Assembly (NCBI GenBank): GCA_963575745.1
Contig: CAUYUJ010000092.1
Location: 248,001 to 312,000, forward strand
Reading direction: 5' to 3'
DNA length: 64,000 bases
Source of the DNA: Prorocentrum cordatum
Lineage: Eukaryota
The translations under genes and the position numbers were made by a program. Positions 1-64,000 of the stretch are shown piece after piece (positions within the stretch are counted from its first letter, which is position 1; every line of letters begins with the position of its first letter). The notes under the pieces were generated by a model. The model worked only from the letters and a program-made list of their open reading frames with translations, did no database searches and was not told the origin of the DNA.

Positions 1-13
1 GGTTTTCGCTCGC

Positions 14-1374
14 GTGCTGCAGGGCGTGGCTGGCATGAATATGGTTGACATTTCTGGTCTTTGCGAAGCTCTGGAAAACGGCGGCTTCCAGCATTTGTCC
101 GATTTGGGCGGCTCGGAAGCAAATGAATTGGTAGATCTCGCCCCTGCGTTTTCTGGACAGAACGTTGCGCTCGTCAAAGCCTTCTTGGCGCAGTGTCAGC
201 GCCGGGCCGACCGGGAGTTAGTGGCCGCGGCGTGCCGACAGGCAACGCGCACCGAGGCTACCTCGCCCTCTTCAGGGGCCGGGGCAGAGGCACAAACCCG
301 AGTTGCGAGCCAAAGCGATCCACGTGAGGCAGCCAACGACGAGCAAGGTCGTGCTGGCTTGATCTTGCTTGGTGAATCGCGCCGTGCTCGCGTTGTTCCC
401 GAACCTGCTGTGCTAGCAGCCGCAGCGGCGGCCGCCGCCTGCTGCAATTGCTATCCAGGGGCGGAACCAATTGGCAGGCCCCGTGAAGAAGTCAAACGTG
501 CACGTCGCGATGTTCCTGGCGGAGATCATCTCCATCTCCACACTCTGTGGATCGAGTTCGCTGCCTGGCGAAAAAGTGCTCCACTATACGCTTCCGCCGT
601 CCGCTTGTGGGGCGAAGCTGCCAGGGCCATTTCGGCGCGCAGCTGGCCACCGTCCGAATCTGTTCTCAATGCCTTTGTGGGGTTATTCCGTAATTGGAAC
701 TGTCTCCCTCTCGGTGTTCTCGACGACACAGAAAGGCTGGCCAGAGGTGCCGAGAAAATTACCCGAGACGTATTCAGGAGAGCGAAGATCCGGGCGACGG
801 CGGAAGAAACCAAACTCATCCGCAAGTGGTGCGCTGAAGCTGGATATCCGCTGTTGGCGGCGTCGTGGGTGATCGCTCGCCAATTCTGTTTGCGTTACTC
901 TGAGTTGCTGCTCCTCGGGTCAAATGTTGCGACATTCCGCTTCAGCGGCGATGAACGCAAAACCTGTGCCATTCGTTTTGCGCAGCGCAAATGTTCCAAC
1001 GAACCGTGTGAGACAACCAGACGTTGCATTTGTCAGCTGCACGGGCGCTCCTTGTGTGGCGTCTGCGAATTATTCTCTGTAGGAGCAGCAGTGTCGGTCC
1101 CCTTCGCGAGCGCGCAGTATGCCGACGCTCCTGCTGTTCTCAAACTTGCAGCAGCCGCTTTGCAGCTGCGGAGTGCTGCGGCCTGGGGCACGCACGCTTT
1201 CAGGCGAGGCTTTGCAGACGAGGCCAACAAGGAGGGCCCGCAGCTTTGTTTTTCAGTGGTGGTTGGAAGGGCGTGGCGGCTTTCGGTTACGTCAGCGCCC
1301 AAAGTCGCGGTGCTTTGTCGGCGGCCGAATGGCTAGTTGACCACTCCGACTCAAGTGACGGCGAGCAAGCCTGA
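14..1374 (+). pseudogene. tyrosine recombinase (phage-integrase fold) of a DIRS-type retroelement, frameshifted
   Basis: Motifs FCLRYSE (catalytic R) and WGTHAFRRG (HxxR). After a frameshift near 1235, GGW and AFGY (catalytic Y) appear in ORF 1024..1374. Paralogous to 10416-11906 and carries an internal deletion near 700 relative to it. Confidence 0.85.
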
Positions 1375-1481
1375 CTGTGGCATCGTGCGCGTGGGGTTGT
1401 AAAACAAATTGGAACAGGAAGCGGTCCTCGCGATGTACCCCTGTCAGGCGCTGCCGCGCAGTCCGTCGCCTTCTGGCGCAT

Positions 1482-1604
1482 TGGGAGCCCAAGGGGCGGG
1501 TTCCCAGAAGGCTCCTGCCAGCCAGGCAGCGCCGTTCACACGCCCTATGCTGGCGCAAGGACGCCGGCCACTCTACAGTGGGCCTGGCTACCGCAATGGT
1601 TTTC
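1482..1604 (+). repeat. split direct repeat B1 of family-1 YR element
   Basis: Near-identical to 2563-2684 (one substitution, one indel); ends ATGGTTTTC. Confidence 0.9.
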
Positions 1605-1904
1605 ATGATTCATAAACTCGTTTATGCTGCGGGAAAACCATGAGGAGCAGCCCCACGTGTGTTCGCCTCCATTCCTCAGTTCCTGCGCGCTCAATGCCTG
1701 CGCAGCGGGCTGCGGTGTCGGCGGCCGGCTGTTTTCTGCGCGAAGCGGCGGAAGTGTGCTCACCTTGCTCTGTTCGTGTGTATTCTGGTGCGGTCTCGCA
1801 TGGCGGTTCGCCCGCGCTGCTCGGGTCTCGTCTGCTGGGCCGATCGCGTCTCGCAGTTCTTCTGTTGCTGCTCCCCCGCGCTGGCTCCTTGAAGCCAGAT
1901 CGAG

Positions 1905-2440
1905 AATGCTCCCTGATAGGAGCAGCGGCTAAAAAACTCGCTGACAGGGGCTGCACAAACAAGACAGGCCCCCTGATCGGAGCGGCGCCTCCGAAGCTCC
2001 CTGAAAGGAGCTGCGCCTGCGTGCTCCCTGATAGGAGCTAGCGGTGCCTAGCGCTCCCTGAAAGGAGCTGCGCCTGCGTGCTCCCCGACAGGAGCGGCGC
2101 CCTAAAGCTCCTTTTTTGCGCGTTCCCTGACAGGGGCAGCGGCCGAAAACTCCTTGACGGGAGCGGCGCCTCAAAGCTCCCTGATAGGAGCGGCGATTCA
2201 AAGCTCCCTGACAGGAGCGGCCCCCCAGAACAGAAGTTCGCCGAAGGGGGCGGCGCCCAATGCTCCCTGAAAGGAGCTGCGCCTGTGTGCTCCTCGACAG
2301 GAGCGCTGCCCCCCAGAGCTCCTTCTTGTGCTCCCTGACAGGAGCAGCACCCCCAAGCTCCCTGAAAGGAGCTGCGCCTGTGTGCTCCCAGACAGGAGCG
2401 GCGCCCCCGAAGCTCTCTAGCAGGAGTCGCGCCTGCGTGC
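1905..2440. repeat. tandem array of short hairpins GCTCC-CTGAHA-GGAGC with recurring linkers (~30-bp period)
   Basis: Repeated gctccctgaaaggagc / gctccctgacaggagc / gctccctgataggagc, in which GCTCC and GGAGC are complementary. Linkers such as tgcgcctgcgt and ggcgcctc.aa recur. Confidence 0.85.
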
Positions 2441-2562
2441 CTCCTGGGGCGGCTCCGTGGCGCTGCGCCAGCGCGCTCCCCAGCAACAGCTTGGCGGCTG
2501 TCTGCCAGCTTTCTGCCCGCCCTCATGCCACCCTATGGCCCGCGCCGGCGTCCTGCCCTGGC

Positions 2563-2684
2563 TGGGGGCCCAAGGGGCGGGTTCCCAGAAGGCTCCTGCC
2601 AGCCAGGCAGCCCGTTCACACGCCCTATGCTGGCGCAAGGACGCCGGCCACTCTACAGTGGGCCTGGCTACCGCAATGGTTTTC
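2563..2684 (+). repeat. split direct repeat B2 (right end) of family-1 YR element
   Basis: Near-identical to 1482-1604; ends ATGGTTTTC. Confidence 0.9.
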
Positions 2685-3278
2685 ATAGCCCCTACGTCGC
2701 GGGCGATTTGGGGGGCAGGAAAATATTGGGGATGGCCTTATTCGTGGCCTCTGGGCTTCCTGGCCTTCGGGCTTCCATGCATCCCGCGGCCTGGCTACCC
2801 CGGGAGGGGTGCGGCGGAGTGCGTTCGCCCTCTCAGCCTTTGGCCGCCTAGCGGTGGCGGATTTCGGCGTGGGGCTGCCGCGCTGTCTGCTCTCCTTCCT
2901 CCTTCGTTCTGCTGGCTGGTGAGGTTGGCTGATTGGATTCCGTCGCGCGGCGGCCCCTGGGCACGCCACTGGCCTCGCGCGGCCATTGTCACAGCGAGCG
3001 CGGATGGCATCTGCGGGGGTTACGCGCATGCCCCGCTGGGCTCGCTGCGCAGCCTGCGGGCCCGCAGTCGGCGCGTAGCGCCCACTGTCGGCGCCGCGAA
3101 GGCCCACCCGCGTCCACCCTGGTGCACTGCGTGCGTTTGGGGCGGTGCTCTTGCCAGGCTGGGCCCTGGAGAAGTTCCAGTTCGGGCCAGCCTGGCGGCG
3201 CCGGTGCTCTTTCGCACGCCCACAGTTGGCGCAGCGCCGCCCTACTTTGGCATGTGGGTACAGCCCAACAATATTTTC
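2685..3278 (+). mobile_element. non-coding ~594-bp mini A-B unit of a YR-retroelement family, abutting the end of element 1
   Basis: The 24-mer GCGATTTGGGGGGCAGGAAAATAT at 2703-2726 is identical to the left end of element 2 (3949-3972). GAAAATATTG (2719-2728) is the exact reverse complement of CAATATTTTC (3269-3278), the same end signature as the other units. Confidence 0.55.
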
Positions 3279-3948
3279 CGGGAGTCCGAACCCGAGTTGC
3301 CCTGGGCCCGGATTATTCGGGCGTCCAGAGCCCCAAATCATCAGGGCTAATTCAGGTCAGGGTTAGTTCGGGCTTGTTTTCGGGAATCCGAACTCGAGTT
3401 ACCCTGGGCCCGGGCTACCCCGGATGTTTCGGGCGCCAGACTGTGGAAAACGGGGGGCGCAACTCGGGCCGAACGAAAGGGGCGGATAGGCAAAGGGGGG
3501 GGGGTACGAAATCTGCTGCATGCAGCTGGTTTCGGCCCCGCCGCCGCGCCCATGCCTTGGTGCATGGGCGCCTCCCGGCGTCGGGGGGCGCTGGGAAAAG
3601 CAGCTGCGTGGGCCGATTCTCTGCCCTACCCTTTGCTATCCCACCCACCTCCGCCCCCCTCGCACAGGGAGGCAGACGACGAGCGCCCGCCTCGGAGCGG
3701 CCGGCGCAGGCGCACCCGCCGAGGGCGCGGCGGCCGAGCCAGCCGCGCGTCTCGGGTGACCAGCTTCTGGCCCCCTGCGGGGCGAGGGCGCCCACGGGCG
3801 GCGGTCGGCGCTCGTCGGCGATGGCCCGAAGCCGGGGCGGAGGGGGAGAAGGAAGCGAGGGGAGAGAGGAGGGAAGGCAACAATAGCGGCAGGTCGGGCA
3901 CGTCTCTCTACAGTAGGAGTATTACAGAAAAGCAAAAAGATAGTCGAA

Positions 3949-4360
3949 GCGATTTGGGGGGCAGGAAAATATGACGACGGAGCGCGTCATCATCCACTCT
4001 TCTCCTCTTGGCCTCTGAGGGCTTCTGGGGTTTGCGTTCGTGGCACAGGTGCCAATTAGTGACAAGCATGCTTGTCTCATATGCCTGGTGCTCTCCTGAG
4101 GGGGCAGGCGTATCTGCCTTGCGTCGTGCTCCTGAGAGAGCAGGTAACCCTGCCTCACACGCTTGGCGGCTCCGCGGGAGCTGGCGGGAGCCGTGATTAG
4201 GAGTCTGCTCCTCGAGGGCACGTGAAGCGCGTCGAAGGCCTCTGGTGATGGGAGCTCGTGGGTCCCTCGTCGCTGGTGCTATGCTGTTCAAGGTTGAAGG
4301 CTTGCTCGTGGGTCCTTCGTCGCCGGTGCTATGCTGTTCAAGGTTGAAGGCCAATTTCAC
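3949..4360 (+). repeat. split direct repeat A1
   Basis: ~410 bp, highly similar to 12202-12612. Contains an internal ~51-bp tandem duplication (gctcgtgggtcc.tcgtcgc.ggtgctatgctgttcaaggttgaaggc). Confidence 0.9.
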
Positions 4361-4522
4361 GAGTGCATTTCCGGTGCCGCTGAGCGCCGTTCCCGCACCG
4401 CTGAGTGCATTTCTGGTGCCGCTGAGCGCCATACTCGCACCGCTGAGTGCATTTTGGCGCCGCTGAGCGCCATACTCGCACCGCTGAGTGCATTTCTGGT
4501 GCCGCTGAGCGCCATTCTCGCA
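4361..4522. repeat. ~42-bp minisatellite, about 4 copies
   Basis: Unit ctgagtgcatttctggtgccgctgagcgccatactcgcaccg. Confidence 0.85.
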
Positions 4523-4699
4523 CCACGCCGTGAGGGCCACTCTCTCGCTGGCCCTCGCCGCCCGTGGTGGAACGCGGGGCGTGGTTGCTGCAGCCGCGAG
4601 GGCCGTTCTCTCTCAAGTGCTCGCCGCCTGCCATTCCCACTCTGTGCCGGCCAGTCTGAGGGCGACTGTGCAGTCGGGCGGCGTCCGCTGGCCCAGCAT

Positions 4700-5740
4700 T
4701 GCATTCTGCGCTCCTTCCTTTCTGCGTTATGGTGCCCAGGCGCACCCAGATTCGCAATCTGAGCGCGACGGGCGCTCCTGGGCGTCCGCGCGCCCAAAAT
4801 TGCATTATGTGCTCCTTTCTGCGTCTTGGTGCCAGTGCCATTGCACCCGGATTCGCAATCTGAGCGCGACTTAGCGCTCGTGGGCGTCCGCGCGCCCAGA
4901 ATTGCTTTCTGAGCTCCTTTCTGCGTTCTGGTGACCAGGCGCACCAAGATTCGCGATCTGAGGGTTTCTGAGCGTCCACGCGCCCAGAATTGCATTCTCA
5001 GGTCCTTTCTGCGTTCTGGTGCCCAGGCGCACCCGGATTCGCAATCTGAGCGTGACTTAGCGCTCCTGGGCGTCCGCGCGCCCACAATTGCATTCTGAGC
5101 GCCTCGCTGCGTTATGGTGCCCAGGCGCACCCAGATTCGCAATCTGAGCGCTTCTGGGCGCCCGCGTGCCCAGAATTGCATTCTGAGCTCCTTTCTGAGT
5201 TCTGGTGCCCAGGCGCGCCCAGATTCTCAATCTGAGCGCAACTTAACGCTCCTGGGCGCCCGTGCGCCCAGAATTGCATTCTGTGCGCTTTTCTACGTTC
5301 TGGTGCCCAGGCGTACCCAGATTCGCAATCTGAGCGCGAATTAGCGCTCCTGGGCGTCCGCGCGCCCAGAATTGCAGTTTGAGCTCCCTTCTGCGTTCTG
5401 GTGCCCAGGCGCACCCAGATTCGCAATCTGAGCGCGACTTAGCGCTCCTGGGCGTCCACGCGCCCCGAATTGCATTATGAGCGTTTTTTTTGTTTCTGCG
5501 TTCTGGTGGCAAGGCGCAGCCAGATTCGCAATCTGAGCGCGAGTTGGCGCTCCTGGGCGTCCGCGCGCCCAGAATTGCATTCTGAGTTCTTTTTCTGCGC
5601 TCTGGTGCCCAGGCGCACCCAGTTCGCAATCTGAGCGCCTCTAGACGTCCGCACGCCCAGAATTGCATTCTAAGCTCCTTTCTGCGTTCTGGTGCCCAGG
5701 CGCACCCAGATCCGCAATCTGAGCGCGACTTAGCGCTCCC
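4700..5740. repeat. ~90-105-bp tandem repeat, about 11 copies, in the 5' leader of the YR element
   Basis: Recurring ctggtgcccaggcgcacccagattcgcaatctgagcgcgacttagcgctcctgggcgtccgcgcgcccagaattgcattctgag. Confidence 0.9.
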
Positions 5741-6125
5741 GCGCGGCGGCCGCCTCTCCATTTACTACGGGATGTGCGTAAGCGCCCGTGCATCGGCCAT
5801 CTTCGCCGCGAAGAAGCGGCGCTCCATCACTTGTCGCCGCCTGGGGTTGCCTCCGACGAGGGGCGCGCGGACGGGGTCGAGTCTCTGGGGACTCGTAGTG
5901 GCATCCCTCTCCGAAGGTGTAGCGAGCCTGTCTGTGAAGATGCCCATGAAGTCAATTTCTGCAGGGAGAGCGGAAGACCGCTCTGAGTGCCATGCTCCCA
6001 GGGTACATTGCGTCTCTCGCTCCATGTCCGTAGCCGCCGGCTGAGGTACTCTCGTGGTGCACTTCTGCGCACTGCTTCGGTAATCAGCCCACTCTGGACC
6101 GCTGTTCTGTCTGCCACGTGTCAGC

Positions 6126-7446
6126 ATGTCTTTCTCTCGTGAGGAAATCCAGGCTGATCTCGACGGAATGCCGGGGAGTGCTTTCAACAGCACTTCGGCA
6201 GAGCAACGCGAGACATGGGTTCAATTCGTGCTCAGCTTGGAGGCAGAGCCCAAGGCCAGACACGATCTGCGCTGGTATACGGCAGTGGCCCGCATGATGA
6301 GCGAAGCCGTGAGCAGCGTCCACCCCGGTGACTTCGCGGATGAAGTCATCCGTGATCTGCTGAAATCGAGCATCAAGGTACATGATACGCCCTTCACTGG
6401 AGAGGGTAATCATTCGAGCTGGCAGGCCGTGAAAGCAACGCCGGCGATGCTCGTGCACGCTCTCCGCGCCCACGACAAGTGCTGCAAGGAGACCAAATCT
6501 TCCCAGGAGGCTACGGGCAGCACTGCCTCGAGCGCGGCCGAGGGCCTCACCAAGGCTATGAACGAGTTCGTGAAAGAGCCAGGGCGAGGCGAAAACGCCT
6601 GGCAAGAAGAGTCTCTCCTACGATCGCGCCACGCGCCCTCAGGAGATCGGCCTCGCGTTCTTTCCCAAGGGCGCCCTTCCCAATGAAGATCTGTTGATCA
6701 AATGGGAAGCTGCCAGCAGGGTGGCTGCCGAGAACGGGCGCCCCTTCGTGGGAAGCACGGATGGAGATGATCTCCAGCTCCTCCACCGGCCCGCCTGGCC
6801 CCGGAGCCCTGTCATCGACGATGCCCACCGAGGGCTCTTGGGAGGACCGCTTCAAGGCGAGCTTCGAGGTCCGCAAGGCCAGGGCGGCAGAGGAGAAGAC
6901 AACGCACGTTCCACGGATTTGCGGCCTTCATTGGTCATCTTTATTCGTGGGGCATGAAGCTGTGCTTCACCGAGGTCTGCGCGCCCACTGAGCTGCTGGC
7001 GTACATCTTCGTCACCAAGGTGGCCGAGGAATCCGGCGGCGTCAACACCGCATATCAATATGATCTGCTGGTGCGGAAGGAGATGGCTCGTGCATTTCAC
7101 AGCCAAGTGGTATTTCACGAACTTGGACCGGGACATGGTCCGCGAGGCCAGGGACAAGGCCGGCGATGCCCTCGCCCGCGCCAGCAAGAAAGGAAGTGGC
7201 CGCGGCGCCGGCTTTGCTGCGTCCGCGCCCGTAGCCGCCGGACCGCAGAGTCGGAGCGGCAAAGCGTGGCCGAAGGGTGCTGCTGCGGACAAGCGCCCGG
7301 TCAGGTCCCCCAGCCGCCAGCGCTCCAGAACCCCAGCTGCTGCCGGCAAGGGCGGCGGCAAGGGCAAGGGCGGCAAGGGCGATCACCGCTCCAGCACCTG
7401 GGCCGGCAAGAGCTCCGACTGGGGTGGCTGGAAGGATCGCCGCTGA
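6126..7446 (+). pseudogene. gag-like ORF1 of the YR retrotransposon, multiply frameshifted
   Basis: Lies directly upstream of RT. Coding-like pieces in ORFs 6126..6686, 6694..6991, 6954..7100 (AYQYDLLVRKEMARAF) and 7060..7446 (basic, Gly/Lys-rich tail). Confidence 0.6.
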
Positions 7447-7524
7447 GACGGCGATGGTGGTCCGGATAGTGACTCGGACTGGGGTGCCCGTTCAAGCAGT
7501 AGGGAGCGCCCCGCTTCTGCAGTT

Positions 7525-10157
7525 TTGCCTTTTGCCACTTTTAAGGACGCCGATGCGCCCCGCGTGGGAGCGATGACTCCCTGGACCCATCTGGAGTGGG
7601 CCCACTCTCTGCCTCGCGTCTCTGGCTCTGTACCTCTGCCGCCGCTTCTGGCGCGCGCAGTGGAGCGCTCCACGGCAATGAGCGCTGCTGAATTGCGTGC
7701 GTTTCGGGCAGAGAAGCTGGAATTTTGGCGCGAGCGGGAACGTGTGACGGGCCACGCCTGGGCACAGGAACGCGCAACTCTGCCGTGCCATGTGCGCGAG
7801 GTATTGGGTCCGGATAAGAATATCCGCTTGCTCGCTGAAATTGCGTCCGCCATGGAGTGGCCCGACGCAGCGCTGGCAGAGGATTTAAAGCACGGATTCC
7901 CGCTGCTAGGTCAGCTTCCGCGAAGTGGCACTTCGCCTGCAGTAAATTATAAGCCAGACTGCATAAGCGCACACATGCTGCTGGAAGGAGCCCGGTCCGG
8001 CAATAAATCGACACTGGCGCGGATTCGCCGGTCCGACATCGCAGAGCCTACGATTTCGCACGCTTTCAGTGCCAAGTGCGATGAGGGAGTCGAGACGCGG
8101 AAGGCTGTGTGGACAAAACTGTCGCCGGCTGATTCCATTATAACGGCTCGGTTTCCTGTGTTTGAAGGTTTCCGCGAGGACGCAGAGGGCAATTTGATCC
8201 CGAAGGTGCGTCTCGTGGATGATTTTAGCGATTCCGATGTGAATGCAGCTACGTCCGCCGGGGAGGCTCTCCCAGTGGACAATCTAGATTCGCTGGTTAG
8301 TCTAGCGTCTGCTTTAATCGCAGGGTGCGGCGAGCACGCTGAGATTCGCTTCCGAAAGGAAGATTTCAATAGCGCGTTCAAGAGTTTACCTCTTCGCGCG
8401 GACCACTTGCGTTTCGCCGTGGTCTCGTGGGCAGCGGCAGCAGCTGAGAACTCAGGACTGCAGTTGCTCGCGTGTCCTTTCGGGGCTTTAAGCTTGGTGC
8501 ATTCTTGGCATCGTTTTGGCAGTTTTGTCCAGGCGTTTTTAGCGCAGGAGTTTTTCATTGCCACGCCTCGCTTCGTCGATGATCTGATCTATTTTCGGCA
8601 GATCGCACAGAAGAGAATTCATATGAATCTGCGGGGCCGAGCGGCACTGCAAATTGCAGTCGCCAGGTGATCAACAAGCTTCTAGGCTGGGACTTGGATC
8701 AAAAGAAATCGGTCGACGATGCATCCAGCGCCACTGTGCTGGGAGTTTGCGCCCTCGCTTGGCCAGGCGCAATTGCTTTTTGGATCGGTCGGGAGAAGCT
8801 CGAGAAGTGGATCCGTTGTATAGATGGCGCCTTAGAGGCCAATTCCCTTCGGCCAGCTGAAGCCAAGCGTTTAGCAGGTCGGCTCAGCTGGGGCGGCTCG
8901 GTAGCTTTCGGCCGTGGGGCCAGAGCTTATCTAGCTGCTTTGCATTGGCAAGCTAACGGCAGGAGTGCGAGGATTCCGAGGCGCGTCCGGAACGCACTCC
9001 TGTGGCGGCGCCCTCTTCTGGGATCCTGCCCAACCCGCGTGGTCCAGCTGCATCCACATGAGGTACAGCGGTGTTTCGTGTGCACCGACGCCGCTGGCGA
9101 TGGGAAGATTGCGTTTGTGCTTTCTCATCCGGTTATGCGCGTTTGGTCTGCTGCCGCAGTGCCCGTGGTTGCGAAACGATGGGCCCGACCGCGCCGTGCG
9201 CAGATCTCTCTGTGGGAATTAGTGGCGGCCGTGTGTAGTCTGCAGTTCCTTCTTGATCATGGGCTCAAGGATTGCGAGACCATTCTGTTCATTGACAGCA
9301 ATGTCGCGCTTCATACCCTTGTTCGGTGCGCGAGCCGGCAGCAGGATTACAACGAGATTGTCAATGCATTTTGGTTCACTGTAGCCGCTGCAGGCGCCCT
9401 GCTACACGCAGTGCGCGCACCGTCAAAGTTAAATTTGGATGAATCATAAATTTATTTCTGCAGCAGGAAAATCATGAGGCGCAGTGCCCATTGTTTACAC
9501 CTCTACGCCTCTTTGCTTACACGCCTTGCTCACACGCCTCTGCCTGCGGGCGCGTGGCTCGCGCGCTTCTGCCTGCTTCGCGGGGGAAGCGATTCCCTGG
9601 CAGCGCGGCGGAAGAGCTCCTGCGCGAAACGGCGGAAGTATTGGCGGCGGCTTTGCAGCTTGCCGCCCTGGCGCTCCCTCCCAGATGGCGCAACCGGGGC
9701 GTGCTTGTCGCCCTCAGTCGCACGCGGCCTGGGGGCTGGCACCCCGCGCCTCGCCCGCGGCGCCTGGGGGCTGGGACCCCAGGTGCCCCTGGCTCTCTGC
9801 GTCTCGGGGTGGCGTCTGGGAGCCGGAGTGTTTGCTGAAAGGGGCTGCGCCTACTGCTCCTTGTCAGGAGCTTTGCCCGCCCTCGCCGCCCTTTGAGGCT
9901 TGCGCCGGCGCCTCGCCCTGGCTGGGAGTCTTTGGGGCGAGACCCAAACGGCTCCGGCCAGGCAGCGCTTCCCAACGTTCCCCTTGCTGGCGCAGGGGCG
10001 CCGGCCATCTCTGGAAATGGGCTGGCGCTGTTATGATTTTCCGGACGGTCCCACGAGAGATGAATCTTTTGAGGCATCTCGTGCCGAACTCGCGGAGCGA
10101 GGTTTCCGGCAAATTCGATGGGACTGGCCAGCCCGATTGCCGTGGCACACCCACTGA
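7525..10157 (+). pseudogene. DIRS-type reverse transcriptase / RNase H, frameshifted and interrupted by an insertion at 9439-10041
   Basis: RT motifs KVRLVDDF, KEDFNSAFKSLP, CPFG and RFVDD. RNase H motifs CTDAA, WELVAA and FIDSNVA. Removing 9439-10041 restores SKLNLADGPTR, continuing to the stop at 10157. Confidence 0.9.
9439..10041 (+). mobile_element. 603-bp non-coding mini A-B unit related to family 1, inserted in the RNase H codon for Ala (G|CG)
   Basis: Starts atgaatcataaa...ggaaaatcatgaggcgcag (compare 1605 atgattcataaa...ggaaaaccatgaggagcag). The last ~140 bp resemble family-1 B (gccaggcagcgc...tgctggcgca..g.cgccggcca...atgattttc). Precise excision restores the frame. No TSD. Confidence 0.85.
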
Positions 10158-10415
10158 ACAAGGCGTCGCAGTGGACAAAATGCATCGGCTGTCATCATCT
10201 CATCCATCGTTTGCGGGCCTGCAATCGATTGCAGGGGTGCTTCTTTGTGACTTCCCGCGAGCTGGCTTAAATTTCGAATGGTCAGGGCCGGCATTGTTCA
10301 AGGATCATGTGTTGTGGCAATGCTGCAGAGAATTAATAATTGGCTGCTGCTCGGCAGAATGTGCAGCGACGCTTCCCGTAGCGTCTGGCTCGAAGCCGTT
10401 TGGCTCAGCTTTGAG

Positions 10416-11906
10416 ATGAGCAGTGGTCTGCTTTCTTTTATCGATGCCGCTGCCGCCCAGGGAACCTCGGTAGGAGACAGACGCGTGCGTCCACGTGCAG
10501 ACACATGGCTATCACCTCTGTTGCGCAGAGCAGCGGCGGCTTCCGGTCATTCTGGCGATTTGGAGGGATTAGAGCGGAGGTTGCTCCAGGAGGGTGCGGC
10601 GCATGCGTCTGACTTCCTCGGCCTTTCAGTCAGTGAGGCAACTGAGATTTGGACGCCGCTGCAGGATTGGACCAAGGATATCGTAGACAGATTTCTCTGG
10701 GTATGTTCGCAATCGAATGTCAGTGCTACAGCGTCCGCGCCACCGCGGGCGCAGGCCAAGCCAATTCCGGCTGCCGGTCCACCGCCGGCGAGACGAGCAG
10801 CGGCAACAGGAGATTCAGGGAAGCAGCGGAGAGCCATGGCAGCTTTGGCGTTATGCGCCGCAGCGCGGCGATCTGCACAATTGCCTCCGCTAAAGATTCT
10901 GGCCGACGCAATCAGCGCAATGGCTGCTGTCGATGCGTTGCTGCTTGCACCGCCGGCGCAAACGCCCCGGGCGGAAGCAGAACGGTGGTCAGAGAGCAGA
11001 TCTGGGGAAAGTTTCGAGGAGGAAGCGATGTGGATTGAGTTCTGTGGCTGGAAGGCGAGCGCTTCGGGCCACGCTTCTGCGCTTCGCCTTTACGGGCAGA
11101 ATTGTATTCTACGCAAGCTTGAGCCCTGGCCCCCAGCAGATGCGCAAGTGGATGCGTTTGTCGTTCTCTTTCGCAGTGCTTCTTCACTTGGTAAATACCT
11201 TTCGTATTTGAGGACGATCTTGCGATGGATGCGTAGTCCTTTAGGGGCACTGCTCGACACAAGCCGCATCGCACGCGGAGCAGAGAAATCTGGAAGAGCC
11301 ATTCGGCGAATAAAAATCCGCGCGGCTGCTGAACAGACACGTAAGTAGGCGCAATGGTGCGTCAGCAATAATCAGCAGGACATTGGTGATTCATGAGTCG
11401 TATCTCGGCACTTCTGTCTCAGATAGGGTGAAACTTTGCAGTTGGGTCGTCCTCAGGCACAAGTTGTCACTGAAACTGTTGCAGGGGGAACCGAAGTTGT
11501 CCGGATAACTTTCTTCAATCGCAAATGTTGTGCTGAGCCGGTGGAGGTTTCGCGCCGGTGCATTTGCAAGTTGCAGGGCATGACGCTCTGCGGCACATGC
11601 GTGCTGAGGCGAAGGTTGGCGGACAGCGGTATCCCTTTCGCAAGTATTTCGTATAGCGAATCGCTGGCTTGCTTGAAGCTCGCTGCGCAGGCTCTGGGAT
11701 TCGCCGACGCGCGATCCTGGGGCACTCATGCATTCCGCCGCGGATGGGCCACAGAAGTAGTGCAGGCCAATGGGCCGGCAGCGCTTTTCTATTCGGGAGG
11801 CTGGAGGGGCGCGACGGCCTTCGCGTACGCTTCGGCCAAAGCCCGCGGTACACTGGAGGAAGCAGAATTCTTAATAGAATTCTCAGAGTCTTCCGGCGAG
11901 GACTGA
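10416..11906 (+). pseudogene. tyrosine recombinase of element 2, with nonsense and frameshift lesions at ~11346-11430
   Basis: HFCLR, CICKLQGMTLCGTC, WGTHAFRRG, GGW and AFAY motifs; paralog of 14-1374. Confidence 0.88.
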
Positions 11907-12077
11907 GCGTGGAAAACAATCAGGAGGAACAGTGAGTACGAAATTGATTGTCGCTACGCGGGCAGGCGAACACACACGCGCACACACACGCACACACACA
12001 CACACACCTGTGTGCATTGGGCTTCCACTTCTGCACAGGATGTGTCTGTCCAGGATGCGATGTCCCGGGGTGCACAG

Positions 12078-12187
12078 GGATACTGGTGGCTTTCGCCCCA
12101 AGACATCGCCGGCCAGACGTGCGATTAGAGTGTACCCTGTGTACGCACAGGAGCGCAAACCCACTGAAGGGATGGAGGAATATTCTC
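12078..12187 (+). repeat. split direct repeat B1 of element 2
   Basis: 110 bp, with few mismatches to 12744-12853. Confidence 0.9.
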
Positions 12188-12201
12188 TCAGCCCCCAAAT
12201 C

Positions 12202-12612
12202 GCGAATTGGGGGCAGGAAAATATGACGACCAAGCGTGTCATCATCCACTCTTCTCCTCTTGGCCTCTGCGGGCTTCTGGGGTTTGCGCTCGTGGCACAG
12301 GTGCCAATTAGTGACAAGCATGCTTGTCTCACATGCCTGGTGCTCTCCTGAGGGAGCAGGCGTATCTGCCTTGCGTCGTGCTCCTGAGAGAGCAGGTAAC
12401 CCTGCCTCACACGCTTGGCGGCTCCGCGGGAGCTGGCGGGAGCCGTGATTGGGAGTCTGCTCCTCGAGGGCACGTGAAGCGCGTCGAAGGCCTCTGGTGA
12501 TGGGAGCTCGTGGGTCCCTCGTCGCTGGTGCTATGCTGTTCAAGGTTGAAGGCTTGCTCGTGGGTCCTTCGTCGCCGGTGCTATGCTGTTCAAGGTTGAA
12601 GGCCAATTACAC
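12202..12612 (+). repeat. split direct repeat A2 of element 2
   Basis: Matches 3949-4360. Confidence 0.9.
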
Positions 12613-12743
12613 CTGTTGGTAATAGTCTATTCCTGGTGCCGCTGGGCGCCATCTTGCACCGCCGAGTGCTGCAGTTTCGGCTGCCTGTGGGTTGCTTTAA
12701 TTCCCAGCCCTCCCGCCCTCGTGGGTTATGCGCTCTCTGGCCA

Positions 12744-12853
12744 GGATACTGGTGGCTTTCGCCCCAAGACATCGCCGGCCAGACTTGCGATTAGAGTGAA
12801 CCCTGTGTACGCACAGGAGCGCAAACCCACTGAAGGGATGGAGGAATATTTTC
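12744..12853 (+). repeat. split direct repeat B2 (right end) of element 2
   Basis: Matches 12078-12187; ends ATATTTTC. Confidence 0.9.
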
Positions 12854-13074
12854 TGGGGACGATGTTTCGATTGTGCTTGAGCATTTGTTGAGCATGTTTG
12901 GGGTATTTGTTGTCCAAAATCCGCTTGTAGGGGGCAGGCCCGACCTAACAATAGCGAAAGGAGGAGCAGGAATGAAAACGGGGGATGGAGGCAAAAGATG
13001 GAGGGAAGGCGTGGGGGAAGAAGACATCGGCTCGCCTTTTCTCTCCTCTTCTCTTATTTTCTCTTCTCTTCGCT

Positions 13075-13435
13075 TCCCTTCTCCTCCTCCTCCTCCTCCT
13101 CCTCCTCCTCCTCCTCCTCCTCCTTCTCCTCCTCCTCCTCCTCCCCCCCCTTCCTCTGTCTCTCCGCCTTCTCTTTCTCCTTCTTCTTCCTATGCCTGGA
13201 GGACTCCTCGGCGGACCACGACTTGCTCCGGGTAGACTCGGGATGGCAGCTTCGGGTGGCAGCTCCAGCAGACGATGACGCCGTCACCACCCAGACAATA
13301 GAGGACAGAGGGGGACAACGGATGAGAGAAGGACGGGGAAGAGGACGACAAGGAGGAGTTGGGCGAAATGAGTTTGCAGCTGTGACAGGAGGAGGGAGGA
13401 GGAGGAGGAGGAGGAGGAGGAGGAGGAGGAGGACG
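13075..13435. repeat. (CCT)n and (GGA)n microsatellites
   Basis: Pure tracts at ~13080-13145 and ~13395-13433. Confidence 0.9.
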
Positions 13436-16400
13436 AAAAGGACGAGAGCAGGAGGAAAGGGACCAGAGTTACCCAAGCATGCATCAACGATGCTGCAATA
13501 CACCCTCCCTTCCCCGACTACCCAACGACTCTTCTCTCGCGGACAAGAGCAAGCCAGTGCGATTCTGTACCTCCATTCGGTTCCATCGTCATCGGGCAGG
13601 TTGGTCTGGGACGATGTGGCCAATCATTACACCGCACGGGCCCTTTGCCATTATGGCTCAAGCGGCGTGTTGCGGTGGCCTGCCTAGGAAATCGGCTGGC
13701 GCTGCTGGTCTGCTTCGACACGGGCTCCCCAGAGGTCGCCGCTCCGGCCGTGAGTTTGCTTGCCGAGCTCACCGCCTGGCATGCTGGGCGGTGCCGCCCT
13801 GCTGCGACGAGGGCGGCCCAGAAGGCCACGAAGCTGCCGGCCGAGCTCGCCGGGCAGCGTCGTGAGCGCCGCCGGCCTGCTGCGACAAAGGCAGGCCGCG
13901 AGACGGCTGGCGATTTGGGCGCGGCAACCTTGCTGCGACGAGGGTGGGCTGGAGGTTGCCGCGCGGGCCGCGGACCTGCTGGGTGGGCTTGCCAGCCTGC
14001 TGCGGCACGGGCGGCCTGGAGATCGCCGCTCGGGCCGTGGGGTTGCTGCCCGAGCCCGCGGGGGCCGCTTGCGAGCTGGGCGCGCCCAGCCTGTGTTACC
14101 TGCGACGGGGGTGGCCCGGAGCTCGCCACGCAGGCCGTGAAGCTGCTGGCCGTCCTGGCCGAGGCAGCGAACGCTTTGGTCATCGTTTTCGTATTCCTTG
14201 TTTTGCCGATCGGCGCGGGCCCTCGCACCCCCCCCCCTCCCCCCCCAATGGAGTAGATCTTGGCTGTTTTCGGCGCATGTTCCCAGCAGGTGGAGGCCCT
14301 CCCCATAGGAGGACGCACTGTCTCAAACAGTCCTGCCAGGCAGAGGTCTGGAGCCAGACCTCCCCCCCCTCCCCCCATTCCGCCCAATGTCGACACGCCG
14401 AAGAAGAAAACGCTCGCCCTGCCAGCCCGCCAGGAGGAGGCCGCCGCGCGGGACGCGAAGTTGCTGGCCGAGCTGGCCGACGGTCTCACCGCTCGGGCTG
14501 CGCAGCTGCCGGCCGAGTGCGCCGAGGCACGGTGCTGGGCGCCGCAGCCCTGCTGCCTGCCACGGGGGCGGCCCAGCGCTCACCGCGCAGGCTGCGAAGC
14601 TGCTGGCCGGCCTGGCGAGCTGTCCCACGCCGTGCGGCTGGCGTTGCGGCCTGAAGCGACGAGGGCCTTCCCAGAGGTCGCCACAGCGGCCGCGAGGCCG
14701 CTGGCCGAGGCAGCGTTCGGGGCGCCGCCAGCCTGCCGCGACGAGGGCGGCCCAGTGCTCGCCGCGTGGGCCGTGTAGCTGACGGCCGATCTCGCCAGGC
14801 TTTCCTCGGAAACTGGAACATATGCATTACCAGTGGCGGGCGGTTTCTCAATCCCAGGACTTCTTGAGGGCCGAGGACGACGCTGGGGTGGGGTGGTGTA
14901 TAGGTTGTTCCCCGATGTCCTGGGGAAACAACGAAAAAATGTATACACCAGGGTCCCGTATACACCAGGATCCGCTCTCCAGTGCAAATTCCAATGCAGG
15001 GCCGGAAGAAGCGTCGGTGTATAGAGTTCGGTTCCCTATTTCCCCGAGTCAAGAGGGTGTTCGCCAAGCGCGGCACAAAGACCCGACGTCGGAAGTGCTC
15101 ACGGCAACAGTCCTGCGGTCGGGAGTTGTTGGATGGCGTGTCGCTCCGCCGGTTGGCCCACCACGCGTCGGCGCGACACGCTATCCACGTCCCTGTCCCC
15201 GAGCGTCAATGTTCCGAGGCTTTCCGAGCCTCCCGCCCCGCGAGGCGGAGCGACGTGCTGTCCACTCGTAAAGCAGCACAGCGTGCCGCCGGGGCCGCCG
15301 GGGTGACACGCGAAGCAGAAGTCCCCGACCGTACAGATTTCTCGACGTATCTTCGGGGGTGGACACCCCCGCCCTGACACGTCGATTAGTGAATTATCCG
15401 TTTTCGGTTCTCGAGAGGGCGCCGTGGCCCTCATGTTCCAGGCTTGCGCCCGCCCGATTTGGGCTCGAGGTTGTTTTCCCTAAACCACGTTCTGCTAAAG
15501 GGGGTTCTGTCCATCCCCGGTTCCTGGAGCTGCGAGACAGCCTCCCGCTGGCGCGCTGCCAGTCGTTGCGGCTGCTGGGTGGCCAGGGCGCGGCCTGCTT
15601 GGCGATTGCTGTGCGAACGCTGCGCCGCCGCGCGGCCAGCTCCGCCGTCCTCGAGCGCCTCTGAGGCGAGGCCGCTCCTCAGCGACCCCATGGCGGGCTG
15701 CGTCCCGGGGCGGCCCCCTCACCAGAGCTGCTCCCGGACGGCCCCGGGTGCACTGTCGACGAGGGTGCTGCGCGGTTCGCGCCGGAGTGCGACGGCCTCG
15801 CGAGCGGCCCCCCAGGGCTGGGTGCCGTCCCGGGCGGTGCGCGCCGACATGCGGCGTCCTGGTGGATGGCCCCATGACGGGGGCTGGCCCCGTGACGGGG
15901 CGCATTGGCGGGGGTGAATGCGGGGCGGCTCGCACCAGAGCGCGACGTCATGGCGAGCGGCCCCATGACGGGAGATGCTTCCGCATTGCCCAATGCTGGG
16001 GGGCAGTGTCAGGCGTGAATGTTGGGCGGCACGCGCCGGAGTGCGGCGTCTGGCGGGGCGGCCCCATGGTGGGACTGCGCCCTCAAGGATGAGTGCGAGC
16101 AAGGGCGACAGCGCATCTCCATTCATGAGGTGGATACACAGCTTTGGCGAGAGGCAGAACTGCACAGCAGCCGTGAAGGCCAACAACGCCGCCTTCTCCA
16201 GGTAGAGGCCGGCTTTGAGAAGGCCCTTTCCCCAGGCATCACGCGCGCGAATCTGGTATTTCCTCTCGGAGTGCAAACTTTTCTTGAAAAGCCGACGTGT
16301 CCCGTCCTCGGAATAGCCAGACTTTGTTCAAGGCGGGCATGCGCGTCGTTTCGGCCGAGGCCAGAGTTTGAAAACGAACTACCATTCATCCGAACAGTTG

Positions 16401-17307
16401 TCAATAATTACTCGTGCGCGCATGGGTTTTGAGCGGGACAGTGCATACACCAACGACGTGGGCAATTGTATGGCGGTATTTCACGTCGTTTCGTTTTATC
16501 ATTTCATTCCCATCCTCCCTCCTCGTGTTCCTCCTCTGCCGCCGCCTCCTTCTCATATCCCTCTATCTGTGCTTACAGCAATCGATTATCTGTGGCCCGA
16601 ATATCAACCACGCGGGCAGGACAGCAACTGTCTGCATTTAGGGGCTGGACTTCATGGTAACCCCTCTCTCTCCACCTCGTCCTGCCGTTCTCCTCCCCCC
16701 CTTCCCCTGCGCGCGTGCTTTCTTGTCGTCCTGCGGTGGACAGAGGCACAATTTTAATAAAATTGAAATTCACTTGATTAGTAAGCGTTGGCCTTCCAGA
16801 CCGTTGCGGTGTGCGGCTTGTGGGTAGCGGATCTCTGGCCCAGGGCATACATTATGTCCGGTCTTAAATGATCCGAATTCTCCGCCGATGTTTTGCTAGC
16901 GCATCGCCAGACAATGTTGGAGTGGTGGTCGAGGGGGCATGTGCTGCGAAACATCGCAATAGCCGTTGAAGATTTGTGTGCGGCGCAGTGGCGAGAGCCA
17001 CACGTTGACGAGACACCGCATGTCATTCGCGAAGCGTTCTGGATTACTTCCAGGCGTGTGTGCGCAGCGCCGAGGAAGTGTCCGCAGCGTGAGAACCAGC
17101 TGTGCTCCAGCCCGCTGGCGGTCATCAGCTTCCGGGTGGAAGCTGGAGTCACGCGCTGCTCAGGGTCCGCCCGCCGGCCGCAGACTTGCGAAACGCGCTG
17201 GACGCAACAAAAGCGTGCTCGGCGCTTGGCCGAGAGCCACACGCGGAAAGCAGCCTGCCTTCTGGCCGCGCAGGTGCTGGACACCTGCAGCTGAGAGGCT
17301 GACGATA

Positions 17308-17478
17308 ACCACCCACCAAACCCCCCCAGCCCAACCCGAAGGCCTCACTTTGCCCTCCATTTGCAGTTTGGGGAGGTCGGGGAACATTGGAAAAACACCC
17401 GGAGCCCGTACCCCTCCCCAACCCGAAATTTGGGTCAAATTCGGGTCTTCGGGTTGGGTTGGGGTGGTCTGGTAGGTA
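17308..17478. mobile_element. small MITE-like element with ~33-bp imperfect terminal inverted repeats
   Basis: Left acccaccaaacccccccagcccaacccgaaggcc versus reverse complement of right end acctaccagaccaccccaacccaacccgaagaccc. Confidence 0.5.
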
Positions 17479-19132
17479 GTCAGACAATGACGAGGATGTC
17501 TGAGGCGGATCGCCCGGCCCGCACTGCCGACAAGTCGGGTCTTGTGGCGACGAACGGCTGAAGAGAGAGGGAGGCAGGAGGAGGAGGAGGAGGATCCAGG
17601 AGTGAGGCGGGGGTGAAAAGGAGATTGGGTGAGGGGGAGGGAAAGGGAGACAGATGAGGAGGACGCGGAGGAGAGAGAGGGAAGGAGGACGGGAATGATA
17701 AGGATGAGGCTCGTCAAGGACGACGCGGACGAGGAGGAGCGTGCCCGTCCGCTGGAGGACATGGGCGGGCACGGACATCGCCCGCGGGGCAAGGTGGTGC
17801 CGTCGTCGGACGAGGGCAACCCCCAGGGCCTGCCTGGGGTGCCGGCTGGCGACGAAGGTCGAGCCCAGCTCATCTCCTCCACTTCGCTTCCTGACCCCCT
17901 CCTCCGTTCCTCCTCCCTTCAGGCTCGTCCCTCGCATTCTCGCCCATCACCCTGCTCGTTCATCCTGCTCCTCTTCCCCCTGACGGCGACCAGCGAAATC
18001 ATTGGACAAGCTAACTTAGCGAGCAAGTCGCCTTGACACCTCCTAAGGGCGGCATGCAAGCACTACAACGTTAAGAGGTGACAACCGTCTGCTTGCATCT
18101 ACAAGGGGACTGGATGCCAGACCTCACCGTGACACTGGTAATCCTCCCCCGTGCTGGGAGAATGCAGAGGTAGATCGGGAATGCCACTTAACCGTTGCCA
18201 CTGGCTCCTTGCTGCAGTAGCCCGGCTGGGCGAATCGCCGCCTGGTGAGATTTGGAGAGCCACGTGGTAGCCTCTTCACTCGCCGTGCTGTCGCTGGCTG
18301 TGGCCGTCGCTTCAGGCACTGGCACGGCGGGCCCCAAATATGGGGGGGAGGGACCGTATGCGGGGCCATCAACACCAATATTCACAACGACTTACATGCT
18401 GAACTTGGTACGTTCGGCCCCGCCACGATGTTCCAAAGTTTGGCTCCGCCGGGGCCCTGGAGGTGCCTGTGGGGTCTGTGGTGTTCACGGGCATTGTGGT
18501 GTTCAGGCTGTGCGGTAGACACAGGTGGTGCTCAAGCAAGACGTGGTGAACACGGCAGCTGGAGTGTGCGCAGGTATTGTACTAGTGTACATAAGCACGG
18601 TGGTGTAGATGCGCATTGTGGTGCACACAGGCATCGTGATGTGCATCGGCAATGTTGTGCACACAGGTCTGGTGGTGAGCACAGGCGCTGTGGTGTGTGT
18701 ACACAGGCAGTGGAGGTGTATGCAGAGATTGTTGTGTACAGAGGCTCTGTGCTGTAGTCAACCACTGCGGTGTGGATGGGCCCTGGCGCCTTGGAGTTCA
18801 TAGGCATTTTGGGACTATTGTCGGATGTCCTCGGCCACTTCAGCCGGCAACCAGAATCAATGAATCATTCGACATGGGGATCCCCGTTTGTGCGTCTCAT
18901 GTTCTGGCACTTCCCTCTGTGAGCACCTGGGAGCGAGCAAATCGAGTCGCGAGTTAGACGATGTGCAGGTCCGAGTAGCATCACTCCTCTTCGCTCTTCT
19001 GAGCCGCCGCACGCTTGCCCCGGGCGGCTCCCTCTTGGGGCGTCCGAACGCAATGCTTGCCACACCCTTGTGATCCCGGGGCTTTGAGAGGAGAGGCGTC
19101 GCAGGTGCCGAACGAGCGCCTCGCTCGAGGCA

Positions 19133-19262
19133 CCTCCTCCTCCTCCTCCTCCTCCTCCTCCTCCTCCTCCTCCTCCTCCTCCTCTTCCTCCTCCTCCTCC
19201 TCCTCTTCCTCCTCCTCCTCCTCGCTCCTCCTCCTCCTCCTCCTCCTCCTCGCTCCTCGCTC
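19133..19262. repeat. (CCT)n microsatellite
   Basis: Direct observation. Confidence 0.95.
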
Positions 19263-20217
19263 CTCGCTCCTGGATCCTCGCTTCTCCTTCTCCTCCTTGG
19301 CGGCTCCCAGCTTGGAGTGCCGGTGGTGTCACGGCCGTCTGCTGGTCACTGTCGGGGTCTGCCTGTGCCCGTGGGTGTGCATGCAGGCTGTGGTGCCGCA
19401 TGAGGCTCAGGAGAGGAAGGAAAAGCACACACACACAGACACCATGAGTCGCCGATTTGTCCCCCAGAAGAGATCTGGGAGAATACGGGAGGTGGGGGGG
19501 AGACAAACGCCTAGAACGGATGGGAGAGTAGGGGGAAGCCTGTTCTTTGTTGATGACTTTTGGGTTTACACTGGTCCTCCTCCTCCTCCTCCTCGTCCTC
19601 TTCAACCCCCCACTTGGGTCGTCGCCTGTGGCCACCCGCCCGAGAGGCGAGAAGCCGACCCGACCCGCGCCTGCGCTTCGTTTCCATCGATCTGCGTGTC
19701 CCGGGGCCCTCTTCCGAGGCGGCCCCCCGGACCGGGGCGCGCGCGAGCGGGCCCGTGGAGGACGCCAACGGCGGCGCCCATTCTGGGAGCTTCCGCGGGC
19801 CGCTGCAACGACACGGGCCGGGGGCACCCAAGCCAGCGCTTCTCGGGGCTCCAGAGGCGGGGGTCCATGCAAACGGGGGTCAGCCAGGGCACCGGATCCT
19901 GCAGGATCCTGCGAAGACCTCCTCTGGCTGATCCGGGTTAGCGAGCCGCTCGTGGCCGCGAGGCGGCCGCGCACATTGGCTGACCCGGGTTTGCGAAGAC
20001 CTGCGTGGCAGTTTTTTTTCCTGCATTGCAATTTTTTTGGTTTCCTGCTGACCCGGGTCTGGATTGACCCGGGTCAGAAGATGCCCGAATTTCTCAGGAG
20101 GGAAAAACGCACACAGACACCACTCAGGCTCCCAGGGAAAAGGGGAAATATGGGAAGCGGGAGGGAAGACGAAAATCCAGAAAATATTAAAGAATATGGG
20201 GAATCCTCGGATTTGCG

Positions 20218-20323
20218 TGTGTATTTATGTGTATTTATGTGTATTTATGTGTGTGGGTGTGGGTGTGGGTGTGGGTGTGGGTGTGGGTGTGGGTGTGGGT
20301 GTGTGTGTGTGTGTGTGCGTGTG
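20218..20323. repeat. compound (GTGTATTTAT)/(GGGTGT)n/(GT)n microsatellite
   Basis: Direct observation. Confidence 0.9.
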
Positions 20324-20981
20324 CCTTTTCATTCATTTCAATGACCTCTGATGCAATTTCAGCACACACAGGCTTCTAGGTTTGTGATTTCTCATCGGAC
20401 AGTAGCTCGGAACCTGTATGCTCTGACTCTTTTGGTTTCATGTCTCGGGCCGTCTGCGTTGGGTAATCCGCGCGTCGCCGTCTTCGGGACTCTTGGGATC
20501 CTGCTGGTGTGCCAGTGCAGGTTCTCTGTCTTCCTCTTCCTCTCTCCCCTGCTCGTTCTCTTCTTCGCTTCCGTCCTCTCGCCTCCTGGCCGTGCCCCTG
20601 CTCGCTCGCTCCCCTCGCCTGCGCCTCCTGCGTGCGATCCTACCAGACAGCTGCCGTCTGGGTTTTCATATGGCAGCGTTTATGTTCAAAGCGTCCGAGC
20701 GAGGGGTTTAGGAGCTCGCTCAAGGCCGAAAGGCCGCAAATACGTATTGGCTCCTCGCTCGGCTGCGCGTGTGACAAGATCGCCTGCGCTTGGGGCTTGT
20801 GACAAGAATTGTTCCCTCGTGTTTGATTGTCTACGCCTACGGCGATTGAGGCTTCGCCTCTCCTGGCACTCTACCGTGGTGACGTCTTGGGAGCTGGTCT
20901 GCAGGAGCCTGGTTATCTTGGTAACGACAACTCATCCAAGTGTGACGCGGGGAGAGTGGAGCGCCGATCCGTCCAGACAGC

Positions 20982-23606
20982 GTGTACCGCACCCCGCCTA
21001 CATATTCCATATTCCATATTCCATATTCCATATTTTGGTTTTCCATATTTGTTCTTCTCGGGTTTGATGGAACAGTTGATTTTAGACCAAGGATTGGCGT
21101 TAAGAGTTGGAGAGTTTGCCAGCTCAGACAGCAGACGGCTGAATCACATATCCACGGTAAACACCACCACGTGGCGGACACGCAGAGTCCACAACGAGAC
21201 CACCAGGGCTATGGTCACGACTCTGCAGGAACTACAACGGGCCCATGCCGACTTCCAGTCCACCCAGCGGTATCAAGATCAATTTCAACGACGGTTGGAA
21301 TATGGCCACGGGTTGGCCGACATGTAGCTTCCATGGTGATGAAGTGTACCCGCCTCACGCTGGAGGCGATCCTTGCCATGCTTGCCACACTTGCTGTACA
21401 TCGCCCCTGTTTCCCGCTTCGACCAATCTTCTTTTTCGTATGTATACGTGGTTGTACAGGTACTCTCCAGGGTGAATGTGATGAATACCTTCATACTCAT
21501 ATGGGCACGCGGCAGTCTCTTTCGGCACTACCTGGACCCCAGATCCTCCCCGTAATGATGCAGGAACTTCGGGCGACGATGGGATGGTCCACCAAGATCT
21601 CAATATACAGCGACCTACGGAGTCAGCAACGACACGGTGATGTGACGGCTCTGATCTTGGCTTCAGGTTTGTGGCAGATCCTTGTTTCGGCTCCATCCAC
21701 GCGGTATACAGACTACGTGCACCTTGTTCAGAAGGAGCTCCTCGAGCTCCTCCCACGGCCAGGTGCAAGCCCGTATGTCTCGACCGTGGTCACAGCCCTC
21801 ACGGTTTCTCTCACATTGTGTCGCATTCGAGCCCTTCTCACAGGTGGACGCAAGGGGCGTCAACAGGCCCGCAAGTTGATCCGCAACCTTCCCCCACGCC
21901 TGGCTTCAGCCTTTGATCGGAAAGGTGACGCCACTCTGTTGCATGCGCTTGAACTGTTCACCTTTGTTTATCTGCAGGCAATATGCATTTCAGATCCTAC
22001 GCCGAGGCCCTCGGGACACGACCCAGGTTCCCTCAGCTTTGTGCACCAACTTGGCTCCGACTGTCTTTATGTGGGTCGAGGTTCCATGGTACGGCACTCT
22101 AGTGGGCACTCTGGTGGAGTCGGGCGCTTCCGCGAGCACTTACGAGGCCTCCGCTGCATTTCCAACGGGACCCCAACTGAGGAGCGCAGTCGGTACCTCC
22201 TGCTGGCCCCTGGGTGCTCCTCTTGGCCCCTGATGCTTTCTCGCCGTTGTGCCCTCCTCCCAAGCCCGCGCTCAGGAGAGCGCGTTTATTGCCTACTCGC
22301 GACCCGCGGCCAACAGCCTGAGCAATCCCCATCTTGGGCGTCTGCGGGCAAGGTACAGGGAGACCCCCAGATGGCGCAGACACCGATCCTGGAGGCGTCA
22401 GACTCTACCTCATTGTGGCGCTCAAACTGTGCCAAACCAATCTTGGTATGAACGACGCATGGCGTCTCTCTGCACTAGGTACATGGGCTTCTCTAGGTAG
22501 CTCGCGGGCCGACATGGGTGGCAACATTTTCTCCAACACAAATACGGTGATCTCTATGACCGCCCCCTCCAACAGTGGACTTCGCAGGATTTAGGCCACG
22601 GGCCCCTCAACATCCTGGGAACGGGTCAGACGGTCCTTATGATGAAATGGATCGATGTGCACCCCCACGCTATTCCTTGGGAGTGCATCTGTCAGGGCCG
22701 ACGGCATGGTTCCGACTTCCTGTATCATGTGTGGGAGTTTACTACTCTCTGTATCCCCATTGGATGGATCGGATAAGAGTTCGATCGTCCCTGAAGGCCT
22801 ACCTCAACAGTCTGCGACTGCCCGCCCCTGTGCCGACGGTGATCAAAGTGTCTCACAGCTCGGAGGTAGCGGCTGTGCGCGGCTGGCCGGCCAACACGGC
22901 CCAGCAAGCCCGACCTACCAGGCCAGCTTGGGCCACGTGGGCCGCCAAGTCAGCGCGGATTTTGGCCCAGACAACGCCGTGCATTCGAGGAGGCATGCGC
23001 GACATTGCTCGCACTTTTCGAACCATGCAGTTTGACCAGCTTGCCTCTCTCACCTTAGATGACTTCAAACGCGCCGCCAGAGGCGACGACATGGAACGAA
23101 TCCCCGTGAACGGCCGCACTCCCCTTCTCACTCCGACCTCCTCAAGCGCCCGCACGAAGGATGCCCGAGCCTCTTGTAACAAATTGCTAGCCTCTCAAGG
23201 CCTGGATAGGACCCAGTTTTCCCCTTGTCGACGGCCTCCTCCACGGCCCACCCCTGAAGGAACCCAAGATGAAGGGCCCTACCGACACTTGACTGCAGCA
23301 CGAAGTAAGTTCGAGGAAAGGGCCTATAAGGCTCGCCAGGCTTGCACGTTTACGGTGGAAGATAAAGATCCGAACACTATGTGGAAAGTCTCTGGGATAT
23401 ATCATCTGGCCCGGTGGCTGGCTATGATCGCTAGGGCTCCTACACGGTGGAGGGCATTCAATACCCCTGCGATGGCTGTGGTTTCTTGGCATCGGTTACT
23501 ATATGATTACACCATCCCCAAGAGCATGCGATCACCTGGGGAGGGCCCTCTAAACCAATCCCACATTCCATACATCTACCCAAACGGTCAAGCTGAAGTG
23601 CTGGCG
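20982..23606 (+). mobile_element. degraded, truncated Penelope-like retroelement with N-terminal GIY-YIG endonuclease
   Basis: CLYVGRG...GRFREH (22059-22139) matches the GIY-YIG YxG...R..EH pattern. Downstream VEDKD (23355-23369) and IPYIYP(T)VK (about 23565-23592, one frameshift) match the PLE RT N-terminal DK and PxxYxxxK motifs. The catalytic RT core is missing. Confidence 0.6.
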
Positions 23607-23909
23607 CGGGGGGGGGGGGGGGGGGGCAACCCCCCCTGAAGGGGGGTGGGGTGGTCCAGACCCGAAATGGAACGAATTACAACCGACTAGTCCCAATTCC
23701 AACCGTTCGGAGCGAATTGTAACCAGAAGTGAGACCAATTCCAACCAGAAATGAGACCAATTACAACCACGGATGGGATCTTCAGCGGAATTCCTCCCGA
23801 TTCCTTCGAATTCTTCGGAATTCCTCAGGATTTCTTTGGATGCCTTAGGAATTCCTTCGGATTCCTTCGGAATTCTTTTGGACTCTTTCGGAATTCCTCA
23901 TTCTTTATT

Positions 23910-25232
<1,323 letters not shown>

Positions 25233-25644
25233 AGGAGGATCCATTTTGCATATTTTAGAATCGATGCAATTCGGTGCGTTTTTGCTTACGCTTCGATGCC
25301 GTCTTGCTCATCTTAACGCAATGCTCGTGCGCGGACCGAAAACTGAGACCAATTCCAGCTCTAGCACGCATGTTGGCTTCCAGATCCTCTGCTCTGACAT
25401 AAGGGGTGTCACTTGGTCTTCGCAGTCGCCCTGGGCTTCTCTACAATTAAAATCTTATTGTGGGGCTATCCCAAGCTGGATGGGATTGAGCCCAGCTTGC
25501 TTTTCGCACTAGTTAGGATTGGTCCCAGTTGGTTGGGATTGGGCCCAGTGGGTTGGGATTGGGCCCACATGCGTCCGGACCCTCCCCCTCGCCCCCCCTT
25601 GGCGCTGGAAAGGGGGGGGGGTCGGACCCCCCCCTCGTCGTGTA

Positions 25645-26960
25645 GGGAGTACGGAGTTGGGAGTAGGGAGTGGTGAGTAGTGAGTAGTGAGTTAGTGCGT
25701 AGTGGGTAGTGAGTATTGGGTACTGAGTAGTGGGTAGTGAGTGGCGAGTAGCGAGTAGGGAGTAGGAAGTGGGGAGTAGTGAGTAGTGAATAGTGAGTAG
25801 TGTGTACTGATAAGTGAGTAGTACATGGCGAGTAGTGAGTGGTGAGCAGTGAGTAGCGAGTAGCGAGTAGTGAGTACTGAGTAGGGAGTACGGAGTAATG
25901 AGTAGTGGGTAGTGAGTAGTGGGTAGTGAGTAGTGGGTGGCGAGTAGTGAGTAGTGAGTAGTGAGTAGTGGGTAGTGGGTAGTGCGTAGTGCGTAGTGAG
26001 TAGTGAGTAGTGAGTAGTGAGTAGTGAGTAGTGAGTAGCGTGTAGTGAGTAGTGAGTAGTGAGTAGTGAGTAGTGAGTAGTGAGTACTGAGTACTGAGTA
26101 GTACGTAGTGCGTAGTGAGTAGTGAGTAGTGAGTAGTGATGAATAAAGAGTAGTGGGTAGTGGCAGTGGGTAGTGAGTAGTGAGTAGCGAGTAGGGAGTA
26201 GCGAGTAGTGAGTAGTGAGGAGCGAGTAGGGCGTAGTGACTAGTGAGTAGTGTGTTGAGAGTAGGCAGTAGTGAGTAGTGGGTAGTGATTAGTGAGTAGC
26301 GAGTAGGGAGTAGGGAGTAGGGAGTAGTGAGCAGTGAGTAGTAAGAAGTGGGTAGCGAATCGTGGGTAAGGAGTAGCGATTGGTGAGTAGTGGGTAGTGG
26401 GTAGTGAGTAGTGACTAGTTACTAGGGACTAGTGAGTTGTGACTAGTGACTAGAGACTATGTAGTGACTAGTGAGTAGGGAGTGGTAGGTAGTGAGTAGT
26501 GAGTAGTGAGTATCGGGGAGTTAGTAGTGAGTATTGAGTAGCGAGTATGGGGTTAGCGAGTAGTGAGTGCTGAGTACTGTGTAGTCCGTATTGTGTACGG
26601 AGTAGGGAGTAGCGAGTAGGGGGTAGTGAGTAGTGATTTGTGGGCAATGAGTAGTGAGTAGTGGATCGTGGGTAGTGGGTAGTGAGTAGTGATTAGTGAG
26701 TAGTGAGAAGGGAGTAGTGAGTAATGCTTAGTGAGTAGTGAGTATTGAGTAGAGGGTAGTGCGGACTGAGTAGTGAGTAGTGAGTAGGGAGGAGGGAGTA
26801 GGGAGTAGTGAGTAGCGAGGCGAGTAGCGAGTAGTGGGTGGTGGGTAGTGAGTAGTGGGTAGTGAGTAGTGAGTCGTGAGTAGCGAGTAGGGGGTAGTGG
26901 GAAGTGAGTAGCGACTTGCGAGTAGTCAGTAGTGGGTAGTGAGTAATGAGCAGTGAGTGC
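25645..26960. repeat. degenerate heptamer satellite (GAGTAGT)n
   Basis: Direct observation. Confidence 0.95.
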
Positions 26961-27409
26961 TCTTTGGGGCTGGGGTTGATTAGGGGTTTGGGTTAGGGTG
27001 AGGACTAGGGGTAGGGGTGGCGGGGGTCGGGTTCCGGAGTCAGGGGGCGGCGTGACGAAAGGGGGGGAAAAGGGGGGGGTCCCCGACGACGGATCGGGAA
27101 AGGGGGGAGGGGGGGGGTCTCCGACGACGGATCGGGGAAGGGGGAGGGGGGGTCGTAACCCCCCCCCCCCTTGGGGAGATCCAGCGGCGCACCCTCGGAA
27201 ACAACTGCTTCCCAAGGTAAGAGGAGGGAGGGATGGAGGGGGGAATGGGGAACAGGATCAGGGGCAATAGTAATGTCAGCTTGTGGTTCACAAATTTCTA
27301 TCCCCCCCGCGGGGCTGATGAATAGACCCCGCGGGGCGCGAAACATTTTTCAATTCTTGACGTTTCGCGTATCCCCACCAGCCCATCCATAATTGATTGC
27401 AAGTTTTCT

Positions 27410-28120
27410 TGAGGCCTCTTGGAGGCTATCTCGAGCCATGCTCGGCTAGAGGCTGCCGGAGGCTATCTTGAGCCATGCTCGGCTATCTTGGGCCATCTTG
27501 AGGCTGCCTTGAGGCCTCTTGGAGGGCTGTCGGAGGCTATATTGAGCCATGCTTGGCTATCTTAGGCAATTTTGAAGGCCATCTTGGGCTATCTGGTGCT
27601 CTCTTGGAGCCATCTTGGGCAAAAAAGGGCGGAGTGGAGGGTTTTTGGGAGAGGCCGGGGGGCCTCTTGGGGCCATCTTGGGCCCCATGGCTCAAAAAAA
27701 GGGGGGGGGAAATTCCCCCCCCCTCCCCCCCTCGGAGGCTCTCAAACGGCATCTTGGGGCCCTCTTGGAGCGCTCTTGGGCGCCTCTTGGGCGATCTTGG
27801 GGCCGTCTTCGGCCTTCTTGGGCCCCTCTTGGGCCTCTTTTGGGCCATCTTGGGGCCATCTTGAGGCTTCCAAAGCCCATCGGAAGCGAAAAGGCGATAA
27901 TGCCAAACACATTGATTTTCCATAGGCTTTTGAACGGTTTGGGCATCTTGGACGGCGCCGTGGAGGGCTCGAAGGGCACTTGGATCCGTCTTGGGGCTGT
28001 CTTGGGGCCTCTTGGGGGTATGTCGGAGGCTATCTTGACCCATCTTGAAGTTGGGCCATCTTGGAGGCCATCTTGCGACTTCGAAACCCTCTTGGAGCAA
28101 TCTTGGGCCATCTTGGACGC
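27410..28120. repeat. degenerate ~11-bp repeat region (ggccatcttg/ggcctcttgg)
   Basis: Recurring GCCATCTTG/GCCTCTTG motifs. Confidence 0.75.
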
Positions 28121-29399
28121 TCCAACGCTTCGGTACCCCCCCCTTCCTGGCCCAAGGGAGGGGGTAGGGGGAGGGGTTTCAGTGGAAGAGAGAAGAATAA
28201 ACGCGTTATACCACCTAAGCCCAGAGGGCTGGTGGGATTACGTGCGCCAGGGGGTCGTGGCTGGCGGCGCCGAGGGGTTCGTGGCCCCCCCTGAATGATA
28301 GCCTCAAAACGGTTGCGTTTCGTATAGAATTTGGTACATGAGATCGTACACATCCGAGGCGGCCCAAAACCCTAACGGCCCCACCGTTGCCCCTCGCGGG
28401 AGGAAGACAACTAACGTCCGAAAGTATTTGGGGAACCGACGGCAACGTCCGACGACGTCCCCCCCCTCTTCACGGCCCCAGCCCCTAACGGCCCCACCGT
28501 TGCCCCTCGTAGGAGGACGACAATTGACGTCCGAAAGTGCTTGCGGAACCGACGGCAACGTCCAAAACGTCTCCCCCCCCGGACGGCCCTGACCTGTAGA
28601 CTGCCGACCCCATCGCTGCCCCGCGCCGGCAGGACGAGAGGGCGCGGCATGCCCGTGGGGCGCGGATGAAGCTTCGGCATTCTCTCCCCACGGTCTCTTC
28701 TCTTGGTCATGGCTCGGGGGCAGCAAGATGGGGGGGGATGATGACTCCGGGTTTCTCTATAAGCGTGGGGGGGTACTCCCCCGACGCGGGTCAACCTCGC
28801 CTTGTCGTCGCGCCGCGACGGGGTCGGAACGCCGTCGGCGCGCGGTGGCTGCCCGCGACGGGGGTCGATGTGGGGCTGTCGGCGGGGGGTGACCCCCCCC
28901 GACGTTGTGGGGGGTGGACAACTATCATGGTGGGGGCCACGATGTCTTCCCAGACTTCGTGGCGCCTCTTCTTGTCTAGTACGTCCCCAGCCCCCCTTCC
29001 CGGGCCGCGCACGTGCCGCTGGCCATTACTTGCGCTCCCCCCCCGCCCTCTTGGGCGCCCCCTCCCTTGCACGCTCCCGAAACGTGATCGCTATGTTGCC
29101 CTCCGCTCCCCCTCTCGCTGCTGCTCGGCCGTGCTGCCGCTCCTTCCCTCCTCGGCCTCCTCCTCCTCTTCTTCTCCCTCTTCCTTATTTAATAGTATTG
29201 GTATTCTTGTTATGTGTATTATGATTATTATTAGTATTAGTTTTTCTTGTGTTGATTATTATGTTGTTCTTCTTCTTATCATAGTTTTTATGTGTCTTAT
29301 TATTCGTATTATTCTTATTATTTCTGTTATTTGCTCTCTTGCTTTTTTAGTATTATGATTATGATTCGTATGTTTGTTTGGTGTTTTTTTTCGTGTTCC

Positions 29400-30827
29400 T
29401 CCTCCTCATCTCCCCCTTCTTCCTCCATTCCTTCTCCTTAAGAGTAATTTCTCCCTGTCGCACCCCCACACCAGTTGTTAGGGTGGGCCAGGCGTTTCGC
29501 CTGAGACTTTCTCACCGTTTATGTCAAGCAGTGGCGAAGTGCCCTGGTTCGCCTATAGGCCTACCACAGAATATTATAAGAACCTTTTGCGGTTTCAAAA
29601 GAAGGTTTTTAGAACATGTCTGGCTGGCACTGTTTTGTTTTAAGACATCGGGTTGGCGTTCTAAGACTATCGTTTTTGTTATTCAATCATTATTGGGTTC
29701 TAAAACCTTTTGTGGTAGACCTATAAGAATGCAGGACGGCCGGTCTCTGCTCAATAACATGATGCTGAAGTTAAAAAAGTGACAACCTATTCACATATGG
29801 AGGGCGGGCCGTTTTCAAAATGTGGCTCTCGCTTCAGCGCCGCGCGCATTTGTTGTTGAACAATTTGCAAGAGCTGCACGGGTTGAGGGCGGGTGCTTTT
29901 CAAAATGTGGCGCTCGCCTTAGCGCCGCACGCATCTGTTTATTCAAAATTGGAGGAGTTTCATCGGTTGAGGGCGGGTGGTTTTCAAAATGTGGCTCTCG
30001 TCTCAGCGCCGCGGACATTCTATGTCTAGATTTGCAAGCGTTTCAAAGATTGAGGGCGGGTGGTTTTCAACATGGGGGTCTCGCCTTAGCGCCGCGCACA
30101 TTTCTTTTAAAAATTTGCAAGCGCTTCACGGATTGAGGGCGGGTGGTTTTCAACATGTGACTCTCGCTTTAGCGCCGCGCACACTCGTTTCAAGCATTTG
30201 CAAGAGTTTCGCGGGTTTCCGTGACCAACGTACCAGGAAATGTGTTTTGGAGGGGTTCAGGATTATGCGGGCGCAACAGTTTTGTGGATCTCGCTGTGTT
30301 GAAATTCCAAATTTGGAGTCCTGGCACGATTCCTGATCGTCAAGACGCAGCAGTCATGTTGATACGTGGCGTTGAAATCCCGAGAACAATGTTTTGGCAC
30401 GCTTCAAGATATTCAAACTGTTGTGTTCCAGCGAGGCTGTTCCCTCAATGGACATGAACCGTTGTGAGGGCCTATGAAGAGGGAGCTTGGAGGGAGGGTT
30501 AACTCCAACATCGTTGATGACTCGTGGGTTTCCACTGGTCCTCCTCCCCCTCCTCCTCCATTCCTTGTCCTCATACGTAATTTCCCCCTGTCGCACCCCG
30601 AGGCCAGTATTTAGGGCGGGCCGGGCGTTTCGCATGAGACCCCGTGGCCATTTATGACCCTGAAGCTTAAACATTGGCAACAGTATCACAGATGGAGGAC
30701 GGGTCGTTTTCAAAATGTGGTTTTCGCTTGAGCGCCGCGTGCATTCGTTGGCTAAATTTGCAAGAGATTCACGGATTGAGGGTTGGTGCCTTTCAAAAAG
30801 CGGTTCTCGCCTTAGCGCCGCGCACAT

Positions 30828-30864
<37 letters not shown>

Positions 30865-31600
30865 AAATATGTTTTTTATATATAAAAAAAGAGAAAACAA
30901 AACAAAACAAAAAAAAAAACGAGCTTCACGGATTGAGGGCGGGTGGTTTTCAACATGTGGCTCTCGTTTTAGCACCGCGCATTTTCGTTGTAGACATTTG
31001 CAGGCATGTCACGGATTGAGGGCGGGTCGTTTTCAAAATGTGGCTCTCGCCTTAGCGCCGCGCACATTAGTTTTATACATTTTGCAAGAGTTTCACGGAT
31101 TGAGGCGAGTGGTTTTCAAAATGTGGCTCTCGCCTTCGAGCCGCGCACTTGTTTTAAACATATGCAGGAGCTTCACGGATTGAGGGCGGGCGGTTTTCAA
31201 AATGTGGCTCTCGCCTTGGCGCCGTGCACATTCTGGATACAAAATTGCAAGAGTTCCAAGGATTCCCATGGTCGGCGTACCAGAACATGTGTTTTGGAAG
31301 GGTTCACGATATTGAGGGCGCAGCAGGTAGGATGATTCGAGGAGTTGATGTCCCAGGAATGGCGTTCTGGCGCGACTCAGGATCGCCAAGATGCAACAGT
31401 CAGGTTCATCGGTGGCGTTGGAATACTGAGAACAACGCGTTGGCATGCTTCAGGGTCTCCAAACGGTTGTCTTCCACCGAGGCAGGTCCTTTCGCGGACT
31501 TGAATTGTTGTGGGGGCCTGTGAAGAGAGGGAGCTTGGCGGGAGGGTTTAATCCAACATCGCTGGTGCCTCTTAGGTTTACATTGGTCCCCCCTCCCCCT
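29400..31600. repeat. two diverged ~1.1-kb blocks, each with an ~84-bp tandem repeat
   Basis: Unit ttgagggcgggtggttttcaaaatgtggctctcgccttagcgccgcgcaca...tttgcaagag at ~84-bp spacing (29800-30200 and 30695-31250). Flanks are also duplicated (29400-29530 ~ 30540-30660; 30220-30540 ~ 31260-31590). Confidence 0.85.
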
Positions 31601-31889
31601 CCCCCGCCCCCTCCCCCGGTCCTTCCCCCCACCCTGGGAAGCGCCACGACATGCCCAAGCACCTCAACCCTGGAGCTGTCTCGGGGGCCTTGGGTGTTGC
31701 CCAGCGCTGGGCCCCGGCGCGCAGGAAGCGCGGGCAGAGGCTCGAGGCTCTGGGTTCGGGACAAGGTTTTCTGCCTCTCTCGGTCTCCAGGGGCCGGGTT
31801 CGGGTTAAGTCGGGGCACGTCCTTCTACAGGAGGAATATTCAGACAAAGTCAAAACATAGTAGGGGGGGATTGTTCTAAAATTATCCGG

Positions 31890-33542
31890 GCGAAAGACCC
31901 AACCATATGCAATTATGAATACCGCAATTGTGAATACCATCTTCGCCCGCGCTCCCTATGTGGCCACGGCTTCCCGCCGGAGCCCGACATGCTCAGGGAC
32001 ACGTTCGTGGTCGTCTTCGCGGGCGCCGACGACGACAAGGACGGCGTCCCTCTCACCGAGGAGCAGAAGCAGGAAAGGGCCTTGAGAGCCATGAGGGAGG
32101 AGGTGGCGTTGCACGTCGACAAGGCGGAGTACGACGCCCAGGCGCGGTTGTTGAAGCAGCACAACTATGGGGCCACGATCCTCGTGAGGGGTGTGCCGAA
32201 ATGGCCCGGGGCCGCCATGCGAACCCTGCCACTGGCGCCTTCGGTGGAGCTCCAGTGGGGCCACGGTCCTCGTGAGGGGTGTGCCGAAATGGCCCGAGGC
32301 CGCCATGCGAACCCTGCCACTGGGGCCTTCGGTGGAGCTCCCTATGGGGCCACGATCCTCGTGAGGGGTGTGCCGAAATGGCCCGAGGCCGCCATGCGAA
32401 CCCTGCCACTGGCGCCTTCGGTGGAGCTCCCTATGGGGCCACGATCCTCGTGAGGGGTGTGCCGAAATGGCCCGAGGCCGCCATGCGACCCTGCCACTGG
32501 CGCCTTCGGTGGAGCTCCCTATGGGGCCACGATCCTCGTGAGGGGTGTGCCGAAATGGCCCGAGGCCGCCATGCGAACCCTGCCACTGGCGCCTTCGGTG
32601 GAGCTCCCTATGGGGCCACGATCCTCGTGAGGGGTGTGCCGAAATGGCCCGAGGCCGCCATGCGAACCCTGCCACTGGGGGCCTTCGGTGGAGCTCCCTA
32701 TGGGGCCACGATCCTCGTGAGGGGTGTGCCGAAATGGCCCGAGGCCGCCATGCGAACCCTGCCACTAGGGCCTTCGGTGGAGCTCCCTATGGGGCCACGA
32801 TCCTCGTGAGGGGTGTGCCGAAATGACCCGAGGCCGCCATGCGAACCCTGCCACTGGCGCCTTCGGTGGAGCTCCCTTTATGGGTCCACGATCCTCGTGA
32901 GGGGTGTGCCGAAATGGCCCGAGGCCGCCATGCAAACCCTCTCACTGGCGCCTTCGGTGGAGCTCCCTATGGGGCCACGATCCTCGTGAGGGGTGTGCCG
33001 AAATGGCCCGAGGCCGCCATGCGAACCCTGCGAGTGGCGCCTTCGGTGGAGCTCCCTTATGGGTCTACGATCGTCGTGAGGGGTGTGCCGAAATGGCCCG
33101 AGGCCGCCATGCGAACCCTGCCACTGGCGCCTTCGGTGGAGCTCCCTATGGGGCCACGATCCTCGTGAGGGGTGTGCCGAAATGGCCCGAGGCCGCCATG
33201 CGAACCCTGCCACTGGCGCCTTCGGTGGAGCTCCCTATGGGGCCACGATCCTCGTGAGGGGTGTGCCGAAATGGCCCGAGGCCGCCATGCGAACCCTGCC
33301 ACTGGGCCTTCGGTGGAGCTCCCTATGGGGCCACGATCCTCGTGAGGGGTGTGCCGAAATGGCCCGAGGCCGCCATGCGAACCCTGCCACTGGGCCTTCG
33401 GTGGAGCTCCCTATGGGGCTACGAAACGCTGTGCTGGGTGGGTGAAACGCAAGGAGGAGGGGGAGGGGCAGCGGGAGGAGGAGTGGACGCGGGGCGCTGT
33501 CTCTTCAAAACGAGGACCCAACACCACAGGATGGTTGGGAAT
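31890..33542 (+). mobile_element. putative non-autonomous Helitron/Helentron-like element containing a coding relic and a tandem array
   Basis: Subterminal inverted 9-mer CCCAACCAT (31898-31906) / ATGGTTGGG (33531-33539) and a 3' hairpin cccaacacca..tggttggg. The fragment LRDTFVVVFAG...LHVDKAEYDAQARLLKQHNY (31989-32168) resembles the Helitron pre-Rep region. Confidence 0.4.
32165..33419 (+). repeat. 89-bp tandem repeat, about 14 near-identical copies
   Basis: Unit ctatggggccacgatcctcgtgaggggtgtgccgaaatggcccgaggccgccatgcgaaccctgccactggcgccttcggtggagctcc. Confidence 0.97.
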
Positions 33543-34124
33543 GTTGGCTATTTTTGAGCATTTTTTGACTGTTTCGCTTTTCTTCCAACATCCACCTGTA
33601 GGAGGACATGCCCGACCTACTGTTAGGGCCCAGTGACCAGAGAGAGTCTGCACCAGATGGGCCCCACGAGAGGTCCGGTGAGCGCTTTTGCGCGGATTTG
33701 GCCTCGCTCCCCCCCTTCCTGACTTATTTTCGGGGGTCCCAGCCACTTTTCCCCGGCCGCCTCCCACCCCAACCCGACCCAGAGGTTCCAGACCACCCCA
33801 AATTTCGTGTGAAAAAAAAGTTGAGTCCCTTAAAGTCTGTTTCGCGGGTTCACGCTGCGCCCCGCGTCCCGGTGCACCTGCGCAGGCTCGACGTCCTGCC
33901 TGCGAGGATCCCATTGGGCCCGCGCCAGCGCCTGCTGCCGCGGGACCTCCCAGAACTTCACCCACGTCTCCAGTGCAGACGCCCACTCGTCAGCTGACGC
34001 CCACCCGTCCGCAGCCGTGCCTTCAGGCACGGAGTGGGCGTGTCCTCAGATCCTCTCACGACTTCTCTAAGCCTCAGTCGTCACTCCTAAATGGTACCGG
34101 AAAGAAACCCAAACCAGAATCTGT

Positions 34125-34660
34125 TTGGGAACTACGGGGGTATACAGCTATAGAGCTACAGAACTATGGGACTATAGGGCTATACGGCTATACGTCTATT
34201 AAACAAAGAAGGCTATACGGATATATAGCTATAGAACTAGAGGGCTACAGAGCAACACGGCTATAGAGCTACAGTGCTATAGGGTTATCGGGCTATACGG
34301 CCACAAGGCTGCAAGGCTATAGGGCTATGAGGTATAGCGCTGTAGGCCTTCGGGGCTATAGAACTATGGAGCTATGAGCCATAAAGCTATGGGGCTACGA
34401 GGCTGTAGAACGATAAAGCTATAAACCTATGGGGCTACAGGGGTACAGAGCTATAGGCTTACAGGGCTACAGGGGCATGGGGCTATAGGGAGGGCCATAG
34501 AGGTATAGAGCTATAGAGCTATAGGGCTGCAGAGCTACGGAGCTACAGAGCTATCGGGCTAGGAGGCTATAGAGCTATAAAGCTATAGAGCTATGGGGCT
34601 AGGGCTGTTGGACTGTAGGGCTATAGGGCTATTGAGCAATAGAGCCATACAACTATAAAA
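34125..34660. repeat. degenerate ~8-9-bp repeat (gctatagag/gctataggg)
   Basis: Direct observation. Confidence 0.85.
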
Positions 34661-35096
34661 CACCCGGGCACCCAGGCACCCGGGCACCCCGGCACCCGGG
34701 CCAAACGGGAGGCCGAACGCACGCGTCGAGCCCTCGGCCCGAAGACGCCGCCAGAACACCCCAAGAGGCCCTCGAGAGCCCAAAGGACCCGAAACAAACC
34801 CACCAGAAGCCCTGAACCCAGAGACCCCCCCCAGAAGCCCGAAACGGGCCCCCAGAGGCTTCAAAACGTCCCCAATCGAACGCCGAAAAAGCCTACCCAC
34901 AACCCAGACACGGTGGCGGGACCGGCGAAAGGCCATGAGATACGCCAGACTCTCCAGCGGCAACTTCGCCTGGAACACGCGAGACATCCATTCCACACCT
35001 CGGCGGCCAAGCGAAGGCGGCGGCTGCGATGAGAACAACGGCGAGAGTGGGTCAAACACGCCCGACGACGCACCAGCCCCCGGGAACCTCAGAAAC

Positions 35097-35227
35097 TGTT
35101 GTAGATTGTATTTGCTGGGGTCAGGGACCCCCGTGTGCAGGAGTCAGCATGTTAGGGCAGAGAGGGAGCAAGCACTGCAGGTCCTTTGGCTTCGAGGGTT
35201 GAGAGGAAAAGCCTCGATATTGCTACA
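35097..35227 (+). repeat. 5' LTR
   Basis: TGTTGTAG...TGCTACA; matches 40852-40982. Confidence 0.97.
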
Positions 35228-35239
35228 TGGTAGCGGAGC
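35228..35239 (+). promoter_or_regulatory. primer binding site (tRNA-Met type)
   Basis: TGGTAGCGGAGC immediately after the 5' LTR; compare the canonical TGGTATCAGAGC. Confidence 0.8.
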
Positions 35240-35307
35240 TCGGTTCCTGTGCCCACGGGAGCTGAGCTCGCTCGCCGCGCCCAGACCTCCTGCCCGTGCT
35301 GGCGGAG

Positions 35308-38300
35308 ATGGCGGCGATCGATGTCGTCGACGTTCGGACCGACATGAGGCTTCAGAGGTTCGATGGTACGGACGAGAGATGGGCAGACTGGAGCCTCAGG
35401 TTCGAGGCCTACACCGCGCTGCTTGGCATGGAGGACCTCATGACGGAGGCGGCCAACAGGCGCGACCCACTGGCAACGGACCAGCTGGGGGACCAGGCGA
35501 GAGCGGTCAGCCAGAGGCTCTGGCATCTGCTGATCACGTGGTGCGACGGCAAGTCGCTGGGTGTGGTCAAGCTCTCGAGGAAGAATGGCCTGGAGGCGTG
35601 GCGGCAGCTCAAGATCGAGTATGAGAGCAAGTCGGGCAACAGGTGGACGGCCATGCTGCGCTTCATCCTGAACCCTCAGGACAAGTGGGCGAAGGATCGG
35701 GAGTCGGGCATCGACTTCTTTCAGTCTCTCACGGCGTGGGAGGCCATCGTCGCAGAGTACGTGGACCAGAGCGGCGAGGCGGTCTCGGACAACGTTCGAG
35801 TCAGTGTGCTGCTAGAGCACGCGCCAGAGCCGTACCGTGAGGTCCTTCGGCAGGCGCCTGAGGAGGTGAAGCTCACGTTCGCAGCGGCTCGGAGTCACAT
35901 CAGGGGCTACTACAATCAAGGGCGGACGTTCACCCACGTCCCAGACACTGGCGGGGTCGTGCCGATGCAGGTGGATGCAGTTCGAGTTGGACTGCATGGC
36001 GGCAAGTCGCACGGGAAGTCGGGCAAGACAGGCAAGATGGACAAGTCAGGGAAGTCTGGCAAGAATGTGAAGGGCTGCAAGGACTCGAAGACGAAGTCCA
36101 AGAACCGCGACGGCAAGCAGGGCCATGGCAAGGGCCAGTCCGACTACTTCGACGGCGAGTGTGGCTACTGCGGCAAGTGGGGCCACAAGCGGGCCGACTG
36201 CAGGAAGAAGAAGGCAGATGAGGCCAAGAAGGAGACTGGCAACACTCGCGCGGTTCAGGGAGATGGATCGGCCTCGAGCTCGGGACAGCAGCAGTCCGAG
36301 GGCGGGGTCCGCGCCGCGTCGGGCTACTACGACGGCGTTCCCGACGGCTGGGTGTTTGCGGTCTCAGCGGCGACGAGCGGCCAGGTGGCGAAGGTTGGAG
36401 GCTCCATCCTGATCGACAGCGGCAGCGACGACCACCTGTGCAGGCACAAGTTCGTCCCAGAGGCCCCAGTCAACAGTGCGACGGATGCCCCCAGGCTTTT
36501 CGACGTGCAGCAGCGACCGCTGCCCACAGCGGGCCTACGGGGTGTTGAGATGACGATGCAGGAGGGCATCAAGGCGACGGCAGACTTCCTCGTTGCCGAT
36601 GTGAATGACGACCTGCTGAGCATGGGCAAGCTGCTCAGGCAGGGTTTCAGGTTCAACCTCAGCATGGAGGACGGGCTCTACATGACGAAGGGCCACCGCA
36701 GCGTGCAGCTTGAGTTGGAGCGGAACAGCCTTAGGCTCCCGATCGTGTCCGCGAGCCTTGCGCCAGCGGCCCACCACTGCTGCGGCGCGGCAGGCCAGCA
36801 GCAGGCAGCGACGGCACCAGTGCTCACGGCGGAGAGCTCGGTCGGCGCGATGAGGACCAGGCTGAGGGAGCTGTTCATGCCGATCTACGGCACGAAGTTG
36901 GAGCTGTGGGAGCGGCTCATTGTGGCAGAGGCGGCTGCCAGGCGCTCGGAGGCGGAGAGGCTGCACAAGCTGGCGGTGAAGGAGCAGCTCGGGATTCAGC
37001 ACGATCCAGTCGAGCCGAAGCAGCTTCCAGTTCCGAAGGCCCCGAGCGCGGAGGAGGAGAGACAGCATCGCCTCACGCATCTCCCTGCTGCTCCGTGGTG
37101 CGAGGAGTGTGTCAGGGCCAAAGCTCCTGATGCACCTCACTCGCTGGTCAGGCTCGAGGACTCAGAGCAGAAGCACCCACTCATCAGCTACGACTTCGGC
37201 TTCTGCAAGACAGCCGACGAGGAAGGGGACCTGACCAAGGTAGAGGACACCTACGCGACGATGCTGGTGGCGTTCAGCTCTGACACTGGAGTGGTGAAGG
37301 TTATTCCGTGTGCGTCAAAGGCAGCTTCACCATACGCCATTGCAGGCATCAAGTCCTTCGTGCAGAGGCTCGAGACGGGCAAGTGCAGGCTCAGGACGGA
37401 CACGGAGCAGGCGACGAAGGCCATCATGGACGGCGTGGTCAGCGAGCTCGCGGGCAAGGTCACGGCAGAGCTGACCCCCAAGCACAGCAGCCAGTCGAAC
37501 CCAGCGGAGGCAGCGGTGAAGATAGTCGAGGGCCAGACGAGGGTTCTTAGGCTGGACCTCGAGAAGCGCTACGACACGAAGGTGACGGCGGCCATGCCAA
37601 TCTGGGCGTGGATGATGCGTCACGCTGGGTGGCTTCACGAGAGGTTCTCGAGGCGAGCTGGAGGTCAGAGCCCGCACGAGATCGCGACAGGCACGCCGTA
37701 CAAGGGCGACATCTGCAACTTCGGCGAGACGGTGCTGCATCGGGTTGCGCGTCCTGCGCATCGAGGTCTCACTGGAGGTCGGCGTCTGCATCGAGGCGAG
37801 GCTCAGTGGGGCAAAGGGATCTGGGTCGGCAGGTCGGACGAGTCGCAGGAGCACCTGGTGATGACGCCTCGGGGGCTTGACCGCGCACGGACGGTGCGAC
37901 GGCTCCCTGAGGGAAGGCAGGCTGACAAGGAGCTCCTCATGACGGTGACGGGGCTGCCTTGGGCTGCGAGGACGGCCCCCGAGAGGTCGAAACGCAGGCG
38001 GGCGCCTCAGCAGATCGCGACGGAGCTACCGAGGGCAGAAGGACCTCTTCAGCCTGACGCTCCCCAGCCGCAGCAGGCAGGACAGCCAGAGGGCGGAGCA
38101 GCGCCTGCTCAGCCTCAGGCACCGCAGCAACCACCTCCGCCGGCAGCGGCAGCGGCTCAGCAGCCGCAGCCCCCAGCACCAGAGCCGCCGGCGCCCAGGG
38201 ATGTGGCGATGGGGGCGGCGCCCTCGCAGGCAGCGAGACGTGGGGTCTCGCCAGCAGCAGAGGTCTCCGAAGGCAAGCGAGCACGAGTTGCAGCGGTTCA

Positions 38301-40536
38301 CGCGCTGGAGGTTGGCAACGTGGATGACTCGCCTGACGCGTTCTGGGAGGAGGTCTCGGATGAGGTGGAGGACCCGACGGATGGCATGTTTGACGTGGAC
38401 ATGCAGGATGAGCTGGACAAGAAGCTCACCATGGAGCACCTGCAGAGCCTCCTGGACCATGGAGTCGGCGAGGACATCGCCAAGTCGGAGGCGAATGGGA
38501 TGAAGCACATCACCACGCGCTGGGAGAAGCAATGGAGATGAAAGCCAGCGTTGCAGGAGTGGCAGCGCAAGGTGCGGTTCGTCTGCCGCGAGTTCCGCTG
38601 GCAGGAATGGCGTGACGACCTGTTCACACCTGGATCGGCTCCGATCTCCAACAGGTTGGTCGACTTTGTGGCTCTCAAGCGCGGGTTCGAGGTGATGACG
38701 CTCGACGCGACGGATGCCTTCTACCAGGCCCCAGAGTACGAGGACGTGGTGGTTGACCCCCCGCAGGAGTACTTGGACATGCTCAGGGCGGAAGGCAAGG
38801 ACACGGAGATCTATTGGAAGTTGAAGAAGCAACTACCTGGGAGACGGACGGCAGCGCCAGGCTGGGTGGAGCACATGGCGGGCATCCTCACAGACGAGAT
38901 GCAGATGACCAGATGCGAGGTGGCGCCGCAGTTCTTCTACAACCCTGAGACGGAGGTGGTGGTTGAGCTGCACATGGACGACTTGCACATGGCTGGATCC
39001 AAGGAGGCGCTGGAGGGCTTCCGCGATGAGCTGAAGCAGCATGTGACCTTCAGCGGCGGGGAAATCCACGAGTACGGCACCACCTACGAGCACCTGAAGA
39101 GGCTGAGGACGAGGTACGAGCACGGCACAGAGCTGCAGGCCAACCCGAAGTACCTCGATTACGTGGTGGAGACCCTCAACCTCGGCGGCCCCAACACGGC
39201 TCCCACTCCTGGAGTGCCAGCACACAAGGCGCTCATGGGGAGCACTCCTACTCTCTCTCAGCAGCAGGCTGGCGTCTACCGCTCATGCGTGGGGGCGCTG
39301 ATGTACTACGTCCAGGACAGGGCGGACTGCCAGTACGAGGTCAGCTTGCTGGGCAGGATGCTATCAGGCCCCACCGTCGGCGCCTTCACTGCGCTCAAGA
39401 GGCTCGTGAGATACCTGCTTGGGACGAGGAACGCGGTGAACTGGCTACCGAGACCGACGGAGGGCACGAACGTGGAGCTAGTGGGCTTTGGTGACAGCGA
39501 CTGGGCAGGCGACTTGCAGACGAGGAGGTCCCAGTCGAGCGGCAAGATCGAGATCGATGGTGTTCCCATGCACTCGTTCAGCAGGCGCCAGAGCATCGTG
39601 GCCACTAGCTCAGGAGTTGCTGAGTACTATGCGGCGACGGCGGTCGCCGAGGATTTGCTCTACTTCAAGTCACTTCTTGAGTTCATGGGCTTCACGGTGG
39701 CAGCCACCCTGCTGACGGATTCGTCAGCTGCGCGAGGCATTGCCCGACGTGAAGGAGTTGGTAAGGTGCGGAGTCTTGAGGCTCGAGTTCTTTGGCTTCA
39801 GCAGGCGATCAAGAGGAAGCTGATGGACCTCGGGACTGTCGGCACCGACGACAACAAAGCGGACCTGGGCACGAAGATCCTTGGACACGATCGCTTCGTC
39901 AAGCTCAGGACGCTCAACGGCATCTACACGGACATGGGCCAGGTCGCGGAGAGTAACCATCAGTCGGAGGAGGTGGACTTCGACGTGGGGGCGGCAGCAC
40001 GGGTCAGGAGCTCGAGAACTTCTACGAGCTCACTCGGTGCTAGTCGCTCGGCGGCCCTGGCTATGATCACAGCGGCGGCGACGCTCCTGCAGGGCTGCGA
40101 GGGCCAGGTCGCCGACCAGAGCAACTACTACTACGACACGGAGGTCTGCTCCAGGGATGGCATGGCCACGAGCGACTGGACAGGTTTCCTGATGATGGTG
40201 GCTGTCTGGACACTGATCGTGGCGGCCATCAGCGGCTACGCGGGGTTCCGCTACGCCAGCATGCGGGACTCGGACTGGGTCCTGGTCTCGCCCGAGCCCA
40301 ATGAGATGACAGAGGAGACCACCCACACAGACAAGATGGAGGATCCGCTTCCAGGCGTGCCAGCCTCACTGGTTATGATGCGACCGAGTCAGCCTACCAG
40401 GAACGTGAGCACGCAGTCCCAGATGACCTACAAGTGGAAGTGGGCGGTCCCTCGATTCCAACCAGTCCAGGACCACGCGCACGGTGCCTTCCTTGAAGTG
40501 CGTGTGGACAAGGCCAAGGGACTTCTTTTGAACTGA
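35308..40536 (+). CDS. copia Gag-Pol polyprotein with a single in-frame TGA at 38539-38541
   Basis: CCHC knuckle CGYCGKWGHKRADC, protease LIDSGS, integrase HLPAAPWCEEC / YDF / RTD / E, RT LDATDAFYQ and LHMDD, RNase H GDSDWAG / AEYYA / TDS / NKADLGTK. ORFs 35296..38541 and 38551..40536 are in the same frame. Confidence 0.93.
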
Positions 40537-40842
40537 CAGTGAATGAGGCTCAGTCGATAGGACCTTGAGCGGCTGCGCCTTGCCTTGAGCCGTTCTGTTT
40601 TCTCTTCTTTTCTCCTCCTGCCATCATGCTTAATATCAGAGTTTCGAGCTATTTCTTTCCCTTGGAAGTTGAGTTGAGCTTGCTGACCAGCCAGCGAAGT
40701 TTGAGTTCTTTGCTGGGCAGAGTTTCAGTTGTTCGTTTCTTTAGCCTGAGGGACGCCTCAGCAGGTCTTTTGGGGGACGCCCCACCGTGACAAGTTTTCG
40801 GGAGTCAGTTGAAAGCTCGACTCAGTGGGTAGCCAAGCTTCC

Positions 40843-40851
40843 AAGGGGGCG
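40843..40851 (+). promoter_or_regulatory. polypurine tract
   Basis: AAGGGGGCG directly before the 3' LTR. Confidence 0.75.
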
Positions 40852-40982
40852 TGTTGTAGATTGTATTTGCTGGGGTCAGGGACCCCCGTGTGCAGGAGTC
40901 AGCATGTTAGGGCAGAGAGGGAGCAAGCACTGCAGGTCCTTTGGCTTCGAGGGTTGAGAAGAAAAGCCTCGATATTGCTACA
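40852..40982 (+). repeat. 3' LTR
   Basis: Matches the 5' LTR except G>A (gagaggaaaa versus gagaagaaaa). Confidence 0.97.
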
Positions 40983-40989
40983 GAAACTC

Positions 40990-43700
40990 GCGCCAACGAA
41001 AAACATCATTCGGGGGATGAAGTCGAGAACGCCGGCGCCGAGAGAGGCCGTCGCCGCGGGGCGCGCCGCGTCTGACGCTAGTAGTAGCTGCCCGATCGCG
41101 GCGCAGGCGGAGCCGAAGTGACGAGTCGCGAGCGAGGGCGACAGCAGTCGAAGAGAAAGTCATCTCCACTGCGCGAGCCCCGCTCAGGGAGATGCCGTGA
41201 ACATGTGAAATATAACTGCTGGCAACTGTGGCTTCCAGTCGCATCACGTCCATTCCCCCCGCCGTCGGCGCCCCCCCGAGGCGGCGGCGGCCCGCCGCGG
41301 ACTCCCGTCCACAGGATAATGCATTACACAAGAAACCGGCGGGCGAGCAGCCAATCAAGCGGAGATACAGTTAAGCCCCGCGCGGCCACGCGTGGGGAGC
41401 GCCCCACACGCCTGAGCCCACAAGGCATTGGTCAGGCAGTCCGGGCGCTCCAAGAAATCTCGCATCCTGGCAATACAGCGGTCCAGAGCATGACCTTCAA
41501 GCCCAAGGAGCACGCCCAGACTGGAGAACCTGGCCTTGTTGCCAGCCGCGACGCATGCCTTCAGCACGGGGCACAGAGCCTTTTCGTCAGCTCTGGTCAG
41601 CGGCACCGCCGCCTTGGAAGGGCCGCTGCCAACGTACCGCGGCATGTGCCATCGAGACATGATATCACCGAAGTCGTCGAGAGCTGCGGCCCGGTCGTTC
41701 CGCTTCGCAGGAAGAGCCACGCTCATGCGCATCTTCGGATGTGTAATGTCAGCTGCCAAGATTGTCCCCAGCGTGTCGTAGTGCTGCGGATCGAAGAGGT
41801 CTGTAGGCTCCACGGCCCGCCCCCACAAGATGGTATTGGAAAACCAATGCCGCCGCACGATCCGAGCGAGCACGCCCTCATACTGCAACCCCGCGTCGAA
41901 AAGAAACGCCACAGGTTGCCCAGCGCCGCTATTGAGAAGCTTCATGCGGTGCAGGATCCTCTAGCCCCTAGTATGGAGGCAGCGTAGCGCGCCTACCGCT
42001 TGATCGAAGACGCGCAAAATACACCGGCCACGACGAACCAAACGAATCCAACGAAACGTAACGACGCAACTGACTAGGACCCTCTGCCGCAGCTTCGTGA
42101 CCCCAAATTGCAAGGCGGATCAACAATGCAACATGGCGACGAGAACCAGCGGTGAGCAGTGCGCACCCCGCAGGGCCGGTACCCTTTGCCGCCGGGCTCT
42201 GACTCAGCTTTACATTATTATCCAACAGAACGTGTTTGACGACGAAACCGTTTCGGCACAGTTCGCAGAGGGAAACATGAGGATGACTCAGAAATGTCAA
42301 CAGACGAGAAAGATAAGGCGAAGTCGGTAGGACGATCAACCGCGAAAACCCAACGCCAATCCATTATCCCGCTGCCCTCCTCCGTGATTTCCTCCGCCCT
42401 CCTCGCTCCCCGCCCCCTATTGCTCTCCTTCCTCCTCCTCCTCCTCATCTTTGCCCCTCATTACCGTTCAACCGCCCTTCCTCTCGCGGTGCAAGATACC
42501 GGGGATCACGAAACACTCCGATCATGACCCATCCTCTCTTAGCTAACCCCCTGGTTGCCTGGGGCGGGGAACATCGGCGGCACTCCCCGTAGTCCTGACA
42601 ATGGGATCGAGGAACTGCTCGAAGGCCGCCTCGCCCTCGCCAGCGCCGCCCACCGGCGGCCCGTGCAGCAGTCCTCGAGGGCCGAGGCTCGCCAAAGTAG
42701 TAATCTGATCGCCCTTGGTTTTCAAATGCGGGCTGGTGAGACCAGGGCACCCATCCAAAATCATAATCTGTCCGTCGTACCTCAAGTTCTCATCTGTCAG
42801 AGCCAAGATCTTATCATCCAGGCCGTACTTCGCGAAAGCGTACACAAACTCTTGCAATGTCTCGTCGCTCACCAACGCATTGAAAATCGAAGTGGCGCCC
42901 GTAATATCTGAGATCCTAGAGCCAGATCCGGACGGCCGCACAATTTGGTTGATAGACCACCTCTCCAATAACCACACGCGCAGTGTTGCAAAGCATGGAT
43001 CCCGAGCAAAATGACAGAACAGAGTCACCACAAATCCGCCCCCGACTCCACGTCAAGCCGCGGCGCATTGGATCCAACGTCGACTGGTGAGAACAACAGC
43101 AAAGGCGGAGTCTAAAAGCAACATAAACAAATCAACGCAATATTTTCATGGTTTTTCTCAGTGAGCATTTTTTGTTTTTACCCACGTGCACATGCAGACC
43201 GCCAGAAATATTCCACCACTGCATATCGCGCGGCAACGCAAACAGCGGAAGTCTGCCGCAAGCACTTGAATAAGTAAGTGTGCCAAGTGTTCTTCCACCG
43301 AACAGCGTCTGGGTACATTCCAACTATATCATCATCTTGAACATAAAGTGCACGTCCACAAGTGTGGCAATGCTCCCTCACAATGATCATGGATCTAGGG
43401 AGCGGCTCTGCTAATACATGCCGGACGCCCACAACGCTCCAGCGGACGGGCGTGCCCTTGCAGACCCGAGAATGTTCCCCGCGTGCGACCCAAGGGCACA
43501 CTGTTACCTCATCCACAGCAGAAGCCGAACTGGTCCCCCCGAGCTGCTCCAACCTTAGAAGCTCCCGGATAAAGCAACGAAGAAAACACAAACAGAGCAA
43601 CTCAAACCGAAACCTGGACGTACGAACCCACAAAATGTTTCGCGACAAACGCCGCGACCCCCTCCCCCCCCGGAGAAACAACAACTTCTATGGAACCACC
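40990..43700 (-). pseudogene. degraded protein-coding relic, possibly a DDE transposase (KDZ/Zisupton- or Mutator-like) with an upstream Cys cluster
   Basis: Co-oriented, complex coding-like pieces: EHCHTCGRALY (43178..43684), YDGQIMILDGC...TLASLGPRG...AADVP (42543..43031), AGSRRHV (41968..42339), 41355..41945 and 40978..41358. Family assignment is by loose motif spacing only. Confidence 0.3.
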
Positions 43701-45235
43701 TAGCCAGACTTCCCGAGCCGCGCCCAACCGCGGCCGCGAGAACCACAACGAAAATATACATCAACACAGAAAGCCAAAACCGAACTCGATTCGAGACCAC
43801 GCCCGCGGCGACGAGTCCGCGTGTGCGTGTATGTGCGTGTGTGTGTGTGTGTGTGCGTGCGTGCGTCACAAACTGCCGCTCTGTGCGCGTCCGTTGATGC
43901 TCTGATTGACCGCGCGGGCGTAAACCCTGGAGCTTCGCCGACGCACCTCGGGTGGCGCCCAGGCAAAATATATTATGTTTCTTGTGTACGTATGTGTGTG
44001 TATCGTGTGTGTGCGTGTGTGTGTGTGTATCATGTTTGTGTGTGTGCGTGTGCGTGTGTGTGTATCGTGTATGTGTGTGCGTGAGTTTGTGAGTGTTTGT
44101 GAGTGCGTGCGTGCGTGTGTGTGTTTGTGTTATATGCGTGTGTGTGGTGTATGCCCGCGTGTGTGTGTCCGCGTCTGGCCCCTCGATTTCTCCTCGGCGC
44201 CACTTCGCACGAAACCCTGACGAAGCCGCCAATCGAAAACACCTGCGCGCTTTCACTTTGGACAACAAATGATGAAAGTGGCCACGCTGCATCCACACAG
44301 AATTCTCCTAACTGCGTCCATCCGTAGCGACGCAAACACCCGGATACCCGCGCCCGCAGATCGGACGTCGGCCGGGCGACGCCACGCACCAACTCACACT
44401 GCCCTCAGCCGGAGTTCGGATAGTCAGCCAGAGACCACCTAAGGCGCGTGCACGTCAAATGAAAGAGCCGCTGGTACATACGAATCACCCGATGGAGCCC
44501 AACCGCCTGAATATAGAATGCGCCAGTATACGCGGCAGACCAGGCACTGACAAGCCAATGAACATCAAACCCCCAACACCACTGGAAGTCTCCCTGGAAG
44601 TCTTAGTGCTACAGCCCCCGATGCATCCCTCCCCCTCTTAACCTCTTCACTTCCGAACCCCCAGGACCTGCCCATGGCCTTTAACCTCATATAGCTCATC
44701 CGACCTGCTCTGACTCTCTCCCCCATCCAGACATATACCCTCTGCTCGTGCGCAGCTTCAAAAAAAGCCACGCCGAACGGCAAGCCATTACTGAACCGGA
44801 TGAGCCTCGGTTACGGAACATGGGAACTGTAAACTACTAGCATGAGGACAGAAAATAATGTTGGGCAGCCAAGCACTGGGAACCGCAGTAATGGAAACAA
44901 GGGGGACGCAATGATGACACATCTGCAAATCAGTGCTCGTCAGTGCCCAAATCCCCCGGGTATTCAAAATGAGGATTGCATTCGCGTCCCATGCCTTTGA
45001 GCGAACGGCACTCACTAGCAGGCAGCCGCACGAATGCAGACACTCCAGAATCGTATCGTAGGAAAAAAACAGCGTCTGCAGCAGCATCGTGCACGATAGA
45101 TTCGCACAGTCCCAGAGAGCCGCACGCTTGCACACGAACCACATGGTAGAAACGGCGCCCTGGGCACGGCGCATTGATTTGAATTATCCCAGTGCGACCC
45201 TACCTAGGACTTGGAGCCCCTAGGAAAGCAGCATA

Positions 45236-45585
45236 GGCTAAGCTAAGCTAAGCTAAGCTAGAATAACTAAGCTAAGCTAAGCTAAGCTATAATGAGATAA
45301 ACTAAGCAAAGCTAAGTTAGGCCAGGCTAGGCTAAGCTAAGTTAAGCTAAGCTAGAGTAAGATGATATGAGCTAAGCTAAGCCTAGCGAAGCTAAGCTAA
45401 GGTACGATAAGATAAGCTAAGCTAAGCTAAGATGAGATAAGCTAAGCTACGCTCAGCTAGGCTAAGCTAAGCTAAGCTAAGCTAAGATAAGCTAGGCTAG
45501 GCCAAGCTAAGCAAAGCAAAGCTAAGCTAAGCGAAGCTAAGATGAGATAAGCAAAGCTAAGCTAAGATAAGCTGAGCTAAGCTAA
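45236..45585. repeat. (AAGCT)n pentamer satellite
   Basis: Direct observation. Confidence 0.95.
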
Positions 45586-47079
45586 ACTCACCCAGACGGC
45601 GCAACTGGGGGAACCGCGGAGCGGGAACTGGGGGAACCGCCCGGAGCGGATCCCACTGCCCGGCCCCTTTAAGCAAATAGACCAAGCCTCAAGAAAGCAT
45701 TGAAACCAGTATCTAATTGCCGAATTTTCCATCGTCCAATGAAACCACGGGCGCGATACTTCTTGATCACGACGCCGAACACGTCGTCGCTCTCCAATTG
45801 AAGATGCCAGTCTGGCCGAACGAATTCCCACCACGAGTCTACATCTGAAGCAGCGTGTCCTCTTGAATGCCGAATACTAACGCCCCCCCATGTCCTCGTC
45901 CTCATAACCCTCAATATGTTCCCTCTCCTTCCCCTGCCGTCCCCCATTTTGACAATTTTCCTCCATCTGCCCATTCCCTTCTAATCGCAATCAGCAGCTA
46001 AACAACCTACTTATGATGAGCAACTCTCACCCATCCGCTCGACGTCCCCTGAGGTAACGCTCAGCGCGCAACCTGGCACAATAATCACACCGAAATTCGT
46101 GACATTTTCGTTGCGTCTTGAACTATGGTGCACGTGATTTTCTCCGACCTGTGCTCGAGAACTTGCTCGCGCCCCCGTGCCCCCCCCTTGCCCTACAATC
46201 TGAAGAACCAAGATGACCCGTCCACACGAGGTTGTCTGAACTGATTTGGAGAAAGCGCTTTGACAACATCATGGCGCCGAAATTCGTGACATTACCCTTG
46301 CGTCTTGAACTGTTTGAATTTCGTAGTATCCGTGGCGCGGTCCGAGACACTTTCGCACGGCGGGGCAATTATTCCGATCCATCGCCGCCCAAAATATTCG
46401 ACGCCGAACGCTGGTGAATTACATTGATATCGCCCTCCCCCTTATTCTTCCCATAATATCCTCCTCCTCCTCCTCCGCATCTTCCCCTCCTCTAATCGCG
46501 TTCGGCAACTCAAGAATATCTACGAGATGGGGCTGAGAACTCTCGCGCGCGCCTGGGCTTGTTCCGATCCATCGCCGCCCGCAACATTCTGCGCTGAAAT
46601 ATTCAACGACTAAAGCAGGTGAATTACATCATTACTCGCCCCCCCCCCTTATCTTCCTCATAATCCTCCTCCTCCTCCTCCTCCTCATCCTCCTCCTCCT
46701 CCTCCCCCTCTTCCCTTCCCTACCCTAAATATAAGCAAATAACGAGCAGCGCACGAACCTGCAGTCCCACATGCCAACCAAATGTCAAGAACAAAACAAA
46801 CTGGCCTTCAATACCTGCGCCTTCAGCAGATGAACAATCCCCAAACGCAGTGAACAAGATATTCCGGATATTCTCCAATATATCCGGGGTAGCGCCAGTC
46901 GTGATCCGTTTGGAGAAGCCAAACGCTGCATTAGATGGCCGAGCTTATGCCGCTCCACAGTGCTCCAACACAGCCTCATCTCTCTTGCGGCTGCGCTTCG
47001 GCACAGCCAGTTCTGCCCGGAAGCGGAACCTGGGCATTCTTGCTATCACGCGTGCGCATACAAATTACTCCTCCACCTA

Positions 47080-47868
<789 letters not shown>

Positions 47869-50800
47869 CGTCTTGGATTTGCTTTCTCGCCACATCCTGA
47901 ACCCCCAGTGCCGAAAAGCTAAAGATTAACGCGCCGCTGCCAAGGAGCAATGTCACAAAGCACTAACGAATACAATTCCAGACGCTGTCATTGCAAGAAT
48001 TCCCAGAGAACCCAGACCGCCGCTTTCCCTTCGCAATGGCTCGACGCACACCTGTCGAGCTCGCCAAAGGTGACCGCTGCGACACTCTCTTCCGGACTGT
48101 CCCCTTCCACCTGCGATTGACGCGGACCCTCCCCTCTGGAATCGCAACTGAACCAGAGGATGCCTGCCCGATAACACGCCGACCACGTGGAAGCGGCCAC
48201 CAAAGTGTAAGACGCTGAACACCAGCCACACAAGCAAATTGTAACGCCCCCCCCCAAAGGAAACCATTCTCTTCCAAAGGTTTTTTGATCGGCATCCACC
48301 CCAACCCGGAAAAAGCGGCGGCGGTAAATCTCCAGCTGACTCGGACCTCAGAAACTAGCAATGCTGGTTGAGAGCTCGCTGGTCCAGAGAAAGGTCCCAC
48401 TCCTACCCGCCGGCCCCTGCAAAGCGACCACCCGGATTGTACAGCCTAGTTCCCCGCAACACAATTCTATGACATGCGATCCAACAGAAAATGTGTTGCA
48501 ATGCCAGTGCGATGCTAAGCCTCAATAGTGTACTGCGTTTTGCTATGATCGGCCCTCGGCCGATTCTCTCGACGAGCCCGACGAACTCATATACAGCATC
48601 TACGCGACCAAAAAATTCTCTTACTACATACTTGAAACCAATCTCCCTTTCATGAGTCACGGCGGATAAGCGCCAAGCGTTTGCAGGGGAGGAGCAGACA
48701 CAGCGGGCTCTTCGGTCACAGCCTCGACACCGCTGTCGCTGTCGCTGTAAAGGATTCCTCCGCGGCCTCCTCCTCTCGACAGCGCCAGAACTACTGAGCT
48801 CCCCCGACCGCGAGCCCTTCCTGTCGCAGGCGCTCGGGCACCTGCCCTAGCCCGGCCCCTGCCGCGACCTCGCCCTGCGGCTTGCGACGAGGCGGCTACA
48901 TCGCCCTGGCCGCAAGAAGTCCTCTTTTGGCCCCCCTCCATGCTCGAGCAACGAGTGTCCGACGAGAAACATTGCGTACAAACGCACAACCAACAGGAAC
49001 ATGCGAAGAATGCAATTGGCGATCACACGCAGTTCAATAATGATGCGAGGTCATAGGATATCTAACAATAATAACGTATACACGAATCCCACCAGCTCTC
49101 TAGGCATGGGTGATCTGATGAACTCTTGTAATCTCTCTTCCAAAGCTCCTCAGCCCCCTACTCGAGAGAAAGGTTTACCCTCTCCCACTACCCCCTCCCC
49201 TGAACCTGCAAGCGGAGAACGCCTGAGACGCTAGAGCACGCAAGATGGTCCAAGATGGCTCCAAGAGCACCCCAGAGAGCCCAATATAACCTCCAATACT
49301 GCCCAAGATACCTGGACATGGCTCAAGATACCCTCCGACATAACTGCAAGAACCTTCAAAACATATCCAAGACACTCCTTGATCAAGACGACTCGCCGGG
49401 CGAATCTGTTTCTGGATGAGCTGGTGTGGAGACGCGGAGCGTCCAGAATTCACTCTTGCCTGTTATCAACGAAACCGCGAGCAGACAACAACGAGTGCCA
49501 ACGCTCGTCGAGAAAGCATATTCACAGCACGGGACGCACACCCATGCCGATCTTGCAATTTGCATTGCCCTCAAAGAACTCCACACACTACAGACATGCC
49601 AAAACATACTACTCCCGCAACGTCGCTTAGCAACATTGCAATTGTTTCTGATGCGGTACGCATGGACGCCACACCAGTAAAGAATCAAATGCCCCTACAG
49701 AGCGACCGAACAATAACATCCACAAGCGGCAACGCGGCAACGAAAATGTCACGAATTTCGGCCCTCTAAAAAATGAAGAACATCAACGCGTTCGACACGC
49801 AATCATCACATGGCCCCGACAACGCAAGGATGGAGCAGCACGCAGTTTCCAGAACAAGTTAGAGGATCTACCACAGCGGCAACACGCAACAAGCATGTCA
49901 CAAGTCACGCCTCTCCAAACTCGCAACGAACATGCCACAAGTCACGGCTCTCCAAACTCTGAGCGGCAACGCGCTAGCGAGCAGCGATGGAAGCAAGAAG
50001 CAGCCATGATTCGCGACCCCAGACGTCCAATAAGTTAAATTGCTTCCACGAAGCAGGATGCGCAATCATCATCGCACTAAGAATCACTACCATGTACTTA
50101 TGCATAGAGCACAGCCTGCCGACAACCGAAGAACCATAACGAGGATGTCCTATCCTCTTCCTCCTCCTCCTCCTCCTCCTCCGCCTCTTCCCCCAACCCC
50201 CGCATCCCGCACGCGGCACGCGCGGGGCACGGGTGGAGGCACGAGCGGATCCGACATCTAAAACTACGCCTTGTGAAAGACGAGCCCGCCCCACAGGAAG
50301 AGGAATTCCACATCAGCAGGAGAAGCAGGACGCAGACGATAAGAAAACGGCCCCGGGATCCGACGGACGCCAGAAAGCCCACCCGCAGAGCGTACCCTTA
50401 GACTTCGGATCCGCTGGATAGCATTGCTCCTCCGCGTCCTCCCTCTAGCTTTTCCCTTCTTACTTTCATACTATGTACCTGCAGTCACGCCCCCTGCAGA
50501 GCGTACAAAATAACGCATACTGAAAACCACGCGCTCTTCCAGCATTCCCCCTCAAGGAGCTGGAAAGGTTGTAACAGCCGGTTCGGAAAGTGCTGGAGCC
50601 GTTTGGGAAGTCCTGAGCCGGGGAGCATTGCCCCACCAATCTGGATGAAACCATGTGGTTGCGTCGAGGCCCCCGGCATAAGAAGCTATAGCGCAGGTGG
50701 ACAGAGCACGCAGGAGGAGGGATGAGGATAAAGAAACGGAGGAGGGAGGAGAAAGGAAGGAGGCAGCAGGAAGGGAAGGAGGACCAGTGATTTGTTGACA

Positions 50801-52082
50801 ATGAAAACCCTTCTGATACTATTCAGCTGAGGCCTCCCGAGCCTCCTCAGGTCCCCAAGCAGCCTCAGAGAGCCCAAACGGAGCGTCACGACAACCCAAG
50901 AGATCGTCGAAACGGCCCATGGTACCCCCGAGCTAGCCGGCGAGATCCCCAAAACCCTGAGACCCTAAGGCCTGAAGAAAAGTAGACCATAAAACCTAAA
51001 ACTTTCGAGTCCACGCACCTCATGCAATTTGACACCGGTGCACTAAAACCTTAAGTCCCTGACACCCTTATCCCCCACCATGCCCCCTGGCACGTAGAAG
51101 CGTGCTAGAATGCCAAATGCTGCCTGGCGAGCTATCAGTAATCTTGCAAGAGACCCCCCCTCTACTCACACCTGCTCCCATGCATCGCGCCCCTCTTCCC
51201 GAGACTTTGTCCGCGCTCAGATATGTCGCTGGCGCTCTCTAAGGCATGCAAGGTGCCCAAGATGCTCTCCAAAACGAAATTGGAGACCATCGAAATCATC
51301 AGGATAGCCAAAGATATTTCCAAGACGGCCCAAGAGACACAAATGCAACACCAATCGCTCTCCAAGAGGACCCCAAAGAGAGCCAAAAGAGACAACAATC
51401 TTTGATTATTGTACGACTTTCTTTTCAAATGGTTCGGTTATTATTGCCTTTTCGATCTTCCAACGCTCAAATACGGCACCGATTGCTCCCAAAACCGCCC
51501 CAAGAGAATCCCAAAACAATCAAAAAGGCGCCCACACAGACCAAAGCAGCTCCAAATCGGCCCCAACAGAACCCCAGGAGGAAAAAACACCAATCGATAA
51601 TTGAAGCCTTCCTTCCGCCCGAAGAGCCCCCAAGACGCCCCAATATGCTTCGAAAAATATGCACCCGAAGTGCCCCAATGATGCCCCCGGACGACCCCAA
51701 ATAGGCCTCATAACCCCTTCGAACACACCCGAAAACTTCCAACGATATCCAAACGACCACCAACATCATCATCACCATCATCATTATCTTCATCCGCATC
51801 ATCATCACCATCATCTTTAGCAGCATCCGCATCATCACCATCATCACCATCAGCATTATCACCATCATCACCATCATCATTATCATTATCATCATTATCA
51901 TCATTACTATCATCACCATGGGTCTTGTGCGGGTGAGAAGGTCAAACGCTGCTCTTGGGAGCAGGAGATTGAAGCCAACGCAGCGATTATGATTGGATTC
52001 CTGATGTTTTCAGTGCCAGTGCCAGGCCCCAAGTAAGTGTCAGGGCAAGGAAGCAAGTAGGCGCAAACGACGCCAAGCAAGC

Positions 52083-52620
52083 TCACGAAGATGACGCCCG
52101 GGACCGTTTGCTGCGCTCTGCTCCCGTGGACGCCCTCGTCGCGAAGTGCGACCTTGGCCGCCCTTTGCCCCCAGCTCGGCTCACCGAGCCGGTCCGGTGA
52201 AGGCGCTGCCGCTCAGCAGCCGTCATGGCTCTTGTCTTGAATTGCGTCCTTTTGCGACGCGGAAGTGGGCGGCCAAACTCTGCTGCATCCTCTGCCCAAA
52301 TTAGCCCGGTGTCGCTGGGAACATATTCACTTTTTTGGGGCCACCGCACCCACCTGGGGAAGTTCTCGCAGCAGAACGCTTTGCCCGCCTTCTTGGCAAT
52401 TGCGTGCGTTTCCGCGGTGTAGTGGCAGCAGATACCTTTATGGTTCTTCCTGGATTTGGCGCCCCGGTATCCCTTATCTGCCGTAAAAAATGTCAACCGC
52501 TCAATGCTGCCATCTGCCTCGAGCGCCCTGCAAGTGCGCTCGATGTCATCTGTGATCTGATGCCGCGAAAAACGCGCCAAATCGTGCGTCGCGAAAGCAC
52601 CAATCCGCCACCGCGCCACT
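52083..52620 (-). CDS. C-terminal exon/fragment of a TET-associated glycosyltransferase-like protein
   Basis: TDDIERTCRALEADGSIERL...GICC...ENFPRWV resembles the EDxERS...DGxVxR...GG...FP pattern of TAGT/GREB1-like GT-A enzymes. Confidence 0.5.
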
Positions 52621-52627
52621 TGGCCGG

Positions 52628-52642
52628 CATCATCATCGTCAG

Positions 52643-52728
<86 letters not shown>

Positions 52729-52730
52729 GT

Positions 52731-52775
<45 letters not shown>

Positions 52776-52953
52776 GTAGTCGCCATCGTCATCATGGTCA
52801 TCATCAGCATCGTCATCATCGTCGTACCCGTCATTATAACCATCGTCAGCAGCAGCACCAGCAGCAGCGCCATAATCAGTATAATCACCTCCTCCTCCTC
52901 CTCCTCCTCTGCCTCCTCCTCATCATCATCCTCGTCGTCCTCCCGCTCAGCAC

Positions 52954-52991
<38 letters not shown>

Positions 52992-53920
52992 GTATCATCA
53001 TCATCATCTTCATCATCATCATCATCACCATCATCATCATCAGTATCATCATCATCATCTTCATCTTCATCTTCATCATCGTCATCATCATCGTAGTCGC
53101 CATCGTCATCATGGTCATCATCAGCATCGTCATCATCGTCGTACCCGTCATCATGGCCATCGTCAGCAGCAGCACCAGCAGCAGCGTCATAATCAGTATA
53201 ATCACCTCCTCCTCCTCCTCCTCCTCATCCTCCTCCTCCTCCTCCTCCTCTGCCTCCTCCTCATCATCATCCTCGTCGTCCTCCCGCTCAGCACCATCAC
53301 CCTCTTAATCCTCCTCATCATCGTCATCCTCATCCGCCTCCGCATCATCCCCCTCGTCCTTCTCCTCCCCCTCCTTTTCCACCCCCTCCTCATCCTCCTT
53401 ATCATCATCATCATCAGCATCATCATCATCACCAGCATCAGCATCAGCATCAATAACACCAGCATGAGCATCATCATCATCATCATCCTCGCTCCTCCTC
53501 GCCAGTCCTCGCTCCTCCTCGCGCCTACTCGCTGCTCTCTCATCCTCGCTCCTCCTCCCTTATCCTGCTTCCTCCTCCCTCCTCCCTCCTCCTCCTCCTC
53601 CTCATCATCCTCCCCCTCCTCCTCAACATTATCCTCCTCGTCGTCAACCTCCTCATCATCACCTCCTCCTCCTTCTCCGCCGCGTCCTCCCCCATCGGTG
53701 TCATCATTCGTCTTCGTCTTCGTCGTCGTCGTCGTCGTCGTCGTGGTCGCCATCATCATCATCACCATCACCATCGGCATCATCGGCTTCATCGTCGTCG
53801 TGGACGTCGTCGCCACCATCACCGTCATCCTCATCATCATCTTCATCATCATCATCATCATCATCAGCATCATCATCATCATAATCAGCATCATAATCAT
53901 CATCGTCATTATCATCATCG
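52628..53920. repeat. compound (CAT)n/(CCT)n/(CGT)n low-complexity tract with an internal duplication
   Basis: About 52770-52955 is repeated at about 53088-53298. Confidence 0.92.
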
Positions 53921-54259
53921 TCCAAGGCCCTAAGGCACCCACTCTCCGAACCCACAATCCCAGAGACCCGAGAACAACGAGAAAAAACAATCCTTAAACT
54001 AATATTAATGATAATATTGAACAAATACGTACCCTAGTGCTCTGGGGCCGCAATACTCCAAGACAATAGTGCAATAAACCGTATACAATAAAACTCCAAG
54101 GGGCCTGCACATTGAAAGCCAAGCTTCAAAAGCCCGAAAGCTTAACACACCCAAACACCCAACACTTTGAACGCTACAGCCCCCATGCGTGTGACAAGCC
54201 CTATACCCGAGAACCATAGAACATACACGCACCCAACCCGATCACATAAAACCGCCCAC

Positions 54260-55080
54260 AGAGACGTCGAAATTCGTAACATTTTTGTTGCGTGTTGACC
54301 TTTTGTGCAATTTGTACTCTCCAAGGTGAGCTCGGAAAGCCTTGCGCGTGCTCGATCATTTTCCCAATTCAAGGATCGCCCAGAAGGTACAGCGTTCACC
54401 GATGGTAAAAATATCTTCCCTCCCCCTCTCCTCCTCCCCCGCCTCCTCCTCCTCCTCCTCGTCCTCCTCCTTTTCCTCCTATTCACCCTGTTCCTGTTCC
54501 TCCCCACCCACAGCCGGCAGAAAAAATAGAGAGCGCCACCCGCAGAGACATAATCTGAATTAGTTTCGGCGAGCATTTTGACAACATCGTAACACCGAAA
54601 TTCGTGACATTTTCGTTGCGTGTTGACCTGTTGTGCAATTTATACTCTCCAATCTGGGCTCGGGCACCCTTGCGCGTGCCCAGACATTTTTTTCCAACAC
54701 AGGATCGCCCACAAGGTACGGCAGTCAACGATGGTAAAAATATTTCCCCTGCTCTCAACTTTGTCCTCCTTATTGTCCTTCTCATAATCATCCTCGTTAC
54801 CCTCCTCCGCCTCCCCCTCCTCCTCCTCCTCCTCCTCCTCCTCCTCCTCCTCCTCTCCTCCTCCGCCTCCTCCTCCTATTCACCCTTTTCCTGTTCCTCC
54901 CCGCCCACAGCCGGCAGAAAAATTGCGGAGCGCCGCCCACAGAGACATGATCTGAATTAGTTGCGACGAGCATTTTGACAACATCGTAACACCGAAATGC
55001 ATGACATTTTCGTTGCGTGTTGACCTGTTGTGCAATTTGTACTCTCCAAACTAAGCTCGGAAACCCTTGCGCGTGCCCAG
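54260..55080. repeat. tandemly repeated dispersed-repeat unit (320-420 bp), with related copies at 46080-46330
   Basis: Recurring ccgaaattcgtgacattttcgttgcgtgttgacc and cacagccggcagaaaa...atctgaattag. Confidence 0.8.
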
Positions 55081-55315
55081 TGCGAACCCGCAGTCCCGCA
55101 TTACAGCCCAGAGGGTGAGAACACACAACGCAACTTTTCAAAGAAAAGCCACAATACATGATGCCTACTACCGAAGCACTTAAAACCGATTCGTCCTCCC
55201 CATCTCCTGGTTATAATAATTATCCTTACGTCTCTCCTCCTCCTTCTATTCCCCTCCTTTTCCTGATTGCCTTCCTCCTTCGCCCCTTTCCAATCGCGAT
55301 GAACCATTACAGAAC

Positions 55316-55665
55316 CTACCCATGATCAAATGAAGTCTCCGCCAGTCCACGTAGAACTGTGACGCGGTTTATTTTCTCCCAATTGAGAGCGAGACTCTTC
55401 TGCGGCCTGTTGGCCCCGAGACGATATTGTTGCAAGATCCTAAGATGCCAGGTGCCACGGATTCCCACAGCGGAGATGGCCGCAGGCCATATGATAAAAG
55501 AGCCACAAACGAGACCGACACATGAACGAGTCTCGCACTGGTCTGTGGATTTCTCAGCCGCTGTCCGAAACTGCACTGGTAGATGCCGATTCCCGAACCC
55601 ATACAGATTAGTATTTGGAGCAACTAGAGCCGAACGAAATCCGCCAACGCATGTGTAGCACAAAG
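55316..55665 (-). CDS. middle exon/fragment of a TET-associated glycosyltransferase-like protein
   Basis: ALVAPNTNLYGF...VGLVCGSF resembles the PxxNxF...LxxxxGxF segment. Exon borders are not resolved. Confidence 0.4.
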
Positions 55666-55679
55666 CGGCTGTGAGCACA

Positions 55680-55801
55680 CGACCGACGACCCACGACCAA
55701 CGACCGACGACCGACGACGACGACGACGACGACGACGACGGACGACGACGACGACGACGATCGAGAACGACCCACCACGACCGACGACGACCGATGACGA
55801 C

Positions 55802-55840
<39 letters not shown>

Positions 55841-55875
55841 ACGACGACGACAGCGACGACGACGACGACGATGAC
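55680..55875. repeat. (GAC)n microsatellite
   Basis: Direct observation. Confidence 0.95.
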
Positions 55876-55929
55876 GAGGAAAGCGAGGGACTGCAGCTCC
55901 CTGCTCCGACCGAGAAGCCCCGTTTCCCC

Positions 55930-56361
55930 TCTCCGACCTCCGGAACGCCAAAGGCTACTGAATATTGCCGCATTGTCAATAACATTGCGGAGCTCTTTGG
56001 TGGACAAATCGTAAAACCGAATGTTTTTGATATTATCATCAAACCTCACATACCTTGCCCCCTTGGGGCAGACGAAATCTATAAAGCAATCGACGTTGTT
56101 AGCACCAGATGGTCCCCTCAGAATCTTGGACGCCCAAACGGTGCCCGCGAGCTCGGATCTATATTTCCCCTCTGCGAAGTCTGTGTCATCGTCAGTGCAA
56201 ACAATAAATGCTTTTGAAATCCAAGCAGCAGTATACACGGATTCCAAGATCAATAACGTCTTCGTGAAGATTTCAGCCGCACGCCCGAAAGTGCGAACAA
56301 AAGTGAATGGAGCCGAGCCGCCACTCTGCTGCCGCACGCGGCGGCGAGCAGCCGCTACCAT
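55930..56361 (-). CDS. N-terminal exon/fragment of a TET-associated glycosyltransferase-like protein (GT-A fold)
   Basis: FVRTFGRAAEIFTKTL...GANNVDCFIDFVCPKGARYVRFDDNI resembles the SYxR...KTL...RNFI...PxG...DDDI pattern, including the DxD-like motif. Confidence 0.55.
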
Positions 56362-56894
56362 GTTTTTTTCTCAGCCGTATTCGGTCCAGCCTCTGCCCAG
56401 GGCATCTGCCTGCGAGCAGGCATAGCTCCCTACAAGTATACCTTGACGAAGTTTCAATTCAACGTGAAACCTCGAGCCAAAACTAAGACAGTACGAGAAG
56501 CCTCCGGAAAAGACAACACAGAAACAATTAAAAGGCTCCGCTCCACCCACAAGATATCCCTAAGAGAAACCCACAGGACTCCAAATACTGCCTCCTGAAA
56601 GTGGCACTGCTGATTCCGCGACGCGCATGCTTTGTATTCGTCACTATCGTGGTGCACTCCCTGAGGCACCGTGCCAAAATTTTTTGGAAAGTCCTCTTCC
56701 GACTGTGCGCGGCCTCTTTGTGTTCCCCGCGCTAAGCCGTTAGAAGCAGGACCGCGCGCGAGCGCCTTCCATTCGCTAGATGGCGGCTCGCCAGTCCGAA
56801 TATATTGCGCCAGCATTGGTTCCTACATTATGGGAGGCATGATGGGAGTGGGCGAGGCCCGCTGACTCGGTCGACCTGGCAAACTCGATCCTCC

Positions 56895-57612
56895 CTCATC
56901 ATGACAATCATCACCCTCATCATCATCATCAGCATCATCAGCATCGTCAGCATCAGCATCATCATCATCAGCCGCATCATCATCAGCATCATCAACATCA
57001 TCATCATCATCAGCATCATCATCATCAGCAGCAGCATCAGCAGCATCAGCATCCTCATCATCACCATCATCAGTAGTAGCATCATGATCACCACCACCTC
57101 AATCATCAGCATCATCAGGATCATCATCATCGTTTCTATCAGCAGAATCATCATCAGTATCATCATCATCAGCATCACCACCACCATCATCAGCATGTTC
57201 ACCATCATCACAGGCAGCAACAACAACAATAGCATCATCAGCAGCATCAGCATCAGCATCTGCGTTAGCATCACAATCATCAGTATCGGAATCGTCAGCA
57301 TCAAAAAGATCACAATAGTTATACATAATGTTCACCGCAATCAAAATATTAATCAGCATCATCCGTATGTTCATCCTCATCCGTATCATCACCATCATGG
57401 CATCGCCACCAGCATCGCCATCATTATCGCCCCCAGCATCATCAGCATCATCAGTATCATCATCAGCATGATCAACAGCATCCTCATCCTCACCATCGCC
57501 AATGTCATCGTCACCGTTATCAGCATCAGCATCAGCATCACCATCATCATCAGCATCATCGGCACATTGATCATCATCATCATTGTCACCACCACCACCA
57601 CCATTTTCATCG

Positions 57613-57652
<40 letters not shown>

Positions 57653-58020
57653 TATCAACATCATCATCATCATCAGCATCATCATCATCATCAGCATCAT
57701 CATCATCGTCACCATCAGCATCAGCTTCATCATCCTCGTCATCGTCATCAGCATCAGCATCAGCATCAGCATCCGCATCAGCATCCGCATCAACATCAGC
57801 ATCATCATCATCAGCAGCAGTATCATCATCATCAGCATCATCATCATCATCACCATCATCATCATCATCCTTATCCGCGCCATCGTCATCATCATCATCA
57901 GCATCATCCCCACCACCATCAGCATGATCATCAGCATCATCATCATCAGCAGCATCACCATCACCATGATCATCATCATCATCAGCAGCAGCAGCAGCAG
58001 CATCAGCATCAGCATCATCG
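56895..58020. repeat. (CAT/CAG)n degenerate microsatellite
   Basis: Direct observation. Confidence 0.95.
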
Positions 58021-59599
58021 TCACCCCCCCCCTGCGCCCACCACGCACGTGAGATGAGAAGGCAGAGGAGGAGGAGGAGGAGGAGGAGGAGGAGGAGGAA
58101 GAAGGGGGTTGAGGCGAGGTGGGAGAAGCAGGAGGAGGAGATAGAGGATGGGGAGTAGCTGGAGGCTGGCGCACGTTTGAAGAACGTTGACGTTGATGTT
58201 CGGCGGACCTCACGGGCAAAGAACCATCCTAACAGTTGCATGCCAGGACCCAGCGCGAGAGCCAGGTCCACATCACGTTGCCCAGCGGACCCTCGGAGAC
58301 AAGGAAAGACCACAAGCCATTGGAGACCTGCAAGTTGGCACCACCACCAAGATTTCGGTGGTGATGTTAATCTCTCGGCCACCTAAGAGGCCCGAATACG
58401 ACAAATCATCACCGAGATGAAGATCATCTCTCCTCGGTGGAGGCGTGCGCGCCCCGGGGGTGGCGCCCAGACCCCGGGGCCCTGTCCCCCCTGTTTTCTC
58501 GGCCTGCGGGCCACGGGGCTCTCGACGCGGCGCAGCCGAGGGAGAGCAACCGGGGCCCCCGAGGAGGAAAGCATCTGAGACCGCCAACACGACGTCCAGA
58601 CCTAACCGCAGCCATCGCCATCGTCGCCGCCGCCGTCGTCGCGAGCGTCGCCGCCGGCGTCGGCAGCCACCGTGATCGTCGTCGTCACCATCGGTGTCAG
58701 CATCGGTGTCGGCACCGCCACGCCCACCCTCTCACGGCCGATTGGCACCCCCCCTTCTCACACACAACATGATCGTCGATGTGATCAAGGTTTTTTGCCT
58801 TTTGTTCCTCAGGCTGCGCTCGGCCTCCTGGCATCGCTGCCGCTGGGCTGGTCTGCCTGCGTGTGGCTGTGTAACGTGGGGGGTCCAGATATCCCAGAAA
58901 CCGAACCAAAGGGGACGAGGAGATCCAATGTGTGATCACAACATGCGACGGAAGACACTAACCCTGCGGAAAGTCCGCGCGAGCCCTGCACAATCCTCGG
59001 ACTGCCTCTATTGCACAGCATGCGCAAACAGTTTCCCACGAGAGAACAGATGCGTCGATGTTCCTGGAGAGGGCAACCCACAACAAATCTGCGCATGCCC
59101 TGCAAGTCATCTGTTGGTTCGGACAAGTGTTCCGTGCTCCTGATGGTGTTCCTACGCGCCGACGGCTGCGCCACTGGTTGCGGCTTTGCACTGGAGACGG
59201 TACCACGCACAACTATCGGGACAAGCCCTCTACGAAGCACCCCGAGAGCACCGACAAGCGATGCAGGGGCTAGACCAACAACAATAAGCGCAACCATCCC
59301 GATCATACTCCTCGTGTGTGTGTGTGCTGGCTTTCCTTCTCGACCCCCCACTCCTCATGTATCTGTCCAATCGCATCCCAAAATCTACTCATTACATTTG
59401 GTCCTTATCATCACATCAACATACTCAGGCAGCGAAACATGCACGCCGAATGAATTACGCAGAGCACGTCATTAAATTATTAAAGTCGCTCTTAGAGAAA
59501 ACCTGTTGAGTATTGGGTGCCCTTGAACACGCCCTGCCACCCCGACACCCTTACACCCCAACACACCAACACACTAACACCCTAACACATTAACACCCG

Positions 59600-61510
59600 A
59601 GTACTCTAGCAGAGCAGAATCATTCTGCCGAAGAGAGCACAGCAGTGGAGTTCGCAGAGAACGTATGTAAATGTACGCGCGTACGTAAAATGTCATAAAT
59701 TTCGTAAATTGCAGAGATCGTCGAAATGTCGCTGGCAGCGTCGGCACATGTGCTCGCGCATGGACATTTCGAAAGTGTCGAGATTTACCTAGCATAGCAA
59801 GGACATTCTGCCGGAGAGAACACATGTCGCTGGCAGCGTCGGCACATGTGCTCGCGTATGGAAATTTCGTACGTTTTGAATTTTGCCTAACAGAACATTG
59901 ACATTCCCCCGGAGGGAACAGAGCTGTGGAGTTCGCAGAGAACGTCAGTAAATTTACGCGCGTACGTAAAATTCGTAAACTTCGTAAATTTCGGAGATCT
60001 CGTAAACTGCGCAGAGAGCGTAATTACATCCGCTCGCTTATTGGAATGTGGCAAAGTCCGGGCAGAGCAGAAGCATTCTGCCGAAGATTTCACAGCAGTG
60101 GAGTTCGCAGAGAACGAAAGTAAATTAACGCGCGTACGTAAGATGCCGTAAATTTCATAAATTCCGGAGATCGTCAAAATTTCGGTGGCAACGTCGGCAC
60201 ATGTGCTCGCGTACGGAAATGTCGGCAAATTCGAAATTACCCTAACAGAGCATGTACATACTGCCGGAGAAAACACGCTGTGGAATTCGTAGAAGGATAG
60301 ATAAATTAACGCGCGTACGTAAATTTTGAAAATTTCGTAAATTTCGTAAATCTAGTAAATTGCGCAGAGAGCGTGAGCAAGTCTCCTTGCGCATTGGAAG
60401 TTCACAAAGTACAAAAAGACCCCGGCAGAGCAGGCCGAAGCTTTCACAGCAGTGGAGTTCGCAGAGAACGTAAGTAAATTCACGCGCGTACGTGCATTTC
60501 GTAAATGTCGTAAATTCCGGAGATCGTCGAAATGTCGCTGACTGCGTCGGCACATGTGCTCGCGTATGAAAATTTCGCAAGTTTCGAGATGTCTAGCAGA
60601 GCAGAAACATTGTGCCGGAGAGAACGCAGCTGTGGAGTTCACAGAGAACGTAAGCAAATGTGCGCGCGTACGTCAATTTCGTAAATTTCGTAAATTTCGT
60701 AAATCTCGTAAATGGCGCGGAGAGCGTGAGCAAATCTCCTCGCGCATGCGAAGTTCGCAGAGTACGAGAAAGCCCCAGCAGAGCAGAAGCATTCGACCTA
60801 AGAGAGCACAGCAATGGAGTTCGCCTAGAACGTAAGTAAATTTGCGCGCGTACGTGAATTGCATAAATTTGGTAAACTCTGGAGATATTCGAATTTTCGC
60901 TAGCAGCATCGGCACATGTGCGCGCGTATGGCAATTTCGAAAGTGTCGAAATTTGCTTAACAGAGCAAGGACACTCTGCCGGAGAGAAGACAGCTGTGGA
61001 GTTCGCGGAGAACGTCAGGAAATGCACGCGCTTACGTAAATTGCGCAAATTTCGGAAATGTCGCAAATTTCGAAAATTGCGCAGGGAGCGTGAGCAAATC
61101 TACTCGCGCATTGCAAGTTCGCAATATACACATAGACCCCAGGTGAGCAGAAGCATTCTGCCGAAGAGAGCACAGCAGTGGAGTTCGCAGAGAACGAAAG
61201 AAGATTTACGCGCGTACGTTAATTTCGTAAATTTCGAACATTTCTCAAATATCGCAGACAGCGTAAGTAAATCTGCGCGCGTATGGGAATTTCGCAAGGG
61301 ACAAGAAGTTCGAAGCAGAGCAGAAACATTCTGCCGAAGAGAGCACAGCAGTGAAGTTCGCAGAGAACGAGAGTAAATTTACGCGCTCACGTAAATTTCG
61401 TAAATTTCGCAAATTCCGTAAATTCCGTATATTTCGCAAATGCCGCAGAGTGCATAAGTAAAGCCGCGCGCTTATGGGGATTTCGCCCAGTGCAAGAAAG
61501 CCACAGCAGG
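59600..61510. repeat. diverged ~180-bp satellite, about 10 copies
   Basis: tggagttcgcagagaacgtaagtaaattt.cgcgcgtacgt followed by aaatttcgt sub-repeats at ~175-182-bp spacing. Confidence 0.9.
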
Positions 61511-61619
61511 ACATAATTATTCACTGCGTGGGGATCCCCATATGTGCATCTCCTTGCTGGCGCTCCCTTGGTGGTGGGACTCGGTGAGGACGAATCTGGA
61601 TTTAAGTGTGACTGAGCTG

Positions 61620-61802
61620 CCTCTCTCTCTCTCTCTCTGCTCTCTCTGTCTCTCTCTCTCTCTCTGCCCTCTCTCTGTCTCTGCCTCTCTTTCCCTGCCT
61701 CTCTCTCTCTCTCTCTGCCTCTCTCTCTGCCTCTCTCTCTCTGCCTCTCTCTCTCTCTCTGCCTCTCTCTCTGTGCCTCTCTCTCTCTGCCTCTATCTCT
61801 GC

Positions 61803-61835
<33 letters not shown>

Positions 61836-61867
61836 CTCTCTTCTCTCTATTCTCTCTCTGCTCTCTC

Positions 61868-61900
<33 letters not shown>

Positions 61901-61938
61901 GCTCTCTCTCTTCTCTTCGCTTCTCTCTCTTCTCTCTC

Positions 61939-61992
<54 letters not shown>

Positions 61993-62003
61993 TCTCTCCC
62001 TCG

Positions 62004-62039
<36 letters not shown>

Positions 62040-62080
62040 TCGCTCTCTCGCTCTCTCTTGCTCTCTCTCGCTCTCTGTCG

Positions 62081-62121
<41 letters not shown>

Positions 62122-62187
62122 GCTCTCTCTCGCTCTCTCTCGCTCTCCCTCGCTCTCTCCCGCTCTCTCTCTCTCTCTCTCTCTCTG

Positions 62188-62263
<76 letters not shown>

Positions 62264-62278
62264 TCTCTTCGCTTCTCT

Positions 62279-62312
<34 letters not shown>

Positions 62313-63087
62313 CCCCCCCCCTCTCTCTCCACTTTCTCTCTCTCTCTCTCTCTCCTCTCTCTCCCTCTTCTNNNNNNNNNNNNNNNNNNNNNNNNNNNNN
62401 NNNNNNNNNNNNNNNNNNNNNNNNNNNNNNNNNNNNNNNNNNNNNNNNNNNNNNNNNNNNNNNNNNNNNNNCCCCCCCCCTTTGCCGCCCCCGAGTTCTG
62501 GCGTGCGAGAAACCGATGTACCCAACTGCTATGTGCGAGAGATCTCTCCTCCACGGGATCTCCAGGGAGCGGGGCCCAGCTCCAAAAACATGGTATACGT
62601 CAACGCAGCTGTCCTTTCGCTGCGCGAGATGGGATAAAAGTTTAACGCGCAACGGGAAATTCAACTACCAGCCTCGAACTTATTTTTACCCCTAAGATTG
62701 ACACGCCAGAAGGCGATGACAATCTTAGGGATGCGCCCTCAAAAATTATTCACTGCGTGGGGATCCCCATATGTGCATCTCCTTGCTGGCGCTCCCTTGG
62801 TGGTGGGACTCGGTGAGGACGAATCTGGATTTAAGTGTGGACTGCAGCAGGCCTCTACTCTCTGCTAACTCAGTCTGCTCTCAATCTGTCTCTCCTCTCC
62901 TCTCTCCTTCCAAGTGCCCTCTCGAGCGAGGCTCCTGCATCTCGTTCCTGACTCTCTTTCTCCTCGGGACTCTGAGCTCTCTCTCTGCCACGAGTCTCTT
63001 CTCTGTCGTCTCTCGTCTCTCACTCATTTCTGGCTCTCTCTTATCTGTGCCTCACTCTTCTTTTTCTCTGCCTACTACACTCGAGGC

Positions 63088-63118
<31 letters not shown>

Positions 63119-63232
63119 CTCTCTTCCCTCTATTCTCTCTCTGCTCTCTCCTCTCTCTCTCACCCTCCCTCTCTCTCTCTCTCGCTCGCTCTCTCTCTTC
63201 TCTTCTCTTCTCTTCTCTTCTCTCTCTCTCTA

Positions 63233-63265
<33 letters not shown>

Positions 63266-63274
63266 TTTCCCTCG

Positions 63275-63307
<33 letters not shown>

Positions 63308-63359
63308 TTCGCTCTCTCGCTCTCTCTTGCTCTCTCTCGCTCTCTGTCGCTCTCTCTCG

Positions 63360-63415
<56 letters not shown>

Positions 63416-63694
63416 CTCACTCGCTCTCTCTCGCTCTCTCTCGCTCTCTTATATCTCTCTCTTCTCTTCTTTTCTCTTCGCTTCTCTCTTCTTCTCCTCT
63501 TCTCCTCCTCTTTCTCTCTCCTACTCTTCTCTCTTCTTCTCTCTCTCTCTCTCTCTATCTCTCCTCTACTTCCCCCTCTCCCCCCATCCCCGTCCCTCCC
63601 CCACTCTCTCTCCCCCCTCCTCCCTCCCACCCCCTCACCTCTTCACTCTCCTGGTCCTCCCCCCTCTTCGCTCTCTCTCCCCCTCTCTCCTCTC

Positions 63695-63735
<41 letters not shown>

Positions 63736-63802
63736 CTCTCTCGCCCCCCCCCCCCACCACCCCCCCCCTCTCTCTCCGTTTCTCTTCTCTCTTCTCTTCT
63801 CG

Positions 63803-63833
<31 letters not shown>

Positions 63834-63928
63834 CTCTCCTCTCTACTCTCTCTCTCTTCTCTTCTATCTTCTAATCTCTCTCCTCTTTTCTCTCCTATCT
63901 TTCTTCTTCTCTTCTACCTTTTCTCTTT

Positions 63929-63990
<62 letters not shown>

Positions 63991-64000
63991 CTTCTCTCTT
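61620..64000. repeat. (CT)n tracts either side of an assembly gap
   Basis: 61620-62371 and about 63088-64000. Confidence 0.95.
62372..62471. other. scaffold gap (100 N)
   Basis: N run. Confidence 1.

Follow-up and report, generated by a model that had tools for sequence, protein, structure and literature searches.

On how DIRS-order elements choose and cut DNA, the literature searched offers no defined recombination site from a Ngaro or PAT element. The locus described here, in a window of 64,000 nucleotides of Prorocentrum cordatum DNA, raises the question of whether such a site can be recognized in a palindrome that recurs where terminal repeats meet. A first-pass annotation had proposed that palindromic recombination sites mobilize both full elements and non-coding A-B cassettes at this locus and can stack them in the manner of integrons. 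The best overall explanation, which we regard as very likely, is that the locus contains two degraded DIRS-order elements of Ngaro-type layout (E1 and E2), each with its own A2-B2 tail, and two isolated A-B units (U3 and ins603). Both elements would belong to the tyrosine-recombinase (DIRS) order and be organized as A1-[ORF1, RT/RNase H, YR]-B1-A2-B2 without a methyltransferase. The A-B unit behind each element would be its own terminal split direct repeat, and the two further A-B units would be isolated copies from related families. The features are as follows.

2..1374, + strand: E1 tyrosine recombinase (YR) gene (ORF 2-1336; the window does not reach its 5' part or the remainder of E1)
1482..1604, + strand: E1 repeat B1 (1482-1606 is 98.4% identical to 2563-2686)
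1596..1641, no strand: E1 B1/A2 junction palindrome, outer arms ATGGTTTTC/GAAAACCAT, inner arms CATAAAC/GTTTATG
1605..2562, + strand: E1 repeat A2, between B1 and B2, its start homologous to the other A starts
2563..2684, + strand: E1 repeat B2, the 3' end of E1, by its match to B1
2685..3278, + strand: U3, isolated A-B unit of 594 bp from a third family, its start alignable to E2 A starts, its end to B ends
3941..4408, + strand: E2 repeat A1 (3949-4408 is 93.2% identical to 12202-12669)
4680..5725, + strand: 98-nt tandem array of ~11 copies in the E2 leader
6126..7469, + strand: E2 ORF1, called Gag-like from its position only, split over two frames (6126-6686, 6954-7469)
7525..9438, + strand: E2 RT and RNase H (assigned via relatives), part before the insertion, with a frame change near 8670
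9439..10041, + strand: ins603, isolated A-B unit of 603 bp inside the E2 RNase H gene
10042..10157, + strand: E2 RNase H C-terminus, downstream of ins603 (by comparison to P0006 residues 621-656)
10278..11906, + strand: E2 tyrosine recombinase gene, a single frame with 3 internal stop codons
12078..12187, + strand: E2 repeat B1 (12078-12188 is 97.3% identical to 12744-12854)
12180..12225, no strand: E2 B1/A2 junction palindrome, outer arms ATATTCTC/GAAAATAT, inner arms GCCCCCAA/TTGGGGGC
12188..12669, + strand: E2 repeat A2, by its match to A1
12744..12853, + strand: E2 repeat B2, the 3' end of E2, by its match to B1 and its end motif

Ngaro, PAT and VIPER elements are defined in the literature by an A1...B1A2B2 arrangement with the internal repeats downstream of the YR. 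The split direct repeats of E2 are complete (A1, B1, A2, B2), and E1 displays B1-A2-B2 with its A1 beyond the window edge; in both, B1A2B2 lies downstream of the YR gene, as in the Ngaro layout A1-[ORFs]-B1A2B2. Two of the four A-B units, 1605-2684 and 12188-12853, do not stand as cassettes of their own but are the canonical A2-B2 halves of these repeats. The E1 B1/A2 boundary is at 1604/1605, and a 27-nt tandem array occupies ~1908-2446 within E1 A2. The terminal repeats are direct, and the inverted terminal repeats with internal complementary region that characterize DIRS1-like elements were not found. No methyltransferase domain, as carried by the PAT-like superfamily, was detected between the RNase H end (10157) and the YR ORF start (10278) in the window, where there is no Pfam match, and the homologue P0006 stops after RNase H. 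The Ngaro-type assignment is one by layout and missing methyltransferase. Integration without target-site duplication, a property of the DIRS order, was observed at the one defined insertion (9439-10041), and no target duplication was present at the E2 flanks. The anatomy is ordinary for the class, and its sole fresh detail is the small nested palindrome where the repeats join.

The coding regions were compared with homologues and domain models. By this approach, 28 YR homologues were found. The CLRYSE, RRK, HAFRRG and GGW...AFGY columns were conserved in 19 aligned YR sequences, and the alignment includes the R...K...HxxR...W...Y columns that make up the canonical tyrosine recombinase motif. 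The E1 protein was 89% identical to homologue P0157 and has one frameshift near 1240, its tail (1243-1374) carrying SGGWKGVAAFGY in the other frame; in E2, HAFRRG and GGW...AFAY aligned with invariant columns of the homologue alignment. In Foldseek, the best matches of an AlphaFold model of P0157 (pLDDT 77) were Cre, XerH, Tn1549 Int and lambda Int, at probability 1.00 and E 7e-3 over ~320 aligned columns. Based on this predicted fold and the conserved columns, the elements encode a tyrosine recombinase, as elements of the DIRS order do. The annotation of two tyrosine-recombinase retrotransposons at this locus was borne out. The YR profile had no sequence relative in the PDB. None of 7 window ORFs, including E2 ORF1, matched Pfam at E<=0.01, and five proteins rescanned against Pfam at E<=10 gave chance-level rows only; hence PF00078 and PF00589, which published Ngaros match, were not found directly.

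The putative E2 RT/RNase H was 72-73% identical to P0006, an intact 656-aa homologue, and 2999 relatives were detected at E<=1e-3. Among 14 relatives scanned, RVT_1 was above cut-off in one (P0134, 2.2e-12), RVT_3 was above cut-off in P0024, RT_RNaseH was found in one, and P0029 had both RVT_1 and RVT_3 below cut-off. The family profile reached MMLV RT at E ~0.01 and RNase H at 0.065, structural neighbours in the Atlas include RVT_1, Dam and RT_RNaseH clusters (TM 0.62), and the FVDD, TDA and N.AD motifs are visible in the window translation. The few taxon labels among the RT relatives point to alveolates (Perkinsozoa). Both RT and YR belong to a large lineage, and since Pfam models miss it, annotations of marine protist genomes probably overlook many elements of this kind.

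We examined the unit ends for the motifs reported by the first-pass annotation, and all end and start motifs were located at the positions given there. In the window, ATGGTTTTC occurs at 1596 and 2676 (ending at 1604 and 2684), CAATATTTTC at 3269 (ending at 3278) with one extra occurrence at 43138, ATGATTTTC at 10033 only (ending at 10041), and ATATTYTC at 12180 and 12846 (ending at 12187 and 12853) as well as at 3271, 43140 and 46868. Their reverse complements GAAAACCAT, GAAAATATTG and GAAAATCAT have one window site each, at 1633, 2719 and 9467, and GARAATAT is found at 2719, 3965, 12217, 20180 and 43750. The sharp TTTTC unit ends were likewise confirmed, and the starts of all four families can be aligned as A starts and the ends as B ends. 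When the last 9 nt of each B were compared with the first 60 nt of the matching A (20000 mononucleotide shuffles), E1 paired 9/9 at offset 28 (equalled by 2/20000 shuffles), ins603 paired 9/9 with its own start at offset 28 (12/20000), and U3 paired 9/9 plus 1 extra pair at offset 34 (0/20000). E2 B2 paired with A2 at 8/9 (offset 29; 69/20000 shuffles), and E2 B1 at only 7/9 (1002/20000) because it reads TTCTC. The placement of each end motif's reverse complement 28-34 nt into its own A start agrees with the measurements, at 7/9 to 9/9 pairing.

The junctions of all four families form a nested imperfect palindrome of 45-55 nt, built from an inner stem (7-13 nt) and outer arms (8-10 nt); the B/A boundary lies where the left outer arm ends on its inner side. 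The inner palindromes at the B/A junctions are present as described. The proposed co-variation of the arms stands for three arm pairs, ATGG/CCAT, ATGA/TCAT and ATAT/ATAT, which differ between families before a constant TTTTC/GAAAA. The E2 arms are imperfect, and E2 A1 lacks the left arm of the inner palindrome, because homology begins only at ~3941-3945. The 5' boundary of this A1 is uncertain within 3941-3945, ~14-17 nt present in A2 are missing from it, and the join 12202->3945 was found in a contig of run X1. Two more inner-arm variants in run contigs keep the symmetry, and an X1 variant of E2 has 13-nt inner arms. Only 2-3 nt lie between outer and inner stem in the E2 and U3 families. The palindrome is whole only at B1/A2, or in a circle that brings B end and A start together.

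The junctions were analyzed for folding as DNA and compared to related loci, and two alternative accounts of the palindrome were weighed against this evidence. The E1 junction folded at -9.7 kcal/mol (z -3.9, 0/200 shuffles as good) and the E2 junction at z -2.6 (2/200 as good); combinations of end plus start gave z -2.9 to -6.2, compared to z -0.3 to -1.3 for four controls in which an end or a start was paired with its own flank. That the palindromes are chance or low-complexity matches of no meaning is disfavoured, and we consider it hardly credible: perfect 9-nt complementarity occurs in three families (equalled by 0-12/20000 shuffles), the differences between families are compensatory, and the position is kept in 4/6 relatives, even though 8-nt inverted repeats are common in related loci (12 clusters in ~8 kb) and the raw folding energy is unremarkable. 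By raw energy in GC-rich surroundings, E1 ranked 30 of 32 bins, E2 24/38, L005 15/18 and L007 8/24, with only L004 (1/19 bins) and L002 (2/60) standing out. The six metagenomic relatives were loci with at least 400 nt downstream; in four (L002, L004, L005, L007), an inverted repeat that is perfect over at least 8 nt lies at a comparable place, with 233-250 nt from the YR match to the end of its left arm; in the window, this distance is 230 nt for E1 and 281 nt for E2. No inverted repeat was found at the expected place in L001 and L009, and no B2 within 3.9 kb downstream in L002. A role in replication, by which an RNA or cDNA hairpin at the B1/A2 template would serve as primer or guide when strands are transferred or ends regenerated, is possible but on the doubtful side. 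It builds on an analogy with the DIRS-1 internal complementary region and the 3' hairpin proposed as the DIRS-1 primer: DIRS-1 is reported to require the internal junction copy for a step that comes once the first strand has been made, and most of its cDNA intermediates are single-stranded. Arm covariation would suit base pairing as well as symmetric protein binding, and E2 A1 begins at the inner palindrome centre, as if its end had been set by a hairpin. By contrast, hairpin folding as DNA is weak, at -7 to -10 kcal/mol, and the boundary is an arm edge in four families, as expected of a recombinase cut beside its binding arm. Replication and recombination roles are not mutually exclusive. We infer that the B/A palindrome is a circle-junction site recognized by the element's recombinase when a circular copy inserts, and its co-variation is compatible with a recombinase site.

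We then considered how the isolated A-B units arose. U3 and ins603 carry no genes; each is an isolated A plus B without ORFs that has the ends of a full element. The description of 2685-3278 and 9439-10041 as mobile cassettes was not borne out in the form proposed; both match a known kind of unit, the solo AB repeats of Cafeteria. In PMC8547959, solo AB repeats are described for Cafeteria Ngaros, scattered around and inside other mobile elements, and explained by recombination between 5' and 3' repeats, like solo LTRs. The comparison of filled and empty sites suggested by the first-pass annotation could be made for ins603, a precise insertion and the only one whose empty site is known: a contig of run X1 passes directly from 9438 to 10042, with 0 shared letters and no target-site duplication, and P0006 reads ...KLNLADGPTR... 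uninterrupted across the site. The end of ins603 also joins back to its own start (10041->9440) in contigs of X1 and X2. Both runs were searched as contigs, and every joint comes from one contig in the run concerned, matched at 85% likeness or more. U3 adjoins E1 B2 with zero bases between (2684/2685), a single case of exact head-to-tail abutment in the window. The isolated units would be remains of A1 x A2 or B1 x B2 recombination, or of excision of the coding part.

A self-mobile origin, in which the recombinase makes A-B mini-circles that integrate anew or at resident ends and stack like integron cassettes, appears unlikely. Such circles would come from resolution of the two B/A junctions of a circular copy or from chromosomal excision; since a complete copy has two B/A junctions, the recombinase would also release A-B mini-circles. 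In keeping with this, ins603 is exactly one A and one B with sharp ends and no duplication, a heterologous unit begins at the base right after E1 B2, and the 10041->9440 joint fits a circle or tandem array as well as a parental B1/A2. However, A1 x A2 recombination within a full insertion would leave a solo unit of identical sequence, recombination of this type is the published reading for Cafeteria (PMC8547959), the back-joint is expected from any full-length parent, and there is a single abutment of units without genes. The E1/U3 arrangement could alternatively have been made in one cDNA by a template switch at TTTTCAT between co-packaged RNAs of two families, in place of a second integration. 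TTTTCAT is common to the E1 B1/A2 and E1 B2/U3 boundaries, and the direct repeat reaches 1606 and 2686, but this is one case and the seven bases are partly the conserved end motif; we assign this account a low probability. The joint reading, by analogy with integron attC or CTX-phage attP, that the nested hairpin is a folded single-stranded substrate and that self-mobile A-B mini-circles dock on the end half-sites of resident elements seems very unlikely, although a folded single-stranded junction would suit the single-stranded cDNA intermediates reported for DIRS-1. Taken together, the locus provides base-exact ends for four related families, along with one empty site and one co-varying palindrome, and these make up a concrete candidate recombination site.

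The closest likeness is to the Ngaros of Cafeteria burkhardae (Hackl et al. 2021, PMC8547959), which have the same A1-[ORF1, RT/RNase H, YR]-B1A2B2 order, no methyltransferase and solo AB units; their proteins reportedly match PF00078 and PF00589, whereas the RT and YR described here fall below both models. That paper makes no mention of a junction palindrome, with 0 occurrences of 'palindrom' or 'hairpin' (PMC8547959). PAT-like elements (Pat1, Toc3, Kangaroo) have split direct repeats and a tyrosine recombinase in common with E1 and E2, but carry a methyltransferase-like domain, whereas here the RT/RNase H protein stops after RNase H, ~120 nt before the YR ORF. With DIRS1-like elements, the locus shares an internal copy of the joined ends (the internal complementary region, or 'circle junction'), a self-complementary junction, the lack of target duplication and insertion into resident copies. 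By contrast to these elements, the terminal repeats here are direct rather than inverted, the palindrome is short (~45-55 nt) with the boundary off-centre at the left outer arm edge, and the one defined insertion has no shared trinucleotide (0 shared letters). Solo LTRs are similar as isolated terminal-repeat units where a full element once sat; the unit here differs in being A+B, rebuilt from a split repeat, with its formation by homologous recombination presumed. Integron attC sites and the folded attP of CTX phage are imperfect hairpins in which shape is conserved more than sequence and crossover occurs at the inner edge of the outer arm. An integron-type cassette system was not recognized at this locus, where the units are non-coding repeat DNA without ORFs and there is no attI or IntI context, no IntI-type integrase and no promoter-plus-gene cassettes; the hairpin form, the boundary at an arm edge and the head-to-tail units are alike. 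If true, the reading of a folded junction with mini-circles would represent a eukaryotic, retroelement-borne counterpart of cassette capture.

By repeat finding combined with self-BLAST, two degraded tyrosine-recombinase (YR) retrotransposons, elements 1 and 2 (E1 and E2), were laid out in the window as listed below. The layout is A1-[ORFs]-B1A2B2, a split direct repeat described as the defining trait of Ngaro, PAT and VIPER elements (PMC4157794, PMC8547959, PMC13465315). Thus, the stretches at 1605-2684 and 12188-12853 are no cassettes and belong to E1 and E2 themselves, as the A2-B2 portions of their split direct repeats.

Features of elements 1 and 2 (window coordinates).
2-1374: E1 YR gene, one frameshift; the window opens inside the gene
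1482-1604: E1 B1
1605-2562: E1 A2
2563-2684: E1 B2
about 3941-4408: E2 A1, from repeat finding and self-BLAST
4680-5725: E2 leader with a 98-nt tandem array
6126-7469: E2 ORF1, in two frames
7525-9438, resuming at 10042-10157: E2 putative RT/RNase H
10278-11906: E2 YR gene, three internal stops
12078-12187: E2 B1
12188-12669: E2 A2
12744-12853: E2 B2

The window is transposon-rich. A Copia-type retrotransposon was located at 35266-40536 (+), with an ORF at 38542-40536 that matched Pfam RVT_2 (5.4e-9); the 1091-aa ORF in front of it matched no family. Just downstream of E2, (CCT)n (13077-13156) and (AGG)n (13387-13456) microsatellites face each other about 230 bp apart, and an assembly gap of 100 N lies at 62372-62471. 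The interval 3270-3736 is a very high-copy short repeat dissimilar to the A/B units; its summed contig depth was 3452 and 15762 in sequencing runs X1 and X2, respectively, compared to tens elsewhere, and loose contig ends accumulated at 3497 and 3557. Hidden B-end/A-start units suspected by eye in 3279-3944 were rejected, as local alignment to eight probes scored at the shuffle mean. No RNA genes were detected in the whole window by Rfam and tRNA scans.

The coding parts of the elements were examined at the protein level. None of seven window ORFs matched Pfam, and relaxing the threshold to E<=10 for five proteins returned chance-level rows only. For the YR, 28 homologues were found, and an alignment of 19 sequences revealed the conserved columns CLRYSE, RRK, HAFRRG and GGW..AFGY. 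An AlphaFold model built from this alignment for P0157, a homologue 89% identical to the E1 recombinase, had a pLDDT of 77 and was matched by Foldseek to Cre best, followed by XerH, Tn1549 integrase and lambda integrase (top matches E 7e-3, probability 1.00, about 320 columns). The YR sequence profile had no match in the PDB, and no YR relatives were found in the genome_contigs and viral_contigs collections. The putative RT/RNase H ORFs of E2 were 72-73% identical to P0006, an intact homologue of 656 aa with 2999 relatives at E<=1e-3. When 14 of these relatives were scanned against Pfam, RVT_1 was above cut-off in one (2.2e-12) and below it in another (P0029), RVT_3 was above cut-off in P0024 and below it in P0029, RT_RNaseH was detected in one, and ten had no match. 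The RT family profile matched MMLV RT (E about 0.01) and RNase H (E 0.065); Atlas structural neighbours included RVT_1/Dam/RT_RNaseH clusters (TM 0.62), and their few taxon labels were Perkinsozoa. P0006 ends directly after its RNase H, and the gap from RNase H to the YR ORF is only about 120 nt; thus, a methyltransferase is absent, as in the Ngaro-type layout.

The unit ends proposed in the first-pass annotation were all recovered by motif search of the window: ATGGTTTTC ending at 1604 and 2684, CAATATTTTC at 3278, ATGATTTTC at 10041, and ATATTYTC at 12187 and 12853, with their reverse complements near the unit starts at 1633, 2719, 9467, 3965 and 12217. Two of these ends close isolated A-B units, of 594 bp (2685-3278) and 603 bp (9439-10041). 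Complementarity was scored between the terminal 9 nt of a B end and the opening 60 nt of its corresponding A start, with 20000 shuffles of each A start as the null. By this approach, the outer arms were complementary at 9/9 positions for E1 (offset 28; matched by 2 of 20000 shuffles), for the 603-bp unit (offset 28; 12 shuffles) and, with one extra pair, for the 594-bp unit (offset 34; 0 shuffles). The B2 and A2 arms of E2 paired at 8/9 (offset 29; 69 shuffles), and its B1 end (TTCTC) paired with A2 at only 7/9 (1002 of 20000 shuffles). The suggestion that the arms co-vary between families also held, as the differences were compensatory (ATGG/CCAT, ATGA/TCAT and ATAT/ATAT, preceding a constant TTTTC/GAAAA), and the inner palindromes were present at the junctions. 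All three right flanks after a terminal TTTTC open with YGG(G)A (CGGAC at 10042, CGGGA at 3279 and TGGGGA at 12854), which may reflect a weak target preference or chance.

When folded as single-stranded DNA, the native B|A junctions of E1 and E2, where B end and A start adjoin, each formed one nested hairpin (E1, -9.7 kcal/mol, z -3.9, equalled by 0 of 200 shuffles; E2, -9.9 kcal/mol, z -2.6, 2 of 200). In scripted folding, end-plus-start combinations gave z of -2.9 to -6.2, and the four controls, in which one end or one start was joined to its native flank, fell between -0.3 and -1.3. Only the joining of a B end to an A start completed the nested co-varying palindrome, and in each of the four families the element boundary coincided with the left outer arm's inner edge. 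Ranked by raw energy, the AT-rich hairpins were not prominent compared to their GC-rich surroundings (E1, 30 of 32 bins; E2, 24 of 38), which argues against a strong junction structure. Among X1 contigs, one variant junction of the E2 family had 13-nt inner arms flanking a 3-nt centre, and a second carried other inner-arm letters with complementarity largely kept. In E2, homology between A1 and the junction sets in only at about 3945, which is the midpoint of the inner palindrome. The 5' end of A1 has no left inner arm, with about 14-17 nt absent (3941-3960 compared to 12188-12214); an X1 contig carries the complete palindrome (joint 12202->3945).

Nine metagenomic loci were found to encode YR relatives, six of them with at least 400 nt downstream of the YR. 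In four of these six (L002, L004, L005 and L007), a perfect inverted repeat (8 nt or longer) was detected, its left arm ending 233-250 nt past the YR match, compared to 230 nt for E1 and 281 nt for E2 in the window; no inverted repeat was at the expected place in L001 and L009. An inverted-repeat scan of the loci gave 12 clusters in about 8 kb. By a hand estimate, about 0.15 inverted repeats are expected per 100 nt, and four of six loci with a repeat is therefore unlikely by chance (roughly p = 0.005). Hairpins folded in L004, L007 and L005 (z -8.3, -7.3 and -2.5, respectively) had arm sequences unlike those of the window. Only L004 showed both B1 and B2, with its hairpin between them. Searches for B2 downstream of the hairpins yielded nothing above the locus's own shuffle maximum in L001, L002, L005 and L007, and L009 was borderline (score 37 vs a shuffle maximum of 34; 1832-1894 vs 2298-2367). 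In L002 (2174-6098), a junction-like hairpin lies 230 nt past the YR gene with B2 undetected in the 3.9 kb downstream, and this locus may be an A-int-B form after loss of A2-B2. In L008, a 75-nt direct repeat (98.7%; 3764-3838 and 4614-4688) flanks a recombinase gene fragment, with a hairpin directly after the first copy, possibly a further case of stacking or truncation.

The 603-bp unit splits the putative RNase H gene of E2. P0006 reads across the insertion site as ...PSKLNLADGPTR..., where the window reads ...PSKLNL to 9438 and DGPTRDESFEASRAELAERGF... from 10044, and a 1487-nt X1 contig representing the empty site joins 9438 to 10042 with zero shared or extra letters. The unit is therefore a base-exact insertion free of target-site duplication, in agreement with the first-pass expectation for this single filled/empty comparison. 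A DIRS1-type trinucleotide common to junction and target was not seen at this one defined insertion. X1 and X2 contigs also connect 10041 to 9440 at the unit start, a single letter standing for 9439; thus, the B|A junction of the 603-bp family occurs elsewhere, as would be expected of a full-length parent, and a tandem array or circle would look identical. A-B mini-circles may, less probably, be mobile on their own, in line with the first-pass proposal of mobile A-B cassettes. For Cafeteria Ngaros, isolated AB repeats have already been reported and were ascribed by the authors to recombination between 5' and 3' repeats, like solo LTRs (PMC8547959).

We infer that the B|A junction would be the site of the recombinase in a circular copy, with the isolated A-B units as probable remnants. 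The standard model for the DIRS order, as outlined in the sources consulted, has the circle junction recombine with its target and leave no duplication. Alternatively, the junction hairpin may work in replication, for which accounts of DIRS-1 provide support: an internal copy of the junction is described as required at a stage following first-strand synthesis, a primer role has been proposed for a 3' hairpin, and the cDNA is said to be mostly single-stranded. The 594-bp unit, the start of which aligns with the A starts of E2 and the end with B ends, begins at the base immediately 3' of E1 B2 (2684|2685). This abutment is suggestive of one stacking event, and may also have arisen from template switching at the common TTTTCAT.

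The literature searched, outside of which the original Ngaro descriptions lie, contained no account of a palindromic B|A junction, and neither PMC8547959 nor PMC6681497 mentions palindromes or hairpins. The proposed integron analogy extends to shape (imperfect hairpin, off-centre crossover and head-to-tail order) and fails for genes, integrase type and context. Unlike PAT-like elements, E1 and E2 have no methyltransferase, and their terminal repeats are direct, whereas those of DIRS1-like elements are inverted. Judged by layout, the closest known kind appears to be Ngaro, solo AB repeats included. Taken together, E1 and E2 represent new, degraded examples of an already known kind of element and supply a well-defined candidate recombination site.

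Follow-up and report, generated by a model that had tools for sequence, protein, structure and literature searches.

The kinetoplastid JGT is a eukaryotic member of the TAGT superfamily that glucosylates 5-hydroxymethyluracil (5hmU) in nuclear DNA, and in kinetoplastids 5hmU serves only as the precursor of the glucosylated base J. Animal GREB1, a multidomain protein of very large size, is reported to act on a protein. The available text of PMC4111573 describes the role of the TAGTs and places GREB1 in the TAGT-type glycosyltransferase group, the same group, going by that description, as the dinoflagellate family considered here. The phage TAGTs (Pfam family PF20691) include proteins of Ralstonia phage phiRSL1 and Synechococcus phage S-CBWM1, gp63 of Arthrobacter phage Altadena, and the T-even-type "beta-glucosyl-HMC-alpha-glucosyltransferase." Generic GT-A glycan transferases (GpgS, PcManGT, and the GalNAc-Ts) are like the present family in their Rossmann-like GT-A core and DxD logic. 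According to the accessible portion of PMC11572971, 5hmU makes up 12 to 68% of T in dinoflagellate DNA and is made by a TET/JBP enzyme; dinoflagellates are comparable, by description, to kinetoplastids, in that 5hmU comes from TET/JBP enzymes in both lineages. Unlike kinetoplastids, dinoflagellates are stated in the available text of PMC11071213 not to have evolved the step to base J, and base J is unreported from them in the literature text available to us.

A split minus-strand reading and its relatives

The window (the whole 64,000-nucleotide stretch of Prorocentrum cordatum DNA that was analyzed) contains three minus-strand open frames homologous to one protein family. In N-to-C order, they carry all of the motifs on which a sequence-only reading had based its proposal of a split TAGT-like gene: RTFGR..KTL and FI..PKG..RFDDNI in the ORF at 55903 to 56370, PNTN..GSF in that at 55319 to 55678, and DDIERT..DGSIER..FP and KGRPR in that at 52086 to 52625. 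The span proposed in that reading, 52083 to 56361, coincides exactly at its ends with the stop codon (52083 to 52085, minus strand) and an ATG at 56361. Three coding parts are recognized on the minus strand: part 1 (55938 to 56361, 3' end approximate; 150.2 bits alone), with the ATG start and the N-terminal half of the GT-A domain; part 2 (55496 to 55668), a mid-domain segment terminating in GLVCGSF and drawn from the middle frame, of which the first ~58 residues alone belong to the gene; and part 3 (52086 to 52604; 99.5 bits alone), with the C-terminal half of the domain and a basic tail. Joined, they form an open reading of 372 aa (1,116 coding bases without a stop or frameshift) to which a family profile that excludes window sequences gives 273.5 bits.

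A search of 1.84 billion proteins with fragment 1 recovered 32 matches at an E value of ≤1e-3, 7 of them at ≤1e-10. The top match, P0004, was dropped as a repeat artifact, in which a weak match was summed over ~24 identical Ig-like repeats, and 31 genuine relatives were retained, the named ones being from the dinoflagellates Effrenium voratum and Polykrikos kofoidii. Further signs of a dinoflagellate source are a spliced-leader relic at the start of one family contig and a GC-AG intron in one member (see below). Fragment 3 matched one relative, P0005 (356 aa), with an E value of 2e-34 and 43% identity across 164 residues. The middle fragment is weak alone (BLASTP E value, 0.23; 4.6 bits against the family profile), but it contributes 30 bits to the joined reading, a score reached by none of 20 shuffled versions, and the end of part 2 passes directly into part 3 in a public contig (X2). 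Word-indexed protein searches added no new relatives, whether the query was fragment 3 (with longer proteins as targets), P0005, or alignment A1, and a sequence search of the PDB gave one chance match for fragment 1 (E value, 0.63) and none for fragment 3. Judged by these sequence comparisons, all three parts are homologous to a single family, far beyond chance.

Affinity to the TAGTs

The window fragments themselves did not match the Pfam TAGT family even at an E value of ≤10; conversely, 14 of the 31 relatives matched it at ≤1 (best, 25.3 bits), and the family profile scored sequences that bridge to bona fide TAGTs. No other glycosyltransferase family was matched by the relatives, and the generic GT-A glycan transferase families in Pfam had no match in any of the 31. 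Since none of the 31 reaches the curated Pfam TAGT cutoff of 27.5 bits, we file the locus as a divergent homologous branch and not as a Pfam-defined member. The bridging sequences are three metagenomic ORFs (in L021 and L022) that exceed this cutoff, at 42.8, 50.0, and 34.0 bits, and score 118, 89, and 60 bits, in the same order, against the dinoflagellate profile made without window sequences; they match phage glycosyltransferases, one of which adjoins a "Tet-like J-binding protein." An hhalign comparison of 11 dinoflagellate sequences with 6 phage TAGTs was collinear over 220 columns with the motifs aligned (P = 0.001), at a probability of just 21%. The dinoflagellate profile did not directly detect the TAGTs of phages phiRSL1, PhiJL001, and LuckyBarnes (≤7.4 bits; ≤3.2 bits against the phiRSL1 loci), and a tblastn search of phages with the family member P0031 gave no match. 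Among language-model feature matches in the Atlas, 28 of 30 for P0005 and 30 of 30 for window fragment 1 fell in the TAGT set.

Structural comparisons used an AlphaFold2 model of the relative P0005, not of the window protein (pLDDT, 80.4; pTM, 0.76). It had 82 PDB matches at an E value of ≤1e-3, and nucleotide-sugar enzymes of the GT-A type make up almost all of the best 50 listed. In BFVD, its best matches were phage TAGT proteins (E values of 2.3e-15 to 1e-10; TM scores of 0.6 to 0.75), with TAGT-named entries accounting for 9 among the 50 matches listed and for 8 within the best 22. The best PDB glycan transferases reached E values of at least 3.6e-6 and TM scores of about 0.4, in contrast to 2e-15 and 0.7 for the TAGTs. 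The model is thus of a predicted GT-A fold with the phage TAGTs as its nearest structural neighbors, and ordinary glycan glycosyltransferases, which we tested as the potential best match, are more distant. The sequence and model comparisons support a divergent TAGT branch lying under Pfam's own threshold, and the family named in the sequence-only reading, the TET-associated DNA glycosyltransferases, stands as the nearest by structure, language-model features, subthreshold Pfam matches, and bridging sequences.

Beyond the fold and the sequence link via L021 and L022, the likeness to the phage TAGTs extends to collinear (I/F)xxxGR, DD(D/N), acidic (E/D)Dx(D/E) helix, and GG...R/T elements. We predict that the dinoflagellate family comprises nucleotide-sugar-dependent GT-A enzymes; its proteins are of ~360 to 370 aa, with longer forms also occurring, and carry an N-terminal FVRxxGR strand, followed by a DDN metal/UDP-sugar motif and a DD(I/V)ER motif. 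The window copy has FVRTFGR, the first strand and loop (56281 to 56301, minus strand), aligned with IPTxGR of the phage TAGTs; DDNI, the DxD-type metal/nucleotide-sugar motif of GT-A enzymes (56029 to 56040, minus strand), aligned with their DDDL; and DDIER, the second acidic motif (52536 to 52550, minus strand), aligned with their ED.D. D111 and N113 of DDNI and D206, D207, and R213 of the DDIER region are invariant in the family, the third residue of the DxD-type motif in the window being N and not D. Altogether, 22 of 24 conserved residues are retained, comprising all 11 invariant and 11 of 13 near-invariant family columns.

The basic tail noted in the sequence-only reading is present in part 3, its DNA-binding character being suggested by motif alone. 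Its 76 residues include 19 K/R versus 6 D/E. An AT-hook-like KGRPR core (52152 to 52166, minus strand) sits in this tail between two T.AER motifs, and the corresponding position of P0005 is occupied by KRGRP. Among the 34 sequences examined, a GRP core in the C-terminal tail is confined to the window copy, P0005, and P0026, and a basic tail with such a core characterizes the subfamily of the window copy; the Pfam AT_hook profile found no match in the window and matched P0026 at an E value of 0.48. The dinoflagellate proteins differ from the phage TAGTs in falling below the Pfam cutoff, in having DDN for DDD, and in bearing basic, AT-hook-like, or long extra regions. Their genes differ in being nuclear, intron bearing, and multicopy and, in the window, in lacking an adjacent dioxygenase or hydroxymethylase.

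Interruptions and state of the window copy

On balance, we favor the view that the locus represents a single paralog within a multicopy nuclear dinoflagellate family forming a divergent TAGT branch and that this particular copy is disabled or poorly expressed. Interruption 1 (55669 to 55937, minus strand; mostly (ACG)n, with a length of 269 bases in the model adopted) shifts the frame and could be spliced out as a normal GY-AG intron. There are nine in-frame GY-AG solutions, with candidate donors at 55905 to 55989 (minus strand) and the acceptor before 55668 in all of them; the family profile cannot pick the donor, the chosen GT ranking 835th among 3,160 junctions. Introns are found elsewhere in the family, one being a GC-AG intron evident from a genomic locus (L017) and its transcript-like counterpart (L018).

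Interruption 2 (52605 to 55495, minus strand; 2,891 bases, with a tandem repeat unit of ~397 bases and long microsatellites of (CAT)n/(CCT)n) is of another kind and would represent a 2.9-kb repeat insertion at a point where relatives are uninterrupted, without usable splice sites there. The sequence at its ends is AT..GG, with a 2-base microhomology, and the junction set by homology has neither AG nor GT, GC, or GA; dinoflagellate acceptors are nearly always AG, according to the available text of PMC12584245. The 46 in-frame GY-AG alternatives score at best 257.7 bits versus 273.5 bits, and the best one replaces a conserved G..FG stretch. Two public contigs break exactly at 52604, and one of these runs into the end of part 2 with 28 of 30 letters identical. 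Since a contig thus crosses from the end of part 2 into part 3, relatives can be read as GSF|IGAF without interruption. Public contigs are 90 to 97% identical to the window, none spans the exact locus, and their library type is not given. Other copies in public runs have +1 and +2 frameshifts and one out-of-frame deletion, and the contigs differ from the window in part 3 by 15 nonsynonymous and 8 synonymous changes. Because GY-AG ends are wanting at a junction that is uninterrupted in relatives, the window copy is probably a recently disabled paralog.

Alternatively, the locus may be an intact, working three-exon gene in which interruption 2 is removed at an unconventional junction or through a GC-AG alternative. 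The 372 codons are open, all 11 invariant residues and 11 of the 13 near-invariant ones are kept, interruption 1 has its nine in-frame solutions, and family members do have introns. Furthermore, a GC donor after 55504 paired with an AG before 52618 would give a frame-keeping splice, the protein being two residues longer, and the contig that joins parts 2 and 3 as homology predicts could be spliced RNA. However, this GC-AG alternative loses 16 bits and replaces the invariant G185, the homology junction is without AG and without GT, GC, or GA, and the joining contig differs at 2 of 30 letters by the junction and so may be an uninterrupted paralog. We regard a working gene as a minority prospect; most likely, this paralog was recently disabled or is expressed poorly and is not the working gene, and loss of function in the window copy is presumed. 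The earlier suggestion of a decayed copy in a transposon-rich region fits the nonspliceable 2.9-kb insertion, the frameshifted paralogs, and a copia-type element nearby. Against a disabled state, we note the 1,116 open coding bases, the 22 of 24 conserved residues, the frame-keeping GC-AG splice, and the absence of this exact locus from the public contigs.

Predicted substrate and origin of the family

In its most likely activity, the family would take a hexose from a UDP-sugar and attach it to the hydroxymethyl group of 5hmU (or 5-hydroxymethylcytosine [5hmC]) already present in DNA, with the basic tail keeping the enzyme on DNA. We propose this because of the analogy with the phage TAGTs and the kinetoplastid JGT, and both the sugar donor and the DNA acceptor are assigned by that analogy. 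More broadly, and only tentatively, we suggest that dinoflagellates express nuclear, multicopy TAGT/JGT-like DNA glycosyltransferases with DNA-hooking tails, through which some 5hmU (or 5hmC) would become a base-J-like glycosylated base. If true, sugar-bearing DNA would occur in two independent lineages of eukaryotes, dinoflagellates being the second, against the current statement for them. A dinoflagellate TAGT-type family with transcript evidence is also a concrete candidate enzyme for the old question of the role of the 5hmU load; the locus itself, probably a broken copy, has its value as a pointer to this family.

A different reading, to which we give limited credence, is that these proteins are TAGT-like by descent and act on a protein or small molecule, the tail being a nuclear or nucleolar targeting signal. 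GREB1 is reported to glycosylate a protein, and the GRP core is found in the C-terminal tail of just 3 of 34 sequences. A TET/JBP partner is likewise absent from the window: a scan of 88 ORFs of at least 130 aa window-wide and 73 ORFs of 70 to 129 aa in the interval of 40.5 to 64 kb recovered copia-type RVT_2 only and no TET/JBP or hydroxymethylase domain (Pfam E value, ≤1e-3). Such a scan is a weak indicator: in eukaryotes, partner genes may lie apart, and short exons would escape it. In the portions of the literature available to us, we found no report of glycosylated bases in dinoflagellates and none linking a dinoflagellate to a TAGT or JGT enzyme, the founding TAGT paper being outside this coverage. 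On the other hand, the nearest characterized relatives, in both structure and sequence, are phage enzymes whose genes neighbor those for thymidylate synthases of the dUMP/dCMP-hydroxymethylase type or for TET/JBP dioxygenases, and a DNA acceptor would be plentiful, with 5hmU at 12 to 68% of T in the accessible text of PMC11572971.

That the gene belongs to an endogenous viral insertion of giant-virus or phage-like DNA, instead of to a host family, is improbable. Outside the dinoflagellate set, the nearest sequences do lie on virus-like contigs, among them L022, which has 24% G+C and adjoins a ribonucleotide reductase small chain, and the top Atlas cluster carries the label Nucleocytoviricota. 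Yet scans with P0005 and alignment A4 found no relative in a viral contig collection, the window ORFs have no viral hallmark domain, and spliceosomal introns and a spliced-leader relic, the latter at the start of one family contig, occur among family members. A tree placed the virus-like sequences neither clearly inside nor clearly outside the dinoflagellate set, leaving the deep order unsettled.

A spliced-leader-like 13-mer lies ~110 bases upstream of the ATG of the window copy (56471 to 56483, minus strand). It is weak and nonsignificant (4 matches versus 1.36 expected, with 13 of 373 background windows scoring as high), and retroposition of this copy is unsupported by it. Finally, a reading of the fragments as chance ORFs or as pieces of an ordinary GT-A glycan glycosyltransferase, which could draw on the missing Pfam match for the fragments themselves and on the many repeats of the region that keep frames open, is ruled out for practical purposes by E values of 1.8e-19 to 2e-34 against real proteins, by structural matches to phage TAGTs nine orders of magnitude above those to glycan transferases, and by the profile scores of the bridging sequences in L021 and L022.

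Organization and homology of the split gene

The locus is probably a broken copy of a divergent, dinoflagellate-specific family of glycosyltransferases resembling the TET/JBP-associated glycosyltransferases (TAGTs). Three minus-strand open stretches (parts 1, 2, and 3) lie within 52,083-56,361, from an ATG at 56361 to a stop codon at 52083-52085, and all of the motifs quoted in the sequence-only reading are present in them in N-to-C order. The reading frame shifts across interruption 1, between parts 1 and 2 (~269 bases, of which 199 form an (ACG)n microsatellite). Interruption 2, between parts 2 and 3 (52605..55495; 2,891 bases), contains a tandem ~397-base unit (54268-55080; copies 84-90% alike), followed by ~1.4 kb of (CAT)n, (CCT)n, and (TCA)n; since partial copies of the unit are also found outside the gene (46087-46325 and 49721-49761), it is a dispersed repeat. 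The joined reading comprises 372 codons with zero stops. A 1.1-kb (TCA)n microsatellite (56896-58023) closely precedes the gene, and 100 consecutive Ns (62372-62471) represent an assembly gap.

A search of 1.84 billion representative proteins with part 1 (P0001) recovered 32 matches at E<=1e-3, including 7 at E<=1e-10. The top match, P0004, was discarded as a weak 27-bit match summed over ~24 identical Ig-like repeats, leaving 31 relatives. The best of these, P0005 (356 aa), spans all three window parts, and part 3 aligns with it over 164 residues, basic tail included, at 43% identity (E 2e-34); part 2 by itself had no significant match (E 0.23; 4.6 bits against the family profile). Against that profile, built without any window sequence, the joined reading scored 273.5 bits, compared with 243.1 when part 2 was left out, and the 20 versions in which part 2 was shuffled reached at most 257.1 bits. 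The joined reading retains 11/11 invariant columns of an 11-member family alignment and 11/13 near-invariant ones (the exceptions being W152, here L, and F188, here I). Thus, the match of the window parts to the family is more than chance. In a quick tree, which gives support near the window protein and none for the deeper order, this protein clusters with P0005, P0009, P0007, and P0031 (SH-aLRT, 88 and 94).

Relationship to the TAGT superfamily

The Pfam TAGT model (PF20691) was recovered at E<=1 in 14 of the 31 relatives, with a best score of 25.3 bits, short of the cut-off at 27.5 bits; other Pfam families at E<=1 occurred once each and included no glycosyltransferase, and the window parts had no Pfam match at E<=10. 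An AlphaFold2 model of P0005 (a relative, not the window protein), generated from a 24-row alignment, had a pLDDT of 80.4 and a pTM of 0.76. Foldseek searches of the PDB with this model recovered 82 matches at E<=1e-3, nearly all of the best 50 being nucleotide-sugar enzymes of the GT-A type (best, 3.6e-6; query TM <=0.43 among the matches listed). Far stronger matches were recovered from predicted viral structures, at the top of which were TET-associated glycosyltransferases, including the Synechococcus phage S-CBWM1 glycosyltransferase (2.3e-15; target TM, 0.70) and the phiRSL1 TAGT protein (2.1e-12). The TAGT name appears on 9 of the 50 viral matches listed, with 8 of these ranked among the top 22, and a T-even-type beta-glucosyl-HMC-alpha-glucosyltransferase is also among those listed. 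By language-model features, the PF20691 set accounts for 28/30 of the nearest clusters of P0005 and 30/30 of those of window part 1. Alignment of 11 dinoflagellate sequences with 6 phage TAGTs by hhalign gave a single collinear alignment of 220 columns (E and P, 0.001; probability, 21%), pairing FVRxxGR with IPTxGR, DDNI with DDDL, DDVER with ED.D, and KGGIS with GGCS (dinoflagellate first).

Three ORFs on two metagenome loci, L021 and L022, pass the Pfam TAGT cut-off (42.8, 50.0, and 34.0 bits), reach 118, 89, and 60 bits on the dinoflagellate profile, and match in tblastn the glycosyltransferases of phage S-CBWM1 (1e-18) and Arthrobacter phage Altadena (9e-16). Two of them are head-to-head genes (L021:1728-4912), one encoding a protein of 757 aa whose N terminus is much extended; the third (L022:2-2018), on a contig with a G+C content of 24%, has a ribonucleotide reductase small chain immediately before it. 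These genes are virus-like relatives bridging phage TAGTs and the dinoflagellate family and form the decisive, transitive link between them. We therefore place the dinoflagellate family within the TAGT superfamily, as a divergent branch outside the reach of the Pfam model. The TAGT-type assignment made from sequence is thus supported by viral structures, feature clusters, profile alignment, and this bridge, with Pfam scores staying below threshold.

In phage Altadena, the gene order is a ParB-like protein, a "Tet-like J-binding protein," the glycosyltransferase, and a deacetylase, while the TAGT genes of PhiJL001 and LuckyBarnes adjoin or lie near hydroxymethylase-type thymidylate synthases. 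Pfam searches of the window ORFs found no TET/JBP or other partner domain; the sole match was RVT_2 (38542-40533). It marks a copia-type retroelement ~12 kb from the gene, with two long open frames (35266-40533, plus strand; 1,091 and 664 aa), the second of which has the reverse transcriptase domain (E 5.4e-9).

Host of the family and proposed activity

The named cluster members belong to Effrenium voratum (genome; Symbiodiniaceae) and Polykrikos kofoidii (transcriptome), and a scan of metagenome contigs recovered 17 further loci. On the gene strand, L010 starts with CTCAAG, after which 15 bases match the dinoflagellate spliced leader with one mismatch (leader sequence from PMC12584245). A 21-base match to the leader with 3 mismatches is also found in the window (13642-13662, plus strand; 0/100 shuffles match) and resembles what a retroposed mRNA would leave behind. 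Genomic L017 and transcript-like L018 are 99% identical and differ by a 195-base segment (L017:6209-6403) readable as a GC-AG intron, then G, and bounded on either side by a 4-base CAGG repeat; since it maps to a stretch uninterrupted in the window copy, intron positions vary among paralogs. Given the named members, the two leader relics, and this intron, the family is nuclear and dinoflagellate, with transcript evidence. On a long metagenome contig, L020, open frames for FHA and protein-kinase domains lie directly upstream of a family fragment matching only the C-terminal half (L020:3168-6567); this arrangement may be a fusion, a neighbor, or a gene fragment.

GT-A enzymes bind a metal and a nucleotide-sugar through a DxD-type motif, and the kinetoplastid base-J glucosyltransferase (JGT) glycosylates 5-hydroxymethyluracil (5hmU) in DNA. 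By analogy, the DDN motif would bind the metal together with a UDP-sugar, and the DD(I/V)ER helix would serve the acceptor side; as with phage TAGTs and JGT, the sugar would go to the hydroxymethyl group of 5hmU or 5-hydroxymethylcytosine in DNA. The 76-residue tail of the window protein (19 K/R versus 6 D/E) contains a KGRPR core, aligned with KRGRP in P0005, and two T.AER repeats; by motif alone, it looks AT-hook-like.

TAGTs were reportedly defined by Iyer et al. in 2013. Our literature search found no TAGT/JGT-type enzyme described for dinoflagellates, and that study may list other eukaryotic members. A recent study demonstrates the formation of dinoflagellate 5hmU by a TET/JBP enzyme and uses neither "glycosyltransferase" nor "JGT" as a term (Li et al. 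2024, PMC11572971). According to another paper, the further step leading to base J did not evolve in dinoflagellates (PMC11071213). The family, more than the window copy, merits follow-up.

State of the window copy

The donors of dinoflagellate introns are GT, GC, or GA, and their acceptors are AG with few exceptions (PMC12584245). For interruption 1, nine GY-AG introns keep the reading in frame when excised; their donors lie between 55905 and 55989, and they share the AG before 55668. The family profile does not discriminate among these donors, and the model adopted here, with its GT after 55938, comes 835th of 3,160 junctions. Interruption 2 has at the window junction the ends AT..GG, with two bases of microhomology. 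It has 46 in-frame, stop-free GY-AG alternatives, the best of which (GC after 55504, AG before 52618) scores 257.7 bits and replaces an invariant glycine.

Contigs of four coded public runs were compared with 51950-52660. Two (from X1 and X2) cease matching the window at exactly 52604. Past this point, the X2 contig (466 bases) is identical to the end of part 2 at 28/30 letters, and its junction reads ...GSF|IGAF..., the same as the uninterrupted sequence of all relatives; the X1 contig continues into part-1-like sequence, skipping part 2 out of frame, and also has a +1 insertion. A contig from X4 has a +2 insertion. Within part 3, contigs and window differ at 23 distinct sites (15 non-synonymous, 8 synonymous), a ratio close to neutral. 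These contigs show that uninterrupted and decayed paralogs exist; being 90-97% identical to the window, of unknown run type, and none covering this locus itself, they are silent on the processing of this copy.

We lean modestly toward the window copy being a recently disabled paralog. Its open 372-codon reading and conserved residues argue against a dead copy, but a working gene seems to us less likely. The suggestion in the sequence-only reading of a decayed copy in a TE-rich region agrees with the repeat-filled AT..GG interruption, the frameshifted paralog contigs, and the copia-type element.

The only stretch common to the gene and long high-depth contigs is 32 bases long (52517-52548) and recurs in all four runs (e.g., contigs of 2,162 bases, depth 195, and 2,489 bases, depth 46); its flanks in these contigs are alike in every run, and it is carried by an abundant unrelated sequence.
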